From positions 2,912,001 through 2,976,000 of the forward strand of contig CM000207.1 of NCBI GenBank assembly GCA_000002445.1: DNA of 64,000 nt, given 5' to 3'. The position numbers and the translations under genes were made by a program. This stretch comes from Trypanosoma brucei (taxonomy: Eukaryota). This document shows, one piece after another, positions 1-64,000 of the stretch. Under the pieces are notes generated by a model that did no database searches, had not been told where the DNA came from, and was given only the letters and a program-made list of their open reading frames with translations. How positions within the stretch are numbered: position 1 is the first letter of the stretch; each line of letters begins with the position of its first letter.

Positions 1-414
1 GAGGCCACTACGCTTGACAGGATCACATCAATAGCAGCGCTCAATCGTGCAACAAGCTACTACTTCATGACCACGGCCAGAGAACTACAAAACAAAATAG
101 CGGCGCTTGAAGCCAAAAATAGCAAATCAGAGGTAAAATCAATAGAACAAATTTGCAACTCAAAAGAAGATGCCGATACCTGCCAGAACGACAAAAACTG
201 CACATACGACGACACTAAAGCTGATGGCAAAAAGTGCACCTTAAATGAGGAGGGCAAACAAGCAGCAGAAAAAGAAGCAGCACACCAAACAGGAACAGAT
301 GGCAAACCCACAAACAGCACAGGAAGCAATTCATTTGTCGTTAACAAGGCCCCTCTTTTGCTTGCGTTTTTGCTTCTACAGTTAAATTTTTTAAAAGGTT
401 ATTGCTTAATTTAG
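1..414 (+). CDS. VSG: VSG 3' end (partial CDS running in from upstream of the window): C-terminal domain and GPI-anchor signal, stop at 412-414
   Basis: Frame 1 is open from nt 1. Translation ends ...KCTLNEEGKQAAEKEAAHQTGTDGKPTNSTGSNSFVVNKAPLLLAFLLLQ*, a Cys-rich C-terminal domain with a 23-aa Asn-type GPI signal typical of T. brucei VSGs. Confidence 0.75.
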   Translation, partial: EATTLDRITSIAALNRATSYYFMTTARELQNKIAALEAKNSKSEVKSIEQICNSKEDADTCQNDKNCTYDDTKADGKKCTLNEEGKQAAEKEAAHQTGTDGKPTNSTGSNSFVVNKAPLLLAFLLLQLNFLKGYCLI

Positions 415-564
415 TAAATTTTATAAAATTTTTATATTTGGGGGGAATTTCATAAACAATGATAATAATTCTTAAATTTAATATATTCTTACAATTTTTA
501 ATGAGAATGTGAAAATTAGTAAAATTTTTAAGAAATTGGAAAATTTTGTTTTTTCAAATAAAAT

Positions 565-1510
<946 letters not shown>

Positions 1511-2454
1511 GGTGAGGCTGGTGGAACACATTGATCGGAAGTCAAAAATAGAAGGACTCAAGTGACATCAAGTGCAATGAACTGAAGTGACTGAGGGAAA
1601 ATGGGCTGGATAGGTCATTAATATTATTATGAAGAGAAATGTAGAGAGGGGGATGAATTATACGAGGTGTCCAACAATGAAGTGATCAGCGAATCATACC
1701 CTGGATTAGAATAGATGCAACAATTGGGAATAAACACGGTGGTTTCAAAAAAATGTAGCCCCTACGCTCGTCACCACAAAGGCAAGAACAAGCGCTGCTG
1801 AATAATTGTTAAGCTAAACCTAGAAGCAAAAGATAAAGCATCGCAACTCCACAGCGGCAGACGATGTTTGTAAGGAGAAAAAAAGACAGCAATAACACAC
1901 CACCACTTCCATATTGTTTAAGCAGCTAAGAGCTTAAACTGTTCAAAGGATGCATAATTAATATAATAGTAGTCGCAGAGCCTCGAGTAGCGGCAAAAAA
2001 CAGAAGAGAAATAGAGAGAAAGCAGCCCGTAAAGGCCTTTAAACACCCAAGTTAGAACCTCTCAGCCGTTTGCGTGTCACAGGGTCACCGGTTTAGAAAA
2101 AACAAAAGAAAAAGAGAGGTCACGTACGTGACAAAAACGGACGTCATCTTGTTATTGAATGTCAAAGAGACAGAATGCGATATTAACAGCTGAGAGTATG
2201 AAGTGATAACCATAAACAACAAATGATTTATATGATATAGTTATAGGACAATAAAGATTGGAATTAAAGTGCTAATCTTGTCAAAAAACAAATAAGAACG
2301 GGTTAACTGTTGTTTTATTAACTTCCTATTGTTTTGAAACCCATATCAAACGGAGCCAGATAAATCAACGGTTTTTTTCTTTTATTGCTCTTCTTCTTAA
2401 TTAAAAGCGTCAGAGCCCGAACGTACAAGAGGAAAGAAAAGGCAAAAAGCAGCC

Positions 2455-3966
2455 ATGAACTACCGAAGCCCGGAAGCGATCTTACATCTAGCAGTTTCGC
2501 AGCCACTGCGGCCCCTCAAAGCAGATGGACAAGCGGGCATGCTGAAGAAGGTGTGGCAGCCTATTTGTGAACTTTCCGAAGAACTTAACACCATCGGGCC
2601 AGGAAGCTACAAAAATATGGATGACCTATTGGACACAGCCAGCAAGCAGCACCAAGCGTCGCTGCGCCTGGAGATTTACACACTTAAAAACATCGGCGCG
2701 GAAAGCGCAAAACAGCTGGCATAGCCGCGGGCGTATTTTTACAGCAAAGCCGCAGCAGCCTGTCACGACTTGAAGGCGACAGAAGTAAAAAAGCACATCA
2801 ACGCCGTCCGGTCAACAGCGTACCTCAAAGGCAGGGTCTACGAGTACCTTAAAATGTTGGAGCAAATAAAAGGAACAAACAACGCATGTCTTATCGACAC
2901 AACCGCATCAGACTCGGGCGCAACTCGCAGAGCCGACAACCTGGGCTCGGTGCAATACGCAATTAAGCTAAGCGATCTAGAGCAAAAAGACAGAACGATG
3001 AAGGCGCTCACTGAAGAAGGCCTTACCAACCTGCAACACGCCGGCAACGTTGGCGCAGAAATACAGCCAACAGACGGCAATAACAAATGTCAGCTGATGC
3101 TAGCCACACAGACCGACGGACTAGCGCACACGAACGCACTAGCAACAGGCATAACAGCAATGGCCGGGTACCTACAACTGAAGACAACAGCAACGATTGC
3201 CAGCCTAGCAGCCGAAGAAAACCTCAAGTCGACGTCCAGCGGGGACACGAAAGCGTGGGTTGACGCGTATAAGCACGCGGGCCAAACAAATTTCAAAACA
3301 AGGAGCGATTACGGCAACGAGACAACCTCGCTACATGAACGGGCCACGTTAATTGCCGCGACCAGGGCAACAATCAAACAAGTGGAGGGACACCAACAAA
3401 CCAAGACACCGGAGGCACAAGTGACTGAATACTTCGGAGGCACCGAAGCCAGCAAAGCAGACAGTTTCCTGGCTCTTTTCGACAAAGACAAGATACCCAA
3501 AGGCATCGCCGGGTTACAAGAAGACACTTTCATCGGGCAGATCACAAACACCGAGCAACTAAACCAAATTCTTTCTTATTATGTGTACCATGCCAGCCTC
3601 GATTATAGCGCACTTAGGAAAAAACTAGAAGAAACGACAAAGAAAAAAGATCCAAAAGCGGTAGCAGACCTTTGTAATAAAATAACGGATTAAAATGAAT
3701 GAAACAGCAAGTCTTACTGCAGTTATAACAAAAGCGCAGCTGAGGGCGATAAAACGTGCAAATATAGTGAAACAAAAGCAAAAGGAAACAACGTTCCTAT
3801 AGCAAAACCTCAAAATGGAGGGGCTAAAACAACAAAAGAAAAATGCAAGACAGAACATGAGAAAGTTTGCAAATAGGAAAGCGACGCTTTCAGGAAGCCA
3901 AGTTTCTTTCCAAATAAGAAATTTGTCTGTTTTTTCTGCTGCTTTTATCATTTTGGAAGCTTTTAG
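2455..3966 (+). pseudogene. VSG: VSG pseudogene: N-terminal domain ORFs 2455-2724 and 2770-3693, a frameshifted C-terminal part, and a degenerate GPI tail ...GSQVSFQIRNLSVFSAAFIILEAF* ending near 3966
   Basis: VSG-like N-domain sequence without an in-frame signal peptide. The C-terminal hydrophobic tail is present only in another frame. The locus lies downstream of the 70-bp array at 565-1510. Confidence 0.6.
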
Positions 3967-3994
3967 TATTTCAAAACACAAAGCATTTTTGCTC

Positions 3995-4865
<871 letters not shown>

Positions 4866-5677
4866 TGAAATTTATCAGAAGAAAATGATACAAATGAAAG
4901 AAAGAAGATCAATCAAAATTAGAATGGAAAGGGTGTCTATAAAAAAACGGCGCCTTATCCTCGTGACGTCTTATAATGGTTGTGTTACACGCAGCGACTG
5001 AAGCAAACAAAGGATAAAATTGAATTAGGTACGGAGCTCGGATACGCGACTACAAAGGAGCTCAAGATCCAGCACTGGAAAACTCAAGGAGAACTTTCAA
5101 GAAAGCCGTGTTTCACCCGAAAGCATATTGATTAAGTAACAGAAATCATGGTAGATCCAAAGGAGCTTTATTCTGATGGCGGAACCAAATGTCAAGGGGT
5201 AAGTTCAGTAGAAAATTAATCATAGAATTATTTTTTTGGGGGGGATGTAGTGACAATAAGAAAAGGATAGAGAAGATTTTGTAGGTGAGAGGTGAAGATC
5301 TAAGAAAGTTCTTAAATCTTGCTTTTTCCGGATCTATTATAATAATCCCGCGGAGAGGAGGTCTGTAATTAGCAGCGGAGAGCAGAAACAGGGTCACAAA
5401 ACTTTACCACAGCGGGTATCCAAAGCATAAAAATATAGTCACACTATCTTTACGCCATCCAGAGATGCTATGCAGCCCTTAACAAACCTGCAACCAACCC
5501 ACGCAGCGAAAATCCAAAGGCTGAAGTGCACTAAATAACTACCAAAGCTTCTTTTTTTCGAGCAGTCAAGGGACAGCCGTTTTTGAGAAGCGTTTCCACT
5601 TATTTAGGGAACTTCACACCAACTACAGCGGATAACACCAACGATCAGCAAATAGTATAATAGCGGATCTGAGCACG

Positions 5678-7288
5678 ATGGCTAAAAAAGTATTAGGCTT
5701 TGCTCAACTTGCAACTCTAATAGTTGTGTTGTCACCGTCTTCAATTTACGCCAACGTTGGACCAGGAGACAACGCAGCGGAATTTACCACGCTGTGTCAA
5801 CTAATTTCGCTAGCAGAAGGAGCAGCACAGCCTCCAGCGGCGACAACGGCTCCAAGCGCCGAATACGACGAACTCATGAGACTAAACATGACTCTAAGCG
5901 ACGAAGCTTGGCACGATATGTTCATAAAAAGTAAAGCCGACAAAACATGGCACGACGCAATACCCGCCACCGCGAAGGACCCGGGCGGATGGGCCGAAGC
6001 CTGGCCGACCTGGAGGAAGGCAGCGGAAGAGCTAACACAAGAAGATAAGATGGCCAACATCAAAAGCCTAAACGTCAATGCAGCAAACCCTAAACAGAAA
6101 GCAATGATAATAACGGAAATACGCAAAATGGCAGACGCAGCGCAGGAACTCATGAAAAAGAGGCATACGCTCGACAAAAGCATCGAAAAGCCGCCACAGG
6201 AGTATGCCGCGGCTTTAAAAACTTTGGCCTACGGCGACAAAACCAAAAATAGAAAAACCGTAACGGCCGCCGACGCGTTCAAAGGCGGCAGCACCAGCTT
6301 CAGCACTGACTGCGGCGGGGCGGCGGCCAGCAACAAGATAAAAACAGTCGCAGCCACGATAACTTGCTTGTGCCACAAAGCAAATACACAAAACGAAGAC
6401 CAGGTGTGCGGACGAACAGTTAAGATCACGACAAACACATGGACCGTAAACGGCGCGATCGGCAGCGCAGGGGTCATAACGGAGCCCCTAGGCTTTTGCA
6501 GCGTAGAGCAAGGCACCGACTTAACAAGCTCGGAAATCACAGCAATCCTACGGCAGCTTAAAAGCTTAATCAAAGTCACATCAAACGACGGTATACTAGG
6601 CGCCTCAGACAATGGCAGCTGCGATGCGGACAAAACTCACGGCATCTGCATCAAGTTAACCAACTGGGCGGCCGACGGTAAAGTCGACATAACGAAATTA
6701 GAGTGGGCAAAGCAAGCAGTCGAGCTAGCAAAGGAGCTCAGCAGAAGAGAACACGCAGCGGCATCAGCAGCAGAAATAGACAGCGCGATCAGGAACTTGC
6801 ACAGACAGGCGTTTCGCACGACGCTCTACACAGCGCACATACAGCACAACCCGCATCAGACAGCAACGCCCTTAGATTCAACTTCAAAAAACGATAAAGG
6901 AATGGAAGACAAGAAGAAAGAATGCGAGAAACACAAAAACAACAAAACTTCTTGCACAAATGCTAAATGTATATGGGAAGGAAAAGATGGTAAATCTGAC
7001 ACAGAAGGCGAATGCAAACCTAAAGATGGAGGCAAAGGTACAGCCCAAACAAATGCAGGAACAGGAGATGGAACTGCAGGGACAGGTCCAAATTGCGCTA
7101 GCCAGACTAAAAAAGAGGATTGTGAAAAGGAAAATGTTGGAAAAACAACCCCTGTTTGCGGCTGGAGAATAGGCAAAGATAATGAACCTGATAAAGATAA
7201 AGAAATGTGCCGAAACGGTAGTTTTCTAGTAAACAAACAATTCGCCCTCAGCGTGGTTTCTGCTGCATTTGTGGCCTTGCTTTTTTAA
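5678..7288 (+). CDS. VSG: Intact VSG (536 aa): signal peptide MAKKVLGFAQLATLIVVLSPSSIYA, N-terminal domain, Cys-rich C-terminal domain, and GPI signal GSFLVNKQFALSVVSAAFVALLF
   Basis: Single uninterrupted ORF with all VSG hallmarks. The 70-bp array lies about 0.8 kb upstream. Canonical 3'UTR elements (TTTTCCCC 8-mer at about 7292 and the 16-mer at 7343-7358) lie downstream. Confidence 0.85.
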   Translation: MAKKVLGFAQLATLIVVLSPSSIYANVGPGDNAAEFTTLCQLISLAEGAAQPPAATTAPSAEYDELMRLNMTLSDEAWHDMFIKSKADKTWHDAIPATAKDPGGWAEAWPTWRKAAEELTQEDKMANIKSLNVNAANPKQKAMIITEIRKMADAAQELMKKRHTLDKSIEKPPQEYAAALKTLAYGDKTKNRKTVTAADAFKGGSTSFSTDCGGAAASNKIKTVAATITCLCHKANTQNEDQVCGRTVKITTNTWTVNGAIGSAGVITEPLGFCSVEQGTDLTSSEITAILRQLKSLIKVTSNDGILGASDNGSCDADKTHGICIKLTNWAADGKVDITKLEWAKQAVELAKELSRREHAAASAAEIDSAIRNLHRQAFRTTLYTAHIQHNPHQTATPLDSTSKNDKGMEDKKKECEKHKNNKTSCTNAKCIWEGKDGKSDTEGECKPKDGGKGTAQTNAGTGDGTAGTGPNCASQTKKEDCEKENVGKTTPVCGWRIGKDNEPDKDKEMCRNGSFLVNKQFALSVVSAAFVALLF

Positions 7289-7342
7289 ATTTTTTCCCCT
7301 CAATTTTCCTTAAATAAATTCTTGCTATTTGAAAAAACTTTC

Positions 7343-7358
7343 TGATATATTTTAACAC
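7343..7358 (+). promoter_or_regulatory. VSG 3'UTR 16-mer TGATATATTTTAACAC (mRNA-stability element), exact match
   Basis: Exact 16-mer 55 nt after the VSG stop, preceded by the TTTTCCCC 8-mer. Confidence 0.8.
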
Positions 7359-7480
7359 CTTAAAAATTCACCGAAAAAATTGAGCTGTTTTTTGTAAGTT
7401 GACTGTCTGATTGTCTAGAAATTTTTTCTGGCAACTTAAATTTTTTTTCTTCTTTTCCTGGTTTTTTTTTGAGGAAGTTG

Positions 7481-7586
7481 ATGGGGGGGGTAGTTAGGTT
7501 AGTTAGGTTAGTTAGGTTAGTTAGGGGGTTAGGTAGGCTTAGGCTTAGGCTTAGGATTAGGCTTAGGGTTATTCGGTTAGGGTTAC
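7481..7586 (+). repeat. Degenerate telomeric hexamer tract (TTAGGG/TTAGGT/TTAGGC variants), G-strand on the plus strand
   Basis: GGGGGGGGTAGTTAGGTTAGTTAGGTTAGTTAGGTTAGTTAGGGGGTTAGGTAGGCTTAGGCTTAGGCTTAGGATTAGGCTTAGGGTTATTCGGTTAGGGTTAC, located about 200 bp downstream of the VSG 3'UTR. Confidence 0.7.
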
Positions 7587-7599
7587 TTTTTTCCCTTTC

Positions 7600-7870
7600 A
7601 CTTTTTTATTTTTTTTAGTCTTTTAGTGTACAGCGGCTCCTTTTTTTGATATGAACCCTAACCCTTATTCGCCACCCCGCTTTACGGCGGCTTTTAATTT
7701 ATTTTTTTCTTTTCTGATTTTTTTTAAGTGATGCAGCGGCTCTTTTTTATTTTGCCACACCGACGGCAAGGCGATTTATTATTTTTATTGTTTTTATTTT
7801 ACAATACTTTGCTGTTTTTATTTTAACTTTTTCTTTATGATGCAGCGGCTTTTTTTTATATTTTGCACCA
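7600..7870 (+). repeat. Three copies of a conserved T-rich motif ...TTTAGTGATGCAGCGGCTCTTTTTT...(A)ACCCTAACCCTTATTCGCCAC (core at about 7631-7670, 7731-7760, 7848-7866)
   Basis: The GATGCAGCGGCTCTTTTTT core repeats three times. The first copy is followed by CCCTAACCC, which is telomeric C-strand and inverted relative to the upstream TTAGGG tract. The same unit recurs at 11461-11507. Confidence 0.6.
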
Positions 7871-8162
7871 TCTCTTTCTTCTCGACTTGTTACTTTTTTT
7901 GCTTTTGTGAATTTCAGCTCTGCGGTTTGCGCTGCACGCGACCAGCAAAATTAAAAAAAAACGCTGGCGCGTGGCAGTTTCGCTGCGCGAAACGATTTGC
8001 TTTTAAAGAGCAAATAAATTTAAAAATACTCATTTTGGGGAAAAGCTGATAATCAAAATTAGCAATTAAACTTCGGCGGCGCCATCTGACGCTGGCACAC
8101 GCCGGCCAAGGGTGCTCAACTTCCGGAGGTACGTTTTTAACCTAAAAGCCGTCTAGGGAAAA

Positions 8163-8310
8163 ATGTGCACATTGAGTGAGGAAATCAAGAAGGAAGTAGA
8201 AAAAGAATCGCAAACGGGTGGAAATGCTAGAAACCCCACAAAAACCACAGGAATAAATTATGTTCTAATTAAGGCCTCTTTTTTGCTTGTAATTTTTCTT
8301 CTAGCATAAC
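8163..8310 (+). pseudogene. VSG: VSG 3' fragment: C-terminal tail MCTLSEEIKKEVEKESQTGGNARNPTKTTGINYVLIKASFLLVIFLLA*
   Basis: Only the last approximately 49 codons of a VSG are present (Asn-type GPI signal), followed by a 3'UTR carrying the 16-mer at 8416-8431. No N-terminal domain lies upstream. Confidence 0.65.
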
Positions 8311-8415
8311 AGTTTTACGAATCATTTGTAAAAGCTTTTTCTCAGTTTTATGAGACTTATAAAAATTTATAAAAATTGCTATTTTGAAAATTTTTTTAAA
8401 AATGTTTTTGAAATA

Positions 8416-8431
8416 TGATATATTTTAACAC
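8416..8431 (+). promoter_or_regulatory. VSG 3'UTR 16-mer TGATATATTTTAACAC (exact)
   Basis: Exact match about 105 nt after the stop of the VSG 3' fragment. Confidence 0.75.
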
Positions 8432-8624
8432 TTTTTGTCAACCCTTTGCAAATTGTGCAATTCATTGAAAATTTTGAAAAACTTCACTTGTAAAACTTTG
8501 GTAAGACAGAGGCATGTGTGTACACCAGTAGGGTGATTGTATATTAAAATGAATAATATATTAATTTATTTTATTTCCCCTTTTTTTGTAGTTATAAAGT
8601 TAGGGTTGTATTGCAATAGTAACG

Positions 8625-8705
8625 ATAATGATAGTAGAAATAATAATAATAGTAATTAATAATAATAATAGGAGAGTGTTATGAGTGTGTATATCCTAAT
8701 ATGAT
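8625..8705 (+). repeat. Single 70-bp repeat unit (..TAATAATAATAGGAGAGTGTTATGAGTGTGTATATCCTAATATGATTAG)
   Basis: Short TAA tract plus GT-rich core. Preceded by the conserved lead-in AGTTAGGGTTGTATTGCAATAGTAACGATAATGATAGTAG, which is also seen at about 560 and 61640. Confidence 0.75.
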
Positions 8706-9732
8706 TAGAACTATGGTGGAGGGAACGAATGAACAAGCAAAATGGAAAAAATTTAAATATCGTGAGATTGTAATAGGAGTAAGTGAGTGAGTGAGATAGT
8801 GAGATGGTGAGTGTGCAAAAGATTTTGAGGGCGCGCGAGGGATATTATTAAGGAAACAGGAGGAAAATACAGATGGAGGAAGGTGTCATACACTCAGCTC
8901 CAAACACAAAAACGACTATGGAACTATAATACATAAAGGATATGATGGAAAGGCAATGAAAGAAAGACTCCACTTTAAAATCTCAATGGAGTTGCAATGT
9001 TTTGCGGGGAAGAAGAACACGATCAAGAAGGAAAAATATAGAATAACACAACGAAATCAGAAAAATCACGGCTCATAATAAAAGAGTATGTGATTGTGCT
9101 GTGGAATTCACACATGGATGTCCAAGTACTACTACAGACAGGTTGTTGGCGAATATCGTTTTCAATATGCTGGCCACAACGGACGGACGGAGATAGCCTA
9201 GGAAACTTTTATTTTTTAATGGAGTGTTTAGGAGAGGCTGCTCCTTTACCGCTAGAATACCAATAATAGAAAATCAAAATTAATAGGTGATCAACAAAGA
9301 TGGGTTAGATGTATAGTATCAAAACTCATACAGTTCTGTATAGCGGTGGGTCAAGAACTAATGCACTAAACCCCCCGAAACCATAGACGACGATGACACC
9401 CCTACAATGGTGGCAAAGTGTGATGATAGCGCATAACAAAAATGTTGAAGTTATTCACAACAACAATCACTAATTTCTGTAAAACTACAGACTTCATCTC
9501 CAAACACGACAAATTCAGCGCCTCTAATATGTTGTAACACCAACAACACTATCCTGAGTGTTAGAGAATAACAGAACGATAAGCACATACCAGATGAGCA
9601 ATGGAAGCATTAGCATTTTCAACAGTGATGTTTATACTGGCCTGTCCCGCACAGCTGACCGACGCCTAAGCACCAGCGAAGAACCCCCTCGACGGCTCGA
9701 AGATAGCAGGGCTCTGTAAAAAAGCAGGCGGC

Positions 9733-11195
9733 ATGCGCCAGACTGCAGCGGCGATACAAGCAGCTTTGGCAGCAGCTGAGCCAATAGTACAGAATGCTAT
9801 CAAACTACAACACCAATTAATCATCTATTCCCTTGCAGAAGCGGTCAAAAAGCGGGCTAAAATAGCAGCAATAAGAGCAGCGGCAGCGACAACAGCAATA
9901 AACAACATCTACTCGGCAGCAATAGCGAAAGCCAAAGGAGGAATATACCTAGCAGCAAAAGCAAATATCGTGGCTGGTAGCATTATAGAAGCAACCACAC
10001 TACTACTTGAACAACTCAAAGCGACCGAAGCTTCATGCGACGTCTCATGTCTAACAAATGCAGCGACCCGAAAAACAGCGGTGACGCACAGCCAGGACCT
10101 ACAGGGATGCGATAGCCTAGCAATACCTGACACGGTAAGCCTAGAAGGGCTAGAGAAATTCTCCGACCAAAGCTTCAAAAGCGGAATCCCGGAGGGAAAC
10201 GCAGCGTCGACAGAGAGCAGCTTCGCCAAATGCCTGCTGTTCGAAAACCACCCAAGTGCCACGGGCATGTTCACTGGCAACATGGCAAGCCATCTGACCA
10301 TGATGGCCGGGCTGCTGACAACAGGCACAACGGGCCCAGAAATCCGCCGGATAGACGACCTAGAGCCGACCAGCGCAAGCTCAGCGAACACACCGGCATA
10401 CCTCGAAGCAATTAAAGCCGCTAATGCGTACAAGACGACACCAGAGATAACAGATGACGACCTTTATGCAAGTATCTCTCAAGAATTAACAGGAGACGTA
10501 TTTCTGGCAGAGATCAACTTCGCCATAAACGACGTCAAAGCCAAACCCGAAGAGGTCCCAGCAACTAATGAGCTCAAGGCGGCCGCCAAGCAGATTTTTT
10601 GGCGACAGCGCCACTAAGTTCAAAAGTAAATTCATCAAGGAAATGTTAGAAGAAGAACTGGTGTTTCCATCGGAGCTGAAGCTGACGGCCAGTACAATAC
10701 AGAAGATACCGACTAACAGGTTAAGTGAAGTCGTAGAACTTTTGATTCAAGAAACCATTTCTAAAGAGACACAGGACAAGAAATGTCCAACGAGCCATTC
10801 CGCAGCAGAGAAGTCAACTTCCGAAACAGACGTGACGTGCGAAAAGAAAGGAACAGGAGATAACTGCAAAGATGGATGTAAATGGGGCAGTGACGGACCA
10901 AATAAAAATGCGTAGTGGATAAAACTTACACGCCAAAACAAGTAGATGGAGGAGAAAAAAACTTATAAAATGCTCCGATGCGACAACGGAAGAGAATTGC
11001 AAAAAGGTTGAGGGTAAGAAACCAGAAGGCAAAAATGCAGTTTGTGGACGGACTGATTATGTCGATGGAAGAGGGAAACTACCCGAACACGAATATCTAG
11101 ACGAATGTTTTATAGACAAAAAAATTGGCTCTGAGTACGGCTGCTGCTTTTATGGTCTCGCTGTTTTAATTTTCCTCTATTTTTCTTTCTGAAAT
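9733..11195 (+). pseudogene. VSG: VSG pseudogene (N-terminal domain ORF 9733-10617; C-terminal domain in shifted frames 10568-10915 and to about 11190, with a degenerate GPI tail)
   Basis: VSG-like N-domain without a signal peptide at the ORF start (MRQTAAAIQAALAAAEP...). The Cys-rich C-terminal pieces (...CEKKGTGDNCKDGCKWGSDGPNKNA) are out of frame. A 16-mer variant and telomere-like tract lie downstream. Confidence 0.65.
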
Positions 11196-11197
11196 TT

Positions 11198-11213
11198 GAT
11201 ATATTTTAACATA
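11198..11213 (+). promoter_or_regulatory. VSG 3'UTR 16-mer variant TGATATATTTTAACAT (15/16)
   Basis: Near-exact match directly after the VSG pseudogene's 3' end. Confidence 0.65.
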
Positions 11214-11350
11214 TTTAAAATTCGCCGGAAATATATTTTTAAAGCTGCCTGTGTGTGTAAAAATTTATTTTTGATACCTAAAAATTTTCTCCTTTTTCCT
11301 GTTTTCTTTTGAATTTTTGTTGTCCAACAAGGCAAGAAGGTAGAAAGATA

Positions 11351-11386
11351 GGTAGGGAGGTTAGGGTTAGGGTTAGAGTTTTTAAT
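11351..11386 (+). repeat. Short degenerate telomeric tract GGTAGGGAGGTTAGGGTTAGGGTTAGAG
   Basis: Two perfect TTAGGG units plus variants, about 140 bp downstream of the 16-mer. Same arrangement as 7481-7586. Confidence 0.6.
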
Positions 11387-11439
11387 TTTTTGGATTATTT
11401 TTCATTTCACTTTTTTTTTAATTTTCATTTTTTTGATTT

Positions 11440-11510
11440 CGCCATTTTTTAATTTTTAGTGATGAAGCGGCTCTTTTTTACATCGACCTTAACCCTTATT
11501 CGCACAGTTT
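11440..11510 (+). repeat. Fourth copy of the TTTAGTGATG(A/C)AGCGGCTCTTTTTT...CCTTAACCCTTATTCGCAC motif
   Basis: GTGATGAAGCGGCTCTTTTTTACATCGACCTTAACCCTTATTCGCACAG matches the 7631-7670 unit at most positions. Confidence 0.6.
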
Positions 11511-11574
11511 CAAATTCGCTTTTTTTACTCTATCAATGTTTTTGTATACACAGAGTCTTGAGCACCAACCAACA

Positions 11575-11907
11575 GCCACCACGTTGGACCCCGCAATAGC
11601 AGAAGAAAAATGCAAAGACAAACCGATGGGAAGTGCAGCGATGAAAGTGGCTGCAGATTCCAAGACGAAAAGTGCAAAGCTAAAGAGGAAGTGAAAGCGG
11701 AAGGAAAGAGGATAAATGTACTGGCCATATTGAAAAAACAGCTTGTGAAGAAGAGGACACGCCCGGCCAAACCCCCGTTTGTGGCTGGAGAAAAGACAAA
11801 GAGGGTGAACCCGAGCCAGAAAAGGAGAAGTGTCGAAATGGTAGTTTTCTCTTCAATCAGATAATTGCTCTGATTGTTTCCGCTTTTGTGAGTTTGGTAA
11901 AATTTTA
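11575..11907 (+). pseudogene. VSG: VSG C-terminal fragment (Cys-rich domain in a shifted frame; GPI tail CRNGSFLFNQIIALIVSAFVSLVKF*)
   Basis: EKCKDKPMGS...CKAKEEVKAEG... and a terminal GPI signal in different frames. No N-domain upstream. Ends about 45 bp before an ingi-like 5' end. Confidence 0.6.
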
Positions 11908-11949
11908 GCATTAAAAGGATATTTCCCAATTTTATGAAAACTATGAAAC

Positions 11950-13330
11950 ATCCCTGGTGACGCCGGCAACCTCATCGTGGCGCCAGGCTCTAGTGCTTCG
12001 TTCACGAGGAAGTCAAGTGCCTGCATTATACCCAGTCCGACAGGATTGGGGCGGGTAGCAGGCTTTTGGCGACAAGAAAAGGAGCAAGCAGCAGTATCGG
12101 CAGTCTGTGGTGAAGAAATATATTATACTGCTCCTCTGCACGTGCGACCGCGCTTCGATTGGAATACATGGGCTTTTACTACTTTTTAGCGGAGATGTGG
12201 AAGAGAATCCCTGCCATATGATTTGTGGAGCACAGTGAAATTCTGGGTGTCTCTCTCAGGCTAAGCGGATCGCCTTAAAGAAGAAGCACCAGGAGGATTG
12301 TATGCTATTTTGTCAGCTGCAGGAGATTCACTCGGCTCCAGCGGGACGTAAAGTTCTTAGAATAAGCCAATACCAGCATGTAGGATGGCAGGTTCTTCAC
12401 GTGGTGGTGGGGTATCAATTTTAGTCAAAGATATTGTGGAAGTCATCCAAAGTCCGAAGGAGGAGTTTCTGCTAGAAAGAGTCTCGGCAACGTTTATATT
12501 TTAAGCTGAGTCAAATTTGACAGTCACTTCAGTTTATTTTCCTAGAAAATCGATGGTTTCAAAAACATAGTTGGAACAATTAGCGGTATAAAGCGGTTCT
12601 CTTGTAGTAGGGGCAGATTTCAACTCACATCATGTGTTGCGGAACCCACTGCAGAATAATGACAACAAAGGGGAGTGTATTGTGTATTGGTGTATCGAAA
12701 ACGATACTAAGATAGCAAACACCAGAAAAGAAACCCTTCGTCAGGCGGGAACGGCTGTATTTCCGTTAAGAGACATCATAATGTACAGACACGTGAGGTA
12801 TAAAGTCGGACAACCATACTGAGTCCTGATAGTGACCATTTTTGGATCACTTTTGGCGTTTTTGTGAGTTGTGGTGCAGAGGTGATTGCACCCTCAAAAC
12901 CTGACCAGGGCTTTATACGCATTGGAATAAAGCGCATTGGAATGACTTCAGAGCGGTGAGTGATAAGTTCATTTTCAACAAGACTAAAGAAAAAATAAAG
13001 GATGCCGAAGCACTAAATAAAGCCATCAGGAGAAGCACAAGACAAGCAGCAAAGAAAACTATACCAAAGACAAAGGTGTATCACTGCCTTTCTGGACAAA
13101 GGAATTAAAAAATAAAATAAGCAGATAATGAAATATCGGGATGGACGTGGGAGAGACGTGCTGATTAGATGGAGAAAGAAGGCAATGTATATTACACTTT
13201 ACATTCAAGCATAAGTAACTGCAATATAAGATGTTATGCATCGCTAGTCATCACTACCCATTGGACAAAATAATAAAGAAATTAATTGCATCACGCATGG
13301 TCTCCATTAGTGTCTCCTTCACGAAGGAAA
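11950..13330 (+). mobile_element. Degenerate ingi/RIME-related retroelement fragment (DIRE-like): RIME-type 5' end CCCTGGTGACGCCGGCAACCTCATCGTGGCGCCAGG, degenerate 2A-like SGDVEENPCH, decayed AP-endonuclease region
   Basis: 5' terminus near-identical to the ingi 5' ends at 22205 and 48415. Conceptual translation parallels the ingi ORF N-terminus (2A motif, then an endonuclease-like WVSLSG..., ...ANWRNFRLKVDEL-like later) but carries many stops. The 3' limit is uncertain. Confidence 0.5.
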
Positions 13331-15717
13331 ATGCAGTGATAACGTTGTTTGTTTATTATGTGTAAACTTAGTGTAAGCTAACGTAAGTAAATAAACAAAT
13401 GGACATTGAAATAAGCAAATTAATAACGGGAAACTAATCAAGAGACGCGTCATCGCAACATACTACCCTAATAACTAATAAGAAAAAATAGACGTATTTA
13501 CAAAATAATGGATATGAAACCGAGTATGTGTAACAAAAACTGATGTTATTTTTTTTTCGGTCATATCTAGTGGCACGATTAATATACAATCAAAAGCACT
13601 GAGGTCAGAGGTGCACAAGTTGGACAATCATCCTGTTATTTGTATCTGCGTAAATTTTTAAGTGTGTTTTTATATCTTACAGATAATACTTCAAAAAAAA
13701 GATCATATTCTATTATTTGATCAACGTCAGATTAAATTCTCTTTATTCTCACTTTACAACCATTTCGTTTAATTCCACAACTTATATGCTCATGGACGCT
13801 TGCCCAATGTTGCAGTTGCTTCACTTCTCTCTTCATTCGTGGTGACATGCCAAAAAAAAACATGTGCGCTTGACTGCTTCTCATAATAAATAAAAGTAGA
13901 TAAATACATATGATTTGTACAACTTTAGACACTTTATGAAGGATTTCTCATTTGTAATCAGATCAAACAATTATAATTTGATCTCACTGTGCGCTCTTAT
14001 GACGAAGAAAATATACATCATAAGTTAAGAAAAGCACGAGGATATCTGTTATAATTTTAATAACGCACTCTGATGTATAATAACTATCATTTGAATTTTA
14101 ACGAATCGATTTGTCAAGTTTCATGCACGCACCTCTATGCCGTTTCATATGTTTGCATTGAGTGGTAGCAAGAGTTTCATGACAGTAACCGCAGCAAAAT
14201 AAATAACGTATTGGAAAAAATGTATAATTCCAGGCTGAACATGTGCTTTCTTCAAAGTGTTTGTATTTGAATGCATATTATGTAGAATACGGTGCTTCCA
14301 GTATTATTAAATACAGAAATATGTTGAAGGAACCATATGAATCACCACCGTATCCGAAGATACATTGATAAATTCACTGTTTCTACGCAATAAGAAGCAG
14401 TTAGTACTGTCGCTTCACAATATTTCTTAACGTAATGCAAAAACATTATGCACATCAAAAAAAACATTTCAGTTGTTACACACAATAAACTACTCTCGTT
14501 CTTTTCTTCCAATCAAAATGCAACATCACTAAAGAAAGAAAGTCACAGATATTATATGAATATTCGCTTTTTCATATGTTCGTTGAAATATAAAAACAAA
14601 TGAGGAAATTCGTCAAAAAGACATGACGTGTTTCGAGGAAGAAAACGGAAGTATAAAAATTATGAGAGTAAGAATAAATGTAGCATCCAAATTATCTTTA
14701 ATTCCGTTGTGGTACAATTATATGAAAAATATAATTAGTCCAGTTGATTCAATATATAAGCGGATAGAGTTTGGATGATATCAAACAAAAAAGTTCCTTC
14801 GCCAGTATATTTTTTACAAGGTGTGGAATGTGAATTAAAAAATGGGAAACGTATTTTGAGTCCGAAAGACATTATTTTGCGTGTATATGCATAAATTTGT
14901 ATGTGTGTTATGAATATTGTGTAACACCATAAGTGCCATACTGTTGAAATTCCATGCACATGCATCACGGGTTCTGCACTTTTATCAAGTAACATATGCA
15001 TTTATTAACATAAAAAAGGAGCAAACAAATGGAATGCTGCGTTTCTTGCGATATGTCATTTGTTTTTTCACGGTAAAGATATGTGGGTTTAATAAAACAA
15101 AAAATAAAGAATGGAGGAAGTGGCATAATCAAATTAGATGTAAAATCTCTTTGACCCACATAAATAATTAATTATTTATTCTTTACCACAGCGGCACTGC
15201 AGGCGAAGGGATGTGGTGATGAATTTGGCGCACAGGCGAAACTAAACAGAAAACATCAAATTAAGTAATATACGCTTATGGAAGAAACAACAGCAATACA
15301 GCGCAGAGCCGGTACAAAACTAAAGCCGCTCAGACGCAATAGATTTATTAACTGGATGAAAACATTACCGCATGACAGTTATTTTCTACAATAATATTTT
15401 GGTGTAACTTTGTGTTTCGGTGATAATGTGTTTGTCTCTCTGGGAAGAAGCAGCGGCGCTGCGCGTGAAAAGTTTTGACTAAAATCAACTAGCGAATCAT
15501 ATGCGCCTCCGTCCTATTTTCCACCATCCTTCAATTGCAGAATTTTACCAAAATAAATAAAGAGGTGGATAGGAACGAGGAAGGTTCAAAAAAAAAAAAA
15601 CGTATCAAACACCACATTTGAAAGGACCATAAAATTACACACAAAACTCCGCGGTGATAACCAAAAATAGCTGCAGTAACTGTACGCACAGAAAAGGGAT
15701 TGGGGAGGTGGCAGGGA

Positions 15718-15743
15718 ACACACACACACACACACACACACAC
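15718..15743. repeat. (CA)13 microsatellite
   Basis: Direct read: cacacacacacacacacacacacacg. Confidence 0.9.
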
Positions 15744-17590
15744 GTAACAAAGTAGATTTAGAAAAATATCACAAACTTATTCTGAGGTGAAAAAGAAAAA
15801 AGTCAAGAAAAAAAGCGCCATTACGTCACTTCACTTGGGCTCACCATTTCGATAATGTCATCTCTTCACTATTATGAAAATAAATTAATTAACAGTGTTT
15901 TTCCTTCAGCAGTAGCGCACAGGGAAGTGAAACAACCACGGGATAAAGAGATGGTTGATAATTTATTGCATTCGCTTCACCAATAAGGGACCGTAAAACA
16001 ACAACAACAACAACTAATTAGTACAAGCCAACTGCGAAAATGGGATACCTGTACAGAATTAATTTTGTCCTCTTTGGTGTGGGGAAGAGGAAGGAGTGGG
16101 GATGTCAGCTAAAAAAAAAACAACGCAACTGCAGCCGCTTGCATTTTGGTTCCCCTTCCCCACGTTTTTCGAGGACATGTTTGTAGAGGGGCAGAAGCAT
16201 AACGGCGTTACTCCACGCGTCAAGCCGCTGCTTCATAAATTAAGTGGAATAAACTCCTTAAAGACTACAACTGTTTCCAATAGCCAATACGCCGCATCAT
16301 CGTCACAAACCGAAAGATGTTGTTTCGTACATTTTAAAGGATTTGACCTCATGAGAGAACGAAACTGCCAGGCACCACACCGCCGCAATGCAACATTTCC
16401 ATCAGCCACATTTTGAGAAATCATTAAATCCACTAAAAGGCATGACAAAAATCACCGGGCCTTCTTTTAAGTTCAACTTCATTCGATCTTTTGTCAAGTG
16501 ACATGAGTGAGTTTGTGTGTACCGACACATATTTAGCATTAACTTCATGGGAGGCACAATACTGTTTTCGGAAAGAATTTGCAGGAACGTGGCGGCAGCA
16601 TCTTCCACATCACTTTTAAATGTGGCGTGTGGACTTACCTGACGCTGCCAATGCGACCATGAGGAAGTTGAAGTTGTGCGACATGCCTGAATTGCAAAAT
16701 ACAAGGAGAGATATAACAAATCAAAGTGTTTAGAAACATGTGGTGATGAACAGGCTTCCTGACAGGACTGCAATGGTGGCATGAGCCCCTCAACATCATC
16801 ATCATGAACGTCATCTACCGTCCAAACAGTTGTGCACGGGACAGCAGCCACAATGCTATTTTGTGGAATCGAAGCGAGGGTAGAAATAAGTTTCAGAGGA
16901 AAACCGTCTTGAGGAAAAGAGCGGCAACGAATATATGGAGCAACACCAATTTTTTTTTTTTGGAATTTTCTTCGTGCCTTCGTGGGAGTTTCCCCCCACT
17001 GGCGCGGCCATCAGCCATCACTGTAGATCCCTGAGATGCTATCGGTCTGGCGACTGTGGCAGAGTCTCCATTTTTTATTCAGCCTAACACACTCTCTATA
17101 ATTTTTGTTGTAGCTCCGCAGTTGAACGGAATACAGCAGATGGGGCAAGAAGCCCCCCACTCCAGACTCTCCAAAAGATGTCAATTAGCAATCCTTTTGT
17201 TTTGATTTTTGTTATTCGTTTATTATTCTCTCCCCTCTTTCTGTTTCTGTTGCTTGTTCACTGCATACCCCCTCTGTCTCTGAGGGGTCTGGACTATTCC
17301 TGCGTTCGGTGCTTTTCCTGCTAGCTCCACACCCGGCAATAAGGGGGAAAGTTGCAGAAGGGAGAGTGGGTTGTATGACTGTTACATTAGGGGAGGACTT
17401 CACCTGCGGCCGGCTCCGTTCAACCGCAATGAGAAATTGCGCCAGCCTTTTGGAGAAACATACATCCTGCACACACACTCACCTTCTACAGCAAACCTGA
17501 CACGTAACTCCTTCAAACCGGGACAGCTCATCAAGTGCAGCGACGTTTCTTTGCAGTCGCCGCTTTCGCTGGTAACAGCGCGCTCTACCT

Positions 17591-18670
17591 TCACACCGTG
17601 CATCTTCTTTTGATGTAAGGTGAGGCCAGTTTTGCTAGCACACTGCCTTCCGCATGTGGGCACATCAACATGGATGTGTTTGTATGCGGGGAATCAGTGG
17701 CACACAATTTTGTGCTTTTGCTGCATTTAAGCTCGACTCCCTCACCTTTGTGGAAAGCCTTACAGTGTCGGATGAGGGAGTCCCTGCAACTGAGAACTTT
17801 TTGGCACACACCACACTGCACCTCGCCCTTTCCTGGGACGTCAACGTTTCCCTCACGGGCACGCTTACGAGGGAATTGCACCACCATCACGGTACCTTCC
17901 TCCGTCACTATGCTCTTATGTTTGAATTTCTTGTGTAGTGACAGAGAAGAACGTGTACCGAAGCTCGCCTCGCACAGGTCACATTGAAATGGCAGCTTCC
18001 GTGTATCCTGAGGGGCTGGCGCTGCTGGGACGCTACCATCTCCTTGCAATGAGTCCTCGTTCTCTCGCCCCCTTTTCACACGGAAACTACCGCTGCCTAT
18101 GCCATGTATCGTTTGAAGGTGGTGTAATAGTCGGCCTGGCACTGCGAATTTGGAGGCACAGAGGGTACAATGAAGCACCTGCAGTCTCATCGGGACTCGT
18201 GTGCTCGATGGTAAAGGAACGATTGCCACCACTGGAGGGGGCTCCGGGGGGATATCCACTGCAGGTCTTGCATCGCCGTATTTGATCCTCCGGAGGGCAT
18301 CAGCTCGCACAAAGCCGTGTTTGTTTACCATGTGCGTTACAGCACTCGACCGGCATTGGTATGTGGCATTGCATTCCGTACATTTGGTCGGTTCGGAGGT
18401 TCTCTGAAGAGTGCGTGTCGCAACAGTTGGGGCTGTTTGCATTGTTGGCCCTATCGCTGCATGTTGTGGGTTACACCATCGGCACTGTGGAGGCACACTC
18501 GGGTTGATCTTTCGCAACATCCATCCATAGTGTCTTGAAGACCCAACCCGAAAGCGTGCCACTGTTGTTTCTTCTTCCCTCGTCAGTTCTTCTTTATGTT
18601 TTGTTGGAAAGTGGTTGCCCGTGATACCAAACCTATGAGTATTCTCATGGACTTCTTCCGACCTAAGCAC
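17591..18670 (-). CDS. ingi ORF C-terminal segment (359 aa): C2H2 zinc-finger/nucleic-acid-binding domain
   Basis: Repeated C-x2-C...H-x3-H fingers (CTECNATYQCRSSAVTHMVNKHG; CTLCASKFAVPGRLLHHLQTIHG; CDLCEASFGTRSSLSLHKKFKH; CGVCQKVLSCRDSLIRHCKAFH). Confidence 0.8.
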   Translation of the reverse strand: MLRSEEVHENTHRFGITGNHFPTKHKEELTREEETTVARFRVGSSRHYGWMLRKINPSVPPQCRWCNPQHAAIGPTMQTAPTVATRTLQRTSEPTKCTECNATYQCRSSAVTHMVNKHGFVRADALRRIKYGDARPAVDIPPEPPPVVAIVPLPSSTRVPMRLQVLHCTLCASKFAVPGRLLHHLQTIHGIGSGSFRVKRGRENEDSLQGDGSVPAAPAPQDTRKLPFQCDLCEASFGTRSSLSLHKKFKHKSIVTEEGTVMVVQFPRKRAREGNVDVPGKGEVQCGVCQKVLSCRDSLIRHCKAFHKGEGVELKCSKSTKLCATDSPHTNTSMLMCPHAEGSVLAKLASPYIKRRCTV

Positions 18671-18700
18671 TCGCTTCGCATAAGCAATGATGTCGGGGAT

Positions 18701-21523
18701 CTATGTGTCTCGAAACTGTGGTAAATCTGCGGACTTTTTGGCCATTTCATTACAAACCTCATTCCGTTTCACGCCACAATGGCCAAACACAAATTGCTGT
18801 CGGATACGTATCTTCCTTCTCTGAACTTGAAGCAGAAGCCTCCATAGTCGTCTCAGAATTGGGTCCGTTACGGCTAGGGGGCCTGTCTGCAGTGCTGTTA
18901 ACATTGACAGCGAGTCAGAGAAGATGGACAACCTGCTCAGTGTGCTTCTGTATGCCGGAAGCCATTTCAGCAGCCGTTGCAGCCCTATCTCTAATGCTAC
19001 GCATTCCGCTCTGTAACTGCATGAGAGTTCCCCTGCTCCCGTTTTGGGTGCACAAATCAGCGTGTTGTTTCTATAGAGCAGGGCAGCTGCTCCGGACTTC
19101 TTACCGAGGGACACGGATCCATCAGTCCACAATTCGTAGTGCTCTCGCCGCGGTGGCTCCTTCCCCCTCCGTGCAAAATGCCGTGCAATCCACTTTTCGG
19201 AAGCCTCCCTTTTGACATCGTCAGGGTCATCAGCGCACACAGGCTTTATCTGCGTGTGAAACATCGGTCGGCAGCTGTGGCGGAGCGTCGCTGTCTCTAG
19301 TGGGTGCTCGCGTGGCTCAATGCGGAGGTGGGGGTAGGACCGCATGATGCGGGAATGTAAGACTCTGACTGCATGTTTGCTGTGGTATACTTCTTCAGCA
19401 CTGCGCCGTAAACATCCGCCTCGTGACTCACACATCAGCATGAATTTCATGCTGCGCACAAGAGTGGTCGTCTTGAGTGGCAGGAGGTTTGCTTGCAGCA
19501 GAGAGTTCTCTTTGCGCGTCCCATGCGGTATGCCAGCTATGATGCGACTGGCTTTGTGTTGTGCTGCTGCAAGGAGGTCGCGACTTCGTTTTGAAGCGTC
19601 CCAGTACCATACCTCAATGCCATACATGGTGTGTGCCTGTACGAGTGCTACGTAAAAAGCTCTCAGTACTTGTCGTCTTGGCCCCCATGTAGAAGCTGAG
19701 ATGGCTGCTATATGCAGTAGTCTCAAGTCCATGTTGCGTCTCGTTTCGGCTGCATGTGTTGCCATCCCTTGCAGACACTGGAATGTTACTCCTAGAAGCT
19801 TCGGTGTCCTGTCAGCTCCTATTCTTTCGCCGTCCAGTTGTAATGTAAGGGGGTGGCGCTCTATACACCCGAAGAGTGTGCACTTTGTTTTCGCTACGTT
19901 TACAGACATAAAGTACTCTTTTGACCACTGTAACACCACGTTGAGGCCGCATTGCAGTGTGTGGTTGATGACATCCCTCTCTGTGTGCCTCGCAAGTAGC
20001 GTTAGGTCGTCTGCAAAGAATCCGTGCTGCAGTAACGGCACTTCTGCAAGGCGTTGGCTCAACGAGTTCATGACAATAATGAACATGATTGGGCCAAGGA
20101 CAGTTCCTTTTGGCACTCCTCGCTCAAATGTTCTGCTTCTGGAAAGCTTCTCCTTGAATCTCACTCTGCCAGTTCGGTTACTCAGAAATGATACGCACCA
20201 CTTCACAATGTGGTGTGATACCTTCATTCTGTGCATTTCCCTCGCAACTTTGTCGTGGTCTACTGTATCGAATGCCTTCTCGTAGTCAACGAATACAGCA
20301 CCCGTATGAGATTGGTGCGTGGGACGGCAGAGGGCGGCACGGACCTGCAGGAGTTGTTCGAGCGTTGAGCATCCGGAGCGAAAGCCTGATTGCTGCGGCG
20401 TCAGCTGGGACTCAACAGTATCTCTAAGCCTCGCGGCAATTATGCGTTCCATGACTTTGCAGAGACAGCTCGTGAGCGTCACAGGCCTGTAAGAATCGAG
20501 GTCCTCCGCCTTTTTTCCGGCCTTCAGGATGGGGATGATAACACCAGTCTTCCATGCAGGCGGCACGACTCCCGTTCGTAGGCTCTCATTGAATAGCCTC
20601 AGAACAACATTCAGCGCTGTTCTACCGAGATGTTGCAGTGCCTCGTTGTGTAAGCAATCAGGTCCGGCTGCGGATCCACTCGGTAGCAGTTTGATCGATC
20701 TCCGTAGTTCAGCCATCGTGATGGGACTGAACTCACTCGCTATCGTCTTTATGGGTGCCGGTGGGTGTGAGTCGGGGTGCCTTCTTGCGCGGGACGAGTA
20801 CAGTTTACTGAACCTCTCAGCTTGACGGTAGTCCGTGATGGCCGCGTTATCAACAAGTACAGCCGGTGTGGTTAGTGGTCGTGGCGCGTATACCTTCTTG
20901 ACAATGTGCCAACTGCAGCGGTCTGACACCGCAAGTCTGGAGCATAGTGTGCTCCATCTCTTCTTTGTGGTACGGTCCAGGATCTGCTTACGTGTGGCTA
21001 CCAACTTTTCCCTTCGGTGGGAGGGTCCGCATCCAGGGATCTCTTCATCGAGTTTCGCGAGCTCAGGTGTCCAATGTGGTGGCGTTGCTCTGCAGCCACG
21101 GGGGACGGAGACCTTCGTCGCAATACGGATGGCGGAGCTCAATTTCTGTTCCAGGGTGTTGACGTTCTTCTCTCTACCAATTTTCCTGCAGAGCTCGTCA
21201 ACCTTGAGACGGAAATTCCTCCAGTTAGCTTTTAGCCATGCGTACATGGGCTTTCGAAGCCGCGGGCAACTCAGTGCATCTGTGTCGTCTCCAACGATAA
21301 CGTCGAAAAATATGTGATGGTGATCGCTATAGGGAGAATACAGCGATGTCCACGTGTACACTGTGCAATTCCTTGAGAGTGTCACATCAGGGGTGGACTC
21401 CCCGTGGTGGCGCGCGTACCTGGTGGACTCACCAGTGTTGCAGACCAGAAACTGGTTGTTAATGCACCACTGTGTGAGGGTTTCACCCTTGGTATTTGGT
21501 GGGTTCGCGCGATCCCATGCCAA
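18701..21523 (-). CDS. ingi ORF central segment (940 aa): AP endonuclease C-part, reverse transcriptase, RNase H
   Basis: RT motifs (..VTLTSCLCKVMERIIAARL.., FVDYEKAFDTVDHDKV, FADDLTLLA) and an RNase H-like C-part (ELWTDGSV...FGHCGVKRNEVCNEMAKK). Confidence 0.85.
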   Translation of the reverse strand: MAWDRANPPNTKGETLTQWCINNQFLVCNTGESTRYARHHGESTPDVTLSRNCTVYTWTSLYSPYSDHHHIFFDVIVGDDTDALSCPRLRKPMYAWLKANWRNFRLKVDELCRKIGREKNVNTLEQKLSSAIRIATKVSVPRGCRATPPHWTPELAKLDEEIPGCGPSHRREKLVATRKQILDRTTKKRWSTLCSRLAVSDRCSWHIVKKVYAPRPLTTPAVLVDNAAITDYRQAERFSKLYSSRARRHPDSHPPAPIKTIASEFSPITMAELRRSIKLLPSGSAAGPDCLHNEALQHLGRTALNVVLRLFNESLRTGVVPPAWKTGVIIPILKAGKKAEDLDSYRPVTLTSCLCKVMERIIAARLRDTVESQLTPQQSGFRSGCSTLEQLLQVRAALCRPTHQSHTGAVFVDYEKAFDTVDHDKVAREMHRMKVSHHIVKWCVSFLSNRTGRVRFKEKLSRSRTFERGVPKGTVLGPIMFIIVMNSLSQRLAEVPLLQHGFFADDLTLLARHTERDVINHTLQCGLNVVLQWSKEYFMSVNVAKTKCTLFGCIERHPLTLQLDGERIGADRTPKLLGVTFQCLQGMATHAAETRRNMDLRLLHIAAISASTWGPRRQVLRAFYVALVQAHTMYGIEVWYWDASKRSRDLLAAAQHKASRIIAGIPHGTRKENSLLQANLLPLKTTTLVRSMKFMLMCESRGGCLRRSAEEVYHSKHAVRVLHSRIMRSYPHLRIEPREHPLETATLRHSCRPMFHTQIKPVCADDPDDVKREASEKWIARHFARRGKEPPRREHYELWTDGSVSLGKKSGAAALLYRNNTLICAPKTGAGELSCSYRAECVALEIGLQRLLKWLPAYRSTLSRLSIFSDSLSMLTALQTGPLAVTDPILRRLWRLLLQVQRRKIRIRQQFVFGHCGVKRNEVCNEMAKKSADLPQFRDT

Positions 21524-21752
21524 CTCGCGTGTGCGTTAGCGTCTGCACCGATGAGCTGGGCACCGTCAGTCGTCAGAAGCGTATCTATGTCAGTTGCCGT
21601 GAAAGTGTGTTTTGGTGGGATGTATGCCGACGTGACACTAGCGCCGTTCCACGTGCAATGTGAATTGTTGCATGCACTTGTTCAATGCGACCAACAACGA
21701 GTCTACCGGTATAGACTGGCATGTGCTACCTCACTAGTATTGATACACCACC

Positions 21753-22196
21753 TCATTTGCAGTTACGAGCTATTCTGTGATTTTGGTAGCCAGCAACGCT
21801 AAAGCAAGCCGCCTCTCCAGGCGTCATCCTTGTCTCGCTCAACAGACAAAAGGCGATCCGCTCATCAACAAGGGTTTTGTGGAGTGCTAATCTCTTTCCT
21901 TGAGATAGCCCGGCGCAGTTCCACTGCATCCCGCGCAACGACGGGCCGGGATTCTCTTTCACATCACCGGACAGCAGCATCTTAGTGCGGATGATACTGC
22001 TGATGGCACGCTGGCACGTGCCCAGGGACCGACAAATGAAAGACGGTGTCCCAGCAAGACGCTGCTGATCCCTGTGCTGTATAATGCCGTAGCCGGAGCA
22101 CAGCAGTGTTCCCCATGAAAGGAACGCTGCTGGTTCTTGGCTTCCCCCGATGATACGGGGTACTGGACCCTGGCACCACGTTGAGGTGGCCGGCAT
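21753..22196 (-). CDS. ingi ORF N-terminal segment (147 aa) with 2A-like peptide ...MLLSGDVKENPGPSLRGMQWNCAGLSQGKRLALHKTL...
   Basis: Contains the D-x-E-x-NPGP-type 2A motif (DVKENPGP) followed by the AP-endonuclease N-terminus. Separated from the next segment by a frame disruption. Confidence 0.8.
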   Translation of the reverse strand: MPATSTWCQGPVPRIIGGSQEPAAFLSWGTLLCSGYGIIQHRDQQRLAGTPSFICRSLGTCQRAISSIIRTKMLLSGDVKENPGPSLRGMQWNCAGLSQGKRLALHKTLVDERIAFCLLSETRMTPGEAACFSVAGYQNHRIARNCK

Positions 22197-22211
22197 CGCC
22201 AGGGGCCGTAG

Positions 22212-23054
22212 TTGTACTGCGCCGATGGCGTGTGTACGGCATGTTTGCCTAATAATGACTTAAAAATCACGAGGAGTGCTTCCAGTAGTGCTGTTTTTTT
22301 AAGTATTTCGCCACTATTGTCGCTTTGGGTGCTGGGCCACAGGCTTCGCTGGCGAACTTGTTTCTGGTTGAGCTCCCGTTGCTTATACAACCTGCGGCAG
22401 CCGTTTCGTCCGAGTTGTCGCCGCAACGGTAGGCTAGGCCGTTGGCTAGAGATGTGCCGACCTTGTTGTCTGCGCTACCGTCATTGCCGCATGCTGCGTT
22501 GCCGCCGCTGCCGAGCGTTGACTGCCAGGTACCCTTTGCTTCTGTGTTTCCTTCGCCGTACAGAACCTCCTTTAGGTCAGTATTTATCGTTATCGTTGTC
22601 TTGTCCTTGGGCAACGCCGCTTTTTCTGCTTCGAGGTTAGCTATCGCTTCCGGTGCTTGTTGTTGTATACCGGATCGAAGTGGACCGGCGGTTATACATG
22701 TAATTTTTGCCAGTATATTTCCTATCTTTTTTTTGCCTAAATCTTTTTTTTAGTTGTGCCCAGGTGTTCTTATGTTTTGCGTAGTTCTTGTCCTTTTGAT
22801 GGTCTTGGACGTCGTCGAAGTTACTTCCGAAGAATTCTTCATCTGCTGCCGACATGTTATTGATGACTAACGTTTTTTGTTTCAGATTCTAGTGTTGGTT
22901 CAGCCTCGTTTCCAGTGGTTGAAGTCCCCTGTTCGCACGTGGTAAATAGTTGACACATTAGCGCGAATTCTTTGATATTGTGTCCTGCTGTCGGTGCACA
23001 TTTATCCGCAAAAAGGACCACTTTTATTGCTACCACTAATGTGGTTTGAAACAT
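22212..23054 (-). pseudogene. VSG: VSG 5' fragment: signal peptide plus N-terminal domain pieces (ORFs 22857-23054, 22637-22855, 22267-22614), ending within a few nt of the ingi copy 1 5' end
   Basis: MFQTTLVVAIKVVLFADKCAPTAGHNIKEFALMCQL... then ...KEVLYGEGNTEAKGTWQS...CGNDGS..., typical B-type VSG N-domain. No C-terminal domain follows, and the ingi 5' end starts at about 22205. Confidence 0.6.
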
Positions 23055-23203
23055 AGTGTGTGCCTCCTTGGTTCCTGTATATCGTTAGCGTTTGTTGAGA
23101 AGAGGTTTGTTTTGAAACATTGACATCATATGTGAAGAGTTTAATTTTTTATCGCTGTTAATATGCAACGTAAGGGTGACTTCATTTGATGATATTGTGA
23201 TGT

Positions 23204-24258
23204 TTAACCTGTTCGTTGTTGTTTAGCATGGTCAAAAAACCACTTACGGTAAACTTCATTCTGGAGGTACACAGGTTGTTGCATCTTACTGTTTAGAACG
23301 TCAACTGTTGTCAGAAAGGTGTAATCACTCTCTTTTAAATAATGCATCACTATTATTGCCGTAATTAAAAGCTTCTGGGTGTGACTCTGAGTGCATAACA
23401 TAGCTACAATCTTGTATATTCACAGTCAATAGACCTTCAATTTTTATTTTGTGCCTTATCACCTCACCAACCATAATATCTTCGTTCAAAGCAGCATATT
23501 CAATATATTTTTCGAAATTTCGAAAGCTCACTTTGTTGGATAATAGTTTGGAAATTCCCGAATAGCCAACTATTTCTTTTACAACATCTCTCGAAATTGT
23601 GTTCGCATACCCAACGACATAACACGTCAGCTTTCCAATACTCGTCAAGTTCACCCCATGCTCTCCCCATATTCAATTTCTCTTGTGGCAATATTTCAAG
23701 GTATTGCAAATACAATGGCACCCTCATAAATATATCATCATCTGCTTTCATTATATAGGGATTAGCTGACTTGAATGTATCAACTGCAAATTTGAATCAC
23801 AAATATGTTTTTCTACTCATCGTGAGATCTTCTTCCCAAACCCAATTCCTCAGCCCTCCAACTTTTTTACTTGCTGTTGGATTCACATTACAAACAGACA
23901 AAATTATAATATCCTGGTATAACTCTGCCTCTTCTTTAACAATTTCTCTGAGCTCGCAATTATTATTTGTATGAGGGGAAAGAGCGTATACTATAAGAAA
24001 CTTTCCACTGAAATTATTTGACTTTCTCGCAACTTCAGAGTAACTCCAACACGTTTCTCCCTGTAAATTCTTTCTTCTAAATCTTTCATCATTATCTATT
24101 GAAGGTATCCCAGATACAACAAAATAATCTTCAGTTTTCCAAATCTTCCTTACATCTTTTGATACAAGTTTAATATACTCATCTTCAACAATCTCCAGTG
24201 AAATGGATTCACCCTCACTAAACAAACTGTAGAGTGACACACATAAATTAATCCCCAT
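23204..24258 (-). pseudogene. Beta-1,3-glycosyltransferase-like (UDP-Gal/UDP-GlcNAc-dependent GT family) pseudogene, split over frames 23797-24258, 23500-23751, 23325-23654, 23204-23401
   Basis: Motifs of the beta3GT (Galactosyl_T-type) fold: K-A-DDD-IFM (DxD), CYVVGYANTISRDVVKEI (like ..C.GGGY(V/L)(L/M)S.D(L/V)), NEDIMVGEV (like EDV(Y/F)xG). Frameshifts separate the pieces. The VSG 5' fragment lies about 150 bp downstream (on the minus strand). Confidence 0.55.
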
Positions 24259-25074
24259 AACAATAAAAGATAAGCAACTTACTGTTCTTTAGATACCTCC
24301 CATATTGTTCATAACTTCCTGTTTTCGTACTAATGAAAACTTTAAATATCTTATAATATCATAGAGGTTGTTAAGAAAGAAGTCAGTTGTGGCACTAAGG
24401 TGTTTATTTAAGGAAACGGTATTTACGTAAGCAATGTCTTTATATTGTTATCATGTATCTGTCGAAAGATGTATGTTCGGTGTGCGCACCTTATATTTTC
24501 ACCTGCATCTATATTTCCCTCTACACATTGTTATGTAAATTGCAGTAGCTAGGTGCGCCACTGGGTCATGTGTGCTAAGATTTTAAAGACTTCTGCGCTA
24601 CCTTCCCCGCCAATCGACTTTTATCATGAAAGACACATCATTATAAGTTGATAAACTACTGCTACTGTTGTTATTACAACAATCATCTCCACTTTTCCAT
24701 CTATCCATGTCTGAGTGAAATACAGCGCTTTATCGCCTCCTGTCTTGTTTCTCTGTGCTTTGCTGCGTCTTTTATTCTGTCCTTTACTTCCACATTTTCA
24801 GACTTTGGCGGTCACCGCCTCTGCCACGACCGATAAAATAGAGTCTCTGTGTCCCTCACTGTCCTCTCCATAGCTTTCTCTTATGTGGTGATGTCCGGCA
24901 GAGTGTAAGAAATTGCTAATATTTAAATCCTTTTATTTCTCCGTTCTTCTGAATTTCCTTTATTAACATTTCTCTTCTCTCCCATTCACCCATCTACTTC
25001 TTTAGTAGCAGTAGCACTGTTTTAAGTGCCTCTATTTTAGAAATCCATACAGTTTTCTCCACCACCCTTATTAA

Positions 25075-25150
25075 AAAATTAGTATATGCACACTTACAGC
25101 ACTCCCCTATTATTATTATTAGCCATACTATTATCACTATTACTATTGCA
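25075..25150 (-). repeat. Single 70-bp repeat unit, reverse orientation (GCACACTTACAGCACTCCCCTATTATTATTATTAGCC...)
   Basis: Reverse complement of the GT-rich core plus a short TAA tract. Lies upstream (on the minus strand) of the GT pseudogene/VSG fragment cassette. Confidence 0.65.
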
Positions 25151-25433
25151 ACCCCAAAAGTACTAATAATTAAAAAATCAATAAAATGAACCAAAAAATG
25201 ATTTTTATAATGGCAGTATTTTTTCATATTTTATTACCTTATTACTTTGGACCCATAGGACACATTCAGACATAAAATTTATATTTTTTAATTTTTCAAC
25301 AATCTACACATTTTTGTCAAAAAGTTTTAAAATATATTAAATTTTAGAAAATTTATTTCTTTTCTAAAAATATAAATTTTTATGAATTTTATAAAATATA
25401 GCAAAAATCGTTTACACACAATTCTTAAAAGTA

Positions 25434-26880
25434 TTATTCTAGAAGCAAAACTGCGAGAAAAAGAGGCGACTTGTTAATAACAGCATAATCGTTTCCTGTA
25501 GTGTTTGTTGTTCCTGAATTTTCACTGTTTTCTGTTTTTATTTTCTTTTTAACTTGTTTCTCATCTACTTCGCACTCCCCTTTCTCGTTATCCCCTCCTT
25601 TCCATGAGCATTTCGCTCCTGTGCAAGCTTTTTTGTTGTTTTTGTGTTGTGCGCATTCTTTTGTTTTTGCTAAGGTTTCGGCGTCACTATTTTTTTTTTG
25701 ACATTCTTCTGAGCAACGTTTTTGTTTGCCCACGGTCGTGCGTGGTAGATTAGGTCCTTCGTTATCTTGGCTTTCGCCTTTACTGCATCTGCAGTGTGCT
25801 GTCGGATTGCAACGGCTTTTTTATGTTTTCGTAATTTTCCTAGCAGGCTATGAAGTTGTCCCAGCCAAGGTATCACTTCGCTGGCTTTTCCCGCTCCTTG
25901 TGAAAGGCCGTTGTAGCTTACACATATGCCTCGCGTCTCTTGTGCTGAGCAGTCTGTACCTAGATACACACCGAGTGTGGCTTTACTTGTGCATAACTTT
26001 AGAAGGCTTGCTATAGCGTCTATTTTTGCTTCTAGCTTCGCTGCAGTTAGCTCGGCTGTTTTTTGAGTGTCACACAGCTTTTTCACTTCTTCCATCGTCG
26101 CTTGGTTTGGTGGCGTACCGGCGACGGTCCAATTCGAGGTCATGGCAGGATCGGCTCGGCATACTTTGTCTTGATTATGGGCATTGTTGGTGCTTTCTTT
26201 CATGCAGAGGCACGCCAGCGTGCCGAGGACCGTTTTGGTTTTGCCGGTGTTTTTTTCCCCCGTGCAAAGTGTGTCGCGGCTCCCTCCTGCCTGCTGCCTC
26301 AAAATTGCCTGTCGCTATCTCTGCGCCAACCGGCTCTTTGTCCCTCCCATACACCGCTGCGTTTAGCATTTGTTGCACGGTTTCGGTGGTTAGAAGGTCG
26401 GTTTTCGGTGCTTCCGCCTCTGCTTAGAGTTGAAGCGCTGCTGCTTCCGCTGCAATTTTTTGTACGTCGCAGCAGATGTTGGCTATCTGTTCCTCAGTTG
26501 CCCCTTTTAGGCCCCGCTGCTCTCTCTTGGTTTTAAGTTTATCGTCGGTCAGAATTTCTTCTTTGCTTTTCCATTCGTCCCATTTGGCCCCCCAGTCTGT
26601 TGTTTGATTGTAGTCGGCCTCAGGGAAGTCCCTCGCCGTGTTTTTTCCTGGCCCTGCCCTGAAGATTTCGCGCCATTCGTTTGTCGCCACCGACATGTTG
26701 AGGTCTAAGAGGTCGTTGAGGGCTGATGGGGGCCCGACTTTGGATGCGGGTAACATAGATCGCTGGCCGGCGAGTGTTACGATCGCACAAAGCGCCGTCG
26801 CTTCGTTAGCATTCGCGAGTTCAGAAAAATCGGCTGCCACCTTGAGTAAAAATACCGATTATAGCACTGTCGACAGGAAC
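25434..26880 (-). pseudogene. VSG: VSG pseudogene (frameshifted: N-domain 26424-26840, middle 25670-26302, C-terminal domain and GPI tail 25434-25733 ending ...GNDYAVINKSPLFLAVLLLE*)
   Basis: B-type N-domain (..ATALCAIVTL.., NMSVATNEWREIF), then ..LACLCMKES..., Cys-rich C-terminus and an Asn-type GPI signal, in three different frames. Confidence 0.7.
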
Positions 26881-27924
26881 AGTTGACGTGCCCACAGCAT
26901 TGAATATTTTGGTTTCGCTTGCTCAAGTTCCCTCGCTATGATTGTTCTTATCTTGTCCCTTGTAGGCTCTGCCTGTCGTGATAAGCAGTGAGGGGGATCT
27001 GGGGAGGTTAGTAAGTTTTGTTTTTTTAAGGTTGTTACTGCGGTGTTTGATTGTTTCGCATGTTGTTGGCTGCACCTTGGCGACGAGTTGTGGTGCAATA
27101 ATAGTGGATCGGCAGAATTTTCTTGTCTAACGGGTTCGCCGCTGTTCGGAGTCATGCATCCTGATTCCTTGTTTTTCCTCCCATAAGAACCGGTTGCGCA
27201 GGCGCTCGGATTTAAGTTGACGGTAACGCTTTTACTTACCCGGGAGCCTTGCGATGTTATCTCTTTTCGCTGCAAATGATCTACTCCTGTTTTCAAAATC
27301 TAACCCATATTAATTTAAAAATCCGCAAATCACATTCATCCATCCGCCTATAAACACCATTCTCTTTCCCCTCTATTTTTCAACTAATCTTCAACCCACA
27401 AAACAGCTTCGTGAATCAGTATAAACAACTTACTCTAATTGTTAACGCCTCTGTTCAACGTTGTGTGAAAAAGCAGATCCTTTCCCATTTATGCAGTAGA
27501 TTCTATCAGTTTTTGAGTAGCATATGGAAATCCTTCGCTTCTACCAACCCTGATGTATCATTTCTTTTACTGGGGTGTTGTCGCAAATACTGTCGTTTCG
27601 CTATGTATTTTATTTATTTTTTGTTAACTGCTGCTATCACAGTTTAAAAAATATAAAATCCACTTTTCCTTTACACTGCCCTATCTCTTTCCCTCTCGCA
27701 TTTATTACCCTTCATAACCTCCTTGTGTATGGTTATGCACGTATACATCTTTGCGCTTAAAATTGTGGATATTATATATTTATTTTTCTTCCTCTGTTTC
27801 TGCAGTTCCTTTCATTAATATTTCTGGTTTCCACTATATCTCACTTACTCCGTCAGCTACTTCCATTTCATCCTCAAAATTGTTTAATATCCTTCATTTT
27901 GGGCCGTGACTTTAGTCTTTCTTT

Positions 27925-28460
<536 letters not shown>

Positions 28461-28474
28461 AGGGATCTCGCAGG

Positions 28475-28640
28475 CATCGTGAGGGAAGTATGGGGTAGTA
28501 CGAGAGGAACTCCCATGCCGTGCCTCTGGTTTCTGGAGTTTGTCGAAGGGCAAGTGCTCCGACGCTATCGCACGGTGGTTCTCGCCTGAACGCCTCTAAG
28601 CCAGAAACTAGTCACAAGACCGGGTGCCCGTAAAAGCAAA
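28475..28640 (+). rRNA. Large-subunit rRNA fragment (sarcin-ricin loop / helix 95 region through the conserved GAACGCCTCTAAGCCAGAA block), an isolated partial copy and presumably non-functional
   Basis: GGGGTAGTACGAGAGGAACTCCC forms the universal SRL hairpin (AGUACGAGAGGAAC). The downstream CTGAACGCCTCTAAGCCAGAAAC matches the universally conserved LSU 3'-domain sequence (eukaryotic GACTGAACGCCTCTAAGTCAGAATCC). No other rDNA was recognised nearby. Confidence 0.55.
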
Positions 28641-28693
28641 AAGCAAAAAGAGAAAGAATAGGGAAAAATATAGTGTACATGTAAAGTGCGTTC

Positions 28694-28716
28694 CATATAT
28701 ATATATATATATATAC
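28694..28716. repeat. (TA)11 dinucleotide repeat
   Basis: Direct read: atatatatatatatatatatata. Confidence 0.85.
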
Positions 28717-31700
28717 ATACTCATTTATATAAGTGTGTGGGCACGGCTTGTGTGTATCTCTATATGGCTCACTGACGTTGAAGGGAATGCAAAAGTGTAT
28801 AATAACACTACATATGCGTGTGTATGTGTGTATATTACTTTGTATTTCTGTGTGAGACGTGTTTTATGTGCGGGCATATACGTATATAAATGCTCTTTAT
28901 ACCTCCGTCTCTTCCAGTTGGCTGTTCACGCTCAAGAAAAAAAAAACATATTCGAAACGAATATTATCTCGAATCGCCACTTCTCTTATCTGGTGGGCTC
29001 TGCCCGCCATTGTCGGCGCCAAGTACCTTCATTTTCACAAGATCTGTTTTGAACGCGTTGAACAAAAAACAAAAGCAACGGAGGAATTTCATTACTTATA
29101 AAATATATGTAATGATGCGGAGGTGTGAGAGGTATTATGTTATGCTTGCATCAACAATGCGCATGCATATTCACTCTATGTGTGTGTATGTTTTTGTCTG
29201 TATTGTTGCGCGTCACACTGTGTGGCACTATATATACATATATTAGGCAATGTTCCAATTATTTTTTGGTGCATTGTGTTGCTATGTTTGTGTAAGTGCC
29301 ACCAACTCTGTGAACCAAACCTATCTCTCTGTATATATTTATATACAATATAATAATATTTTGTCCCTCTCCAAACGAGAGTACATGCATGGACTGGCAT
29401 GAGCGGCACGCTCCACGACCGTGGGGCTCGAGGGGCACTTTACGTCCCGAGGCGCTGAACCTTGATGCTTGGAATTTCATGCTCAGGGACTTTTGAAGAA
29501 GTCATATATGTGTGCTTGTATATGTGTATGTGTGTTGTGTTACGTTGCGTCGAGATGTTGGGGCCGCATTCTCTACTATGTTTGTAGTCTCCTATATTGC
29601 ATCACGTTGTGACGGGAAGCGTGTTATTGGATGTGTGTGTATGGTCACTCGGATATTCTGCTATGCCGCAATCGTTCCATGGAAGAATAAAATTAATAGC
29701 ATGACATTGTGTTTTATAATAATATATTCTGTAAGCCTTTATTTTTTGCGAGATTCCCATTTACATATGAGTCTGTGTGCTGATTTCTGGAGAGTTGTCA
29801 TTAATACACACCAGCTCATCTCATCATAGTCTGAAAAAGCCTTACTCTATTATATATACATGGATTTGGCCTAACAGAGAATGAAAACACAGATCCTGTT
29901 GTATATAACATCCAATATGTCCAAGAGCCAAGGGTACATTTATTTATTGATGTTTACATAGATCCCATATTTGTCGCACTGGAGTTTATGCTCTTGATAT
30001 CACAATATATTATATGCTGAGGGGAGAGCTTGCACACGTATGGGGAATTTATAGGAATATTATAATAAGCTCCTTTGTGTTTGCCGCTTTTCTAGAAATG
30101 TGAAAATAATGCAAACTGTATATTTTGTGGCTGTGAAGGTTTGTTGTAATATATCGACATAGTTTTCCCCTGTACATACTAATAATATACCATGAGGCGT
30201 TATGTGCACAATATGGGAAGTGTGGCTACTGTATATGTTAGTTTTTAAATCTTCCTTCGGATGAAACACTAGTGTCACACCTCTCCTTCTCACATCATAT
30301 GTATGTGCTTCGCCTCACATTATTACTCCATACCATCGTGGTCTATTGGAAGAAATGATGTGGAATGATAGATTGGGTGAAAAACGAAAAGATCAGAAAG
30401 GCATGACTATCTTTCTCTAGTGTGTGGTGTACGCTGTTGATGCTTTGAAAGTTCTGCATCATCAAGTGATATCATATACCCGTATGCTGCGCTTGTGCAT
30501 ACGTATGTGTATATATTTTCTTTGATACATTCTCGGCGTAATGGAGAGTGTGTCCATGTCAGTTATTTTTTGTTTCGTTGACGAACTTACACACTTCAAT
30601 GCGAATATCCATCATTTTACACATGATGTAGTCGCTTAGCCCTATGCTAGGTGCGTGTGGTTGGTAAAAGATTAAGAAGAGAGAGGGTCTAAACAATATG
30701 TTAGAGGCTCGAAAGTAATGTTCAATTCAAAAGGATTTGGTTCTTTCCTTTCATCCCCTTCAAACTTTTTATTGCTACTGAACAAGAGGTTTTGATGGTG
30801 CATAAATGCGAACACTTAGTTCCTACCGTCGTACATGTTTTTTTTTTGGAAAAGTATAGACTGTTGTGTCAAAATACACGCATGTTCTGCGAGTAAGGAG
30901 AAACTCACGGTTATTGATGAAGTAAATGCGATTGGGCACAAAAATGAAAATTCCTCTATTCAATATACGCTTGTGGTTGTGAATTCCCATTATCGACATT
31001 GGAACTTCGAATGTCCTCGGCATGCTGTTGCAAGTTGTTTTAGTGAAGCGGCGTGTCAGCACCTGTTTTGTATTTTTTATTATTAATCACTTGGACTCGC
31101 TCAGCGTCTGACAAAGCGCTAGACTTCGCTTCTTTATTTTACGTGTCGCTGCTCTAATGTCTATGTTTAATATATGTTTATATATCAACATGTTTATTCA
31201 TTTAAATATTTTTGAGCGTTTAGGCATGTTGCAGGGTAAAAGTAACCTCATACAGTGGCTACTGGATTTGGCTATTCGATGTGGTTGTTGGAATTGGAAG
31301 TGTCTCCATATCTTTCGTTCCACCGAGAGGTAGAGTGCCATCATCCCCCTTCAAAAGCTCATATTTATGCAGTCTAGAAAATATGTTGAGGAAAAGAGTA
31401 TATCAATACACAAATGTCACGACATACACACTATTCATTTGGTATCTGTATTCAAGAAATGAAATGATTAAGACCGTGGCTTATAGTTCTCTGTTTTGGA
31501 GAGCTCTTTATATACATATATATATTTTGTGGACAAAAGAACTAACGTAATTGTGTGACCTTTCCGGGCATACATAACAGGAAGTTGATGGAAGCGGTTG
31601 CGTATCGCTCTACTCAGTGGTGAGTGCTGCTTTGGTGCGCAGTTACAACCTATCACCTATTATTATCACTATTATAGAAATAAATCACTCCTAATATTCA

Positions 31701-32005
31701 TAAAATAAACAACATGATCCAAAGTAGCGAATGTTCCAAAGGGCACTCATTTTCATACCCTATCACCATACCACTTCTCACCCACAGTCACTATTATACA
31801 CAATTCACTAAAATTTTCGTATTTTTCGAGTTTCTCAACCTTTCATAATTTTCATCAGAAAATGTTAAAATATAGCAAATTTTAAAAAATCCTTAGAATA
31901 CTAAAATGCTAACCAACTCATAAAAGCAGAAGAAGTAATCAAAGCGAATTTTTCATTTAGAATAATTCTGGAATATTTGCCTTTAATCCATCAACAGACA
32001 GATTT

Positions 32006-33406
32006 TTACGGATTTCTGACCCTCATTTTTCTTTTTTTACAGGCAGCCTTATCTTTGTGCCTTGTACACCTGTCTGATGGTATTTTGCCATCTTGATTTG
32101 TTGTATCTTCCTTCTCTATTTCTATACCTACTACGCACTTCTTTTCACCGTTTTCTGAAACTTCTTTGCACCCATCTTTGCAGTTATCTTCTTTCCCTTT
32201 CTTTTCGCATGTGGTGTTGGTTATTGTTACAGTAGCTGCTTGCTTTGTGGCTGGTGGCGCTGTCGTTTGTGTTGCTTGCGGGGGTTGTGGTATGGGCTGT
32301 GAGTATGCTGCTCGAGCTGTGTCTATCAGCCGCCTCGCGATAGCTGCTTGCGTCGCCGCTTCATTTGCCTTTTCTATGCTTTGTTGCATTGTGTTGTAGG
32401 CGCTGATTAGTTTTTCTCCCCATTTTATGCTTGCTAGCCCCTTTCCCGTTTTTTTGGTGTAAGCTGCACTGTAGTCGACGCATACTTCGCCGTCGCCGCC
32501 GTTGCAGTTGCCGGCGCCTCGCTTACCTAAGATATGGTAGACGGTTGTTCCTTGCTTGTGCGTCCGAATTCCTGCTGTGATACGTGTGATAATGCTGCCT
32601 AGTTCGGTCAGCGCTATTGGTGACGTCTCCTGTTTCTGGCATTCCCCGAGTACTAGGGTGTGTGGCGACCCTGTTAGGTCTGAGTTCCAGGCTATCGCCA
32701 GGCCACTGTTTTCGCATGTCTGCGGGTTGGGTGAACCGCTTTCAGCACACAGACAGATCATGTCGCCGATCACGGATTTGCCGCCGTTGGCGCTGCATGC
32801 CGCTCCCCAGTTAGTGAGTGCTGTTAGCGCTTTGGCAAGTACGAATTTGCTATCTTCTACGCCCTCGCCGTAGATTGCTGCTGATATTTGTTTAACTACT
32901 TGAGCTGGAAGCGTTGTGGTTGCTTCCTCTTTGGCTCCTTTGTACAGGGTATTCGTTGTTATCAGCTTCTCAAGGGTTCCATTTATTGAGCGGCGAGCTA
33001 CGGCAGCTGCCCATCCGGTTGGGGGCGGGTTGTTGTCTAACCAAGATTTTCCACTATCTTTTTTGGTTGTTTCGTGTTTAATCTGCAACCATTTGTCGTA
33101 CGTTTTCTGCCAGTGGCTCTTAAAGGGTTCGGCTTGCGCATGTTTGTGTTTTTGGGCGTAGGAGGCGGACTCGGGGTCGCCTGAGAAAATATCTTGCCAC
33201 TCATTGGCTGCCACTGACATGTTCATCTTTTCTATGTCCGCTATGTCACTATCAAAGTCGTCTGGCAGCTTCGGCATGGCTACTTCGCGCCCTCGCAAGT
33301 TTGCCGCATCGCAAAGCAGTAATAGGTCATGTCTGTTTTCTAGCGTTAATGCCGCCCTTCCGTGACTCGTCAGTGCTAGAATGGTGATTGCTAACGTAAA
33401 AAGCAT
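32006..33406 (-). CDS. VSG: VSG (466-aa ORF: signal peptide and complete N-terminal domain). The C-terminus is aberrant, with in-frame TAA (32006-32008) and TGA (about 31991-31993) separating it from an in-frame GPI tail EKFALITSSAFMSWLAF* (about 31899-31950). Likely a pseudogene as it stands
   Basis: MLFTLAITILALTSHGRAALT... B-type N-domain (NMSVAANEWQDIF, ICLCAESG), C-domain ...CEKKGKEDNCKDGCKEVSENGEKKCV.... The ORF ends ...CKKRKMRVRNP* without a hydrophobic tail. The tail is found in the same frame after two stop codons. Confidence 0.75.
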   Translation of the reverse strand: MLFTLAITILALTSHGRAALTLENRHDLLLLCDAANLRGREVAMPKLPDDFDSDIADIEKMNMSVAANEWQDIFSGDPESASYAQKHKHAQAEPFKSHWQKTYDKWLQIKHETTKKDSGKSWLDNNPPPTGWAAAVARRSINGTLEKLITTNTLYKGAKEEATTTLPAQVVKQISAAIYGEGVEDSKFVLAKALTALTNWGAACSANGGKSVIGDMICLCAESGSPNPQTCENSGLAIAWNSDLTGSPHTLVLGECQKQETSPIALTELGSIITRITAGIRTHKQGTTVYHILGKRGAGNCNGGDGEVCVDYSAAYTKKTGKGLASIKWGEKLISAYNTMQQSIEKANEAATQAAIARRLIDTARAAYSQPIPQPPQATQTTAPPATKQAATVTITNTTCEKKGKEDNCKDGCKEVSENGEKKCVVGIEIEKEDTTNQDGKIPSDRCTRHKDKAACKKRKMRVRNP

Positions 33407-34687
33407 GTGTTGTGCGTCTTATGTTTTGCAAAACGATGCGGATAATAAATTTGTCTGCTAAAATCTAAAAATTAGTAAAGGCTTGCATTTTTTGGCCCGT
33501 CGCAAATGTCATTCTGGTGATAGCAGCGGAATTGATCTTATTGGAAAAACATAATAACCATTATATCATGGCCAAAACGGCGGCAGGTCTGGCCTAACCA
33601 GCTGTTCTGTCCAATCCTATTCCCGGTTTGTTAGTGGGTAGCTTGCTATTCAGCAAACTACCTAAAAAGTTCGGGCAGCTGCGCATTCGTCTTCAAGAAT
33701 GGAGCCTTAAAAAATTCGTAGTCGCACATAAAATCACCAAGAATGCGTTTAAATACCTGTAGTCCAGAAGGCTTATGTTTTTTAAAGTCACGATTTTGCT
33801 GCAGAAGGTCATGGAATAGAAGATTGCACCGTTAGCAAAAATTTTATTTTCAGCAGGCTTTCCCCCTTTACTTCTCAATCCACATTGCTCTACATATATT
33901 GGATCTATTTATTACTCAATCAAATCATGTACTTCTTTAAATTAATGCACAGATATATACTCCTGAAAATTCAAATATTAAGGCATCTACCGCAGGGAAT
34001 TGTCTAATAATTGCTTGCTAGTGCACCTTTTTTCTCTAATAATACAACTCCTTTTTTTTTGTACGTACGCAATATGCTCTCTTGAAATACTTCGAAACGT
34101 GAATGCTTTGGGCCCATTTCCTTTTTGGCACAGGAAATTTTGTTTCTTTTCCCTTTTTCAACTCCCTCTCCTTCTTTATGCGCTTCATAAACTGTGTATT
34201 TCTCTTAATTTTAATGTGAATTACCAGGCCCGCAAGCCACGGAAAATTTTCGCCAGGATGCATATACGGCATCTTAGATGTCTTGTAGCTGACTTTTTGT
34301 ACATTATAAATATCTAAAATTTATATAGACTTTCTTATTCTTTTAAGGTCTTTTTCCTCTCTAACGTTAGTAAGCACGTTCTCATAACGCATTATTTTTT
34401 TTTATGTAAAAGGAAATGTTATCCCATTGTCCTTGCACGATGGACACTGCAGTTTCATGATTTGAACCTCCTATTGTTTGTGTGTAATGATAGCTGTAAC
34501 TTGCATTGTGTTACAGCGTGTCAATGTTTCATTTCTCTCTCTCGTTCTGCTTCTCCCTTAATAATAATATTCTTTGGACTGTCTCTTATTCCTTCACACG
34601 ATTACACTCACACTTACTTGATTTCCTTGCTCCTTTTTATTTGCCTTAAGTGTTACTATTCTCTATAACCATATGGTATTCACCACC

Positions 34688-34745
34688 ATTGTTTTTTAAA
34701 ACTGGTATATACACACTCACAACACACTCCTATCACTTTGATTAC
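34688..34745 (-). repeat. Single 70-bp repeat core, reverse orientation (CTGGTATATACACACTCACAACACACTCCTATCAC)
   Basis: Reverse complement of the GT-rich core. Upstream (on the minus strand) of VSG 32006-33406. Confidence 0.6.
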
Positions 34746-35099
34746 AACATCAACTAGTATCAATAAAATTAACAAAAAAAGAAAAGAAACTTGATAGAAA
34801 AGCACTTAATTTTCATATCATATTACGTTATTACTACATACACAAGTCACTATCATACACATTTTATTTTTTATGCTTTTTAATATTTTTCAACCTCTTA
34901 AAATTTTTAGAGATATGCACGTTTTCATCAAAAAAATGTAGTAATATATCAAATTTTAGCTATTTTAGAAAATTATTTTAAAACGGCAAGTTTCATAAAT
35001 TTTCATAAATTCGAACAGAAATCCTTAAAATTTTATATTTCTTAAAATTCTATGAAGTTCATAAAAACAACATATACATGTGGAAAAGAAACCGTCATA

Positions 35100-36700
35100 T
35101 AGTCAGAAAATTATTTTTCTCCCTTGTCTGTTTCAGGTTTTGAAAAGCATTTCGGGTCTTTTTTCTTATCAAAATCGCAACCAGTTTCCTTTTTGCATGA
35201 TTTCTCCTTTATGTGCCTTTTGCGTTCGCTTGTTGATTTGGGTGACTCTTCTGTTTTGTCTTCTTTGGGAAATGAGGGGCCTTCTTGGCCGTTCTTTTTT
35301 TTTTCTTGTTCTGCGATGTAAACAGTGACGGTGTAATAGATTTGTGCATCCGCGAGCTCTTTGGGGTCATTTATCGTTTCAAGTTTCTTGTCTCCGCTGC
35401 TTAAAACAATCTCTTTTGGTGGTGTTAGTTCCTTGAGGTATTTTTCTATTGTGTTCTTCACATTGTGTACCTTCTCACCGATCAATTCTTTTAGGAATGC
35501 GCCGACTTTACTCTTGGTTTATGTCTTGCTGTAGGATGCTTCTGCTCCGTCTAGTTCCTTGGCGAGAACATCTTTTAACTTTTGGCTTTGCGCCAGCACT
35601 GCTAAGTTGGCGGTTAGTGTTATCCTTCTCAGTTGCTTGTTGGAATTTTAAAGCTTTTTTATCAACTTAAGGTTTTCATTTATTGTATTACTTCTTGGTA
35701 CTGTCTGCTTACTGTCGGCGTCGTTGTATTCTGTCGTTGTTCCGGACGTTATCATGTTGATTGTTACCTGTTTTGTCGTGAAGAGCTTGACCACCTTTTA
35801 TGCCTATTTCAGTAGCTACGCTTTTTGTGCAGCTGGAAGAGGTTACTGTCGTGCCGCCTCATTTGCTTCCCCCGCATACCGTTAGTGGCGCGCCTGCTGC
35901 TGCAACTGGGGTTTCTGGATGCGTTGTTACGATATTCCATGTTAGATCCGTTCCCGGTGGCTCCTCCCCCTCGTTGAGCCCCGTCCGGGTGTTCGGTGGT
36001 GACAGGCAAGTTCAGTGCTGCGGGTCGCTTAGCGTTACATCTATTTTTAGGTGACTTCCTGTTATCGGTGTGTTTGCTGTTCTTACATTTTTATCTGCTA
36101 CCGTGAAGTGGTTGAGGCTTTCGAATGTTTCTTGCGTTACAGCCAGTCGCGACACCGCAGCTATCCCCTGTAAGATATCAGTGATTTGGTTCGCTATTTC
36201 TTGCGCCGCCGTCTGGACGTCAGTCAGCATCTTTTGCGCTACCAGCTGTGCTGCCATTGTGAGTAGCTGTCGGAGCGACCCAGATAGTAAAAATAGCTTG
36301 TTTGTCGGTGCTGTTGCCGCTTTTAATTCGCTCAGTTTGATCGAAATTGTGTTCTTTGCATTGTCAGCGATTTTATGCAAGTACGTTGCCGTATCGTATG
36401 AAGTGTTGAGCCCGGTCTCATGGTTGTGAAGGCCAGTCCCTTTAGTTATTGGCGTCGCTTTCAGCACAGCTGTTACAAATAATGCCGCATGCAGCGTTGT
36501 CATCTGCTGAGGAGAATAAGCCTGACGTTTCTTTGCTAGATTTTGCGCTTTGTTGATATGATACGAAAGAAATGCAATTTTTTTACACAGTTCAACTTGG
36601 TCACTATGAACCGCTGTTTTTTGTCGCTGAATATAATATGCTACAAATTTGTAATTTAACGTCACGATTTGAGGTAAAAAAGCAGTCAGTTGAACCACAA
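35100..36700 (-). pseudogene. VSG-like pseudogene (atypical N-domain ORF 36012-36698; Cys-rich C-terminal piece 35111-35485)
   Basis: The C-terminal piece (...KSCKKETGCDFDKKKDPKCF...) and its position between reversed 70-bp units suggest a VSG cassette. The N-domain is Cys-poor and lacks a signal peptide, so the assignment is tentative (possibly VSG-related or fused). Confidence 0.4.
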
Positions 36701-37741
36701 TTTTTTCATTTTCAATAACAATCTATCTTGGTGTATATCTATGTCTCAAAACTTTGAAATTTATGGCTATCACTTTTCTTTGCCATTTTCTAATGTTCAG
36801 CTTTCGCTTTGACTAGGAATAAAAATATAACTTTGCGTTTTGTCGCGTACATGATTTTCCATTGCTCCTTGTTTTTTCAAGGTATTGTTTGTTTGTAGCG
36901 CATTTAGTAACGCCAGGCAATTTAGGTCACGAAAGTGTCTTCTTTTATGTTTTGACTTAAGTACTAAGGGGCAATTGCTGCACCTCAATAACCACTTTTA
37001 CATTGATGATCCGTTTATTGGAAGGTCTTTACGTCATACTAATATACCAAACGGAATTAAAGAAATGTTTCTTCTAATTTTTTCTCCTTCACGTAAAGCT
37101 TTTTTTCTTGTTAGATTTAAAACTTTCCTGTGGTTTATTACTTTTTATGTTCACAGTCATGCACTAGCAGTCCTAGTATTAAAATTCTTCTTCCAATAAT
37201 ATTATATTGATTCCCACAAATTTTCGATTATTATTACATCCAATAAGAAAAAGACATCAATAATATCTGACACTTACCCACTCGCTTTCTCCTTATGTTC
37301 TTTATTTACTGTTAAATATGAGGATAGTCCATCACACTAAAAACTACAGTTGCCGACATCGTCTCATTAGTGACATAAATACATTTGTGTGAAATAAAGG
37401 ACATTATTTCCTCTTGAATCGTTTATTTCTGTGTTTTTACAACCCATTTTGTTATTTTGTTTTGTACTTTCTTTTCTTATTGTCCTCTCTCACTATTGCT
37501 GCGTGTAACGTAGTTACTCTTGGTATGTACACTAAAGTTATTTTCTCAATCATTATCACCTCATTAACCTCCTTGTGCATAATTATGCCCGTCATAGTGT
37601 TTGTGCTTTAAAACTGCGCATATTCCACCTCTTTTATCCTATATTTCACTCCGCCACTGTCACACTCACTCACTTACTCCCATTACATTATTACCATTTT
37701 AAATTACTTCTATTTGTGCTTTGACTTTAGTCTTCACTCCG

Positions 37742-37805
37742 ACACTCATTATAATATTAGTATATACATATTCACAACACTATTCCATCATTATTATTAT
37801 TATTA
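37742..37805 (-). repeat. Single 70-bp repeat unit, reverse orientation
   Basis: CATTATAATATTAGTATATACATATTCACAACACTATTCCATCATTATTATTATTATT. Confidence 0.65.
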
Positions 37806-37943
37806 TTTATAAAATATCAAACAAAATTGGAATAGCACTCATTTTTGTACCTTTTAACCCTATTACTTTGCACCCATATTCTACTTTCATACCAAATTTT
37901 TATTTTTTTATTTTTTTAAAAATTCACCGATCTTCATCAATGA

Positions 37944-37959
37944 GTGTTAAAATATATCA
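37944..37959 (-). promoter_or_regulatory. VSG 3'UTR 16-mer (exact reverse complement GTGTTAAAATATATCA)
   Basis: Exact match about 100 nt downstream (on the minus strand) of the VSG pseudogene ending at 38063. Confidence 0.75.
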
Positions 37960-38062
37960 ATTTTACCAAATTCTTTTAAAATAACAAAGTTTCATAAATT
38001 TCATTTAATTTAACAAAAATCCTTAGAATGTTTAAATGCTACCAAGCTCATAAAAGCAACGG

Positions 38063-39585
38063 TCATCGAAAAAATTTCTTATTTACAAGAAAACTGGAAT
38101 CTTTGAAAGCATCACATTCCCACTTGTGATTTCCAGTGCAATCTTCCTTCTTTTTTATTATCGGAGCATTTCTTTTCTTTCTTCCCATCTTCTTTGCTCC
38201 CTCTGCCTGTGGTGGCTTGTAATCCGGATCCTTTACGCATTTTTTATTGTCGCCTTCACCCTCCACTTTGCATCCTTCTTTGCAGTTATCTCCTGTCCAT
38301 TTCTTTGAGCATGTTTCGTCTGTTTCTTTTTGTTTTTCTTTTGGCATTTGTTTCCGTATTTTTGCTTCCTCAATTAGTTTGGTGGTCTCTTGGCGGCGTT
38401 TCTGTTGGTAGCGAGCTAGTGCTTCTTCTAGCTATGTTTTAGTGTTAAGCTCTTTTAGTGTTTTAGTTTTTATTTCATTGGCGTCGGCTTTCTGGACTGA
38501 GTACTCTTTTAGTTTGTTCCATATATTGGTGTTGAATTCTGCTTGGTTGTCTCCTACGAGTTTTTTCCTAAGTTCTTCTTTGGTAGTGCCGGCGGGTAGT
38601 GTGGTTATTTGTGCCTGTGCTAGGTGAGCTGCCTCTACTGCTTGCTGTAGTTCGCTGTCGGTTTTCCAGTCGTCAAAGCTGGTTTCCGATAATTGTTTTG
38701 CAGGTGTCTGCTCTTGCGCTGCAAGTTCGGCATTGTGTTTTGCTGCGATTACTACGATCGATGGTGTCGCTCCTGCGTCGGCTGCCTTCGCTTGGTGCAC
38801 GCTCGTCATTGTTGGGCTGCCCGTTGAGACCTTGAACAACCCCCCTGCCCATGAGATGCCGGATCCGGCTGTCGCCTCGCCAGCCGTGTAGCCTTTGTCC
38901 TGTCCGTGCTGGTTAGTTGGCAGCTTTGGGCGTTCGTGTTCTGTGCAGTGTGCACAGCGCCGCTTTCATCGCTGTTTGCGTAGTAAAATTCTGGCTCGAG
39001 TTGTGTTTGTGCTGTCTCAAAATTTACTTCTTCTGAGCACTCTGGCATTAAGGTGTTTATGTCGCCGCCGCCCGAATCCCCGCCGCTTAAGTGTAAGCAA
39101 AAACGGTTGGACGGGTTGCTGCCTTTTGCCGCCGCAAAAACGTCTATTGTTTGTTTGATGTGTCCCGCTGCATACATGGAAGCTGCTGCTGCTGGTATTG
39201 CTTTTTGTGTCATGGCGGTCAGTTTATTGACATAAGAGTTGATTTTGTTGCCGACAAACGTTACAAGGACATCGATTGCTGGCTGGTCTTCCATAGGTGC
39301 GGCGCAGGCGGCGGTTTGGAGCCGTGCGTGGAGCAGTTGGAGGTTGTTGATTTTTTGCTCCCACTGCTTGACTGCTCCTATTGCGCCCTTTGTGGTTTTT
39401 ATGTAGTTTTGACTTAGTTTGCACAACCGTATCGCTGCCGCTTTTGACATAGCGTTACCTGCTGTTCCCTCCGTTTTTGTTATGACCAGCAGGGCGGCAA
39501 TGACCGCTGAGATAAGTGTAGTGCAGCGAACAGAAATTGTTGGCGGCGTCGGCTTTGTTGTATCATTGATTCTTCGTTGTTGCAT
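38063..39585 (-). pseudogene. VSG: VSG pseudogene (signal peptide plus N-domain 38806-39585; middle 38432-38839; C-terminal domain 38063-38347 ending ...CDAFKDSSFLVNKKFFR*)
   Basis: Three ORF pieces in different frames. The tail is truncated after FLVNKKF, so there is no complete GPI signal. Confidence 0.7.
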
Positions 39586-40974
39586 ATCTGCTATAGTCTA
39601 TTCCAATATTGCTTCGGTTCTTAAAGCGAAAACAGTGTGAATTTTGAAGTTACGTTGTGATTGTAGATTATTTGAAAGGGAAGCTCATTTCGTTGAAAGT
39701 CAGTCCGAGGCCGCTTCATGTAGTTTGTCTTACGTCTTTTTTTTTGTTTATAAGGTTGTGACGGTCTAACCTTATACTGTAACACATTTTAGACTTAATT
39801 CTTTTGTGGACTGGATTGAGTTTTTCATTTCTGCATTAAAGGTGTCTGTGTTGCACTCGTTGGATTTCTTTGCCTAGAATGTTGGGTTGTGTCGAGTAAT
39901 CATATGAACTAAAGGAATCGTTGTCTGAATATCTCCACTGGGAATGTTGGTTCAAGTTTCTAGTTGTGTATTTGCATTGTATGATAAACAGTGTTCGCCG
40001 CAAGCTCAGTTACAAGTCTTAATCATTGCTGCGCTAAGCATCGCTTTGTGGCTAATTTATTTTGGTTGTCAGTTGTTGGGTTTTATCCTTTTTTTGCATC
40101 TGCGTCGTTTTATAAGATCTTTCCTTACCCCGATCGGCATCCTCTATGTAAGTTTCACTCAATAAGCAGAGTTTGTTTTAACTTCTTTCTTATGTCGTTC
40201 TGTTTTATGTTGCAGCCTTGATTTGGATGCTTCTATTTTCGTATGTTTTTTAAACTTTAAGCTGCAATCTAAACCCAGTTTTTTCCTTCACCCTATAACG
40301 CCAATATCGGATATACCTAGACTTAACGGTATAGAAAGGCATAAGGAAGATGAAATTCTACTTATAAACTGTCGATGCTTATGCACCCTCCCTGTTGAGA
40401 TAAATTTAGCTACACCCTTGTACACCATGGTATTTCTAATATGCTATATCTTCCTTTCAGGAGTCTTTTTCAAGCCTGCTGTTGACATCATTATAGACAA
40501 CAGCGAAATTCTTGTTTATGTCAAATAACTTTGCCGATTTTCCTGAGTATATGTACTTCTAAGGCTTAATGTTTCTACACTTTTCTGTGATTCTGTAACA
40601 CTTTTTTGCTGCTGTTTGTTTTTCTATCCTTGAACGTATTTCAGTGCTTTACTCTTTTGACAAAGATAAAGCACATGGTCCTGTTAATTTACACCAAATA
40701 AACCAATAGACTCATTCTTTTCTATCCTTTCTCTAATCTGTTTATGATAAAAAGCTTTAGATTCATACACTTAGATGTCATATCAGAGCCGAATATCTTC
40801 CAAGTTAGCACTTCTGTGAGTACCAGTATTGCACCTAACGTTGCAGCTGGTTTGCCCCAAAGTCTTCGAAAGCGCAGACGACGTGAAGTTAGTTGCATTA
40901 CCCACTCATTATTGCTTTAACTACTTCTATTTTCGCCATAAATTTAATTTCCACATCTTATTTCACAGTATTAT

Positions 40975-41050
40975 TAGTACATACCAAGTTACAACAATTT
41001 TCTATCATTATCAATAATGTTATTCTTACTATTATAGACTTATATTACCA
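40975..41050 (-). repeat. Degenerate 70-bp repeat remnant, reverse orientation
   Basis: TTCTATCATTATCAATAATGTTATTCTTACTATTATAGAC. Weak match, placed where a VSG-upstream repeat would be expected. Confidence 0.35.
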
Positions 41051-41339
41051 CTAATATCCATAAATTTAACTAAATTAGCAGGATAATTAGAATAGCACTC
41101 ATCTTTCATACTCTATTACTATACTATTATACACTCATATGTCACTATCATGCGCACTTTACTAAAATTTCAGATTCGCACAATTAGCAATGTTTTTAAA
41201 ACAGTGCTCAAATATGTCAAATTTTAGGAAAATTTTTTGAAATATTAAATTTTCATAAATATCGTAAATTTCAACCAAGTCCTTGTTATGCTGAAATGCT
41301 ACTAAACTCAAAAAAGAAGCAGCCATCAGAGCTAATTTG

Positions 41340-42900
41340 CTGATTTACAAGAAAAATGGAGTCACGACATTCGACTTTGTCCTTTTCATCCTCGTTATAT
41401 TTCCCACTTCTTCATCCACAATGCTTTTTGCCATCCTTGTTGACGGCCTCGCACGCCTCCTTGGTTGTATGGCTAGAGCAATTTACTCCTGTTGTTTTCT
41501 CCACAGTTTTGTCGGCAGGTACATCTCCCGCGTTTGTTTTTGCTTGTGTATCTGTGGCTTGTTTGTTTTCGCCCTGGTCCTTGGCACTTTGCTGGTTGAT
41601 CTGCGCTGCTAGATAAGAGGTTATCTTTCCTATAGATTTTCCCTGAACAATATCCACTAGTGTGCCGGTAACAACGTTGTCCCCTACAGTGATCTTGCGT
41701 ATTTTTGTCTGGGCGTCCGCTACAAAGTTCTTCTGGAACCCTTCTTCACTATCTGAAAATGCCTCTTCTACTGCCTTTTTTTTTGGCTGCTGCTTCTGTT
41801 GGCATTTTTTGGGGGTCTTTCCCGAGTGCGATGTGCGCTAACCCGGCGGCTGTTTCATCCGTTGCAAGCGTTTTGATGGTTTCAGCAGCAACTGAGTTCG
41901 GCACAGTGACGGTGTGCTTTAGGGCATGGCAGGTTACGTGAAGGAGATATTCTTTGGTCGTCGTTGCCCAGGGTGTGTTGAGCTTTTGTTCCTTACATTT
42001 GGTTTGCGCCGTGGGATCGTCGAACATTTGCTGCTCCACGAGTCTTATGCTTGTTGCTTGCGGTGTTGCTTCCGCCCCCAGCACTTTGCTGCCTGTTTTT
42101 GGACCGCTTGTTTGAACACACCAGCCCGAGCTGCTGCTTGGCCAGTCGATGGTCCCCATTGTGCCCTTTGCTCGAGCGACTAATGAGATTTTTTGAGCTT
42201 CGAAAATGTCGTTTGGCGCCAGTTTGAGCTTTGCTATTTTATTCAGTTCGATGTTGTTTTCTTTAACTTGTGTGTTGGCGTCGCTTTCAATTGAACAATT
42301 GTCTGCTTCCGTCAGCGTTGGTATGTGGACTACCGTGCAGCTTGTGGAGCTTGCCGACGGGTTGCTGTCGGCCCCGTTGTGGGTCGCCTGCGCTGCGGTT
42401 TGTATTGTCTTCATGTGTTTTTTCCTGGCCGCTAGTGCCATGGCGGCTCTTGCCCTTAGTGCTTTCACTGCTGGCCCTATGACTTTTTCTGCTGCTGCAA
42501 TTGACGACCTGGCTTGGTTTGCCCTGGCCTCTGCGTTTGTTGCCAGGACAGTATGGCCAGCAGCAGCCGGCTTACTGACTTTCATCTGTGCTAACAAGCG
42601 GTGTGCTTGTGCTAACTTTCCCTCTGTTTCGGTGAAAGCGGCGGCGGCTTTCGTCTTAGTTTTCAGCCGATTTGACAGAGCCACAAGATATCGTATTTCG
42701 TCACAGAGTGTTGTCGCTGCAGTTGCTGCTGTGTCTAAACCAGTGGCCTCCGTTACCCTGGTTGTCACGTGCTACAGCATTGCTAGAAGCACCGTGGTCT
42801 TCCAAGCCGTGTATGTCGCGCGCATGTCTACTAGTAATGGTTTGCAGTTCTGATAAGGTTGTTTTGTGCGTTTCGCAAGCTGCTTTGGCAGCGTTTTAGT
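41340..42900 (-). pseudogene. VSG: VSG pseudogene (N-domain 41749-42768 lacks a signal peptide in frame; C-terminal piece 41412-41657; mutated GPI tail)
   Basis: A-type N-domain features (..LCDEIRYLVAL.., ..VTCHALKH..), C-domain ...GVNCSSHTTKEACEAVNKDGKKHCG, and a tail remnant ..DSIFLVNQQISSDGCFFFEF... Confidence 0.65.
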
Positions 42901-43739
42901 GTTTTGCCTGCGTTTTTTTTTACCTTTTTACAAAGGTTTAAGCTCACGTTGGAGACTACACTTGCTTATTGGTGCCTCTAATTTAGTGTCAGCGGTTTAT
43001 CGGTCTGTGTTTGCTGTCGTTGAAATAAATAAATATGCAAAAAAGTTATAAAAACACCAACGTGTGCCGATAAAAACGTATTAAATGCGTGAAAGCTTGC
43101 GATTTCAGCTGTAGCTCTTGCTTGGTATTTTTCTCCGACGCCGACTCAACACATTTGGTTTGGATGTTAGCATTTACTCGTTCTGAAAAACGAAGGTATA
43201 TGGACCTCGGTCTGCATAGCACTTTCTGCCCTCCGCCTTCAATAGCCTGCCGTTTCGCTACTTCAAACAACCCACACATCTGCCCTATAAAATGGCGCCC
43301 CCTGTCCTCAAAGTTTCTCATTAGGCTGGGACACCATAATAAAAATCACAATCACAACATCATCTCCTACATTGCATATTTCCATTTTTTTTTTGAAATA
43401 CGGCCCCAAAATCTCCCCCTGCTGCATAATTTTTGACTTCTCTGTATTGTCGCATACTACCTTCTTTCATTTCGTGTTTTACTTACCTTCCCTATTTTTC
43501 ATACCGCCACTTCTTCGAATAAATTAGAGCCTCCATTTGTCCTGTGCAGGTGAGTCTCTGGTCGAATTTCCCCTTCATCAACTCCTCGCGTATAATGATT
43601 CCCAACCTTATGTCTCTGTTTTAAACTGCGCATACTACAACTCCATCTCTTTCTTCACAATTACTTTCATTGTACCCTTCCCATTGTTTTAACTACTAAA
43701 CGTTACACCGTCTATTCTTTTATAACCACCACTTTTATT

Positions 43740-44360
<621 letters not shown>

Positions 44361-44698
44361 CTATAATCATCATAACTGTTATTTTTACCGTTATAACTAC
44401 TATTACTATAAAACCATTAATCAAAATTGCTTAAATAAACAAAAATACTTAGAATATCATTTACTTTTTATATCCTATCACCATACCACTGTGCACCCAG
44501 AGGCCACTATCATACATATATTTCAAAAATTTTAGACAGATAAATTTCATAAAATTGAGAGAAAATTCTTAAAATCCTTAAAATATAAAACCCACTAAAG
44601 CAGCAGCGATCAAAGTAAATTTCTTATTGACAGTAAAACTATAATCCTTTCAAGCATTATTTTCCCATTTGCAGTTTCTAGTGCAATCTTTCTGTTGC

Positions 44699-46150
44699 TT
44701 ATCTTTGCATTCTGAAGTTTTTTTTGGTTCCTCCTGTTCTTGCTTGGGTGTCTTGTTGTTCTGCTGCTGCCTCATTCAATTTGCAGTGTTTTCCGTCTTT
44801 TTCATCAGAACCTGTCCATTTGCAAATCGGACTCTTTTTTCTGCATTCAGCTGATTTCGTTATTTCCTCGCATTGGTCGGCACTTTGAGGCAATGCTCTT
44901 CTATCGGCCAGACTTGCTGCTTGTTTTGGGGCTGCCGCTGCCATCAATGCTATTGTGGTCATTGTTTTGTTTAATTGCTGGATGTTTTCCGCTAGCCGGA
45001 ATGCTTTCTTGGCTGCCCCCCGGGCTTTTTCTATGGCGTCGGCAGCGCCAAGCATTTTCTGTGCCCACCCGATTGCTAGATTGTCGCCGCTTTGTGGCCC
45101 GTAATAAACGCAGCACCCACCGTTGCTGGCGTCTATGTCGTCGCAGCCGTCATTGCCGTTGCCTATTGCTGCGCCCAGCATGTAAGTCTTTGCTTTGTTG
45201 GTTCCAGACCCAGTCGATGCTGCTTGTAGGACCGCACTGACGGTTGCTCTTAGCGCCGCTGCCGTCACTAGCTTAGCTTTGCTGTGCTTCTTGCATGCAT
45301 CGTACAACTCCTTCCATTGGGCTGGACCGTTTGCCATGTTTGCCCAGGTTGTGTCGCTGGCCGAAATTGAAACGGTACCGCACACTGCTGCCTGGTCCTG
45401 TTGTGTGTCTTTGCTACAGATGCATAGGAAATCCGCTGCGATCGATTCCCCTGCGATTTTTCCCTTTTTGCCTCCGCTTCCAGCATTGCCGCATGCGTCT
45501 ACTCGGCTTTCTACCGTTGTCGCCGTCACTTTCGTTTGTTTGTCAGCAACCGGGCCCACCGCTTGTTTGAGCAACGTCTGCGCTGTGTCAGCTTTGGCTT
45601 TTAGTAGTTCCGCCCTGAGCTCCGTCGCCAACTGCAGTACGGCTTGGGCTTGTTCTTCCAGCGCTTGCCTTGCCGTGTCAGAGAAGTCCGCACCTTTTAT
45701 TAGCTGATAGGCCTTGTCCGTCTTTGCTGTTTTGTGCCTATTAGCTGCCTTGACGCAGTTGGAGGCTGCCACCTCAACGCATTCCTTGCCTGCTGTTGAA
45801 CTTGGTTTGCTGATTGCTTCCTCAGCACTGTTCTTTGCCGCTAGTTCGGCTAGAGCTTCTGGGCTGAGTAGCGTTATGTTGATTAGCGCCGCTGCTTCCT
45901 CGGCGTCTGTTGGTTCGGCTGGTATCTCTGGCGCTGCTACCTGGGCTGAAGCGACATCGAGAGCGTTGCAAAGCAGTGCAAAGTCGCTAGCATGTGTTCC
46001 GGCTGCAGGGCCGGCCGCTCCTGCTGGTCCTGCTGCTACCGCAGCCATAAGCAACCCTGTGATAACGAATAAAGTTTGCTCTGAGCGAGTCGTGGATGCT
46101 TTTCTTCTTGCTGCTTGTTCCTGGGCAGTTGTGCTGGACTTCTGTCGCAT
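44699..46150 (-). CDS. VSG: VSG (483-aa ORF, N-terminal and most of the C-terminal domain open). A frameshift and a TGA (rc at about 44650-44652) separate the 3' end from the GPI tail KDYSFTVNKKFTLIAAALVGFIF* (about 44585-44640). Likely a pseudogene as it stands
   Basis: A-type N-domain (..FALLCNAL.., ..CICSKDTQQDQAAVCG..), C-domain ..CKWTGSDEKDGKHCK... In the +1 frame the 3' end reads ..CTRNCKWENNA*KDYSF..., with the stop where the consensus Cys codon sits. Confidence 0.7.
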   Translation of the reverse strand: MRQKSSTTAQEQAARRKASTTRSEQTLFVITGLLMAAVAAGPAGAAGPAAGTHASDFALLCNALDVASAQVAAPEIPAEPTDAEEAAALINITLLSPEALAELAAKNSAEEAISKPSSTAGKECVEVAASNCVKAANRHKTAKTDKAYQLIKGADFSDTARQALEEQAQAVLQLATELRAELLKAKADTAQTLLKQAVGPVADKQTKVTATTVESRVDACGNAGSGGKKGKIAGESIAADFLCICSKDTQQDQAAVCGTVSISASDTTWANMANGPAQWKELYDACKKHSKAKLVTAAALRATVSAVLQAASTGSGTNKAKTYMLGAAIGNGNDGCDDIDASNGGCCVYYGPQSGDNLAIGWAQKMLGAADAIEKARGAAKKAFRLAENIQQLNKTMTTIALMAAAAPKQAASLADRRALPQSADQCEEITKSAECRKKSPICKWTGSDEKDGKHCKLNEAAAEQQDTQARTGGTKKNFRMQR

Positions 46151-47394
46151 GTCTCGTCTTGGTGTCCTATATATAGCCGCTATTTGGAAGCAAAGAGTCG
46201 TCTACCGTTTCGGTTTCTAACAGTTTTTTAACTTTTCTATAAACTCCTTGCCGTACTTGTTATCATGTGAGAGCCCACATTTTTCCCCTTTGATGTTCAG
46301 GGATTAGTTTTTTTTTTTGCGTAGGTGTGCGGAGTTGTACACTGTACTGGTGCAAGTAGCAAAACTTTATTATCAGCTGTATCACTTGCGCTGCTCAAGG
46401 AACTGTCATTAACAATGCTGGAGGTAAATCATACAAATGAAAATTATGCTGATGTTTATGGGGACTAAACTATTAGTAACGTATAGGATGAAAGTAAAGG
46501 TAACAAAAAAACATCTAAGAAACGTTTGTTGGAAAACGTAGAACCTCCAACTCGTTTTGCACCACATGTGCAATGCTAATTACAGTCTATATGGCCATGT
46601 ATCTACACTGATTGCATCTATCCTTCACATCAGCAACTCCGTCCCTGTGAATCCTTAAAATCCGGCGTATGCTGCTACATCTAAAGCATCTATCACTCGT
46701 GCGGTTTAATATGCTCTATGTTCTGATAATCCACAGCCAGCGGTTTGACTCCGAATAACAAAACAATGCTGGTGTTTTGCCCAAACTTCACCGCTGTCCT
46801 TCTTCTTTCGTGTATTCTGACTGACTTTATTTTGACATCCATTAAGGTTGTGTAATTTGGGGTCACAAAGTGCCTTCCTTTACGCTTTCACTTTGTTAAC
46901 ACGCGACGCTAGCTCTCCATCCGTGACCACTTTTACATGGATAACTCGCTTTATAAAAGGTGTTAATGTATATCAAGTATAACAATACAAAATTTACGGA
47001 TTACAACCATTCTTTCTCTTCTCTTCATAGATGTTCTCTGTTAGTTCATATAGCCGATTTATTATTCTTTTTCTGTTTCCCTCTTGAACTTTAGTCAGTA
47101 CTGTCTCCTGTTTTTATCAGTGTAAAATGAATGGCATTTATATTTTATCCCGGCGCCCTTTTGTGTGTTTTGGTGATCAGAGCCTACATATTCATTGGTA
47201 TGATGGTTCTTCTATCTTTGCTAAGTTTTACAATGAGTATATTTAGCCACCTACTCCTTCTATCTTTTTCTGCCCCTTTCAATAACAATATAGTCCTGTT
47301 CAATGTCACAAATACTCACTCATTCGCATTGAACCCCTGCAATGGATTTAGATGCTTACATTTTGGCCGTGTATTTCCTCTTAACCACCATTCT

Positions 47395-47485
47395 TATTAT
47401 TTTATTAGCACATACACACTCACAACACTCTTCTACCATCATCATCATTATTATTATTGTCATCATTATTATCATTAATGTTATT
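47395..47485 (-). repeat. 70-bp repeat unit, reverse orientation
   Basis: TTAGCACATACACACTCACAACACTCTTCTACCATCATCATCATTATTATTATTGTCATCATTATTATCAT. Confidence 0.7.
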
Positions 47486-47717
47486 CTCATAACCCCAACT
47501 AATATGTATAAAATAAACGGTACAAACTTATTTAGAATAGCACTTGTTTTTCATACCATATTAGCCTAAAACCTTACATTCAGGTCAATATTATGCACAC
47601 TTTACTAAAATTTTACATTTTCAAGTGTTTCAAAATTTTCAATGATTTCCATCGAAAAAAATTAAAATATATTAAATATCATATATTTCATAAAATTAAG
47701 CAAAAATCCTAAAAAGT

Positions 47718-48410
47718 TTATGCTAGAAGCAAAAATGCAAGCAACAGAGGCGCCTTGCTAATGACAAAAGAATTGCTTCCTGTGGTGTTTGTAGTTTTAC
47801 CATCATTTTCCGCTTTTACTCCCTCTTTAGCTTTGCACTCCCCATCTTTGAATTGACATCCATCCTTTTTGTTGCATTTATTTTCGTCTTTTTCTCCCTG
47901 GCAGTCCTTTGCCTTTTTGGCTACGCTCTCTGCTCCTGGTCGTGATATTTTTTTTGCTAGTGCGTCTTCCCGCGCGCTCCTCTCTGCTTCCAGTTTTGCG
48001 AGGACGTCTTGTTCTTCTTCCCCTTCTGACAAGGTTTCGATGTTGGACGTCGTCTTTTTTCCCCGACGAAATATCGTGATTGATTTTTCTGCGACCAGCG
48101 GTCTGAATTTCGATGTGAAAGCTTGACTGTTAGCACCGTATTCTTCTTTCAGAAAGCTTACTAGTTCGCTATTTTCTGTCGCTTTTGTTGGCTCTAATAG
48201 GTTGTTAAACATCCCTAGGCATGTCGCACCGCTCTTTGCACTGTTGTATTGAGCGACAACGCTGGGCCGTCTAGTGTCGGTAACTGGACTGTTTTTGGTT
48301 GCGTTTTTAGTGCAGAGCAGATGACTTTTGCAAAAAACTGCCGCGATTGTGTGGCCTCCTGCGCGTCGTTGTTGGCGTTTAGACAGCTTTCTGCTGGGTT
48401 GTTGTTCTCG
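47718..48410 (-). pseudogene. VSG: VSG 3' portion (middle region plus C-terminal domain plus GPI signal ...GSNSFVISKAPLLLAFLLLA*), truncated at its 5' side by the ingi copy 2 5' end
   Basis: ORF 47718-48437 reads from inside the ingi 5' terminus (MRWPASLGL is the reverse complement of the RIME 5' end) into VSG sequence. No VSG N-domain or signal peptide follows, and the ingi starts at about 48415. Confidence 0.65.
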
Positions 48411-48414
48411 TAGA

Positions 48415-51400
48415 CCCAGCGATGCCGGCCACCTCAACGTGGTGCCAGGGTCCAGTACACCGTATCATCGGGGGAAGCCAAGAGCCAGCAGCGTTCCTTT
48501 CATGGGGAACACTGCTTTGCTCCGGCTACGGCATTATACAGAACAGGGATCAGCAGCGTCTTGCTGGGACACCGTCTTTCATTTGTCCGTCCCTGGGCAC
48601 GTGCCAGCGTGCCATCAGCAGTATCATCCGCACTAAGATGCTGCTGTCCGGTGATGTGGAAAAAAATCCCAGTCCGTCGTTGCGCGGGATGCAGTGGAAC
48701 TGCGCCGGGCTATCTCAAGGAAAGAGATTAGCACTCCACAAAACCCTTGTTGATGAGCGGATCGCCTTTTGTCTGTTGAGCGAGACAAGGATGACGCCTG
48801 GAGAGGCGGCTTGCTTTAGCGTTGCTGGCTACCAAAATCACGGAATAGCTCGTAACTGCAAATGAGGTGGTGTATCAATACTAGTGAGGGAGGACCTGCC
48901 AGTCGAGACCGGTATGGCCGTTGTTGGTCGCATTGAACAAGTGCATGCAACAATTCACCTTGCACGTGGAACGGCGCTGACTGTCACGTCGGCATACATC
49001 CCACCAAAACACACCTTCACGGCAACTGACCTAGATACGCTTCTGACGACTGACGGTGCCCAGCTCATCGGTGCAGACGCTAACGCACACGCGTTGGCAT
49101 GGGATCGCGCGAACCCACCAAATACCAAGGGTGAAACCCTCACACAGTGGTGCATTAACAACCAGTTTCTGGTCTGCAACACTGGTGAGTCCACCAGGTA
49201 CGCGCGCCACCACGGGGAGTCCACCCCTGATGTGACACTGTCAAGGAATTGCACAGTGTACACGTGGGCATCGCTGTATTCTCCCGATAGCGATCACCAT
49301 CACATATTTTTCGACGTTATCGTTGGAGACGACACAGATGCACTGAGTTGCCCGCGGCTTCGAAAGCCCATGTACGCATGGTTAAAAGCTAACTGGAGGA
49401 ATTTCCGTCTCAAGGTTGACGAGCTCTGCAGGAAAATTGGTAGAGAGAAGAACGTCAACACCCTGGAACAGAAATTAAGCTCCACTATCCGCACTGCGAC
49501 GAAGTTCTCCGTCCCCCGTGGCTGCAGAGCAACGCCACCACATTGGACACCTGAGCTCGCGAAACTCGATGAAGAGATCCCTGGATGCGGACCCTCCCAC
49601 CGAAGGGAAAAGTTGGTAGCCACGCGTAAGCAGATCCTGGACCGTACCACAAAAAAGAGGTGAAGCACTCTATGCTCCAGACTTGCGGTGTCAGACCGCT
49701 GCAGTTGGCACATTGTCAAGAAGGTATACGCGCCACGACCACTAACCACACCGGCTGTACTTGTTGATAACACGGCCATCACGGACTACCGTCAAGCTGA
49801 GATGTTCAGTAAACTGTACTCGTCTCAAGCAAGAAGGCATCCCGACTCACACCCACCATCACCCATAAAGACGACAGAGAGTGAGTTCAGTCCCATCACG
49901 ATGGCTGAACTACGGAGATCGATCAAACTGCTACCGAGTGGATCCGCAGCCGGACCTGATTGCTTATACAACGAGGCACTGCAACATCTCGGTAGAACAG
50001 CGCTGAATGTTGTTCTGAGGCTATTCAATGAGAGCCTACGAACGGGAGTCGTGCCGCCTGCATGGAAGACTGGTGTTATCATCCCCATCCTGAAGGCCGG
50101 AAAAAAGGCGGAGGACCTTGATTCTTACAGGCCTGTGACGCTCACGAGCTGTCTCTGCAAAGTCATGGAACGCATAATTGCCGCGAGGCTTAGAGATACT
50201 GTTGAGTCCCAGCTGACGCCGCAGCAATCAGGCTTTCGCCCCGGATGCTCAACACTCGAACAACTCCTGCAGGTCCGTGCTGCCCTTTGCCGCCCCACGC
50301 ATCAATCTCGTACGGGTGCTGTATTCGTTGACTACGAGAAGGCATTTGATGCAGTAGACCACGACAAAATTGCGAGGGAAATGCACAGAATGAAGGTATC
50401 ACACCACATTGTGAAGTGGTGCGTATCATCTCTGAGTAACCGAACTGGCAGAGTGAGATTCAAGGAGAAGCTTTCCAGAAGCAGAACATTTGAGCGAGGA
50501 GTGCCACAAGGAACTGTCCTTGGCCCAATCATGTTCATTATTGTCATGAACTCGTTGAGCCAACGCCTTGCAGAAGTGCCGTTACTGCAGCACAGATTCT
50601 TTGCAGACGACCTGAAGCTACTTGCGAGGCACACAGAGAGGGATGTCATCAACCACACACTATAGTGCGGCCTAAACGTGGTGTTACAGTTGTCAAAAGA
50701 GTACTTCATGTCTGTAAACGTAGCGAAAACAAAATGCACACTCTTCGGGTGTATAGAGCGCCACCCCCTTACATTACAACTGGACGGCGAAAGAATAGGA
50801 GCTGACAGGACACCACAGCTTCTAGGAGTAACATTCCAGTGTCTGCAAGGGATGGCAACACATGCAGCCGAAACGAGACGCAAGATGGACTTCCGACTAC
50901 TGCAGATAGCAGCCATCTCAGCTTCTACATGGGGGCCAAGACGACAAGTACTGAGAGCTTTTTACGTAGCACTCGTACAGGCACACACCATGTATGGCAT
51001 TGAGGTATGGTACTGGGACGCTTCGGAACGAAGTCGTGACCTCCTTGCATCAGCACAACACAAAGCCAGTTGAATCATAGCCGGCATACCGCATGGGACG
51101 CGCAAAGAGAACTCTCTGCTGCAAGCAAACCTCCTGCCACTCAAGACGACCACTCTTGTGCGCAGCATGAAATTCATGCTGATGTGTGAGTCACGAGGCG
51201 GATGTTTACGGCGCAGTGCTGAAGAAGTATACCACAGCAAACACCCAGTCAGAGTCTTACATTCCCGCATCATGCGGTCCTACCCCCACCTCCGCATTGA
51301 GCCACGCGAGCACCCACTAGAGACATCGACGCTCCGCCACAGCTGCCGACCGATATTTCACACGCAGATAAAGCCTGTGTCCGCTGATGACCATGAAGAT

Positions 51401-53677
51401 GTCAAAAGGGAGGCTTCCGAAAAGTGGATTGAACGGCATTTTACACGGAGGGGGAAAGGAGCCACCGCGGCGAGAGCACTACGAATTGTGTACTGATGGA
51501 TCCGTGTCCCTCGGTGAGAAGTCCGGAGCAGCTACCCTGCTCTATAGAAACAACACGCTGATTTGTGCACCCAAAACGGGAGCAGGGGAACTCTCATGTA
51601 GTTACAGAGCGGAATGCGTAGCATTAGAGATAGGACTGCAACGGCTGCTGAAATGGCTTCCGGCATACAGAAGCACACTGAGCAGGTTGTCCATCTTCTC
51701 TGACTCGCTGTCAATGTTAACAGCACTGCAGACAGGCCCCCTAGCCGTGACGGACCCAATTCTGAGACGACTATGGAGGCTTCTGCTTCAACTTCAGAGA
51801 AGGAAGGTGCGCATCCGACTGCAATTTGTGTTTGGCCATTGTGGTGTGAAACGGAATGAGGTTTGTGACGAAATGGCCAAAAAGGCCGCAGATTTACCAC
51901 AGTTGCGAGACACATAGATCCCCGACATCATTGCTTATGCGAAGCGAGTGCTTAGGTCGGAAGAAGTCCATGAGAACACTCATAGGTTTGGTATCACGGC
52001 AACCACTTTCCAACAAAACATAAAGAAGAACTGACGAGGGAAGAAGAAACAACAGTGGCACGCTTTCGGGTTGGGTTTTCAAGGCACTATGGATGGATGT
52101 TGCGAAAGATCAACCCGAGTGTGCCTCCACAGTGCCGATAGTGTAACCCGCAACATGCAGCGATAGGACCAACAATACAAACGGTCCCAACTGTTGCGAC
52201 ACGCACTCTTCAGAGAACCTCCGAACCGACCAAATGTACGGAATGCAATGCCACATACCAATGCCGGTCGAGTGCTGTAACGCACATGGTAAACAAACAC
52301 GGCTTTGTGCGAGCTGATGCCCTCCGGAGGATCAAATACGGCGATGCAAGACCTGCAGTGGATATCCCCCCGGAGCCCCCTCCAGTGGTGGCAATCGTTC
52401 CTTTACCATCGAGCACACGAGTCCCGATGAGACTGCAGGTGCTTCATTGTACCCTCTGTGCCTCCAAATTCGCAGTGCCAGGCCGACTATTACACCACCT
52501 TCAAACGATACATGGCATAGGCAGCGGTAGTTGCCGCGTGAAAAGGGGGCGAGAGAACGAGGACTCATTGCAAGGAGATGGTAGCGTCCCAGCAGCGCCA
52601 GCCCCTCAGGATACACGGAAGCTGCCATTTCAATGTGACCTGTGCGAGGCGAGCTTCGGTACACGTTCTTCCCTGTCACTACACAAGAAATTCAAACATA
52701 AGAGCATAGTGACGGAGGATGGTACCGTGGTGGTGGTGCAATTCCCCCGTAAGCGTGCCCGTGAGGGAAACGTTGACGTCCCGGGGAAAGGCGAGGTGCA
52801 GTGTGGTGTGTGCCAAAAAGTGCTCAGTTGCAGGGACACCCTCATCCGACACTGTAAAGCTTTCCACAAAGGTGAGGGAGTCGAGCTTAAATGCAGCAAA
52901 AGCACAAAACTGTGTGCCACTGATTCCCCGCATACAAACGCATCCATGTTGATGTGCCCACATGCGGAAGGCAGTGTGCTAGCAAAATTGGCCTCACCTT
53001 ACATCAAAAGAAGATGCACGGTATGAAGGTAGAGCGCGCTGTTACCAGCCAACGCGGCAACTGCGAAGAAACGTCGCTGCACTTGATGAGCTGCCCCGGT
53101 TTGAAGGAGTTACGTGTCAGGTTTGCGGTAGAAGGTGAGTGTGTGTGCAGGATGTATGTTTCACTAAAATGCTGGCGCAGTGTCTCATTGCGGTTGAACG
53201 GAGCCGGCCGCAGGTGAAGTCCTCACCTAATGTAACAGTTATACAACCCACTCTCCCTTCTGCAACTTTCCCCCTTATTTCCGAGTGTGGAGCTAGCAGG
53301 AAAAGCACCGGACGCAGGAATAGTCCAGACACCCTCAGAGACAGAGAGGGGGTATGCAGTCAACAAGCAACAGAAACAGAAAAAGGGGAAGAGAATAATA
53401 AACGAATAACAAAAATCAAAACAAAAGGATTGCTAATTGACATCTTTGGGAGAGTCTGGGGTGGGGGACTTCTTGCCCCATCTGCTGTATTCCGTTCAAC
53501 TGCGGAGCTACAACAAAAATTATAGAGAGTGTGTTAGGCCGAAAAAAAAATGGAGACTCTGCCACAGTCGCCAGATCGATAGCATCTCAGGGATCTACAG
53601 TGATGGCTGATGGCCGCGCCAGTGGGGGGAAACTCCCACGAAGGCACGAAGAAAATTAAATATATATATATATATAC
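48415..53677 (+). mobile_element. ingi: ingi retrotransposon, full length (about 5.26 kb), copy 2, sense on the plus strand; more decayed than copy 1
   Basis: 5' end CCCAGCGATGCCGGCCACCTCAACGTGGTGCCAGGGTCCAGTAC. About 95% amino-acid identity to copy 1 over shared ORF pieces. 3' end ...CACGAAGGCACGAAGAAAATT followed by an A/TA-rich tail at 53659-53677. Confidence 0.9.
48422..53217 (+). pseudogene. ingi ORF, copy 2, broken into at least 8 frame segments (48422-48865, 48884-49663, 49688-50665, 50678-51073, 51158-51496, 51387-51917, 52286-53026, 52954-53217)
   Basis: Same domain order as copy 1. The 2A-like motif is mutated to DVEKNPSP. RT motif FVDYEKAFDAVDHDKI. Zinc fingers retained. Confidence 0.85.
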
Positions 53678-55059
53678 GTTAATAGGATTAGTAGACGAAA
53701 GGAAAGAAAATAAAGTAAAAAGTGAAACAACAGAATAGGTGGAAACACAGTGCATAACTGAATAAAATGATACAAGAGAATATTATGCTTGAAATGTCAC
53801 ATAAAATTGGTTAGATTCTACCGCAGAAATAATGGCGACTGTGTTTGAAATGCATGAACGGCACCAAATATTGATCACTAGGTTTGCGGGCCTACCTACA
53901 ACTGGTTGTATGGGGGAGTGCTGTAAGTTGAAGATAAACAGAATCCGATTGCAAAGGAAAAGGATGTAAAATGATTTTGGTGGTAATTTTTTTGAATAGG
54001 TCTGCCGACAGTAGCGAATAATAATAATAATAATGCAGCGGATATAAAGTGGCGCTACTTGTACATGAATGAATGAAACTCCTCAGTGTCAGAAGAAAAA
54101 GTTATCATCGAGCGTCAAGCAGTGTGTTGGAGGGTTTGATGGCCAAGAACAATCATGAATAAGCAAAATTTAGTTTAAAAAAGCAAAGTATAAGAAACAC
54201 AGCACTTTTCTCATGTTTTTTTGGGATAACAAACCAACAAACGGCCCACACATCTAACGGAGACCTAATAATGAAAGAAACTGTCAACAACCTGGCAGTA
54301 ACACGCACACTAAGTTTCATCCAACACAAGGTGCGGCTCAGAGCAAAAAACGACCTACAGCCACCATGTCTCATTTTAATTCTAACAAACTACATCTCTA
54401 TGCGCCCACGAACAAGTGCAATGGCCACAGAATGTGCATTACGCCAAAAAGGCCTAAATAGGGGGCCAAAAATGAAACAATAAATCACAAAGTGGAACCT
54501 AACCGACAAAAAGTAGCAAGCGCAGGGTAAGGTTGCAGTAGTTACTCCACCGCCAGTTAAAACTACTAAACTAAGAACGGGAGCCCAAAACACATATTCG
54601 GCGAAGCACATGCTGAACAGCAAGCAGAAACCTTAAGAGAGTAGGCAGAAGTTTAATGTCAGTTCCGGAGCTGGCGCTGCGACGCGGCAAACAACGAGAA
54701 ACCAATAAAAGAGAGGCGATGCGCACAAAATTTGGACGGGCTACCAAAACAGCCAACGCTAGAAATGTCACGGCCGAGTTAACTCTAGCACGTCTACACG
54801 GCACGGAGGAAACACCATCAGCAATAATAGACGTGGGCCGACAGCCAAGTCCAACAAAGCAGGATGTCAACGGCAGTAACGTGTGTCAAAACAAAAGCGC
54901 CAATGCGAAACAACATGCGATCTTGCCGTTAAAGGCAGTAAAAACCACAAATAAAGCGTCTCCAGCGATCAAAAATCAGGCAATACATCCCCTTAGAATC
55001 TTCACAAAAACGAAAAGCAAGCAAAGTATCACAAAGCAAATGCGGCTAGTGGCACAAGT

Positions 55060-56564
55060 GGCAGCAGCACTAATGGCAACACTATTGAAAAGCGACAGTG
55101 CGTTCAGAAGCCAACGCGGCGGACTTGCACTTGCTTTGTGCAGCCTTCAGGCTAGGCGGAGTGGACATGCAGTTGCCAGAAATAAAGGAGCTGAAACAAG
55201 CAGACATAGATGAGCTCAGAACAATGAACATGTCAACAGCAGAAGCCAACTGGTAGGAGTTATTTAAAGGGGACCCTAACAAAGACACGTGGCAGGCACG
55301 AAAAACCACAATAAAAAAATAACCTTTCTTAATGCACTGGGAACAATCATTCCCACAATGGCAGCAAGACTATCAACGAGCAATTAAGACAGGCAACGGC
55401 AAGACATGGCTAGCAGAACACAAAGCACCATCCAACGAGTGGCACAGGCAGCTAGCCGCACATACCATAAATGAAACACTTGAACAGATATTAAGTCTGC
55501 GAAAAAGCTACGACAAGATTAAAAGCGATATAACCGAAACGAAGGCCAAACAAGTGAAGGAACTCATATGCGAAGCTCTGTACGGTGAGGGGAAAACGGA
55601 CTGCACACCAAAAGCAACAGTAACAACAACAGCCGACACAACATGGTCGACCAGCTGCGGCGACAACGGCGGCAAAAGCATCGTAGGAGACATGCTCTGC
55701 CTGTGCTGCGCAAACAGCGGCACCAATACTGCGGACAGTGACAACAGCAATATAGCGTGCGACTGGACCAGCAGCATTATCGGCAAATTCGAAGCCGTCA
55801 CAGCCAAATGCCCCAGCCAAAAACCCGCAAAAATAACGCCACAACTACTTGCAACGACAATAGCGCAATTAAAAAGCGGGATAAGGCACAAGGACCAAGG
55901 AAGCGCAATCAAATTCCACCTCGGAAAAGACCCTAACAGTTGCACCGGAAACAGCGGACAACTTTGCTTGGAATACCCTGCCGCTGCCAAAGGAGGCAGC
56001 GGAGGCGCGGGTCTAGACGCAATACCATGGCTCAAAAAGATGAACGACGCACAGGCAAAGGCAGACGAAATAGTGGCCTCGGCAGCTGAGGCACAAAGCA
56101 CGGCCATGCTCATAGAGCTTCTAATAGCATCAGCGAAAGCCACATACAGCGACCCGGCTGTCAACATACAAACCAGCCAAGAATACATTACAGGCGTGGT
56201 GCCACCTATCCCTAACCCACGTCAAGCAAGTACAACAAATAAAACTTGCATGTTAAAAGGCACCGGAGATGCCTGCAAAGATGGCTGCAAAGAAATTACA
56301 GAAAATAACCAAAAAAAGTGTGTAGTAGATGCAGAAGCGGCGAAGCAACCAGCGCGATCAGGAAATGGAGGAAATGGAGAAACAGCAACAGATAAGTGTA
56401 GCGCGGCGAAAACTCGTGGGGAATGCGCTGCAGTGAAATGTTAAATTCCAAAAGATAAAAAAGCTGTTTTTTGGTGGAAAGAAGGCAAGTGCAAGGATTC
56501 CAGCTTTCTTGTCCTTAAGAAATTGGCTCTGCTGGGTGCTGTTTTTACCGCCTTGATTTTCTAA
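55060..56564 (+). pseudogene. VSG: VSG pseudogene (N-terminal start region with frameshifts at about 55060-55330; 370-aa ORF 55332-56444; a single in-frame TAA at 56442-56444; then an in-frame tail IPKDKKAVFWWKEGKCKDSSFLVLKKLALLGAVFTALIF*)
   Basis: A-type N-domain (..ICEALYGEG.., ..MLCLCCANSG..), C-domain ..CMLKGTGDACKDGCKEITENNQKKCV... Apart from the one TAA, the gene would read through to a complete GPI signal. Confidence 0.75.
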
Positions 56565-56601
56565 AAGAATTTCCCCCCTCAACTTTTTCTTGCTGAAAAT
56601 T

Positions 56602-56617
56602 TGATATATTTTAACGG
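56602..56617 (+). promoter_or_regulatory. VSG 3'UTR 16-mer variant TGATATATTTTAACGG (14/16)
   Basis: About 40 nt after the GPI-tail stop, preceded by a TTCCCCCC 8-mer-like element. Confidence 0.6.
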
Positions 56618-56774
56618 TTTTTGATGAAATATGCAATTTTTGAAAATTTATCAAAATATGAAAATCTGTAATTTTCATATGAAAGTTGACTATGGGTGTA
56701 AAGTAGTAGGGTGATGTGGTATGTAAAATAAAATAGATACTTTTTTTTAAGTTTGGTTTTATTACCTTGTTATG

Positions 56775-56865
56775 GATATTATTTATCGTCATAATAATAT
56801 GTATAATGATGATTATAGGAATGTGTTTTGAGTATGTAAATATACTAATATTATAATAAAAGTAT
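56775..56865 (+). repeat. 70-bp repeat unit (degenerate), forward
   Basis: CATAATAATATGTATAATGATGATTATAGGAATGTGTTTTGAGTATGTAAATATACTAATATTATAATAAAAG. Confidence 0.6.
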
Positions 56866-57764
56866 TTGTCAAGACTGAATTGACATGCCAAATTCACCCT
56901 TTTCAAACAATAACAACTGTGTAATGTAAGTAAGTGAGTGGTAAGGGGAGAACAAAGTTTAAAGAGGAAGTGAGAAGTATTGTTATTAAGGAAACTAAGA
57001 AGGAAGAAAATAGAAGAATAGGGAATGCTTCCGGCTTCAAACACTAGTATGACAATGGGCATCATCATGCACAAGATAATGGAGACAAAGAACCAAGTGT
57101 ACAAGGCAACTGCTGTATATAAGCTATTGATAACGGTAGAAGCAGTGTAAGAAAAAGCAGAACTCAGAGGGAATATAGTGCTTTAGGATGAGCTAATTAT
57201 GCCCGTATACCTATCAAACATGGATAGATGAGTGTGCATATATGGTGGTGAAGGCTATGGTTTTTAATTTTCTGGCGAGTAGAAAAATGAGGCAAAAAAG
57301 TGGGATAAGAACTTAATTAGTAGAGTCTTTATCATGTTTTTACATCGATGGCAGAGTAGAGACTGAGAAAGCTCGTAAATGACGCTCACATGTTGTTTTT
57401 GTTTGCTATTCATGTTAAATTACAAAATGAAAGTGGAACAACAGCACCATAGTGGCTAGCTAACGCACACCAAACAGACAATAACGTAGACTAATCTTTT
57501 ACACCGTGTTGCCTCGATCAACCATGAGTAAATAAGTCTGTAGAGGCACTCTGCAGGTATGCAAAGCTTGAAGGCAGTTTCATGGCAACAAAACAGAAGA
57601 TTTTGCAGATGCTCTGCATAAAAATGTGCAAATTAGTAAAATATATGTGTGAAAATGGCTTTTCAGTGCAAAGTTTACAGTGATACAGTATCAAAAATGA
57701 GTACTAATGTGAAAGTTTCTAATTTGGTTCATTTTCATCATCTTGTGGATATTTGTTAAGGCTA

Positions 57765-57835
57765 TAAAAGCGATAATAACAATGATAATGACAAGAGTGT
57801 GTGTGTATATACTAATATCATAATATAAGTACTGG
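57765..57835 (+). repeat. 70-bp repeat unit, forward
   Basis: GATAATAACAATGATAATGACAAGAGTGTGTGTGTATATACTAATATCATAATATAAG. Confidence 0.65.
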
Positions 57836-58869
57836 AGAAAAGCGCATTGTCGACCAGTATAGAAGCACATAAACCAGTGGAAAGGGTGAAACGAGGGTAA
57901 GTGATTGAGTGGAGCAGGGACGTACTGAAAGGGAATGAGGCATATTGTCAAATGACACTAAGAAAGACAGAAAGAGAAGATAGAATATACATGGCTTCAA
58001 ACATAAAAATGACTATAGGCATTATCATACACGGGAGGATTATTGAGGAATAAAATGTGGAAAAGACAAAATCCGCTGTACATGAAAATTTGCGTTTCTA
58101 CGTTATTAGCAGTGGTAGAAGCGGAGATAGAAAACTGTAAAACACAGCATATAACAGAAGTAAATGATAGAGGAAAACAGATTATACACTCAAATTAACT
58201 CAACAATGGACAGATACCACTTCAATGATGGACATATAAACCACGGGGGAAGTAGTTGTGGAGCCTGCGCTATTGGAAATGCGTATTGAAAACGGACGGT
58301 TGTGCTATTTATCACAGGAAGATGGTAAGACCTTTAGTATATATAAAACAAACAGTAAAACTAGCTATCCCTATTCCCACATCAATATGTGGAGGTGAAA
58401 TATGAAGAATACAAGGAACATCAGAATACACGAGTAAATAGTAGTGGGTGTGTTTAAACATAACTTCTATAAAAAAAAGTATATTACTACTCAAATAAAG
58501 GCTTTAGATACTACGCACACGCACTATTCAGCAACTACATTATTACAATATAAAGAAAATAGTCATATATGCAAGCACTATGGTACAACAAATGATTTAT
58601 TTTGTAATTTTTCTTACATTTCCTTATAGCAATTTCAAACTTTATTAGTATGTTAGGAGAATAAAATTTGTATTTTGAGAACTTCAATATTACCATTGAT
58701 ATTGCATTTAACCTGATTAAGCTCAATATCTTTGCAAGGTAATAAAATAAATAGCATGACAAATATAAGACAGAACGTTCCTAAGAAGACTAGAGTCTTC
58801 GTGGTTTTAGTTCAAACTCATGCAACTGAAGGATAGTGTAAGCTCATATTAAGTGCCAAACTAAAGCAT

Positions 58870-59575
58870 GTTGAAATTATTACAATTACTATGGGAGGTT
58901 TGTATACTCATGTCAGGCGGCCTAGATGGGTTATGGAATTTTTAGAGAAACAGAATGCAAGTGATGAGGATATTGTAATTCACTTGTATGGATCTGATGT
59001 TATTGTTTTTGATCGTGATAAATATGAAAATGCTGTAGAATATTTCATTCATTAAAACATCTGAGTGTTATGGTCCACACTTAGAGTTAAATATGAATTT
59101 GTAGCATAGGGAACATGTGGAGAGATGCTATTGGTTTTTTAATGTTGGACAAATAAAAGATAAAAAGTTAACTCATTTACTGAAGTCTTATCCTAGTGGC
59201 AGACATTATATTAGTTGCGGTGGTTTGATAGCGAGAGTATGGGCATTTAACAAATTTGAATACGCATTTGGAGAGTTACTAAAAGGTAATGATGAATGAT
59301 TGTCAGATCAACGTATTTACAAACCGTTGCTAATATGGAGTGCAATTCAAGAAGAAGCTGTTGGACAGAGATTCGTTTTGAAGAGAAAATTAATTGGATT
59401 GTATTATGATAAGAGATTATTCTCCATTCCCAATAGTGGTGAAATTGGAGAAGCATCATTCATTCATTTTTCAGGTCAGCCAATTGCATGGGAGGAAAAA
59501 GCTAAGTTAATTGTTAAAAATCTTACTTGGTATAACGAATTGGAATTAAGGTGGTTTGGTACAAGACATTTGTAG
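58870..59575 (+). pseudogene. Beta-1,3-glycosyltransferase-like pseudogene fragment (diverged paralogue of 23204-24258), pieces at about 58880-59060, 59117-59299, 59300-59575
   Basis: ..RRPRWVMEFLEKQNASDEDIVIHLYGSDVIVFDRDKYENAVEYF.. parallels ..GGLRNWVWEEDL..KADDDIFMRVPLYLQYLE.. at the other locus. ..YISCGGLIARVWAFNKFEYAF.. parallels ..CYVVGYANTISRDVV...FRNFEKYIEYA... Broken by stops. Lies about 300 bp upstream of a VSG. Confidence 0.45.
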
Positions 59576-59876
59576 AAATAAAAGCTTGTTTGATACATGA
59601 GATGAAATGGGAATTTCAACTTTCGAGTATTTGTTGCAAATTCAGCATACAAGAAGATCTAAATAGTACGACCAAAAGATAGGCGGTATCAAGGCAAAAA
59701 AGTAGAAAATATGTCTGTGGAGCACCCTTCTAGTTTGATAGCTCTGTGCTATTTGCAGTACGGAGGGAAGTTCTTCGGACATATAGAGATGACCACAACC
59801 GGAGCAGAGTGAGAACACAACCAACTTTACAACAAACAATTACGACGGCACCTCAACAACGCAGCAGCAATATACT

Positions 59877-61436
59877 ATGATTCGCCCTTTATCCGAAGTC
59901 GAACTTGTAATTCCTTTAATGCAAAAGTTATTTTTAAATACTTTGGCGGCAACTTCACACAAAAGAAAGGTATACAAACAGACTATGCTTGGCCATGTCT
60001 TATCAATAGTGCTAATAGCCGCTTTACGGTTGGCAGACGGAGCCGCTGATGATAACGCAGCGGTACATCAATTCATGTGTAGGCTAACAGCGCTAGCGGC
60101 GACACCCGTAGAACCACCGGCGATAGAAACAAACACTGATTGGGTGATGACGACACTCGAGCAGTTAAACGCTTCGACCACCGACACCAAGTGGCAGGCA
60201 ATGTTTGACACATCAGAAGCTAACACAAAAGGCGAACAATTCCCAGAAATTAGACCAGCAGTGCAGCACAAGAAAGAATGGAAGGAAGCTTGGCCTCTCT
60301 GGTGGAGATCGTTCCAAGCCGCGAGGGCGGCAAAAATAAACTCCGATGAAAACAAAGACTACAAACGTATCTCCGACAAACAACAGCTTGCAGCACTACA
60401 CTCATTAGTCGAAACGCTAGCAGCGGAGGCGGCAACAGTAAACACAAAGTATCTAGCAGCCAAAACCAAAGCGACGGTAACAGAAAAGGAAACAGCCCAA
60501 AACGCACTAACTGCGGCACTCTATGGCGGCGATGGCACACAGTCAACAGTCGCGCGGCCAGCCACCATTGCCGCGGGCAGTACTTACACAGCAGTCTGCG
60601 GCAAAGCGGCAAAGGGCAAGAGTCTCATAAGAGATTTCTTCTGCCTTTGCAATGCGGCGGTAGCATCCCAGAAAGTATGTACAGATGCCTACTCAGGAGC
60701 CGACTGGGGCGGATCAGTAACAGCAACGAACCTAGAGTGGACGGCCCTAAAACGGACATGCCCGGCAACAGAAGCTGAGCAAGCGACTCCGGAACTCATT
60801 CAGGAGTTCCTAGCCGCTTTTACAGCGACCCTGACGCAGAAATCAAGCGGCAGCGAACTGTATGTCAGGCTGGGAAAATCAGAGGACCACACGTGCGACG
60901 GCACCAGCAACAAAGTTTGCGTAGACTACAGCGAGCACTTTAAGAAAAACTCTGGAAAAGGGATTCAAGCGATAGCATGGTTCAAAAAATTGCAGGAAGC
61001 AGCCACAGCCCTGCGTCGCATGTATTCAGCGGCCCAATTAGCAGAAGCCTATGCTACACAATTGATTGCATACAAAACGAACGCTGATGCAGCATATGAA
61101 GCGGCAATAGCAGGAAAACTTGTCAGAGCAGCAGAAGCAGCCAACCAAGCAAGTAAGGACAAAACCACGGTAAGCCCGGCAGCAGACTCAAACTGTGCAC
61201 AATACAGGGCAAACAAGACTTGCACAGAAAATGACTGCAAATGGGATAGCACTAAAGAGACAACAGGAAAATACTGCAAACCTAAAGATGGAGAAGGACA
61301 GACAAACACAGCAGTAGGAACAGGAGAGGCACCAAATGCAGAAGGCAAAAAGTGCTCCGAAAAAAAACTGGGTCCGACTGCAAAGATGGTTGCAAATGAG
61401 ATGGAAAAGAGTTCAAAGATTACAGTTTTGGAATAA
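59877..61436 (+). CDS. VSG: VSG (519-aa ORF; probable true start at M about 59985: MLGHVLSIVLIAALRLADGAA; complete N-domain). The C-terminus is disrupted by a frameshift in an A9 run (about 61360-61369) and a TGA (61397-61399), which leave the GPI tail KDYSFGITKKLALAAVSPVALAAFSLF (to about 61520) out of frame
   Basis: A-type N-domain (..FMCRLTALAAT.., ..FFCLCNAAVASQKVC..), C-domain ..CAQYRANKTCTENDCKWDSTKETTGKYCK... The alternative frame reads ..KTGSDCKDGCK*DGKEFKDYSF.., with TGA in place of the consensus Trp codon. Confidence 0.75.
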   Translation: MIRPLSEVELVIPLMQKLFLNTLAATSHKRKVYKQTMLGHVLSIVLIAALRLADGAADDNAAVHQFMCRLTALAATPVEPPAIETNTDWVMTTLEQLNASTTDTKWQAMFDTSEANTKGEQFPEIRPAVQHKKEWKEAWPLWWRSFQAARAAKINSDENKDYKRISDKQQLAALHSLVETLAAEAATVNTKYLAAKTKATVTEKETAQNALTAALYGGDGTQSTVARPATIAAGSTYTAVCGKAAKGKSLIRDFFCLCNAAVASQKVCTDAYSGADWGGSVTATNLEWTALKRTCPATEAEQATPELIQEFLAAFTATLTQKSSGSELYVRLGKSEDHTCDGTSNKVCVDYSEHFKKNSGKGIQAIAWFKKLQEAATALRRMYSAAQLAEAYATQLIAYKTNADAAYEAAIAGKLVRAAEAANQASKDKTTVSPAADSNCAQYRANKTCTENDCKWDSTKETTGKYCKPKDGEGQTNTAVGTGEAPNAEGKKCSEKKLGPTAKMVANEMEKSSKITVLE

Positions 61437-61679
61437 CTAAGAAACTTGCTCTGGCTGCTGTTTCTCCTGTAGCATTGGCAGCATTTTCACTATTCCAAGT
61501 GTTTTTTCCAAATTTTATGCTGTTTATAAAAAGTATGAAATTTGGTATGAAAGTGGCCTGGGGGAGAAAACTAGTAAGATTATGAAGTATGAAAATGAGT
61601 GCCGCTCTATTTTGTTTTATTTTATTTTTTAACGAATATTAGTTAGGGTTATAATAGGAGTGGTAATTATAAGAATTTG

Positions 61680-61795
61680 TTTTGTATATAGTAATATTAT
61701 GATAAGAAGAGTAATGATAATAATAATAATGATAATGATAGTAATGATGGGAGAGTGTTGTGAGTGTGTATATATGAATATTATAATATGAAAAG
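61680..61795 (+). repeat. 70-bp repeat (one or two units), forward
   Basis: AGAGTAATGATAATAATAATAATGATAATGATAGTAATGATGGGAGAGTGTTGTGAGTGTGTATATATGAATATTATAATATGAAAAG, a near-consensus unit. Confidence 0.8.
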
Positions 61796-63206
61796 TAGTG
61801 AAGACTAAGTGGGATGCGAAAATTTAAGCACTTAAATAACTGCAAGTGTGAAATAAGAGTAAATGAGCGAGTGAAAGTGGTAAAGAGCACGAGTAAAATT
61901 ATTATATGAGATGGAATATGCGCAGTTTGAAACACAAACTTAACAATGTACATCATTATGCTCTTGAAATTGATTCAGTAGATAACGAGGGAAAGACAAA
62001 GTGTGGTGTACTGGACAATTTTAGTTGCTAAGTTATCTGTAGAAACAATGAAAGAATACGAAAAGAAAGGAAATGAAAAAATACGAAAAGAAAGGAAATG
62101 AAAAAATACAAAGTGAAACAGCAGAGCACGCGGCAGGAAAGCTGAAAAGAGAATAAGAAATATGAAGATTTTTATACAAAGTTCACACCGAAGTTGTTAG
62201 ATAGCGCTGCAGAAATTGTGTAACATGTATTTTTTATCTTATAGCAGTTGCGAATATGCAGTTATTAAGTATGAAAGGTGTTATATGGAGAAGCAGGAAG
62301 AAGGGATTATATAAGTGTATGGTAATGTCTATTTCTTTCTGTCATAACTTATCGTATTGATGGCTAACACTTGTGGTAAATGACAAAAGATTACTGGAAG
62401 GGTTTTTAAAGAGGGGACCATCAATATACTACTGTGAACTGAAATGGAATTGTAAAAACGCAGAATCCACATAAAATAGCGCATGCATCGAGAGGCAGAG
62501 GATATTTGTATGACCTTGAGAAAGTTTTAGATGGTACACGTCCCTTAATGACACGATGGACAGACGTTGAGCCCATTCAAGGGACGAGTAATTTGCATAA
62601 GAATACACGGTGAGGTGACATTGGTTGAGCAAATCGTAGAAATTCATTCGAGAGAGTGCATTCATGTCTCAAATTTACGAGTATGAGCACGAAGCAGCAG
62701 CGATTGATGACAAACAGAGCAAAAAAGGAGGGTATGTGACCAACAGAAGCCAAAACTCTATTTCTCCGTGCTGTCGTAAGCAGGTCCCCTGGGCAAACAA
62801 AGAAAATGGATTAGAAAAAACAAACACTGGCGTTTTAGATAGACGTTGCGTATGTTTTATGGAAACGAAAGGTTTGAATAAGAACGACACTACTCCCAGA
62901 TGAAATAAGCGTCCACCGTAGTGACACAGAATTCAGCAAGCGAATGGAGAATTTAGAATTATATACCGTCTGTCGAGAAAAACAGCTTAAAAATGTATTA
63001 ATGTTAGCACCGTGGAGGTCTCGTATGTTTTTCCCGGCAGAAACTGGACGCCAAATGATTTATAATTAAAACAACAAACACCACACTCGGCGTAAGTAAC
63101 TATAAACTAACCAAACTGACAGAAAACAGACCTTGCAAGCACCCAGATACAACAAACCTATAGTGTCCAAGAAAGCAAATTCTCATCTTTGTAGCAACTT
63201 ACGTCG

Positions 63207-64000
63207 ATGGACTACAAAGACTGCTATGGCTACTTAGCAGCACTGACCTTTGTAGTATCTTTGTGCTCAGGCGCTCCACTAACAGACAACGACCCTGTAG
63301 CCGAGCAGATATCAGACCTGTGCAAAGAGAAGTTTTACGTGGAAACACTCATCCAAAATCTCAAGCAAAGAGTGCAAAGCACCGCGGCCTCAATCAAAGA
63401 CATGGAGAAGCTGAAAGCAACATGGGAAAAAGCAGCAGCCGCCACATCTGATGCCGCAAAAAAATGCCTATTCAGCGCACTGGAACACAAAGCCGATGCG
63501 GAACTATTGAGGGAACTGCCAAAGATAGAAGAAGCAACAGAAGCGGTGACAACAGCTCAAATAGCATTGTCCGAGCATGTGGGGATGCTAGGAGCCACCA
63601 TAACTTTGGCAAAAACTAAGCTCGACAGCGGCAGCAGTAACCACGGCAACGCCGGCACAGGTTCAATCAGAATAGCACTCTCTAGAACAACCGCAACAAC
63701 AGACCTCTGCAACGAACCCGCGACTATATCGGATATCAAACCTGGAGTGTCGGAAATTCAACCAGACAAACTGTTCAAACTTAAACTAACCAAACCAACA
63801 GATCTGCACAAGCACATGTTCGTCGACTGGCTAACGATCGGAGGACTAACGAGCTGCACGGCGCACACATCTTACGACCAAAACTTCGACGCCGCCCTCA
63901 GTGGCTGCAACTACAAAACGGCAGCCACAGCGGAGGCTAAACAAGCCACAACCAAGCCGACCTACGGCACCACAGAGGTCACGCTATTCAAAAATAACGA
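63207..64000 (+). CDS. VSG: VSG 5' part (signal peptide MDYKDCYGYLAALTFVVSLCSGAP plus N-terminal domain), open to the end of the window (partial)
   Basis: ATG at 63207, then 264 codons without a stop. A-type N-domain features (..ISDLCKEKFYVETL.., ..DLCNEP.., ..TSCTAHTSYDQNFDAALSGCNY..). A 70-bp repeat lies 1.4 kb upstream. Confidence 0.75.
   Translation, partial: MDYKDCYGYLAALTFVVSLCSGAPLTDNDPVAEQISDLCKEKFYVETLIQNLKQRVQSTAASIKDMEKLKATWEKAAAATSDAAKKCLFSALEHKADAELLRELPKIEEATEAVTTAQIALSEHVGMLGATITLAKTKLDSGSSNHGNAGTGSIRIALSRTTATTDLCNEPATISDIKPGVSEIQPDKLFKLKLTKPTDLHKHMFVDWLTIGGLTSCTAHTSYDQNFDAALSGCNYKTAATAEAKQATTKPTYGTTEVTLFKNN

What the first reader, a model, noticed from the sequence alone, without database searches (positions are those of the whole stretch)
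7481..7870. Fossil telomere structure downstream of array VSGs: degenerate TTAGGG tract, then a repeated 50-nt motif containing inverted CCCTAACCC (also at 11351-11510)
Downstream of the intact VSG (5678-7288) and of the VSG pseudogene (9733-11195), the same order recurs. First the 3'UTR with the 16-mer, then a T-rich stretch, then a degenerate G-strand telomeric tract (TTAGGG/TTAGGT/TTAGGC), then copies of TTTAGTGATGCAGCGGCTCTTTTTT..(A)ACCCTAACCCTTATTCGCCAC. The G-strand orientation matches a VSG transcribed toward a chromosome end, which suggests these cassettes were once telomere-adjacent (expression-site or minichromosomal VSGs) and were internalised with their telomere-proximal flank. The embedded CCCTAACCC is the opposite telomeric strand, giving a short head-to-head telomere-repeat junction. 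The 50-nt motif is conserved across two independent cassettes, and I do not recognise it as a named element.
Basis: seen in the sequence. Interest (0 to 1): 0.55.

Follow-up and report, generated by a model that had tools for sequence, protein, structure and literature searches.

The report
Fossil VSG–telomere junctions inside array
Two silent surface-antigen (VSG) genes inside a Trypanosoma brucei gene array are followed by a decayed copy of the DNA that normally joins such a gene to the chromosome end, so this flank probably once lay at a telomere; a short unnamed repeat that follows it remains unexplained.

Summary
The window is a T. brucei TREU927 VSG array. Two cassettes (VSG 5678-7288; pseudogene 9733-11169) show the same order: 3'UTR 16-mer, T-rich stretch, G-strand telomere-like tract (7491-7585; 11349-11378), then a GC-cored motif (7625-7675, 7727-7758, 7837-7868; 11458-11505). 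Both are far above chance.

New evidence: a T. equiperdum VSG at a contig end, followed by (TTAGGG)5 and 29-nt telomere-derived repeats, has a 3' flank colinear with window 7345-7585 (73% over 270 nt, E 3e-31). It also matches the UTR and tract of cassette 2. The other VSG 3' ends in the window share only the 16-mer and run into 70-bp repeats. So the tract is homologous to a real VSG-telomere junction.

The two genes are unrelated (B-type and A-type), but the flanks are colinear. One ancestral flank is therefore more likely than two internalisations.

The motif occurs only after these tracts. It contains an inverted AACCCTAACCCT, but a fusion of two VSG telomeres does not fit. Its origin is unresolved. 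No genome-wide survey was possible. This is a relic of a known kind, of modest interest.

The parts
5678..7288 (+). Intact VSG of cassette 1 (B-type N-terminal domain, C-terminal domain ending ...SFLVNKQFALSVVSAAFVALLF)
   Evidence: ORF. Pfam VSG_B 3e-75 and Trypan_glycop_C 2e-25. 100% identical to a TREU927 VSG.
7343..7358 (+). VSG 3'UTR 16-mer TGATATATTTTAACAC of cassette 1
   Evidence: Exact match.
7359..7490 (+). Conserved pre-telomere flank: spacer, CTGGCAAC, T-rich stretch, GAGGAAGT, G8 run
   Evidence: Aligns colinearly with the T. equiperdum telomere-adjacent VSG flank, L004 15497-15641.
7491..7585 (+). Degenerate G-strand telomere tract: (TAGTTAGGT)x4, about (TTAGGC)x5, then TTAGGGTTATTCGGTTAGGGTTA, which resembles a 29-nt telomere-derived unit with an internal deletion
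   Evidence: Tandem repeat finder. TTAGG density. Aligned to (TTAGGG)5 plus 29-nt repeats of L004 up to its contig end.
7586..7695 (+). Motif unit U1: T-rich lead plus core 7625-7675 AGTGTACAGCGGCTCC-T7-GATATGAACCCTAACCCTTATTCGCCAC; inverted telomeric 12-mer at 7654-7665
   Evidence: The 12-mer beats 300 of 300 dinucleotide shuffles.
7692..7800 (+). Motif unit U2 (core 7727-7758, first half only). Its T-rich lead resembles the 60 nt that precede the telomere junction.
   Evidence: U0-U2 similarity is reached by 3 of 1000 shuffles, which is suggestive only.
7801..7900 (+). Motif unit U3 (core 7837-7868, first half only)
7901..8156 (+). Spacer of unknown origin between the motif units and the next VSG fragment
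   Evidence: No similarity to anything else in the window or the loci. A GC-rich hairpin is not better than shuffles.
8157..8431 (+). 5'-truncated VSG tail (...NYVLIKASFLLVIFLLA*) with its own 3'UTR and 16-mer (8416-8431). This is the resident remnant downstream of the junction.
   Evidence: Translation. 16-mer. Similar to other VSG 3' ends in the window.
9733..11169 (+). VSG pseudogene of cassette 2 (A-type, frame-shifted tail ...KKLALSTAAAFMVSLF*)
   Evidence: ORF. Pfam Trypan_glycop 1e-14. Translation.
11197..11212 (+). 16-mer of cassette 2 (1 mismatch)
11349..11378 (+). Short G-strand telomere tract TAGGTAGGGAGGTTAGGGTTAGGGTTAGAG
   Evidence: 95% match to the hexamer repeats of L004.
11410..11530 (+). 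Motif unit V1 (core 11458-11505, full form with ACCTTAACCCT at 11486-11496)
11557..11951 (+). 5'-truncated VSG C-terminal domain fragment with its stop (11908) and the start of a 3'UTR, cut off at 11951/11952
   Evidence: Translation. Sequence.

Best explanation
The tract is an interstitial telomeric sequence, and specifically a fossil of the junction between a telomere-adjacent VSG and its telomere.

VSGs with this type of C-terminal tail and 3'UTR carry a conserved flank of about 200 nt. It runs 16-mer, spacer, T-rich stretch, GAGGAAGT, G-run, AGTTAGGTTAGTTAGG. At a chromosome end this flank runs straight into TTAGGG repeats and 29-nt telomere-derived repeats.

An ancestral cassette of this kind became internal, together with at most about 100 nt of its repeats. 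The likely route is repair of a short or broken telomere by break-induced replication or ectopic recombination onto array DNA. An alternative route is gene conversion from a telomeric donor that ended by an illegitimate join. Either route leaves a 5'-truncated resident VSG fragment downstream, as seen at 8157 and 11557.

The flank module was then passed to unrelated VSGs by 3'-end recombination or duplication, which explains a B-type and an A-type gene sharing it. The stranded tract decayed as a minisatellite through point changes plus slippage, giving the 9-mer x4 and the TTAGGC run.

The motif units are the DNA that lay just beyond the short repeat island in that ancestral flank. They are most likely non-functional. 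They may partly derive from duplication of the pre-telomere stretch.

Shown: the homology, the colinearity and the specificity. Inferred: the direction of descent, the mechanism of internalisation, the single origin, and the lack of function.
For: - The window is a T. brucei TREU927 VSG array.
- L004 is the end of a T. equiperdum contig with a VSG followed 198 nt later by (TTAGGG)5 and 2.2 perfect 29-nt repeats.
- Its flank aligns with window 7345-7585 at 73% over 270 nt, E 2.6e-31. It also aligns with the UTR and tract of cassette 2. Every other VSG 3' end in the window matches only at the 16-mer.
- Those other flanks run into 70-bp repeats with no tract.
- The 201-nt distance from VSG to repeats equals the shortest VSG-to-telomere distance reported for bloodstream expression sites, 200-1590 nt (PMC2567434).
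- The end of the cassette 1 tract (TTAGGGTTAT/TCGG/TTAGGGTTA) carries the two non-canonical joints of the 29-nt unit, which points to derivation from a mature subtelomere.
- The coding regions are unrelated, but the flanks are colinear through the tract-to-motif transition.
- Truncated VSG 3' fragments follow both motif regions.
- Homogeneous variant runs indicate slippage after loss of telomerase maintenance.
Against: - There is only one telomeric comparator. It comes from a different subspecies, and its contig stops after about 100 nt of repeats. Whether real telomeres carry the motif beyond the first repeats is therefore unknown.
- Only two tract-bearing cassettes were seen, and both sit in one 4-kb neighbourhood.
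- The reverse direction is not excluded: an internal TTAGG-like seed could have given rise to telomeres by chromosome healing.
- The motif has no identified source.
- No genome-wide count could be made.
Confidence: 0.6

Rival explanations
1. Functional module. The internal TTAGGG-like tract is kept because it is useful. It could supply downstream homology with the expression-site telomere, so that the whole VSG with its own 3'UTR can be copied in. It could also act as a ready-made seed for telomerase if the chromosome breaks just beyond it, turning an array VSG into a telomere-proximal VSG with a higher chance of activation. The motif would be part of this module.
For: - The same order is kept behind two unrelated VSGs at about 70-80% identity.
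- Cassette 2 keeps 18 nt of perfect repeat.
- The motif occurs only with the tract.
- The junction sequence is conserved between T. brucei and T. equiperdum.
Against: - Cassette 1 is heavily degenerate (TTAGGT and TTAGGC units), with at most 11-12 nt of perfect repeat.
- Cassette 2 belongs to a pseudogene.
- Six other VSG 3' ends with a 16-mer-like element and two VSGs without one in the window lack the tract.
- 25-30% divergence between the two flanks is what unconstrained intergenic DNA would show.
- No experiment bears on this.
Confidence: 0.13
2. Seed first. The internal TTAGG-like tract is the older state. Telomere-adjacent copies such as L004 arose when a chromosome broke beyond such a VSG and telomerase extended the pre-existing seed. 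The window then shows a precursor rather than a fossil.
For: The junction homology is symmetrical with respect to direction. L004 is the last VSG of an array rather than an obvious expression site, since another VSG and 70-bp repeats lie just upstream.
Against: - The cassette 1 tract ends in a unit that looks derived from the 29-nt subtelomeric repeat. De novo seeds would not contain that.
- Variant-repeat runs look like decay.
- An origin for a 100-nt TTAGG-rich tract without telomerase is hard to propose.
Confidence: 0.1
3. Head-to-head telomere fusion. Two chromosome ends, or sister chromatids, fused. This left G-strand repeats followed by C-strand repeats (CCCTAACCC), and the motif region is the inverted subtelomere of the partner.
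For: An inverted 12-nt (cassette 1) or 11-nt (cassette 2) telomeric match lies downstream of the G-strand tract. It exceeds all 300 dinucleotide shuffles.
Against: - There are only two C-strand repeats, about 70 nt from the tract, embedded in a non-telomeric repeated unit. Two of the four units lack them.
- The region remains T-rich on the + strand, like the VSG flank itself.
- There is no inverted 16-mer or inverted VSG. The next feature is a + strand VSG fragment.
Confidence: 0.05
4. The motif units are worn copies of known cassette parts: either piled-up VSG 3' termini with their UTRs, or tandem duplicates of the pre-telomere flank. The CCCTAACCC would then be incidental.
For: - GCAGCGGCTCTTTTTTA can be read as ...AAALF-stop.
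- U2 aligns with the 60 nt before the telomere junction (TTTCTGGCAAC...AAGTTGATG against TTTACGGCGGC...AAGTGATG), a score reached by 3 of 1000 shuffles.
Against: - No unit scores above dinucleotide shuffles against any of 12 VSG 3' ends.
- The flank resemblance holds for U2 only, out of 12 comparisons.
- T-rich low complexity inflates such scores.
Confidence: 0.1
5. Coincidental low-complexity sequence with no relation to telomeres.
For: The surrounding DNA is T-rich and repetitive.
Against: - 11 TTAGG within about 90 nt, against 0.03-0.06 per 100 nt.
- Colinear 270-nt homology to a real VSG-telomere junction.
Confidence: 0.01

Closest known systems
3' flank of telomere-adjacent VSG genes (bloodstream expression sites, minichromosomes, array-terminal VSGs). 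Conserved organisation described by Aline & Stuart 1989, Exp Parasitol 68:57 (title seen in reference lists; content not readable here). VSG-to-repeat distances in Hertz-Fowler 2008 (PMC2567434).
   Same: Same order and spacing: stop codon, 16-mer, T-rich stretch, G-run, AGTTAGGTTAGTTAGG, hexamer repeats about 200 nt after the stop. Direct sequence homology to one such flank.
   Different: Here the repeats stop after 30-95 nt, are degenerate, and are followed by more array DNA rather than a telomere.
Interstitial telomeric sequences of other eukaryotes (short ones left by repair or ancestral rearrangement; fusion type such as human 2q13). General knowledge.
   Same: Telomere hexamers at a non-terminal site, degenerate, with variant-repeat runs.
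   Different: The tract is tied to a specific gene-flank module and is apparently propagated with it. It is not a direct G-strand/C-strand head-to-head array.
29-bp telomere-derived subtelomeric repeat of T. brucei (Weiden et al. 1991, Mol Cell Biol, from my own knowledge). That paper also describes G+C-rich direct repeats separated by A+T-rich bent DNA next to minichromosome telomeres.
   Same: L004 carries perfect 29-nt units. The end of the cassette 1 tract looks like one unit with an internal deletion. The motif region is also GC-rich cores spaced by T-rich DNA, with a period of about 105-110 nt.
   Different: Unit sizes differ from the 74 and 155 bp that I recall. No sequence comparison was possible, so any link between the motif and those repeats is only a lead.
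Conserved 189-bp telomere junction of Trypanosoma cruzi (discussed in PMC3418195, listed; not read in detail)
   Same: A conserved, non-coding junction sequence between surface-antigen family genes and the hexamer repeats.
   Different: Different species, sequence and gene family. It is described at chromosome ends, not as internal fossils.

Membership tests
Interstitial telomeric sequence | Tandem telomere-type hexamers, two or more, at a non-terminal position | tested here: met
   The window has 11 TTAGG units at 7491-7585 and GGTTAGGGTTAGGGTTAG at 11359-11376. Tens of kb of array DNA lie on both sides.
VSG-telomere junction flank | Colinear homology to the flank of a VSG that is directly followed by terminal telomere repeats | tested here: met
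   L004 15483-15742 against window 7345-7585: 73% over 270 nt, E 2.6e-31. The match is specific to cassettes 1 and 2. There is only one comparator.
VSG-telomere junction flank | G-strand on the VSG sense strand, about 200 nt or more after the stop codon | tested here: met
   201 nt in cassette 1 and 198 nt in L004. The published range is 200-1590 nt.
Functional telomere | Long, homogeneous TTAGGG array at the end of the DNA molecule | tested here: not met
   The tracts are 95 and 30 nt, degenerate and internal.
Head-to-head telomere fusion site | G-strand array directly abutting a C-strand array, with inverted subtelomeres on either side | tested here: not met
   There are two C-strand repeats only, about 70 nt away. 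The strand composition is unchanged, and there is no inverted VSG flank.
29-nt telomere-derived repeat | Tandem units GGGTTATCGGGTTCAGGTGTTTCGGGTTA | tested here: inconclusive
   The units are perfect in L004. The window has a single shortened look-alike at 7563-7585.
70-bp repeat / standard array 3' flank | 3'UTR followed within about 200 nt by 70-bp repeats of the next cassette | tested here: not met
   This holds for several other 3' ends in the window (8416, 25339, 37959, 56602, 61436, 44699) but not for cassettes 1 and 2.
Known RNA family | Match to an Rfam covariance model | tested here: not met
   No hit at E <= 1 in 7000-12200.

The most novel reading that the evidence does not exclude
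The tract plus motif is a maintained recombination or healing module of one VSG flank lineage. Internal telomere seeds, with an adjacent conserved element, would let a break just downstream convert a silent array VSG into a telomere-proximal one. Alternatively they would let gene conversion into the expression site terminate in telomere repeats. Either way, these genes would rank higher in the order in which VSGs are activated.
Probability: 0.1. Interest if true: 0.7.

Novelty: new member of a known kind. Interest (0 to 1): 0.36.

Why it matters
It gives sequence-level evidence of traffic between chromosome ends and the silent VSG arrays, which bears on how the arrays grow and how flanks are shuffled among unrelated VSGs.

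It also marks sites that could matter in practice:
- short internal telomere repeats can bind telomere proteins;
- they can carry base J;
- they can serve as microhomology for repair;
- they can seed new telomeres.

If the module proved common and tied to the order of VSG activation, it would be a new determinant of the VSG expression hierarchy. As a decaying relic it is a useful evolutionary marker, but it is not surprising.

Tried and rejected
1. Retrieving the TREU927 chromosome or other T. brucei loci by exact protein look-up. Two window VSGs and their database twin are not on record. Proteins from fetched loci are not accepted. Only one T. equiperdum VSG gave loci.
2. Three protein homology searches, run to collect more VSGs for look-up. 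They returned the same six proteins or nothing usable.
3. Metagenome scans for the motif and for VSG relatives.
4. The motif as a degenerate VSG 3' end plus UTR. No unit beats dinucleotide shuffles against 12 VSG 3' ends.
5. The motif as a structured RNA, or the GC-rich palindrome at 7935-7975 as a hairpin. No Rfam hit, and the fold z-score is -0.9.
6. Further motif copies sought with a profile. None were found.
7. Literature. Ten full-text searches and twelve papers read gave no description of telomere-repeat relics behind array VSGs or of the motif (27, 28, 39, 40, 42, 43, 57, 58, 66, 67, 72). Marcello & Barry 2007 and Callejas 2006 are not held. The 1980s-90s papers on VSG 3' flanks are not searchable here, so prior description cannot be excluded.
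8. The internal T. equiperdum copies L001-L003 as extra comparators. They diverge into inverted VSG sequence and look like duplications or assembly problems.

Full report
**Where the window comes from.** The VSG at 5678-7288 is 100% identical to an annotated VSG of Trypanosoma brucei brucei TREU927 on a 3.06-Mb chromosome record. The window holds several VSGs and pseudogenes of A and B type, long (TAA)n tracts belonging to 70-bp repeat regions, and two ingi retroposons.

**Checking the observation.**
- Cassette 1 reads, in order:
  - VSG stop at 7288;
  - perfect 16-mer at 7343-7358;
  - a T-rich stretch;
  - GAGGAAGTTGATG and a G8 run;
  - a 95-nt tract at 7491-7585 made of (TAGTTAGGT)x4, about five TTAGGC units, and TTAGGGTTATTCGGTTAGGGTTA.
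- That tract holds 11 of the 38 plus-strand TTAGG pentamers in the whole 64 kb.
- Three units of about 105-110 nt follow. Each is a T-rich lead plus a GC-rich core, at 7625-7675, 7727-7758 and 7837-7868.
- Cassette 2 repeats the order on a smaller scale: 16-mer at 11197, tract at 11349-11378, one unit with its core at 11458-11505.
- The two halves of the motif occur 3 and 2 times, against 0.04 and 0.07 expected.
- A profile of the four units finds nothing else in the window or in the T. equiperdum loci.
- The full form with the C-strand-like AACCCTAACCCT (cassette 2: ACCTTAACCCT) is present in only two of the four units.

**Is the tract really telomere-related?**
- The only outside T. brucei-group DNA I could obtain came from one T. 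equiperdum VSG.
- One of its loci, L004, runs to the end of a 23-kb contig. Its last gene is a VSG whose tail (...KKFALMVSSFVALLF) is of the same type as that of cassette 1.
- 198 nt after that VSG's stop, the sequence reads GGGGGCAGTTAGGTTAGTTAGGG. It continues as (TTAGGG)5 and then 2.2 perfect copies of a 29-nt telomere-derived unit, up to the contig end.
- This flank aligns with window 7345-7585 at 73% identity over 270 nt (E 2.6e-31). The alignment is colinear through the 16-mer, the spacer, CTGGCAAC, the T-rich stretch, GAGGAAGT, the G-run, the AGTTAGG units and the repeats.
- It also matches the UTR and tract of cassette 2.
- Against every other VSG 3' end of the window it matches only the 16-mer.
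- Several of those other flanks run within about 200 nt into 70-bp repeats, and none has a tract.
- The spacing agrees as well: 201 nt against 198 nt from stop to repeats. This equals the shortest VSG-to-telomere distance reported for Lister 427 expression sites, 200-1590 nt (PMC2567434).
- The tract is therefore homologous to a genuine VSG-telomere junction, with the G-strand on the VSG sense strand.

**One event or two?**
- The two VSGs are unrelated: B-type against A-type, with no nucleotide similarity in the coding regions.
- The flanks, however, are colinear from the 16-mer through the tract, the TTTCACTTTTTT stretch and the motif, at 70-80% identity.
- The transition from tract to motif is thus shared. 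The simplest history is one ancestral flank that already had tract plus motif, later attached to different VSGs by 3'-end recombination or duplication.
- The cassettes are not two independent internalisations.
- The length difference (95 nt against 30 nt) and the homogeneous variant runs (a 9-mer repeated four times at 100% match, and TTAGGC runs) look like minisatellite slippage after the tract lost telomerase maintenance.
- The end of the cassette 1 tract (TTAGGGTTAT-TCGG-TTAGGGTTA) carries both non-canonical joints of the 29-nt unit seen in L004. It looks like one unit with an internal deletion.
- That favours descent from a mature subtelomere rather than a chance internal seed. This is inference, not proof.

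**What lies beyond.**
- Both motif regions are followed by 5'-truncated VSG 3' fragments on the same strand.
  - After cassette 1: a tail with its own 3'UTR and 16-mer at 8157-8431.
  - After cassette 2: a C-terminal domain at 11557-11908, whose UTR is cut at 11951.
- This is the picture expected if a telomere-type cassette was joined illegitimately onto, or into, array DNA and destroyed most of a resident gene.
- I propose one of two routes:
  - repair of a short or broken telomere by break-induced replication or ectopic recombination onto array sequence;
  - gene conversion from a telomeric donor that ended in a non-homologous join.
- These steps are inferred.

**The motif.** I tested four ideas.
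1. A worn VSG 3' terminus plus UTR (GCAGCGGCTCTTTTTTA can be read as ...AAALF-stop). No unit beats dinucleotide shuffles against 12 VSG 3' ends, so this is rejected.
2. An inverted telomere repeat.
   - The 12-nt and 11-nt matches exceed all 300 shuffles, so the resemblance is real.
   - But it is only two repeats, about 70 nt from the tract, inside a non-telomeric unit.
   - The region stays T-rich on the + strand.
   - There is no inverted 16-mer or inverted VSG.
   - A fusion of two VSG-bearing telomeres is therefore rejected. A small inverted telomeric remnant of some other origin is not excluded.
3. A duplicate of the pre-telomere flank. U2 aligns with the 60 nt before the junction, a score reached by 3 of 1000 shuffles, but this holds for only one of 12 comparisons. 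It is suggestive only.
4. A structured RNA. There is no Rfam hit and no unusual fold.

From memory, minichromosome subtelomeres carry G+C-rich repeats separated by A+T-rich DNA next to the 29-bp repeats (Weiden et al. 1991). The motif region has that general character, but I could not compare sequences. The origin of the motif stays open. Within the data available, it occurs only behind the two tracts.

**What is known.**
- A conserved organisation 3' of telomeric VSG genes was published in 1989. I saw the title in reference lists but could not read the text.
- Interstitial telomeric sequences are a well-known class in eukaryotes.
- Ten full-text searches and twelve papers gave no description of telomere-repeat relics behind array VSGs or of this motif (listed in the section on what was tried). 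However, key older and subscription papers are not searchable here.
- I therefore rate this as a new member of a known kind, not a new kind.

**Limits.**
- There is one telomeric comparator, from a sister subspecies, and its contig ends after about 100 nt of repeats.
- Only two tract-bearing cassettes were seen, side by side.
- No genome-wide tabulation was possible. TREU927 could not be retrieved, and the metagenome scans were empty.
- The direction of descent, the single origin and the lack of function are inferences.

**Verdict.**
The telomeric origin of the tract stands. The head-to-head junction and the independence of the two cassettes do not.
- The finding is of modest interest as a marker of telomere-to-array traffic.
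- There is a small chance that the module has a role in recombination or chromosome healing.

Noticed in passing
window 8596-8607 and 61640-61651; L001 11795-11815: Where a standard array flank meets the first 70-bp repeat of the next cassette, the sequence reads AGTTAGGGTT(G/A)TA...ATAG in two cassettes. The counterparts at 25339(-) and in T. equiperdum read GGGGTTGCAATAG and GTTAGTTGCGTTATAATAG. This may be a single telomere-like octamer at the 70-bp repeat boundary, or it may be chance.
   Followed up: partly
window 11952-12030: The 3'UTR of the VSG fragment is cut at 11951. It is followed by CCCTGGTGACGCCGGCAACCTCATCGTGGCGCCAGG..., which I recall as the conserved 5' end of ingi/RIME-type retroposons. 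The next 3.6 kb has no nucleotide or protein similarity to the two ingi copies in the window, so it may be a degenerate relative.
   Followed up: partly
window 17594-21523 (-) and 49094-53023 (+): Two ingi-type retroposon copies with endonuclease, reverse transcriptase, RNase H and C2H2 zinc-finger parts, about 95% identical at the protein level. They lie near the points where VSG orientation changes: + up to about 12 kb, - from about 25 to 48 kb, + from about 55 kb.
   Followed up: partly
window 623-1473, 4069-4803, 28004-28417, 43851-44328: Very long, nearly pure (TAA)n tracts within 70-bp repeat regions, up to 283 units and one at 100% purity over 478 nt.
   Followed up: no
window 7534-7571: A homogeneous run of the variant hexamer TTAGGC (the nematode-type repeat) sits inside the degenerate tract. 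This implies tandem amplification of a mutated unit rather than independent point mutations.
   Followed up: no
L001, L002, L003 (T. equiperdum QSBY01000013.1 at about 143, 240 and 336 kb) and L004: The same VSG and more than 13 kb of identical surroundings occur three times at spacings of about 95 kb in one contig, and again at the end of another contig. The internal copies switch abruptly into inverted VSG sequence at locus position 14627. This is either a large segmental duplication or an assembly artefact.
   Followed up: partly
window 44520-44700 (-) and 61437-61560 (+): Two apparently intact B-type VSGs (44699-46150 on the - strand, 59877-61436 on the + strand) have no recognisable 16-mer within two mismatches in their 3' flanks.
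   Followed up: no
window 62047-62109: A 25-nt unit (AATGAAAAAATACGAAAAGAAAGGA) is repeated 2.5 times at 97% identity, downstream of the 70-bp repeat that follows the last VSG.
   Followed up: no

Follow-up and report, generated by a model that had tools for sequence, protein, structure and literature searches.

Decayed GT67 and ESAG3 glycosyltransferase-family genes lie between 70-bp repeats and class-B VSGs in a subtelomeric array of Trypanosoma brucei

The classical co-transposed region of VSG genes, defined in expression sites, is a non-coding interval of 1-2 kb that is copied together with the VSG in duplicative transposition. The GT67 enzymes of T. brucei (TbGT3, TbGT8, TbGT10, TbGT11 and TbGT15) are UDP-Gal/UDP-GlcNAc-dependent members of the beta3-glycosyltransferase (beta3-GT) superfamily, and subtelomeric, strain-variable copies and pseudogenes of this family have already been recorded (PMC4288722; PMC8477195). 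ESAG3 has been reported, from cryo-EM and enzymology, to be a GT-A, PLOD3-like retaining O-glucosyltransferase whose catalytic residues are D110/D113, G215-G216, W242, E244/Q245 and H297 (preprint, bioRxiv 10.64898/2026.01.27.701950). The majority of subtelomeric ESAG3 copies are pseudogenes (PMC6152948), BES7 and BES15 carry an ESAG3 pseudogene 3′ of the 70-bp repeats, and recombination breakpoints coincide with ESAG3 loci (PMC2567434). Pseudogenes of both families are thus already documented in the subtelomeric VSG arrays of T. brucei, and an ORF belonging to the GT67 locus described below is already annotated as a protein in TREU927.

The 64-kb stretch of DNA analyzed here (the window) is an ordinary T. 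brucei subtelomeric VSG array, silent and chromosome-internal. VSG_A and VSG_B domains are found all along it by Pfam search, a 16-mer of the VSG 3′UTR occurs 8 times (0.11 expected), and about 13 cassettes are present, only two of which contain a glycosyltransferase-family pseudogene. These two cassettes are in opposite orientations, as the original prediction had noted, and share the layout it described: a single 70-bp unit, approximately 0.8 kb, a pseudogene of approximately 1 kb, a further 0.15-0.3 kb, and the start of a VSG. Using as blastn query a 74-nt consensus built from a tandem 70-bp array within the window, we find the 70-bp unit 2.0 kb ahead of the VSG start in cassette 1 and 2.16 kb ahead of it in cassette 2; for the other cassettes this distance is estimated at about 0.8-1.4 kb.

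Within the window the array has two strand switches, one at each member of an inverted pair of ingi elements, and this is why cassettes 1 and 2 face in opposite directions. One of the pair is a full-length retrotransposon on the minus strand (16964-22199; RVT_1, RNase_H and endonuclease domains) that truncates the cassette 1 VSG and shares 96.8% identity over 5243 bp with its inverted counterpart at 48419-53657; a target-site duplication was sought at 16964-22199 and none was found. Degenerate ingi-like fragments are also scattered through the region. An inversion between the two elements was considered as the cause of the opposite orientations, together with the possibility that a VSG 5′ half (23054-22200) and a VSG 3′ half (48418-47718) once formed a single gene. 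Both halves adjoin ingi 5′ ends, the ingi flanks show no target-site duplications, and the outer flanks contain no matching VSG halves; a simple insertion followed by inversion does not fit these data.

Cassette 1, on the minus strand, is headed by a degenerate 70-bp unit at 25139-25068 (blastn, 73.6% over 72 nt, E 8e-9) in sense orientation, on the same strand as the downstream VSG. Its pseudogene was found where predicted, with ORF fragments spanning 24258-23204, and alignment to the homologue P0005 places the original ATG at 24312, giving a pseudogene of 24312-23204. The repaired translation matches the TREU927 GT67 member P0002 (E 7e-123, 70% identity), protein identity to the members P0002 and P0003 is 70-77%, and the tblastn match passes through frames -3, -2 and -3. 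The ORF at 24258-23797 is 100% identical to the annotated TREU927 protein XP_827762.1, and TREU927 is almost certainly the strain from which the window comes. The beta3-GT assignment of this locus also held in the HMM search, in which P0002 scores 28.3 bits against a PF01762 (Galactosyl_T) cutoff of 23; the 153-aa fragment alone scores 14.8 bits, under that cutoff. A profile search retrieves 33 trypanosome GT67 proteins, and the GT67 profile matches B3GNT2 and B3GALT5 in the PDB.

Like the T. brucei GT67 family, locus 1 contains the blocks GIPSIDN, MSRKTYLWFKF and NEDIMVG and keeps the GT-A metal-binding DxD motif (DDD, within KADDDIFMRVP), together with its ATG. Unlike the GT67 enzymes, it has no intact reading frame, being disabled by two stops (at codon 8 and by a W-to-stop change in TYLWFKF) and two frameshifts (near 23641 and 23391), and it ends in a mosaic 3′ tail from a far more divergent GT copy. 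The subfamily to which it belongs shares no more than 45% identity with the full-length GT67 enzymes of 377-400 aa and is known mostly from fragments, which in TREU927 are located on the contig of locus 1 itself, on a second contig of 1.59 Mb and on the unplaced Tb10.v4.0188 and Tb11.1830. The close relatives that were found are likewise truncated, the exception being L001, a T. equiperdum contig that carries a nearly intact ORF covering aa 25-345. Judged by its sequence, locus 1 is a decayed member of this inverting, beta3-GT-like GT67 subfamily and encodes no working enzyme. Downstream of it lies the 5′ part of a B-type VSG pseudogene at 23054-22200 on the minus strand (PF13206 VSG_B, E 8e-12), whose concatenated ORF fragments, 23054-22267, match positions 5-242 of the profile and whose sequence is cut off at the ingi 5′ end (22199/22200).

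Cassette 2, on the plus strand, is headed by a degenerate 70-bp unit at 57773-57825 (blastn, 80% over 60 nt, E 4e-7), also in sense orientation relative to its VSG; the original prediction had correctly placed a single unit at the head of each cassette. A further unit at 56788-56860 on the plus strand (75% over 73 nt, E 4e-10) has a 51-nt direct repeat in common with the unit at 57773-57825, at a spacing of 967 bp. Downstream of each of these two units there is another short similar stretch. The VSG of cassette 2 is B-type and occupies 59985-61436 on the plus strand (PF13206 VSG_B, E 7e-62), with VSG3 (6ELC) as its nearest solved structure (E 3e-27). Its ORF opens at 59877, and the signal peptide and Pfam domain both begin at M37, which sets the start at 59985; this start and that of cassette 1 at 23054 agree with the predicted ones. 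The C-terminus is frameshifted, making this VSG a pseudogene: the C-terminal domain match is slightly under the Pfam cutoff, the GPI-signal peptide is in a different frame, and a tryptophan has been changed to a stop. The two VSGs had been thought to differ in N-domain type, and both turn out to be VSG_B.

The pseudogene of cassette 2 had been called a second beta3-GT copy starting at 58870, in a prediction that itself named ESAG3 as the finding that would speak against that call. ESAG3 is what was found. A pseudogene is indeed present at this position, but the element begins about 200 bp earlier: ESAG3 (Fam53) homology extends over 58663-59626 on the plus strand, and we delimit the pseudogene as 58660-59686, the end being extrapolated from a length of 368 aa. 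When repaired, its translation aligns along the whole query to cluster P0001, whose members were named ESAG3 by their depositors (E 2e-110, 63% identity, 100% query coverage), and tblastn with ESAG3 recovers aa 2-131 in one frame and aa 145-348 in another, at 63-65% identity. The start ATG has become AAT, several in-frame stops are present (among them at aa 18, W59 and W241), one frameshift has removed approximately 14 aa, and the substitutions include D110Y, G214C, W242L and E244D. Among the reported catalytic residues and their neighbor W241, D110, W242 and E244 are thus substituted and W241 is a stop, with D113, G215, G216, Q245 and H297 kept. By these sequence criteria locus 2 is a decayed ESAG3 copy that, unlike working ESAG3 with its catalytic D110, encodes no working enzyme.

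Calling locus 2 glycosyltransferase-like therefore proved right in a general sense, since ESAG3 is reported to be a GT-A O-glucosyltransferase, and wrong as to family, because it is not GT67. In our own searches the signals linking ESAG3 to the PLOD3 GT domain are weak, though consistent with each other: ESAG3 matches Pfam GT_PLOD with E 0.005, under the cutoff, and the ESAG3 profile weakly matches the LH3/PLOD3 GT domain in the PDB (E 0.03-0.3, residues 44-118). A phmmer search of PDB sequences with a single ESAG3 sequence gave no match, and AlphaFold models of ESAG3 (pLDDT 32.8) and GT67 (pLDDT 40.6) were too poor for use. Locus 2 has the same position as the ESAG3 pseudogenes of Lister 427 BES7 and BES15, with a 70-bp repeat on one side and a VSG on the other. 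Unlike them, it resides in a silent chromosome-internal array and not in a telomeric expression site, and it is nearer to array copies of T. b. equiperdum (70-83% nucleotide identity) than to expression-site ESAG3.

The two pseudogenes are not copies of each other, as had been supposed from what seemed clear but diverged homology. Sensitive blastn and tblastx comparison of 22800-25400 with 57500-61600 produced no match between the pseudogene bodies; only the 70-bp region aligns (25015-25296 with 57620-57880, 64% identity). Similarity was also sought between the pseudogene-to-VSG spacers and between the VSGs of the two cassettes, and none was detected. The GT67 members P0002 and P0003 have no tblastn match at locus 2, the locus 2 fragments have no Pfam match, and tblastn across the window detects a single copy of each, GT and ESAG3. 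At the protein level, ESAG3 and P0002 align by BLASTP with E 0.57, the hhalign probability for the two family profiles, ESAG3 and GT67, is 0.33%, and the solved relatives differ, with LH3/PLOD3 on one side and B3GNT2 and B3GALT5 on the other. These comparisons indicate that loci 1 and 2 represent separate glycosyltransferase families without detectable homology, to both of which the term glycosyltransferase-like applies only loosely; ESAG3 relics have a glycosyltransferase-like look because ESAG3 is itself a glycosyltransferase. The proposal that one composite of GT pseudogene and VSG is present twice thus fails, its second instance being ESAG3 with nothing beyond the 70-bp region alignable. 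Overall, the original observation is partly confirmed and its interpretation partly supported.

The part of that interpretation that gains some support is the idea that such pseudogenes belong to the upstream portion of VSG cassettes, provided that each family is considered separately and not as one common module. Gene calls in two T. equiperdum assemblies yielded, with the window included, a small sample of four GT and three ESAG3 loci. In each of the three further GT loci of this sample, a pseudogene of the same subfamily is followed after 160-470 bp by an unrelated B-type VSG: in L001 (GT at 1156-2109, VSG_B at about 2580), in L002, which is T. b. equiperdum IVM-t1 chromosome 9, CM010680.1, at about 2.07-2.09 Mb (70-bp unit at 9126-9190, GT at 10011-11043, VSG_B at about 11204), and in L003 (GT to about 1630, VSG_B at about 1807). 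The VSGs downstream of the GT relics are mutually unrelated. ESAG3 pseudogenes precede a VSG start by 180-370 bp in both further cases, each in L002 (5991-7050, VSG start 7422; 17376-18349, VSG start 18529). The relic at 5991-7050 has no same-strand 70-bp unit upstream, and the three ESAG3 modules have no detectable similarity outside their coding regions, which indicates that they are old or independent rather than recent cassette duplicates. Relic and VSG start share a strand in 7/7 loci, the relic preceding by 150-470 bp, and all seven VSGs are class B, figures to be read with the caution that in a nearly pure array of VSG cassettes any inserted gene has a VSG nearby.

A comparison with L002 locates an internal discontinuity in the GT relic. 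A conserved inter-VSG block at 23392-25508 on the minus strand is 94% identical over 2119 bp to L002 8758-10865 and comprises the end of the GPI-signal coding region of the upstream VSG, the 3′UTR, the 70-bp unit, the spacer and, from its 5′ end, about 900 bp of the GT pseudogene; the VSGs on either side of it differ between the window and L002. Over the final 300 bp the two sequences are 99-100% identical, after which similarity is lost abruptly at about 23407, within the GT coding sequence. The break coincides with a QDCxYVMH motif that other GT copies also conserve, and the sequence that follows, the tail at 23390-23204, is only distantly GT67-like (IVMHYLKESDY). From the alignment, this abrupt loss of similarity looks like a recombination junction, and its position within the relic fits past use of the relic as a recombination substrate. 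What a junction signifies is that a rearrangement happened there; it implies neither that homology was the cause nor in which lineage the event took place.

Taken together, these observations favor, with a probability of roughly 0.8, a reading in which relics of two non-homologous glycosyltransferase families, GT67 and ESAG3, are passengers of VSG cassettes in the subtelomeric array. Each of the two relics in the window lies in the interval from a single 70-bp repeat to the VSG start codon and would be copied with the VSG whenever a cassette is duplicated from the 70-bp repeat. The relics may have arrived by ancestral segmental duplications and may persist by hitch-hiking on cassette duplication, and as multi-copy sequences they might now and then supply the homology by which recombination from one array to another exchanges the downstream VSG. 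Such recombination would explain both the presence of one type of GT relic before four unrelated B-type VSGs and the mosaic GT relic with its sharp junction at QDCxYVMH. The likeness to the co-transposed region is one of position, as the relics lie in exactly that interval and co-copying is predicted from this position; the difference is that the interval is here doubled in length by a foreign pseudogene. We know of no GT relic in a bloodstream expression site, and a GT relic could therefore not guide conversion into one.

The relics might instead be nothing but debris, random remnants whose position is coincidental and which take no part in cassette duplication or recombination. This would suit their presence in only 2 of the ~13 cassettes of the window, the heavily disabled state of both pseudogenes, the abundance of ingi and degenerate ingi-like fragments in the same region, and the lack of anything in common among the ESAG3 modules outside the coding sequence. 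We nevertheless consider it unlikely, because coincidence accounts poorly for a fixed strand and a distance of 150-470 bp in 7/7 loci, for a 2.1-kb block containing the GT relic that is 94% identical between TREU927 and T. b. equiperdum in spite of different flanking VSGs, and for a downstream edge of that block that falls within the relic, at a conserved GT motif, with a tail beyond it that is still GT-derived.

Much less credible is a functional role for one or both loci, in which they would, for example, give rise to regulatory or antisense RNA or act as a gene-conversion reservoir for the repair of intact GT67 or ESAG3. The first 153 codons after the early stop do form an ORF annotated as a TREU927 protein, the DDD motif of locus 1 is intact, and L001 has a near-intact ORF (aa 25-345); against this, locus 1 carries the codon 8 stop, another stop and two frameshifts, and locus 2 lacks a start codon and has several stops, a frameshift and the catalytic change D110Y. 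To our knowledge, silent VSG arrays undergo no appreciable transcription, which also counts against such a role. Finally, an inverted duplication of a single module of 70-bp unit, beta3-GT pseudogene and VSG, with GT copies that have since diverged, would account for the equal order and spacing of parts and for the alike 70-bp regions of both cassettes, but it deserves almost no credence when the latter similarity is common to every cassette in the window, the pseudogene bodies have no nucleotide or translated similarity, copy 2 is ESAG3 (E 2e-110), and the two families fail to match by BLASTP (E 0.57) or hhalign (0.33%) and have profiles that find different PDB relatives.

For annotation, the distinction between the two families means that ESAG3 relics must be kept separate from the GT67/beta3-GT family. 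More speculatively still than the recombination role considered below, the relics could be fossils of an ancestral linkage of VSG genes with the enzymes that glycosylate their products. This idea rests on the O-glucosylation of class-B VSGs by ESAG3 and on the class B identity of the downstream VSG in 7/7 cases.

The repair route of a broken VSG is decided by the availability of homology (PMC12137147), and for this reason recurrent non-VSG blocks in the co-transposed interval could matter for the exchange or mobilization of array VSGs. Within the passenger reading, it is a doubtful but specific possibility that GT67 and ESAG3 relics act, as conserved multi-copy non-VSG homology blocks directly before the VSG, as upstream recombination anchors besides the 70-bp repeats for some class-B VSGs. 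The mosaic junction in the GT relic offers a concrete example of the possible use of non-VSG homology. If the relics do serve as anchors, downstream VSGs would be shuffled among the cassettes of the arrays, and the choice of silent VSGs for mobilization could be biased.

Judged from their sequences, the two pseudogenes that lie between a 70-bp unit and a VSG gene in the window are unrelated to each other. The one on the minus strand (locus 1) finds its best match in the GT67-family protein P0002 (70% identity, E 7e-123), which itself passes Pfam Galactosyl_T, and its earlier description as a beta3-glycosyltransferase-like pseudogene is thereby borne out; the solved structures matched by a GT67 family profile include human B3GNT2 and B3GALT5. 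Locus 1 is a dead GT67/beta3-GT gene that keeps the DDD motif. Its original ATG lies at 24312, as placed by alignment to P0005, a longer relative, and its defects comprise two frameshifts (near 23641 and 23391), a TAA at codon 8 and a stop in place of the tryptophan of TYLWFKF. XP_827762.1, a "hypothetical protein, conserved" of T. b. brucei TREU927, is identical (153/153) to the product of the ORF at 24258-23797. A profile search assigns locus 1 to a subfamily with at least 56% identity to P0002, the TREU927 members of which are all fragments of 111-345 aa; the full-length GT67 enzymes of 377-400 aa show at most 45% identity. By accession, further subfamily copies are located on the same contig as XP_827762.1 (EAN762xx, EAN774xx) and on a 1.59-Mb contig, and others bear the names Tb10.v4.0188 and Tb11.1830.

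At locus 2, plus-strand fragments at 58891-59575 extend upstream to 58663, and the repaired translation matches a single cluster, the members of which were named ESAG3 by their depositors (E 2e-110, 63% identity, full coverage); in tblastn, two frames together account for ESAG3 aa 2-131 and 145-348. This locus is a dead ESAG3 copy, with AAT in place of the start codon, several in-frame stops (including aa 18, W59 and W241), one frameshift with the loss of ~14 residues, and substitutions of D110 (reported to be catalytic) by Y, W242 by L, and E244 by D. A 2026 preprint describes ESAG3 as an O-glucosyltransferase of the retaining GT-A type that depends on Mn, modifies VSG3 and is structurally closest to LH3/PLOD3 (bioRxiv 10.64898/2026.01.27.701950). 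In weak agreement with the preprint, ESAG3 matches Pfam GT_PLOD below the cutoff (E 0.005), and the ESAG3 profile weakly matches the LH3 GT domain over ESAG3 residues 44-118 (E 0.03-0.3). Given the reported activity and these weak matches, both relics would therefore be glycosyltransferase-derived, from different families with opposite mechanisms.

A BLASTP comparison of ESAG3 with the GT protein revealed no relation (E 0.57), and hhalign gave a probability of 0.33% for the ESAG3 profile against the GT67 profile. By tblastn, the window contains a single copy of either family, and only the 70-bp region aligns between the two cassettes in sensitive blastn and tblastx searches. The original prediction held that one GT-pseudogene and VSG cassette was present twice, inverted. 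Its layout and its identification of locus 1 stand; the second occurrence does not, the pseudogene there being ESAG3, without similarity to the GT relic, an assignment that the prediction had itself named in advance as one that would refute it.

The order of 70-bp unit, pseudogene and VSG is indeed present in both cassettes. In cassette 1, on the minus strand, the 70-bp unit (25139-25068) is separated by 756 bp from the GT relic (24312-23204), which is followed after ~150 bp by a B-type VSG (23054-22200) cut by an ingi retrotransposon at 22199. In cassette 2, on the plus strand, ~835 bp lie between the 70-bp unit (57773-57825) and the ESAG3 relic (58660-~59686), and ~300 bp between this relic and a B-type VSG (59985-61436) with a frameshifted C-terminus. 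Different N-domain types had been proposed for these two VSGs; both are Pfam VSG_B. The distance from 70-bp unit to VSG start is 2.0 kb in cassette 1 and 2.16 kb in cassette 2, as against an estimated 0.8-1.4 kb or so in the window's other cassettes, and each relic therefore lengthens by ~1.1-1.3 kb an upstream interval that is normal in other respects. A 519-aa VSG ORF in cassette 2 (59877-61436) seems intact, yet the GPI-signal peptide (SFGITKKLALAAVSPVALAAFSLF) is encoded in another frame; a tryptophan-to-stop change precedes this peptide in the 61250-61520 region, and no VSG 3′UTR 16-mer was found after the gene. An extra plus-strand 70-bp unit (56788-56860) lies 967 bp upstream of that of cassette 2. 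The two units have a 51-nt direct repeat in common and enclose no VSG; situated shortly before the ESAG3 relic, they resemble an "empty" cassette or the product of a local duplication.

The cassettes face in opposite directions, as predicted, because the array switches strand twice, each time at an inverted ingi copy. ORF listing and Pfam scans reveal a T. brucei-type subtelomeric VSG array across the window, with A- and B-type VSG N-domains (Pfam) spaced every 3-4 kb, 70-bp repeat units upstream of the VSGs, often accompanied by very long (TAA)n tracts, and eight occurrences of the VSG 3′UTR 16-mer TGATATATTTTAACAC (at most two mismatches), as against 0.11 expected in the window. The two full-length ingi copies (16964-22199, minus; 48419-53657, plus) are 96.8% identical and bracket the entire minus-strand VSG block, one at each strand switch. 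The 5′ end of the first abuts the VSG_B 5′ half at 23054-22200, that of the second abuts a VSG 3′ half with a GPI signal (48418-47718), and no target-site duplication was found at either element. Simple ingi insertion plus inversion accounts for neither the half-VSGs at the 5′ ends nor the absent target-site duplications.

Several other features of the array were observed. Nearly pure (TAA)n/(TTA)n tracts of up to 283 units (623-1473, 4069-4803, 28004-28417, 43851-44328) adjoin 70-bp units, whereas the TAA run of the canonical 70-bp repeat is far shorter. Two perfect plus-strand copies of the 16-mer lie ~1 kb apart (7343-7358 and 8416-8431); no VSG was recognised ahead of the second, which may thus mark an orphan VSG 3′ end. 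A degenerate ingi-related fragment (11959-12994, plus; 35-40% amino acid identity to ingi nt 3-1033 by tblastx) resides in a 5.7-kb stretch (11200-16963) where no 70-bp unit or VSG was identified. A 3.4-kb, AT-rich stretch without a long ORF (28420-31860, minus) separates the 3′ end of a VSG, with its 16-mer at 31877-31862, from the 70-bp block that follows. Long ORFs at 36012-36698 (minus), 41749-42768 (minus) and 54656-55213 (plus) have no Pfam match even at E≤1; by eye, the first two resemble fragments of A-type VSG N-domains.

The comparison sample comprised three loci from T. equiperdum assemblies: L001 and L003, which are OVI contigs, and L002 (IVM-t1 chromosome 9, 2,073,468-2,093,944). 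L001 starts with a TAA/70-bp remnant, followed by a GT ORF (1156-2109) and a B-type VSG from ~2580; in L003, a GT relic extending to ~1630 precedes a 430-aa B-type VSG ORF from ~1807. L002 contains a 70-bp unit (9126-9190), a GT relic (10011-11043) and a B-type VSG from ~11204, as well as two ESAG3 relics (5991-7050 and 17376-18349) with VSG starts after them at ~7422 and ~18529. At four of four GT loci and three of three ESAG3 loci, relic and VSG share a strand, and 150-470 bp separate the relic from the VSG start downstream of it. The ESAG3 modules are alike only within ESAG3 coding sequence, and one is without a same-strand 70-bp unit. The downstream VSGs of L001-L003 exhibit no similarity to one another or to the window VSGs. 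All seven VSGs directly downstream of a relic (these five and those starting at 23054 and 59985 in the window) look class B in this small, non-independent sample; for five of them PF13206 is confirmed, through Pfam scans or through precomputed gene calls, and the L002 fragment at ~18529 was assigned by eye only. Class-B VSGs are reported to be O-glucosylated by ESAG3; given such a sample, the class-B association of the relics may be due to chance.

Window positions 25508-23392 and L002 positions 8758-10865 are 94% identical over 2119 bp. The upstream edge of this block falls within the terminal part of the VSG before it, where the GPI signal is encoded; gene conversion usually extends downstream as far as the conserved VSG 3′ end. 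At the downstream edge the change is sharp, from 99-100% identity over the last 300 bp to background at ~23407, within the codons of the conserved QDC(H/S)YVMH motif. Past this edge, the window sequence still codes for the C-terminus of a GT67 protein (IIVMHYLKESDY, compared with IVxHHIxExDY in the family), which shows only 37-50% local identity to P0025 and P0010, the family members that it matches best; L002 continues into a P0002-like tail. The junction shows an apparent rearrangement that joined two GT-derived sequences in register. In the simplest reading, two diverged GT relics would have recombined by crossover and exchanged all downstream sequence, VSG included; the junction is no evidence that this happens often or under selection.

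The best explanation, with a confidence of about 0.8 for identity and context, is that two unrelated glycosyltransferase-family pseudogenes are carried along in the co-transposed intervals of VSG cassettes of type B. Less firmly, these relics may sometimes serve as recombination substrates; a function as alternative anchors of recombination tied to class-B VSGs is unlikely. ESAG3 pseudogenes 3′ of 70-bp repeats are known from BES7 and BES15, and it has been suggested that breakpoints of recombination in expression sites are marked by ESAG3 loci (PMC2567434). Subtelomeric GT67 copies and pseudogenes that vary among strains have been described (PMC4288722, PMC8477195), and recombination upstream of VSGs extends beyond the 70-bp repeats, with repair steered by the availability of homology (PMC12137147). 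All of the findings described here fit within this picture of ESAG3, GT67 and recombination.

Follow-up and report, generated by a model that had tools for sequence, protein, structure and literature searches.

Most likely an inert relic: a truncated, promoterless 3' end of the rDNA transcription unit within a 70-bp repeat of a Trypanosoma brucei VSG array

The segment at positions 28420 to 31637 of the T. brucei DNA analyzed here (a stretch of 64 kb, referred to below as the window) is the truncated, promoterless 3' end of an rDNA transcription unit, and it is very probably an inert relic. The insert is ~3.2 kb in size and contains the last ~30 nt of ITS5, srRNA2, ITS6, srRNA6, ITS7, srRNA4, and at least 0.7 kb of the 3'ETS; its 3'ETS/intergenic spacer part probably amounts to 2.1 kb in total. 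A preliminary description of this DNA had placed the boundaries at 28440 and 31650, which was essentially right, and self-BLAST together with alignment of the flanking repeats refined them to the present coordinates. Self-BLAST detected no paralogue of 28435-31660 elsewhere in the window, in agreement with the earlier view of a distinct segment of about 3 kb. The segment is nevertheless not featureless, as two further small rRNA genes lie within it, and the large-subunit (LSU) rRNA fragment that had been called isolated is accompanied by the whole 3' block of the unit, namely, sr2, sr6, and sr4 with their spacers.

The canonical T. brucei unit has the order 18S, 5.8S, LSU-alpha, srRNA1, LSU-beta, srRNA2, srRNA6, srRNA4, and 3'ETS (PMC6411936). 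Primers with published positions along this unit, taken from Supplementary Table S1 of the same paper, were mapped on the window, where a 20-mer is expected to match by chance about 2e-4 times. Thirteen of these T. brucei rDNA primers are colinear over 28420-30227 with 0 to 2 mismatches, the ITS5 primer being a weaker match, and the series runs from nt ~107 of ITS5 through ITS6, sr6, ITS7, and sr4 to nt 602 of the 3'ETS. Identity to T. brucei rDNA is thus sampled at primer sites, which cover ~17 of 181 nt in sr2, 38 of 78 nt in sr6, and 50 of 136 nt in sr4. The colinear series supports the earlier proposal that a complete small rRNA, or a fragment of one together with rDNA spacer, has been relocated into a VSG array, and it carries the identity well beyond the first ~165 bp into the TG-rich flank. 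From the 3' end of ITS5 to the 3'ETS, the window copy shares the order, spacing, and sequence of the canonical unit, including an ITS7 of 314 nt, an sr4 of 136 nt, and identical primer sites in sr6, ITS7, and sr4. It differs from the canonical unit in that everything upstream of nt ~107 of ITS5 is absent, in that it resides in a VSG array, and in having diverged in ITS5, ITS6, the 3'ETS, and one position of sr2.

All parts of the fragment lie on the plus strand. The left end of the insert is formed by a remnant of ITS5, the spacer that separates LSU-beta from srRNA2; its last ~30 nt (28420..28449) directly precede the conserved sr2 block. The antisense primer ITS5(107-127), when reverse-complemented, agrees with AATGCTTTTATACAC (28420-28434) at 14 of 15 positions, and the left junction is uncertain by a few nucleotides, as the primer is uninformative upstream of nt 107 of ITS5. 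The srRNA2 gene (28450..28631, ~181 nt), which corresponds to the LSU domain with H94-H97, was identified by Rfam, by cross-species conservation, and by primers. The gene is structurally complete, with H94 closed, and spans the entire block conserved in kinetoplastids. The sarcin-ricin loop hairpin and the conserved block downstream of it, both recognized previously, are located at 28492-28514 (GGGGTAGTACGAGAGGAACTCCC) and 28586-28608 (CTGAACGCCTCTAAGCCAGAAAC), respectively. A 5-kb sub-scan matched window positions 28473-28862 to positions 3007-3399 (of 3401) of the Rfam model LSU_rRNA_eukarya (RF02543) with 95.6 bits and an E value of 1.6e-22. Alignment confidence is high over 28473 to ~28632, corresponding to the closed H94-H97 domain at model positions 3007 to ~3161, so that sequence and structure both place this part, with H94-H97 and the sarcin-ricin loop, in LSU domain VI. 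The sense primer for srRNA2 lies at 28573-28589 with 1 mismatch. We place the 3' end of sr2 at ~28631, because the sense primer ITS6(5-24) matches exactly from 28636.

The spacer that follows, ITS6 (28632..28966), is AT/TG rich, with a G+C content of 34% and a run of (AT)12, measured as (AT)12.5 at 28695-28719. Its position is fixed by primers: ITS6(5-24) is exact at 28636-28655, and the reverse complement of a second ITS6 primer agrees at 20 of 21 positions at 28761-28781, after which the sequences diverge; a locus-specific ITS6 variant lies at 28771. The spacer is not conserved in other kinetoplastids. The portion of the Rfam alignment that assigned 28745-28862 to H99-H101 of the LSU was rejected as spurious; these positions belong to ITS6, and it is sr4 that contains the true 3' end of the LSU. 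Next comes srRNA6 (28967..29044, ~76-78 nt), supported by exact sense (28967-28986) and antisense (29027-29044) primers and by cross-species conservation. As ITS7(65-84) begins at 29109, nt 1 of ITS7 corresponds to 29045, and the resulting ITS7 spacer (29045..29358) has a length of 314 nt, in agreement with the published numbering; both ITS7 primers, ITS7(65-84) at 29109-29128 and ITS7(294-314) at 29298-29316, are exact.

The srRNA4 gene (29359..29494, 136 nt) carries the 3' end of LSU rRNA and is indicated by primers, conservation, and a G+C content of 56%, against 34 to 37% in its flanks. The "lone GC-rich island" of the preliminary description was correctly perceived as G+C rich, but it is srRNA4. 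Three sr4 primers match exactly, sr4(1-20) at 29359-29378, a second sense primer at 29369-29388, and sr4(116-136) at 29475-29494. An Rfam scan of 28900-29560 by itself did not recognize sr6 or sr4; since both are too short and too divergent for the LSU model alone, they were assigned via primers and cross-species conservation.

Downstream of sr4, the region at 29495..30227 is colinear with nt 1-602 of the published T. brucei 3'ETS. Five primers occur there in order, starting at 29495 (2 mismatches), 29643 (1), 30021 (2), 30115 (1), and 30208 (1). Relative to the published numbering, ~131 extra bp are present between nt 168 and nt 396, and repeat scans of the insert found no duplication that would account for them. 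The remaining 1.4 kb of the insert (30228..31637) is presumed to be rDNA 3'ETS or intergenic spacer by contiguity with the primer-mapped part and by composition, its G+C content of 38% being like that of the 3'ETS. Unlike ordinary inter-VSG sequence, it has no paralogue elsewhere in the window. None of the rDNA promoter, -600, or "rDNA spacer" ChIP primers map in 30228-31637, and no tRNA gene or notable tandem repeat was found in it. The TA run and the TG stretches reported earlier are both present, the latter as TGTGTGTATGTG-type stretches, and these TG/TA-rich stretches are ordinary rDNA spacers. Searches with a spurious 142-aa open reading frame at 28624-29049, and with a 3.5-kb chimeric query comprising all 54 stop-to-stop reading frames of both strands, found no homologous proteins, and tRNA, tandem-repeat, and internal-repeat scans of the insert returned nothing relevant. 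For four VSG reading frames of the window, exact look-ups likewise gave no database record.

Comparison with 38 environmental kinetoplastid rDNA contigs supports these assignments. Exactly three blocks of the window, sr2, sr6, and sr4, are conserved among them, whereas the spacers are not, and the blocks occur in the same order in 36 of the 38. The srRNA2 block (28449/51 to 28629/32) displays 84 to 95% identity to the environmental sequences, and the srRNA4 block (29363-29491) displays 74 to 92%. For srRNA6, conservation extends over 28969-29042 in one contig (L027), with partial matches in 10 other loci. One complete environmental unit (L010) has the small-subunit gene, 5.8S, and the full LSU upstream, which is the canonical context, and its srRNA4-homologous block ends where the Rfam LSU model ends. 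Another homologue (L033) gives the same partial Rfam match, with 106 bits. The window copy thus displays the order sr2-sr6-sr4 with ITS6 and ITS7 of the length typical for the species.

The upstream part of the unit is missing. About 45 primers for the 5'ETS, SSU, ITS1-4, 5.8S, LSU-alpha, sr1, LSU-beta, rDNA promoter, -600 region, and rDNA spacer were examined, and none map in the 64-kb window even when up to 3-4 errors are allowed. The stretch from a Pol I promoter through LSU-beta that precedes srRNA2 in a complete rDNA unit is not present; upstream of 28420, the window consists of 70-bp repeat followed by VSG flank.

In the sequence interrupted by the insert, a triplet-rich part of the TGA/TAA type is succeeded by a GT-rich part, TATATAC, and (TAA)n, a pattern that, by its consensus, we take to be the 70-bp repeat. 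A reversed 70-bp array had been noted next to the fragment, and 27926-28417 is indeed a reversed 70-bp-repeat tract. The distal part of the interrupted tract (27926..28419, minus strand), delimited by TRF, BLAST, and alignment to intact units, consists of one or two 70-bp units at 27926-28003 followed by ~138 TAA triplets (ATT on the plus strand). TRF describes this triplet array (28004-28417) as 69 copies of period 6 with 98% matches, and in BLAST the distal tract shares 92% identity with two other triplet arrays of the window (609-1103 and 4052-4563). The tract is part of the VSG cassette whose pseudogene lies at ~25670-26302 (minus strand). On the other side, alignment to intact units identifies 31638..31680 (minus strand) as the proximal part of the interrupted unit, triplet rich and GT rich (...ATAATAGTGATAATAATAGGTGATAGGTTGTAACTGCG). 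This part comes after the 3' flank of a VSG (32006-33406, minus strand), and self-BLAST shows that 31660-31980 is a VSG 3' flank common to five other VSG cassettes. When the flanks are rejoined (31638... to ...28419), they align with three intact units of the window (44.3 kb, 0.6 kb, and 4.0 kb), and the rejoined unit lacks only a ~9-bp TATATACGA; an intact unit at the insertion point would read ...GTTGTAACTGCG-TATATACGA-ATATAATAAT..., an "empty site" that is deduced from paralogous repeat units and not from an insert-free allele. The insert therefore sits in a single 70-bp unit, between the GT-rich part and the (TAA)n tract, and is antisense to both flanking VSGs, each of which lies on the minus strand (Pfam and BLAST). 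Short tracts of such repeats lie next to silent VSGs in the subtelomeres and serve as binding sites for repair proteins (PMC12975129).

The 3' end of the insert reads ...GCTGCTTTGGTG at 31637, and no poly(A) or A-rich tail was found at 31600-31637. No target-site duplication surrounds the insert, ~9 bp of the target being missing instead, and self-BLAST found no retroposon sequence at either junction. Because poly(A) tail and target-site duplication are absent, we infer that the fragment was inserted at the DNA level rather than by retroposition. Most likely, the fragile 70-bp/TAA repeat, which separates two silent VSG cassettes, broke and was mended with a captured or copied piece of genomic rDNA, at the cost of ~9 bp of the 70-bp repeat. 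Going further, we consider it a speculative and rather unlikely possibility that the insert represents the footprint of double-strand-break repair at a 70-bp repeat with nucleolar rDNA as the filler or template, and that the retained 3'ETS/terminator region might still affect Pol I termination, R-loops, or nucleolar contacts of the silent array. If this were true, the insert would provide direct sequence evidence of DNA exchange between VSG recombination repeats and Pol I-transcribed rDNA, which could have occurred, for example, while the cassette occupied an active expression site, transcribed by Pol I, close to the nucleolus. An effect on nucleolar contacts would fit the Micro-C contacts that connect subtelomeric rDNA genes with rRNA clusters (PMC11666725).

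We favor an inert relic, since the fragment lacks a Pol I promoter, 18S, 5.8S, and the large LSU pieces and lies in a silent array. As an orphan rDNA fragment or rRNA pseudogene, it most likely contributes nothing or almost nothing to ribosomes, judging from its sequence and setting. An alternative is that the locus is functional, with sr2-sr6-sr4 transcribed by read-through or from a cryptic promoter, or with the 3'ETS serving in the silent array as a Pol I terminator, a boundary, or an element of nucleolar contact. Every primer for sr6, sr4, and ITS7 matches without error, so that processing signals may be intact; the primer sites of the mature regions being otherwise exact, transcription of the region could in principle yield the small rRNAs. 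The above-mentioned contacts of subtelomeric rDNA genes also point in this direction. In T. brucei Lister 427, moreover, a lone trio on chromosome 8 is annotated (Tb427.08.443/.446/.449), and by read count its genes fall into three classes that match those of sr2, sr6, and sr4 in full units, with counts equal to those of the functional copies, probably through multi-mapping (bioRxiv 10.1101/589622). Against this, no rDNA promoter or 5'ETS sequence was found in the window, and the elements upstream on the plus strand, a 70-bp tract, a VSG pseudogene, and an ingi element, are all in reverse orientation. The small rRNAs would be needed in equimolar amounts with LSU-alpha and LSU-beta, and an extra trio would bring no obvious benefit. 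Together with the broken pair in sr2 described below, these points make a functional locus highly improbable.

Where primers allow a comparison with the published functional sequence, the copy departs from it at 17 positions, 16 of which are mismatches or indels among the ~225 spacer positions covered. The remaining one is a G-to-C change at 28585 in srRNA2, where the T. brucei primer, the Rfam consensus, and 29 of 29 kinetoplastid sequences have G; the change breaks an otherwise invariant G-C pair and accounts for the mismatch in the sr2 primer site, whereas the sites in sr6 and sr4 are exact. An assembly error or a typographical error in the primer could also produce this difference. A C-to-A change at 28614 disrupts a second pair, which all 29 sequences conserve, and changes seen only in the window occur at further columns that are otherwise invariant, 28609, 28622, 29393, and others; those at 28609, 28614, 28622, and 29393 may be Trypanosoma specific and, like those at 29466 and 29469, could represent either lineage-specific differences or decay. 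This pattern suggests that the fragment has begun to diverge from functional rDNA units.

The divergence also bears on whether genuine rDNA reads were mis-joined into a VSG contig at low-complexity TA/TAA sequence, the fragment being absent at this locus. The left junction does coincide with the end of a pure triplet array of ~400 bp, a type of sequence in which assemblers fail, and earlier assemblies of Lister 427 had rDNA regions collapsed or wrongly put together (PMC11666725). However, both junctions lie inside one 70-bp unit and their rejoining restores that unit, which is unexpected of a random mis-join, and the 17 primer-covered differences plus the ~131 extra bp indicate a distinct paralogue and not misplaced reads of a functional unit. 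Orphan small-rRNA trios and subtelomeric rRNA genes have, in addition, been annotated independently in T. brucei. We therefore regard an assembly chimera as very unlikely.

Equally little credence is given to retroposition, in which a partly processed precursor would have been reverse transcribed, for example by ingi/RIME machinery, and integrated: the array contains, 7-10 kb from the insert (~17.6-21.5 kb), an ingi-type element whose domains comprise reverse transcriptase, RNase H, and endonuclease, the insert begins within a transcribed spacer, and the rRNA precursor contains ITS5 through the 3'ETS (PMC6411936), but the insert runs 2.1 kb past srRNA4, well beyond the 602 nt of 3'ETS documented by primers, and its ends, with no A-tail and ~9 bp of target lost instead of a duplication, together with the non-transcribed sequence that it would thus include, are not those of a processed retro-pseudogene. 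The "captured transcript" considered in the preliminary description is disfavored on the same grounds, as the insert retains spacers and at least 0.7 kb of 3'ETS. The 70-bp repeat is also not known to be a preferred target of ingi. RIME was reportedly first found inserted in a T. brucei rRNA gene, and the window resembles that association in linking rDNA to mobile or rearranged DNA, with ingi present; here, however, rDNA is the inserted sequence and not the target, and the hallmarks of retroposition are absent.

Relics of truncated rDNA are common among eukaryotes, and in eukaryotes other than T. brucei, rRNA pseudogenes and orphan pieces of rDNA are dispersed outside nucleolar organizer regions. 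The window fragment resembles these in being partial, promoterless, and spacer bearing, in its ectopic site, which in such cases is often subtelomeric or heterochromatic, and in diverging from the homogenized arrays. It differs from them in its target, the 70-bp repeat, which is a recombination element of antigenic variation, and in carrying three separately processed small rRNAs that are peculiar to kinetoplastids. In its sequence, the fragment otherwise appears ordinary, with no sign of function. To call rDNA in a VSG array unexpected, as had been done, was an overstatement, since subtelomeric rRNA genes and the chromosome 8 trio are already annotated in Lister 427. These orphan and subtelomeric rRNA genes are likewise small-rRNA genes without 18S or 28S, some of them subtelomeric, and the chromosome 8 trio matches the fragment in composition; in contrast to the present description, the papers list the genes without their structure, truncation point, or insertion in a 70-bp repeat.

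Orphan srRNA2/srRNA6/srRNA4 copies in VSG arrays attract multi-mapping rRNA reads and can lead to false transcription, ChIP, and Hi-C signals in subtelomeres that are silent. Such copies can, in addition, pass for functional rDNA loci, and the counts of the chromosome 8 trio illustrate such an even spread of reads. The interrupted 70-bp unit is a small but concrete case of foreign DNA fixed at an element thought to initiate VSG recombination. The insert is a datable marker that may be present or absent across strains and subspecies, and its junctions could be examined for microhomology, of which the TATATACG motif might be an example.

From its sequence, the insert at 28420-31637 is best described as the block that closes the 3' end of an rDNA unit; it interrupts one 70-bp repeat unit in the antisense orientation, with a silent VSG on either side. 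The preliminary description had proposed relocated LSU rRNA, possibly with rDNA spacer, within the VSG array, which is essentially right; the rDNA derivation stands, but the small isolated fragment envisaged is larger, comprising the whole 3' terminal block. The sarcin-ricin loop (SRL) hairpin and the conserved block downstream were confirmed as GGGGTAGTACGAGAGGAACTCCC (28492-28514) and CTGAACGCCTCTAAGCCAGAAAC (28586-28608). In an Rfam scan of 27500-32500, LSU_rRNA_eukarya matched 28473-28862 (+) with 95.6 bits (E=1.6e-22); of the 3401 model positions, the hit spans 3007-3399. The alignment has high posterior probability over 28473-~28632, which is the entire H94-H97 domain, and pairing of GGCAUC...GGUGCC closes H94 in the window copy. 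The placement of H99-H101 in 28745-28862 is spurious, because this stretch is ITS6. Rfam cmscan over the full 64 kb, in gathering or E-value mode, missed this 95-bit fragment that the 5-kb scan detects; short rRNA fragments can drop out through filters in window-scale scans.

The T. brucei rDNA reference was sampled through the primers that Chikne et al. 2019 list with their positions (PMC6411936, Suppl. Table S1), placed on the window by script, with identity sampled at primer sites; a 20-mer with ≤2 mismatches is expected by chance ~2e-4 times per window. Primers from ITS5(107-127) through 3'ETS(583-602) mapped in strict order on the + strand. Exact matches were obtained for ITS6(5-24) at 28636, sr6 sense at 28967, sr6 antisense at 29027-29044 (in order along +), ITS7(65-84) at 29109, ITS7(294-314) at 29298, sr4(1-20) at 29359, sr4 sense at 29369 and sr4(116-136) at 29475-29494. 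One mismatch was present in srRNA2 sense (28573-28589) and in 3'ETS(149-168), (489-509) and (583-602) at 29643, 30115 and 30208; two were present in 3'ETS(1-20) at 29495 and 3'ETS(396-415) at 30021, and ITS5(107-127) at 28420 matched partially (14/15, then an indel). The order is therefore partial ITS5 (28420-28449), srRNA2 (~28450-28631, also supported by Rfam), ITS6 (28632-28966), srRNA6 (28967-29044), ITS7 (29045-29358), srRNA4 (29359-29494) and 3'ETS (29495 to at least 30227), all on the + strand. What had been described as a lone GC-rich island is GC-rich but not lone, as it corresponds to srRNA4, one of three small rRNA genes with 53-57% GC vs 34-37% in the spacers. Mapping of ITS6, ITS7 and 3'ETS primers in the TG/TA-rich flank bears out its reading as rDNA spacer, and its (TA)n and TGTGTATG stretches are ordinary T. 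brucei rDNA spacer. The right 1.4 kb (30228-31637) is presumed to be rDNA spacer from its contiguity, uniqueness in the window and composition.

No match was found anywhere in the 64 kb for primers of the 5'ETS (8 primers), SSU (9), ITS1-ITS4 and 5.8S, LSU-alpha (11) and srRNA1, or LSU-beta (8, including nt 1466-1486 near the 3' end). Likewise, none of the Stanne and Rudenko ChIP primers (PMC8034637 supplement) for the rDNA promoter core, the region lying 600 bp upstream of that core and the "rDNA spacer" mapped in the window. This indicates that the insert is a promoterless 3' tail, made up of the terminal ~12% of the LSU region and the spacer that follows it.

When the 28-nt SRL hairpin was used to scan metagenome contigs, 38 environmental contigs with kinetoplastid rDNA (L001-L038) were obtained. 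BLAST of the insert against these showed conservation of three blocks alone, ordered as in the window: 28449/51-28629/32 (84-95% identity), 28969-29042 (a weaker match, strongest in L027) and 29363-29491 (74-92%); the spacers and the sequence past 29494 showed none. These blocks set the limits of the mature RNAs without recourse to the primers, and they show srRNA2 to be full-length. In L010, a complete rDNA unit (long SSU 680-2837, 5.8S 3049-3217, full LSU model match 3627-7587), the end of the srRNA4 block coincides with the LSU model end. The T. brucei hairpin, including its stem, is identical in the 38 contigs, which have the split sr2/sr6/sr4 layout, and ITS6, sr6 and ITS7 together range from 145 to 788 nt. 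One contig, L033, carries the srRNA4 block twice (496-623 and 907-1011), the second copy partial and ~400 bp downstream, a sign that the 3' end of that rDNA unit may have undergone local duplication.

At 28585, the window has C where the T. brucei srRNA2 primer, 29/29 distinct environmental kinetoplastid sequences and the Rfam consensus have G; in the Rfam alignment this converts a G-C pair to C·C in a short helix capping the conserved GAACGCCUCUAA loop. A window-only C>A at 28614 breaks an inner H94 G-C pair that is intact in 29/29 comparators, and at 28609 and 28622 pairs have become G-U wobbles. The changes other than that at 28585 may be lineage specific or represent decay. Under the primers, spacer positions showed 16 differences in ~225 nt and mature positions 1 in ~104. 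The 3'ETS is ~131 bp longer than in the published numbering between nt 168 and nt 396 (29663-30020; PMC6411936), and no internal duplication or repeat accounting for the extra length was found within the insert. Together, the base changes, spacer differences and extra length argue that the insert is a distinct paralogue, no longer homogenised with functional units.

The minus strand is the sense strand of both flanking VSGs, and the insert is antisense to them. Reading this strand, the 3' flank of the 32006-33406 VSG leads to ...TATAATAGTGATAATAATAGGTGATAGGTTGTAACTGCG ending at 31638, followed by the insert; past 28420 come ATATAATAATAAT...(TAA)~138, 1-2 more 70-bp units and the VSG pseudogene. 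Intact units at three sites in the window (downstream of the 44699-46150 VSG, ~0.6 kb and ~4.0 kb) have the form [triplet-rich]-G(T/C)GTTGT(G/A)AGTG(T/C)G-TATATACGA-ATATAATAAT...(TAA)n. When aligned to these, the joined flanks (31638... + ...28419) constitute a 70-bp repeat unit minus the 9-bp TATATACGA. Both junctions thus lie within one unit and the insert measures 3218 bp, with an uncertainty of a few nucleotides because the ITS5 primer gives no sequence upstream of nt 107. Location of both junctions in one unit fits better with rDNA having entered a VSG array that already existed than with VSG invasion of an rDNA locus. Retroposition of a transcript, raised previously as a captured transcript, is unlikely, as the insert has neither an A-tail at its 3' end nor a target-site duplication. 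The 70-bp repeats form short tracts adjoining silent subtelomeric VSGs; they show RPA enrichment and have been implicated in starting VSG recombination (PMC12975129). The most economical mechanism for insertion into the array would be a break in the 70-bp repeat, with repair capturing or copying ectopic rDNA. The 8-mer TATATACG, from the motif missing in the interrupted unit, is present in the ITS5 remnant (28435-28442, minus-strand reading), 16 nt from the ITS5-side junction, and may be repair microhomology or a coincidence in TA-rich sequence.

Orphan rRNA pieces are already annotated in T. brucei. In the 2024 Lister 427 re-assembly, 16 rDNA regions were defined. The rRNA gene list of Kraus et al. 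(bioRxiv 10.1101/589622, Suppl. Table 1) includes a lone trio, Tb427.08.443/.446/.449, with read counts in three classes that match those of sr4, sr6 and sr2 in the complete units of chromosomes 2, 3 and 9. From these classes we infer that the trio, like the insert, is an orphan sr2-sr6-sr4 block. In the literature searched, we found no description of the structure of such pieces or of how they relate to 70-bp repeats. Tb427.08.449 receives an equal share of reads, which suggests identity with functional sr2; if so, the 28585 change would not fit, and this raises the possibility that the window may represent a different locus or strain, or that the change is an error. The insert is most likely inert; it is of use chiefly for annotation and read mapping, and as the trace of a probable repair event in a 70-bp repeat.

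By self-BLAST, 28435-31660 is unique in the window, and 31660-31980 is a VSG 3' flank that recurs in five other VSG cassettes. The insert is flanked by a VSG_B-type ORF fragment, a pseudogene, at 25670-26302 (-) and a VSG_B-type ORF at 32006-33406 (-); further VSG_B-type ORFs lie at 5678-7288, 44699-46150, 55332-56444 and 59877-61436. The single A-type VSG fragment (9733-10617, +; partial Pfam Trypan_glycop) is probably a pseudogene. The array also contains an apparently largely intact ingi-type non-LTR retroelement (~17591-21523, -) with endonuclease, RT and RNase H domains, its two adjacent ORFs encoding 359 aa (C2H2 zinc finger) and 940 aa (the three enzymatic domains). The 70-bp tracts adjoining array VSGs carry nearly pure TAA/ATT expansions (28004-28417, 43851-44327, 623-1451 and 4099-4590) of up to ~138 and ~159 triplets, one of them 98% pure (TRF), far exceeding the triplet run of one 70-bp unit.

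What the first reader, a model, noticed from the sequence alone, without database searches (positions are those of the whole stretch)
31899..33406. Recurrent in-frame stop codons at conserved C-terminal positions of VSGs whose N-terminal domains remain fully open (also 44585-46150, 55332-56564, 59877-61520)
Four VSGs have long, clean N-domain ORFs (370-519 aa) but are disabled only near the 3' end. The 32006-33406 VSG has TAA and TGA in frame before an intact GPI tail, the TGA in a C-*-W context where the consensus is C-K-W. The 44699-46150 VSG reads ..CKWENNA*KDYSF.., TGA replacing the conserved Cys codon, plus one frameshift. The 55332-56444 VSG has a single TAA (56442-56444), after which the reading frame continues through ..WKEGKCKDSSFLVLKKLALLGAVFTALIF*. 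The 59877-61436 VSG has TGA replacing the conserved Trp codon (CK*DG) plus an A9-run frameshift. Lesions concentrated in the short C-terminal domain, sparing about 1.1-1.5 kb of N-domain, would be tolerated if these genes are used as N-domain donors. The 3' end would then be supplied by the resident expression-site VSG during segmental gene conversion. The repeated use of TGA at Cys/Trp codons (TGC/TGG to TGA) is a notably specific mutational outcome.
Basis: partly seen in the sequence, partly recalled or inferred. Interest (0 to 1): 0.5.

Follow-up and report, generated by a model that had tools for sequence, protein, structure and literature searches.

The report
VSG pseudogenes broken at 3' end
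These are ordinary silent coat-protein (VSG) pseudogenes of Trypanosoma brucei whose damage clusters in the short C-terminal part, a bias that is real here but was already described and explained by published work on "3' donation".

Summary
The window is a subtelomeric VSG array of T. brucei TREU927. Three of the four flagged genes (VSG1 31904-33406-, VSG2 44581-46150-, VSG4 59985-61495+) have a fully open type-B N-domain and are broken only in the C-terminal domain (CTD). The fourth (VSG3, 55040-56561+) is mis-described. Its 370-aa ORF starts at an internal Met, and a frameshift plus two in-frame stops lie in its first ~100 codons.

I tallied all 11 full-length VSG loci in the window. Minimum lesion density is 1.6/kb in N-domains and 4.6/kb in CTDs (p=0.003). 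Codon composition does not explain the excess of stops, though homopolymer density may explain the frameshifts. In the 7 unflagged loci alone the bias is only a trend (p=0.07).

At least part of the damage is real rather than sequencing error. The Lister 427 orthologue of VSG1 ends at the same codon. EATRO1125 relatives of VSG2 and VSG4 are also out of frame in the same stretch.

The "TGA at Cys/Trp" pattern is weak and mutationally trivial. The tolerance-by-3'-replacement idea is published (Hall 2013), with CTD-only pseudogene donors seen expressed. Marcello and Barry 2007 is, as I recall it, the genome-wide source. Verdict: real, mostly correctly read, already known.

The parts
31904..33406 (-). 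VSG1: type-B VSG pseudogene. N-domain is open (ORF 32006-33406, 466 aa). The CTD carries TAA 32006-32008 and TGA 31991-31993. The GPI-signal-like tail ends at 31904 and the terminal TAG is at 31901-31903.
   Evidence: (VSG_B 1.5e-53, profile 4-346). Lister 427 VSG-770 (P0007, AGH59936.1) is 99.8% identical and ends at the same codon 466.
44581..46150 (-). VSG2: type-B VSG pseudogene. N-domain and first CTD subdomain are open (ORF 44699-46150, 483 aa). The frame is lost at the A8 run 44718-44725. TGA 44650-44652 sits at the last conserved Cys.
   Evidence: In one search, A7 or A10 restores the frame. The EATRO1125 relative VSG 1125.2504 (P0014, 79% identical) reads as if the run were A9, so it is also out of frame.
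55040..56564 (+). VSG3: type-B VSG pseudogene damaged at both ends. It has a frameshift near 55088, TAG 55254-55256, TAA 55320-55322, then ORF 55332-56444, CTD TAA 56442-56444 and terminal TAA 56562-56564.
   Evidence: (ORF starts at profile position 88). Homologues P0011, P0154 and P0155 have Q and E at the two N-domain stops. P0155 has E at the CTD stop. All three are truncated elsewhere in the CTD.
59985..61498 (+). VSG4: type-B VSG pseudogene. N-domain and first CTD subdomain are open (listed ORF 59877-61436; likely start Met at 59985). There is a one-base deletion at the A8 run 61360-61367. TGA 61397-61399 sits at the Trp of CKW. CAA 61496-61498 stands where the stop should be.
   Evidence: VSG_B 7e-62; A9 restores ..KKTGSDCKDGCK*DGKEFKDYSF... 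The EATRO1125 relative VSG 1125.1086 (P0008, 76% identical) is out of frame over the same stretch. Read in the CTD frame its tail gives CKDGCK(W/R)DGK, so the codon is TGG or CGG there (and back-translation by hand).
5678..7288 (+). The only intact VSG of the window (536 aa, VSG_B plus Trypan_glycop_C). Used as the comparator.
   Evidence: (100% identical to TREU927 XP_827760.1).
2455..3963 (+). Type-A VSG pseudogene L1: one stop in the N-domain (TAG 2722) and three in the CTD (TAA 3691, TGA 3700, TAG 3874 at the CKW Trp).
9601..11166 (+). Type-A VSG pseudogene L3, with lesions in both domains and several frameshifts in the CTD.
25437..26900 (-). Type-B VSG pseudogene L4: four N-domain lesions and an open CTD. 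This is the counter-example.
35062..36503 (-). Heavily decayed type-A VSG pseudogene L12, with at least 6 N-domain lesions and 1 CTD lesion.
38034..39585 (-). Type-A VSG pseudogene L6, with lesions in both domains and multiple CTD frameshifts seen by eye.
41294..42825 (-). Type-A-like VSG pseudogene L7. It has N-domain lesions plus TGA 41412-41414 at the Trp of CGWR and a frameshift in the GPI signal.
34705..34725 (-). 70-bp-repeat core upstream of VSG1. A second core at 47408-47428(-) lies upstream of VSG2. None was found within 3 mismatches upstream of VSG3 or VSG4.
31862..31877 (-). VSG 3'-UTR 16-mer (2 mismatches) downstream of VSG1. A second copy at 56602-56617(+) lies downstream of VSG3.

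Best explanation
These are ordinary full-length VSG pseudogenes in a silent subtelomeric array of T. brucei TREU927.

They decay by single-base nonsense changes and by slippage in A-rich homopolymer runs. Lesions persist preferentially in the roughly 0.3-kb CTD and GPI-signal coding part. A silent array gene matters to the parasite mainly as a donor of the antigenic N-domain. When it is copied into an expression site, gene conversion can end inside the CTD, so the resident gene supplies the 3' end ('3' donation'). N-domain reading frames are therefore kept open more often than CTD frames.

Shown here: the lesions, their positions, the CTD bias across the window, and the cross-strain reproduction of some lesions.

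Inferred from published work: that the bias reflects weaker selection on the CTD, and that such genes are expressed through 3' donation.
For: The organism and array context come (100% match to a TREU927 VSG; VSG_B; 70-bp repeats, TAA tracts, 3'-UTR 16-mers).

The unselected tally of 11 loci gives 1.60 lesions/kb in N-domains and 4.64/kb in CTDs (p=0.0026). Four of 11 N-domains are open against 2 of 11 CTDs (simulation P=0.004). Three genes have lesions only in the CTD (P=0.0004).

In the 10-locus tally (before L12 was added), CTD codons are only 1.0-1.3 times more nonsense-prone, yet stops are about 5 times denser (p 0.002-0.006).

Amino-acid divergence from close homologues is about the same in both domains (0.77-0.81 vs 0.72-0.80), so a generally faster-mutating CTD is unlikely.

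The lesions sit in CTDs that are only about 70-89% identical over short stretches, and at different positions, so they look independent.

Some lesions are reproduced in other strains: VSG1's TAA in Lister 427 VSG-770, and the out-of-frame state of VSG2 and VSG4 in EATRO1125 relatives.

All three homologues of VSG3 are independently truncated in the CTD. Of 159 N-domain-open type-B VSG proteins retrieved, 70 lack a hydrophobic GPI tail.

Literature: 3' donation and expression of CTD-damaged donors are documented in PMC3708902. Conversion ending in the 3' coding region, with inheritance of the resident CTD, is described in PMC1868767.
Against: The sample is small and lesions within a gene are not independent.

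The hypothesis was generated from four of the eleven loci. In the other seven the bias is only about 2-fold (p=0.07).

The minimum-lesion method ignores homology and misplaces some events. It tends to under-count CTD lesions: it counts one for VSG4 where homology indicates two.

Homopolymers of 7 or more bases are 5 times denser in CTDs. The frameshift part of the bias may therefore be mutational rather than selective.

L4 and the fragment at 47740-48450 have open CTDs with damaged or missing N-domains.

No expression data were examined for these four genes. VSG3 and VSG4 lack a recognisable 70-bp repeat core upstream.
Confidence: 0.85

Rival explanations
1. Pure mutational bias. The CTD coding sequence is Lys/Glu/Cys-rich and full of A runs, so it simply acquires stops and frameshifts faster, with no difference in selection between domains.
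For: Runs of 7 or more identical bases occur at 2.08/kb in CTDs and 0.40/kb in N-domains. The frameshifts of VSG2 and VSG4 both sit in A8 runs. The run length differs between VSG2 and its EATRO1125 relative, A8 versus an inferred A9.
Against: Nonsense susceptibility of CTD codons is only 1.02-1.28 times that of N-domain codons, whereas stop density is about 5 times higher (p 0.002-0.006). Substitution divergence from homologues is similar in both domains.
Confidence: 0.25
2. Selection by the reader plus chance. Four long-ORF genes were picked out of an array in which lesions are in fact uniformly spread.
For: VSG3 was mis-read. Other loci in the window carry N-domain lesions. The 7 unflagged loci give only p=0.07.
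Against: The bias holds in the complete set of 11 loci (p=0.0026). Three genes with CTD-only damage has P=0.0004 under uniform placement. A domain-level bias of the same size was reported genome-wide by Marcello and Barry 2007 (recalled from memory; the paper is not held).
Confidence: 0.08
3. Sequencing or assembly errors, especially at the homopolymers, create apparent pseudogenes.
For: Both frameshifts lie in A8 runs, the classic site of length miscalls. No reads could be examined.
Against: VSG1's first stop is reproduced in an independent strain: Lister 427 VSG-770 has the same 466-aa ORF. Relatives of VSG2 and VSG4 from EATRO1125 are also out of frame in the same stretch. Each flagged gene also has at least one substitution-type stop, which is not a typical sequencing error.
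Confidence: 0.05
4. The TGA codons at Cys and Trp positions are recoded (selenocysteine or read-through), so the genes are functional.
For: TGA replaces a Cys codon in VSG2 and a Trp codon in VSG4.
Against: Both genes are already out of frame upstream of the TGA. VSG1 has a TAA before its TGA. Further conserved Cys residues are replaced by Tyr or Phe. The genes lie in silent arrays.
Confidence: 0.01

Closest known systems
Full-length VSG pseudogenes of the T. brucei silent subtelomeric arrays (Berriman et al. 2005; VSGdb, PMC1868767; Marcello and Barry 2007, PMC1950903)
   Same: They share type A or B N-domains, 4- or 8-Cys CTDs and GPI signals, with frameshifts and in-frame stops. Only one of 11 loci here is intact. 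Four of 11 N-domains are open against 2 of 11 CTDs. That matches the published 'about one third of N-domains but 13% of CTDs intact', a figure I recall from the abstract and could not read here.
   Different: Nothing of substance. These are particular members of that archive.
3' donation, the simplest form of VSG segmental gene conversion (Hall, Wang and Barry 2013, PMC3708902)
   Same: It covers donors with an open N-domain and a damaged CTD. The model is that the resident expression-site gene supplies all or part of the CTD. Table S1 of that paper lists CTD-only pseudogene donors that were expressed this way.
   Different: Use of these four genes as donors was not shown. I could not map them to gene identifiers or to expressed clones.
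Mosaic VSG formation from pseudogenes (Thon 1989, Roth 1989 and Kamper and Barbet 1992 as cited; PMC13233330)
   Same: Pseudogenes serve as sequence donors. VSG3, which is damaged in its N-domain, could only contribute in this way. It has close family members at about 77-81% identity in other strains.
   Different: Mosaicism needs closely related donors and rearranges the N-domain. VSG1, VSG2 and VSG4 would not need it.
Homopolymer slippage as in bacterial phase-variable (contingency) genes
   Same: A-run length decides the reading frame. Related copies differ by one A, A8 versus an inferred A9.
   Different: Both observed lengths are out of frame. There is no evidence of reversible switching or of any function, and the genes are silent.

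Membership tests
T. brucei VSG, type-B N-domain | N-terminal domain matching Pfam VSG_B (PF13206) over its full length | tested here: met
   VSG1 covers profile 4-346, VSG2 5-351 and VSG4 4-350. The VSG3 ORF covers only 88-349, and the rest lies upstream behind stops.
T. brucei VSG, type-B N-domain | C-terminal domain with one or two 4-Cys subdomains, followed by a hydrophobic GPI signal | tested here: met
   The pattern is recognisable in all four genes once stops and frameshifts are read through. Some conserved Cys residues are replaced (Tyr in VSG1, Phe in VSG4). Pfam Trypan_glycop_C is just below its cut-off for the VSG4 ORF (20.2 vs 21.4 bits).
T. brucei VSG, type-B N-domain | Array context: 70-bp repeats upstream and a conserved 16-mer in the 3' UTR | tested here: inconclusive
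   70-bp cores lie upstream of VSG1 (34705) and VSG2 (47408) but not of VSG3 or VSG4. The 16-mer, with 2 mismatches, lies after VSG1 and VSG3 and was not found within 3 mismatches after VSG2 or VSG4.
VSG pseudogene (full length, with frameshifts and/or in-frame stops) | At least one frameshift or in-frame stop between the signal peptide and the GPI signal | tested here: met
CTD-only pseudogene ('C' class of Hall 2013 Table S1) | Open N-domain reading frame with damage confined to the CTD-coding part | tested here: met
   Met for VSG1, VSG2 and VSG4. Not met for VSG3, which would be class 'N C'.
Donor expressed by 3' donation | Expressed VSG cDNAs carrying this N-domain joined to a foreign CTD | not testable with these tools
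   The exact ORFs are absent from the protein and contig collections. Gene identifiers could not be obtained, so Table S1 of PMC3708902 could not be matched to these loci.
Genuine (not artefactual) lesions | The same lesion present in independent sequence | tested here: inconclusive
   Met for the TAA of VSG1 (Lister 427 VSG-770). Indirect support exists for the frameshifts of VSG2 and VSG4. The four TGA/TAA codons downstream of each gene's first lesion were not tested.

The most novel reading that the evidence does not exclude
CTD inactivation might be favoured rather than merely tolerated. A-runs and the one-step-from-stop Trp/Cys codons of the CTD would then act as a 'lock'. The lock would keep array VSGs from being expressed whole and force every new coat to inherit a proven CTD, GPI signal and 3' UTR from the expression site.

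The mild excess of stops at Cys/Trp positions (4-5 of 9 against 18-27% expected) and the two different out-of-frame A-run lengths in related copies do not exclude this. However, CTD lesion density (4.6/kb) equals that of the most decayed N-domain in the window (L12, 4.6/kb). That is what plain neutral decay of the CTD predicts.
Probability: 0.04. Interest if true: 0.5.

Novelty: already known. Interest (0 to 1): 0.12.

Why it matters
The bias shows which part of a silent antigen gene is under selection. The exposed N-domain is kept usable while the buried, exchangeable C-terminal part is allowed to rot. That enlarges the effective antigen repertoire well beyond the few intact genes. This point is already established for T. 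brucei, so the present case adds only a worked local example and some cross-strain detail.

Tried and rejected
Homologue searches that returned nothing. A query made by concatenating the four repaired proteins found nothing. A CTD-only query also found nothing.

Exact-sequence look-ups. I looked up the four ORFs, and alternative start sites, to find independent assemblies. Nothing is on record.

Widening the tally. I tried flanks of a T. b. equiperdum VSG. The four loci are 100% identical rearranged copies of one another, so they are unsuitable and I dropped them.

Papers not held. Marcello and Barry 2007 and Weirather 2012 are not in the library. Searches for a paper quoting the 'one third vs 13%' figure failed. 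That figure therefore rests on my memory of the abstract.

Selenocysteine or read-through reading of the TGA codons. I rejected it because of the upstream frameshifts and the TAA.

Lesion-bearing CTDs spread by recent copying within the window. I rejected it because the CTDs share only about 70-89% identity over short stretches and their lesions lie at different positions.

A plain minimum-lesion path without homology. It sometimes takes a wrong frame, for example by skipping VSG4's TGA. I used it only as a conservative lower bound.

Full report
**What the window is.** ORF 5678-7288(+) is 100% identical to a TREU927 VSG (XP_827760.1) on a 3.06-Mb record. The window holds VSG genes separated by 70-bp-repeat cores, long (TAA)n tracts and VSG 3'-UTR 16-mers. 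It also holds two ingi-type retrotransposons. It is therefore a silent subtelomeric VSG array of T. brucei brucei TREU927.

**The four flagged genes.** All have Pfam VSG_B N-domains.

- **VSG1.** The 466-aa ORF (32006-33406, minus strand) ends at TAA. TGA follows five codons later in TGT-TGA-TGG. The frame then runs through ..GKYSRIILNEKFALITSSAFMSWLAF to TAG. The last conserved Cys is Tyr and the KDSS motif is gone, so this CTD is more decayed than the two stops suggest.
- **VSG2.** The 483-aa ORF leaves the CTD frame at an A8 run (44718-44725). In the proper frame the sequence reads ..TSECKDKQQKDCTRNCKWENNA*KDYSF.., with TGA at the Cys position. A7 or A10 would restore the frame.
- **VSG4.** The run at 61360-61367 is A8, and A9 would restore ..KKTGSDCKDGCK*DGKEFKDYSF... 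The lesion is therefore a one-base deletion. TGA sits at the CKW Trp codon, Phe replaces the last Cys, and CAA replaces the terminal stop.
- **VSG3.** This gene is not as described. Its ORF starts at VSG_B profile position 88. The same frame continues upstream through TAA 55320 and TAG 55254, and the signal peptide lies in another frame.

**Related proteins from other strains.** An exhaustive profile search returned 150 VSG representatives.

- Lister 427 VSG-770 is 99.8% identical to the VSG1 ORF and has the same length of 466 aa. The TAA is therefore shared between strains and is not an error.
- EATRO1125 VSG 1125.2504 is 79% identical to VSG2. It ends ..GTKKKLQNAKISNRKIAL, which is exactly the reading obtained if VSG2's run were A9. 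Two related copies thus carry two different out-of-frame run lengths.
- VSG 1125.1086 is 76% identical to VSG4. It reads ..AKMDANGMEK.. where the VSG4 ORF reads ..AKMVANEMEK.., the same wrong frame. Shifted by hand into the CTD frame this gives CKDGCK(W/R)DGK. The codon is therefore TGG or CGG where VSG4 has TGA.
- Three homologues of VSG3 have Gln and Glu at its two N-domain stops, and the Lister 427 copy has Glu at its CTD TAA. Each of the three is truncated at a different CTD position.
- These protein sets list only long ORFs, so they are biased towards open N-domains. With that caveat, 70 of 159 lack a hydrophobic GPI tail.

There are 11 full-length loci and several fragments. For each I computed the path from signal peptide to GPI tail that needs the fewest stops plus frameshifts. 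This is a lower bound that tends to under-count CTD lesions.

| Set | N-domain lesions | CTD lesions | Density (per kb) | p |
|---|---|---|---|---|
| All 11 loci | 22 in 13,761 nt | 14 in 3,018 nt | 1.60 vs 4.64 | 0.0026 |
| 7 unflagged loci | 19 in 8,870 nt | 8 in 1,803 nt | 2.14 vs 4.44 | 0.07 |

- Four N-domains are open but only two CTDs (simulation P=0.004).
- Three genes have lesions only in the CTD (P=0.0004).
- Counter-examples exist: L4 and the fragment at 47740-48450 have open CTDs.

**Why the bias?** The composition figures below come from the 10-locus tally, made before L12 was added.

- Codon composition makes CTDs only 1.0-1.3 times more nonsense-prone, while stops are about 5 times denser (p 0.002-0.006).
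- Homopolymers of 7 or more bases are 5 times denser in CTDs. This can account for the roughly 2-fold excess of frameshifts there.
- Amino-acid divergence from close homologues is about equal in the two domains, which argues against a hypermutable CTD.
- CTDs within the window are only about 70-89% identical over short stretches, and their lesions differ in position. The lesions are therefore independent events, not copies.
- The most decayed N-domain (L12, 4.6 lesions/kb) matches the CTD average. This fits neutral CTD decay with constrained N-domains.

**The TGA claim.** Nine stops lie in the homology frame of CTDs in the window. Three are at the conserved Trp (TGA 61397, TGA 41414, TAG 3874). 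One or two are at a conserved Cys (TGA 44652, and probably TGA 3700). Codon content predicts 18-27% at Cys/Trp. That gives p=0.014-0.064 for five of nine and 0.07-0.20 for four of nine, and the test is post hoc. TGG is two transitions from stops and TGY is one transversion from TGA. VSG3's TAA derives from GAA, and VSG1's TGA sits at the Lys/Arg position. I see no special mutational process.

**Comparison with what is known.**

- Hall et al. [quoted passage not shown]
- Their Table S1 lists, by my count, 15 annotated donors with CTD-only pseudogenicity. Six of them were used as single array donors together with 3' donation. Only one N-domain-damaged gene was used as a single array donor.
- The VSGdb paper describes conversion ending in the 3' coding region, with inheritance of the resident CTD.
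- Marcello and Barry 2007 reported, as I recall the abstract, that about one third of N-domains but only 13% of CTDs are intact. The paper's existence and PMC id are confirmed, but the text is not held. The window gives 36% and 18%.

**Verdict.** The bias is statistically supported in the window. The TGA specificity is not supported. Nothing here is new.

Noticed in passing
16964-22199 and 48419-53657: Two ingi-type retrotransposons lie in inverted orientation, 96.8% identical over 5243 bp. Every VSG locus between them (25.4-48.4 kb) is on the minus strand. Every VSG outside them (0-12 kb and 55-64 kb) is on the plus strand. This looks like a roughly 26-kb inversion by recombination between the inverted copies.
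   Followed up: partly
47740-48450 (-) and 22270-22749 (-): VSG fragments abut the inner ends of both ingi copies. The first is the 3' half of a VSG with a completely open CTD and GPI signal. The second is an N-domain-like piece.
   Followed up: partly
61496-61498; 1-375 (+): Stop-codon loss after the GPI signal. CAA follows ..AAFSLF in VSG4 and ..AFLLL in the VSG cut by the window start, which extends the tail. Several database VSGs show similar extensions, for example P0005, P0039, P0060 and P0146.
   Followed up: partly
44718-44725: The A-run length apparently differs between VSG2 (A8) and its 79%-identical EATRO1125 relative (reads as A9). Neither is the in-frame length of A7 or A10, so the tract may be slippage-prone.
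   Followed up: yes
8133-8300 (+) with 16-mer at 8416; 11560-11910 (+): Isolated VSG 3' fragments (CTD end plus GPI signal). One has a perfect 3'-UTR 16-mer. Neither has an N-domain upstream.
   Followed up: no
41749-42768 (-) and 63195-63998 (+): Two long open N-domain-like ORFs (339 aa, and 268 aa running off the window) give no Pfam hit at all. The first is followed by a clear VSG CTD and the second follows a 70-bp repeat. They may be divergent type-A N-domains that the Pfam model misses.
   Followed up: no
23328-24288 (-): Short ORFs with weak galactosyltransferase similarity (E about 0.03). This is probably a decayed glycosyltransferase pseudogene inside the array.
   Followed up: no
623-1473, 4069-4803, 28004-28417, 43851-44328: Very long, nearly pure (TAA)n tracts of up to 283 units lie next to 70-bp-repeat cores. 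They produce spurious long poly-Ile/Leu/Asn ORFs on both strands.
   Followed up: no
L001-L004 (T. b. equiperdum GCA_003543875.1): Four places carrying the same VSG are 100% identical rearranged blocks. The downstream type-A VSG is 516 aa in one copy and 375 aa in others. This is either recent segmental duplication or an assembly artefact.
   Followed up: no
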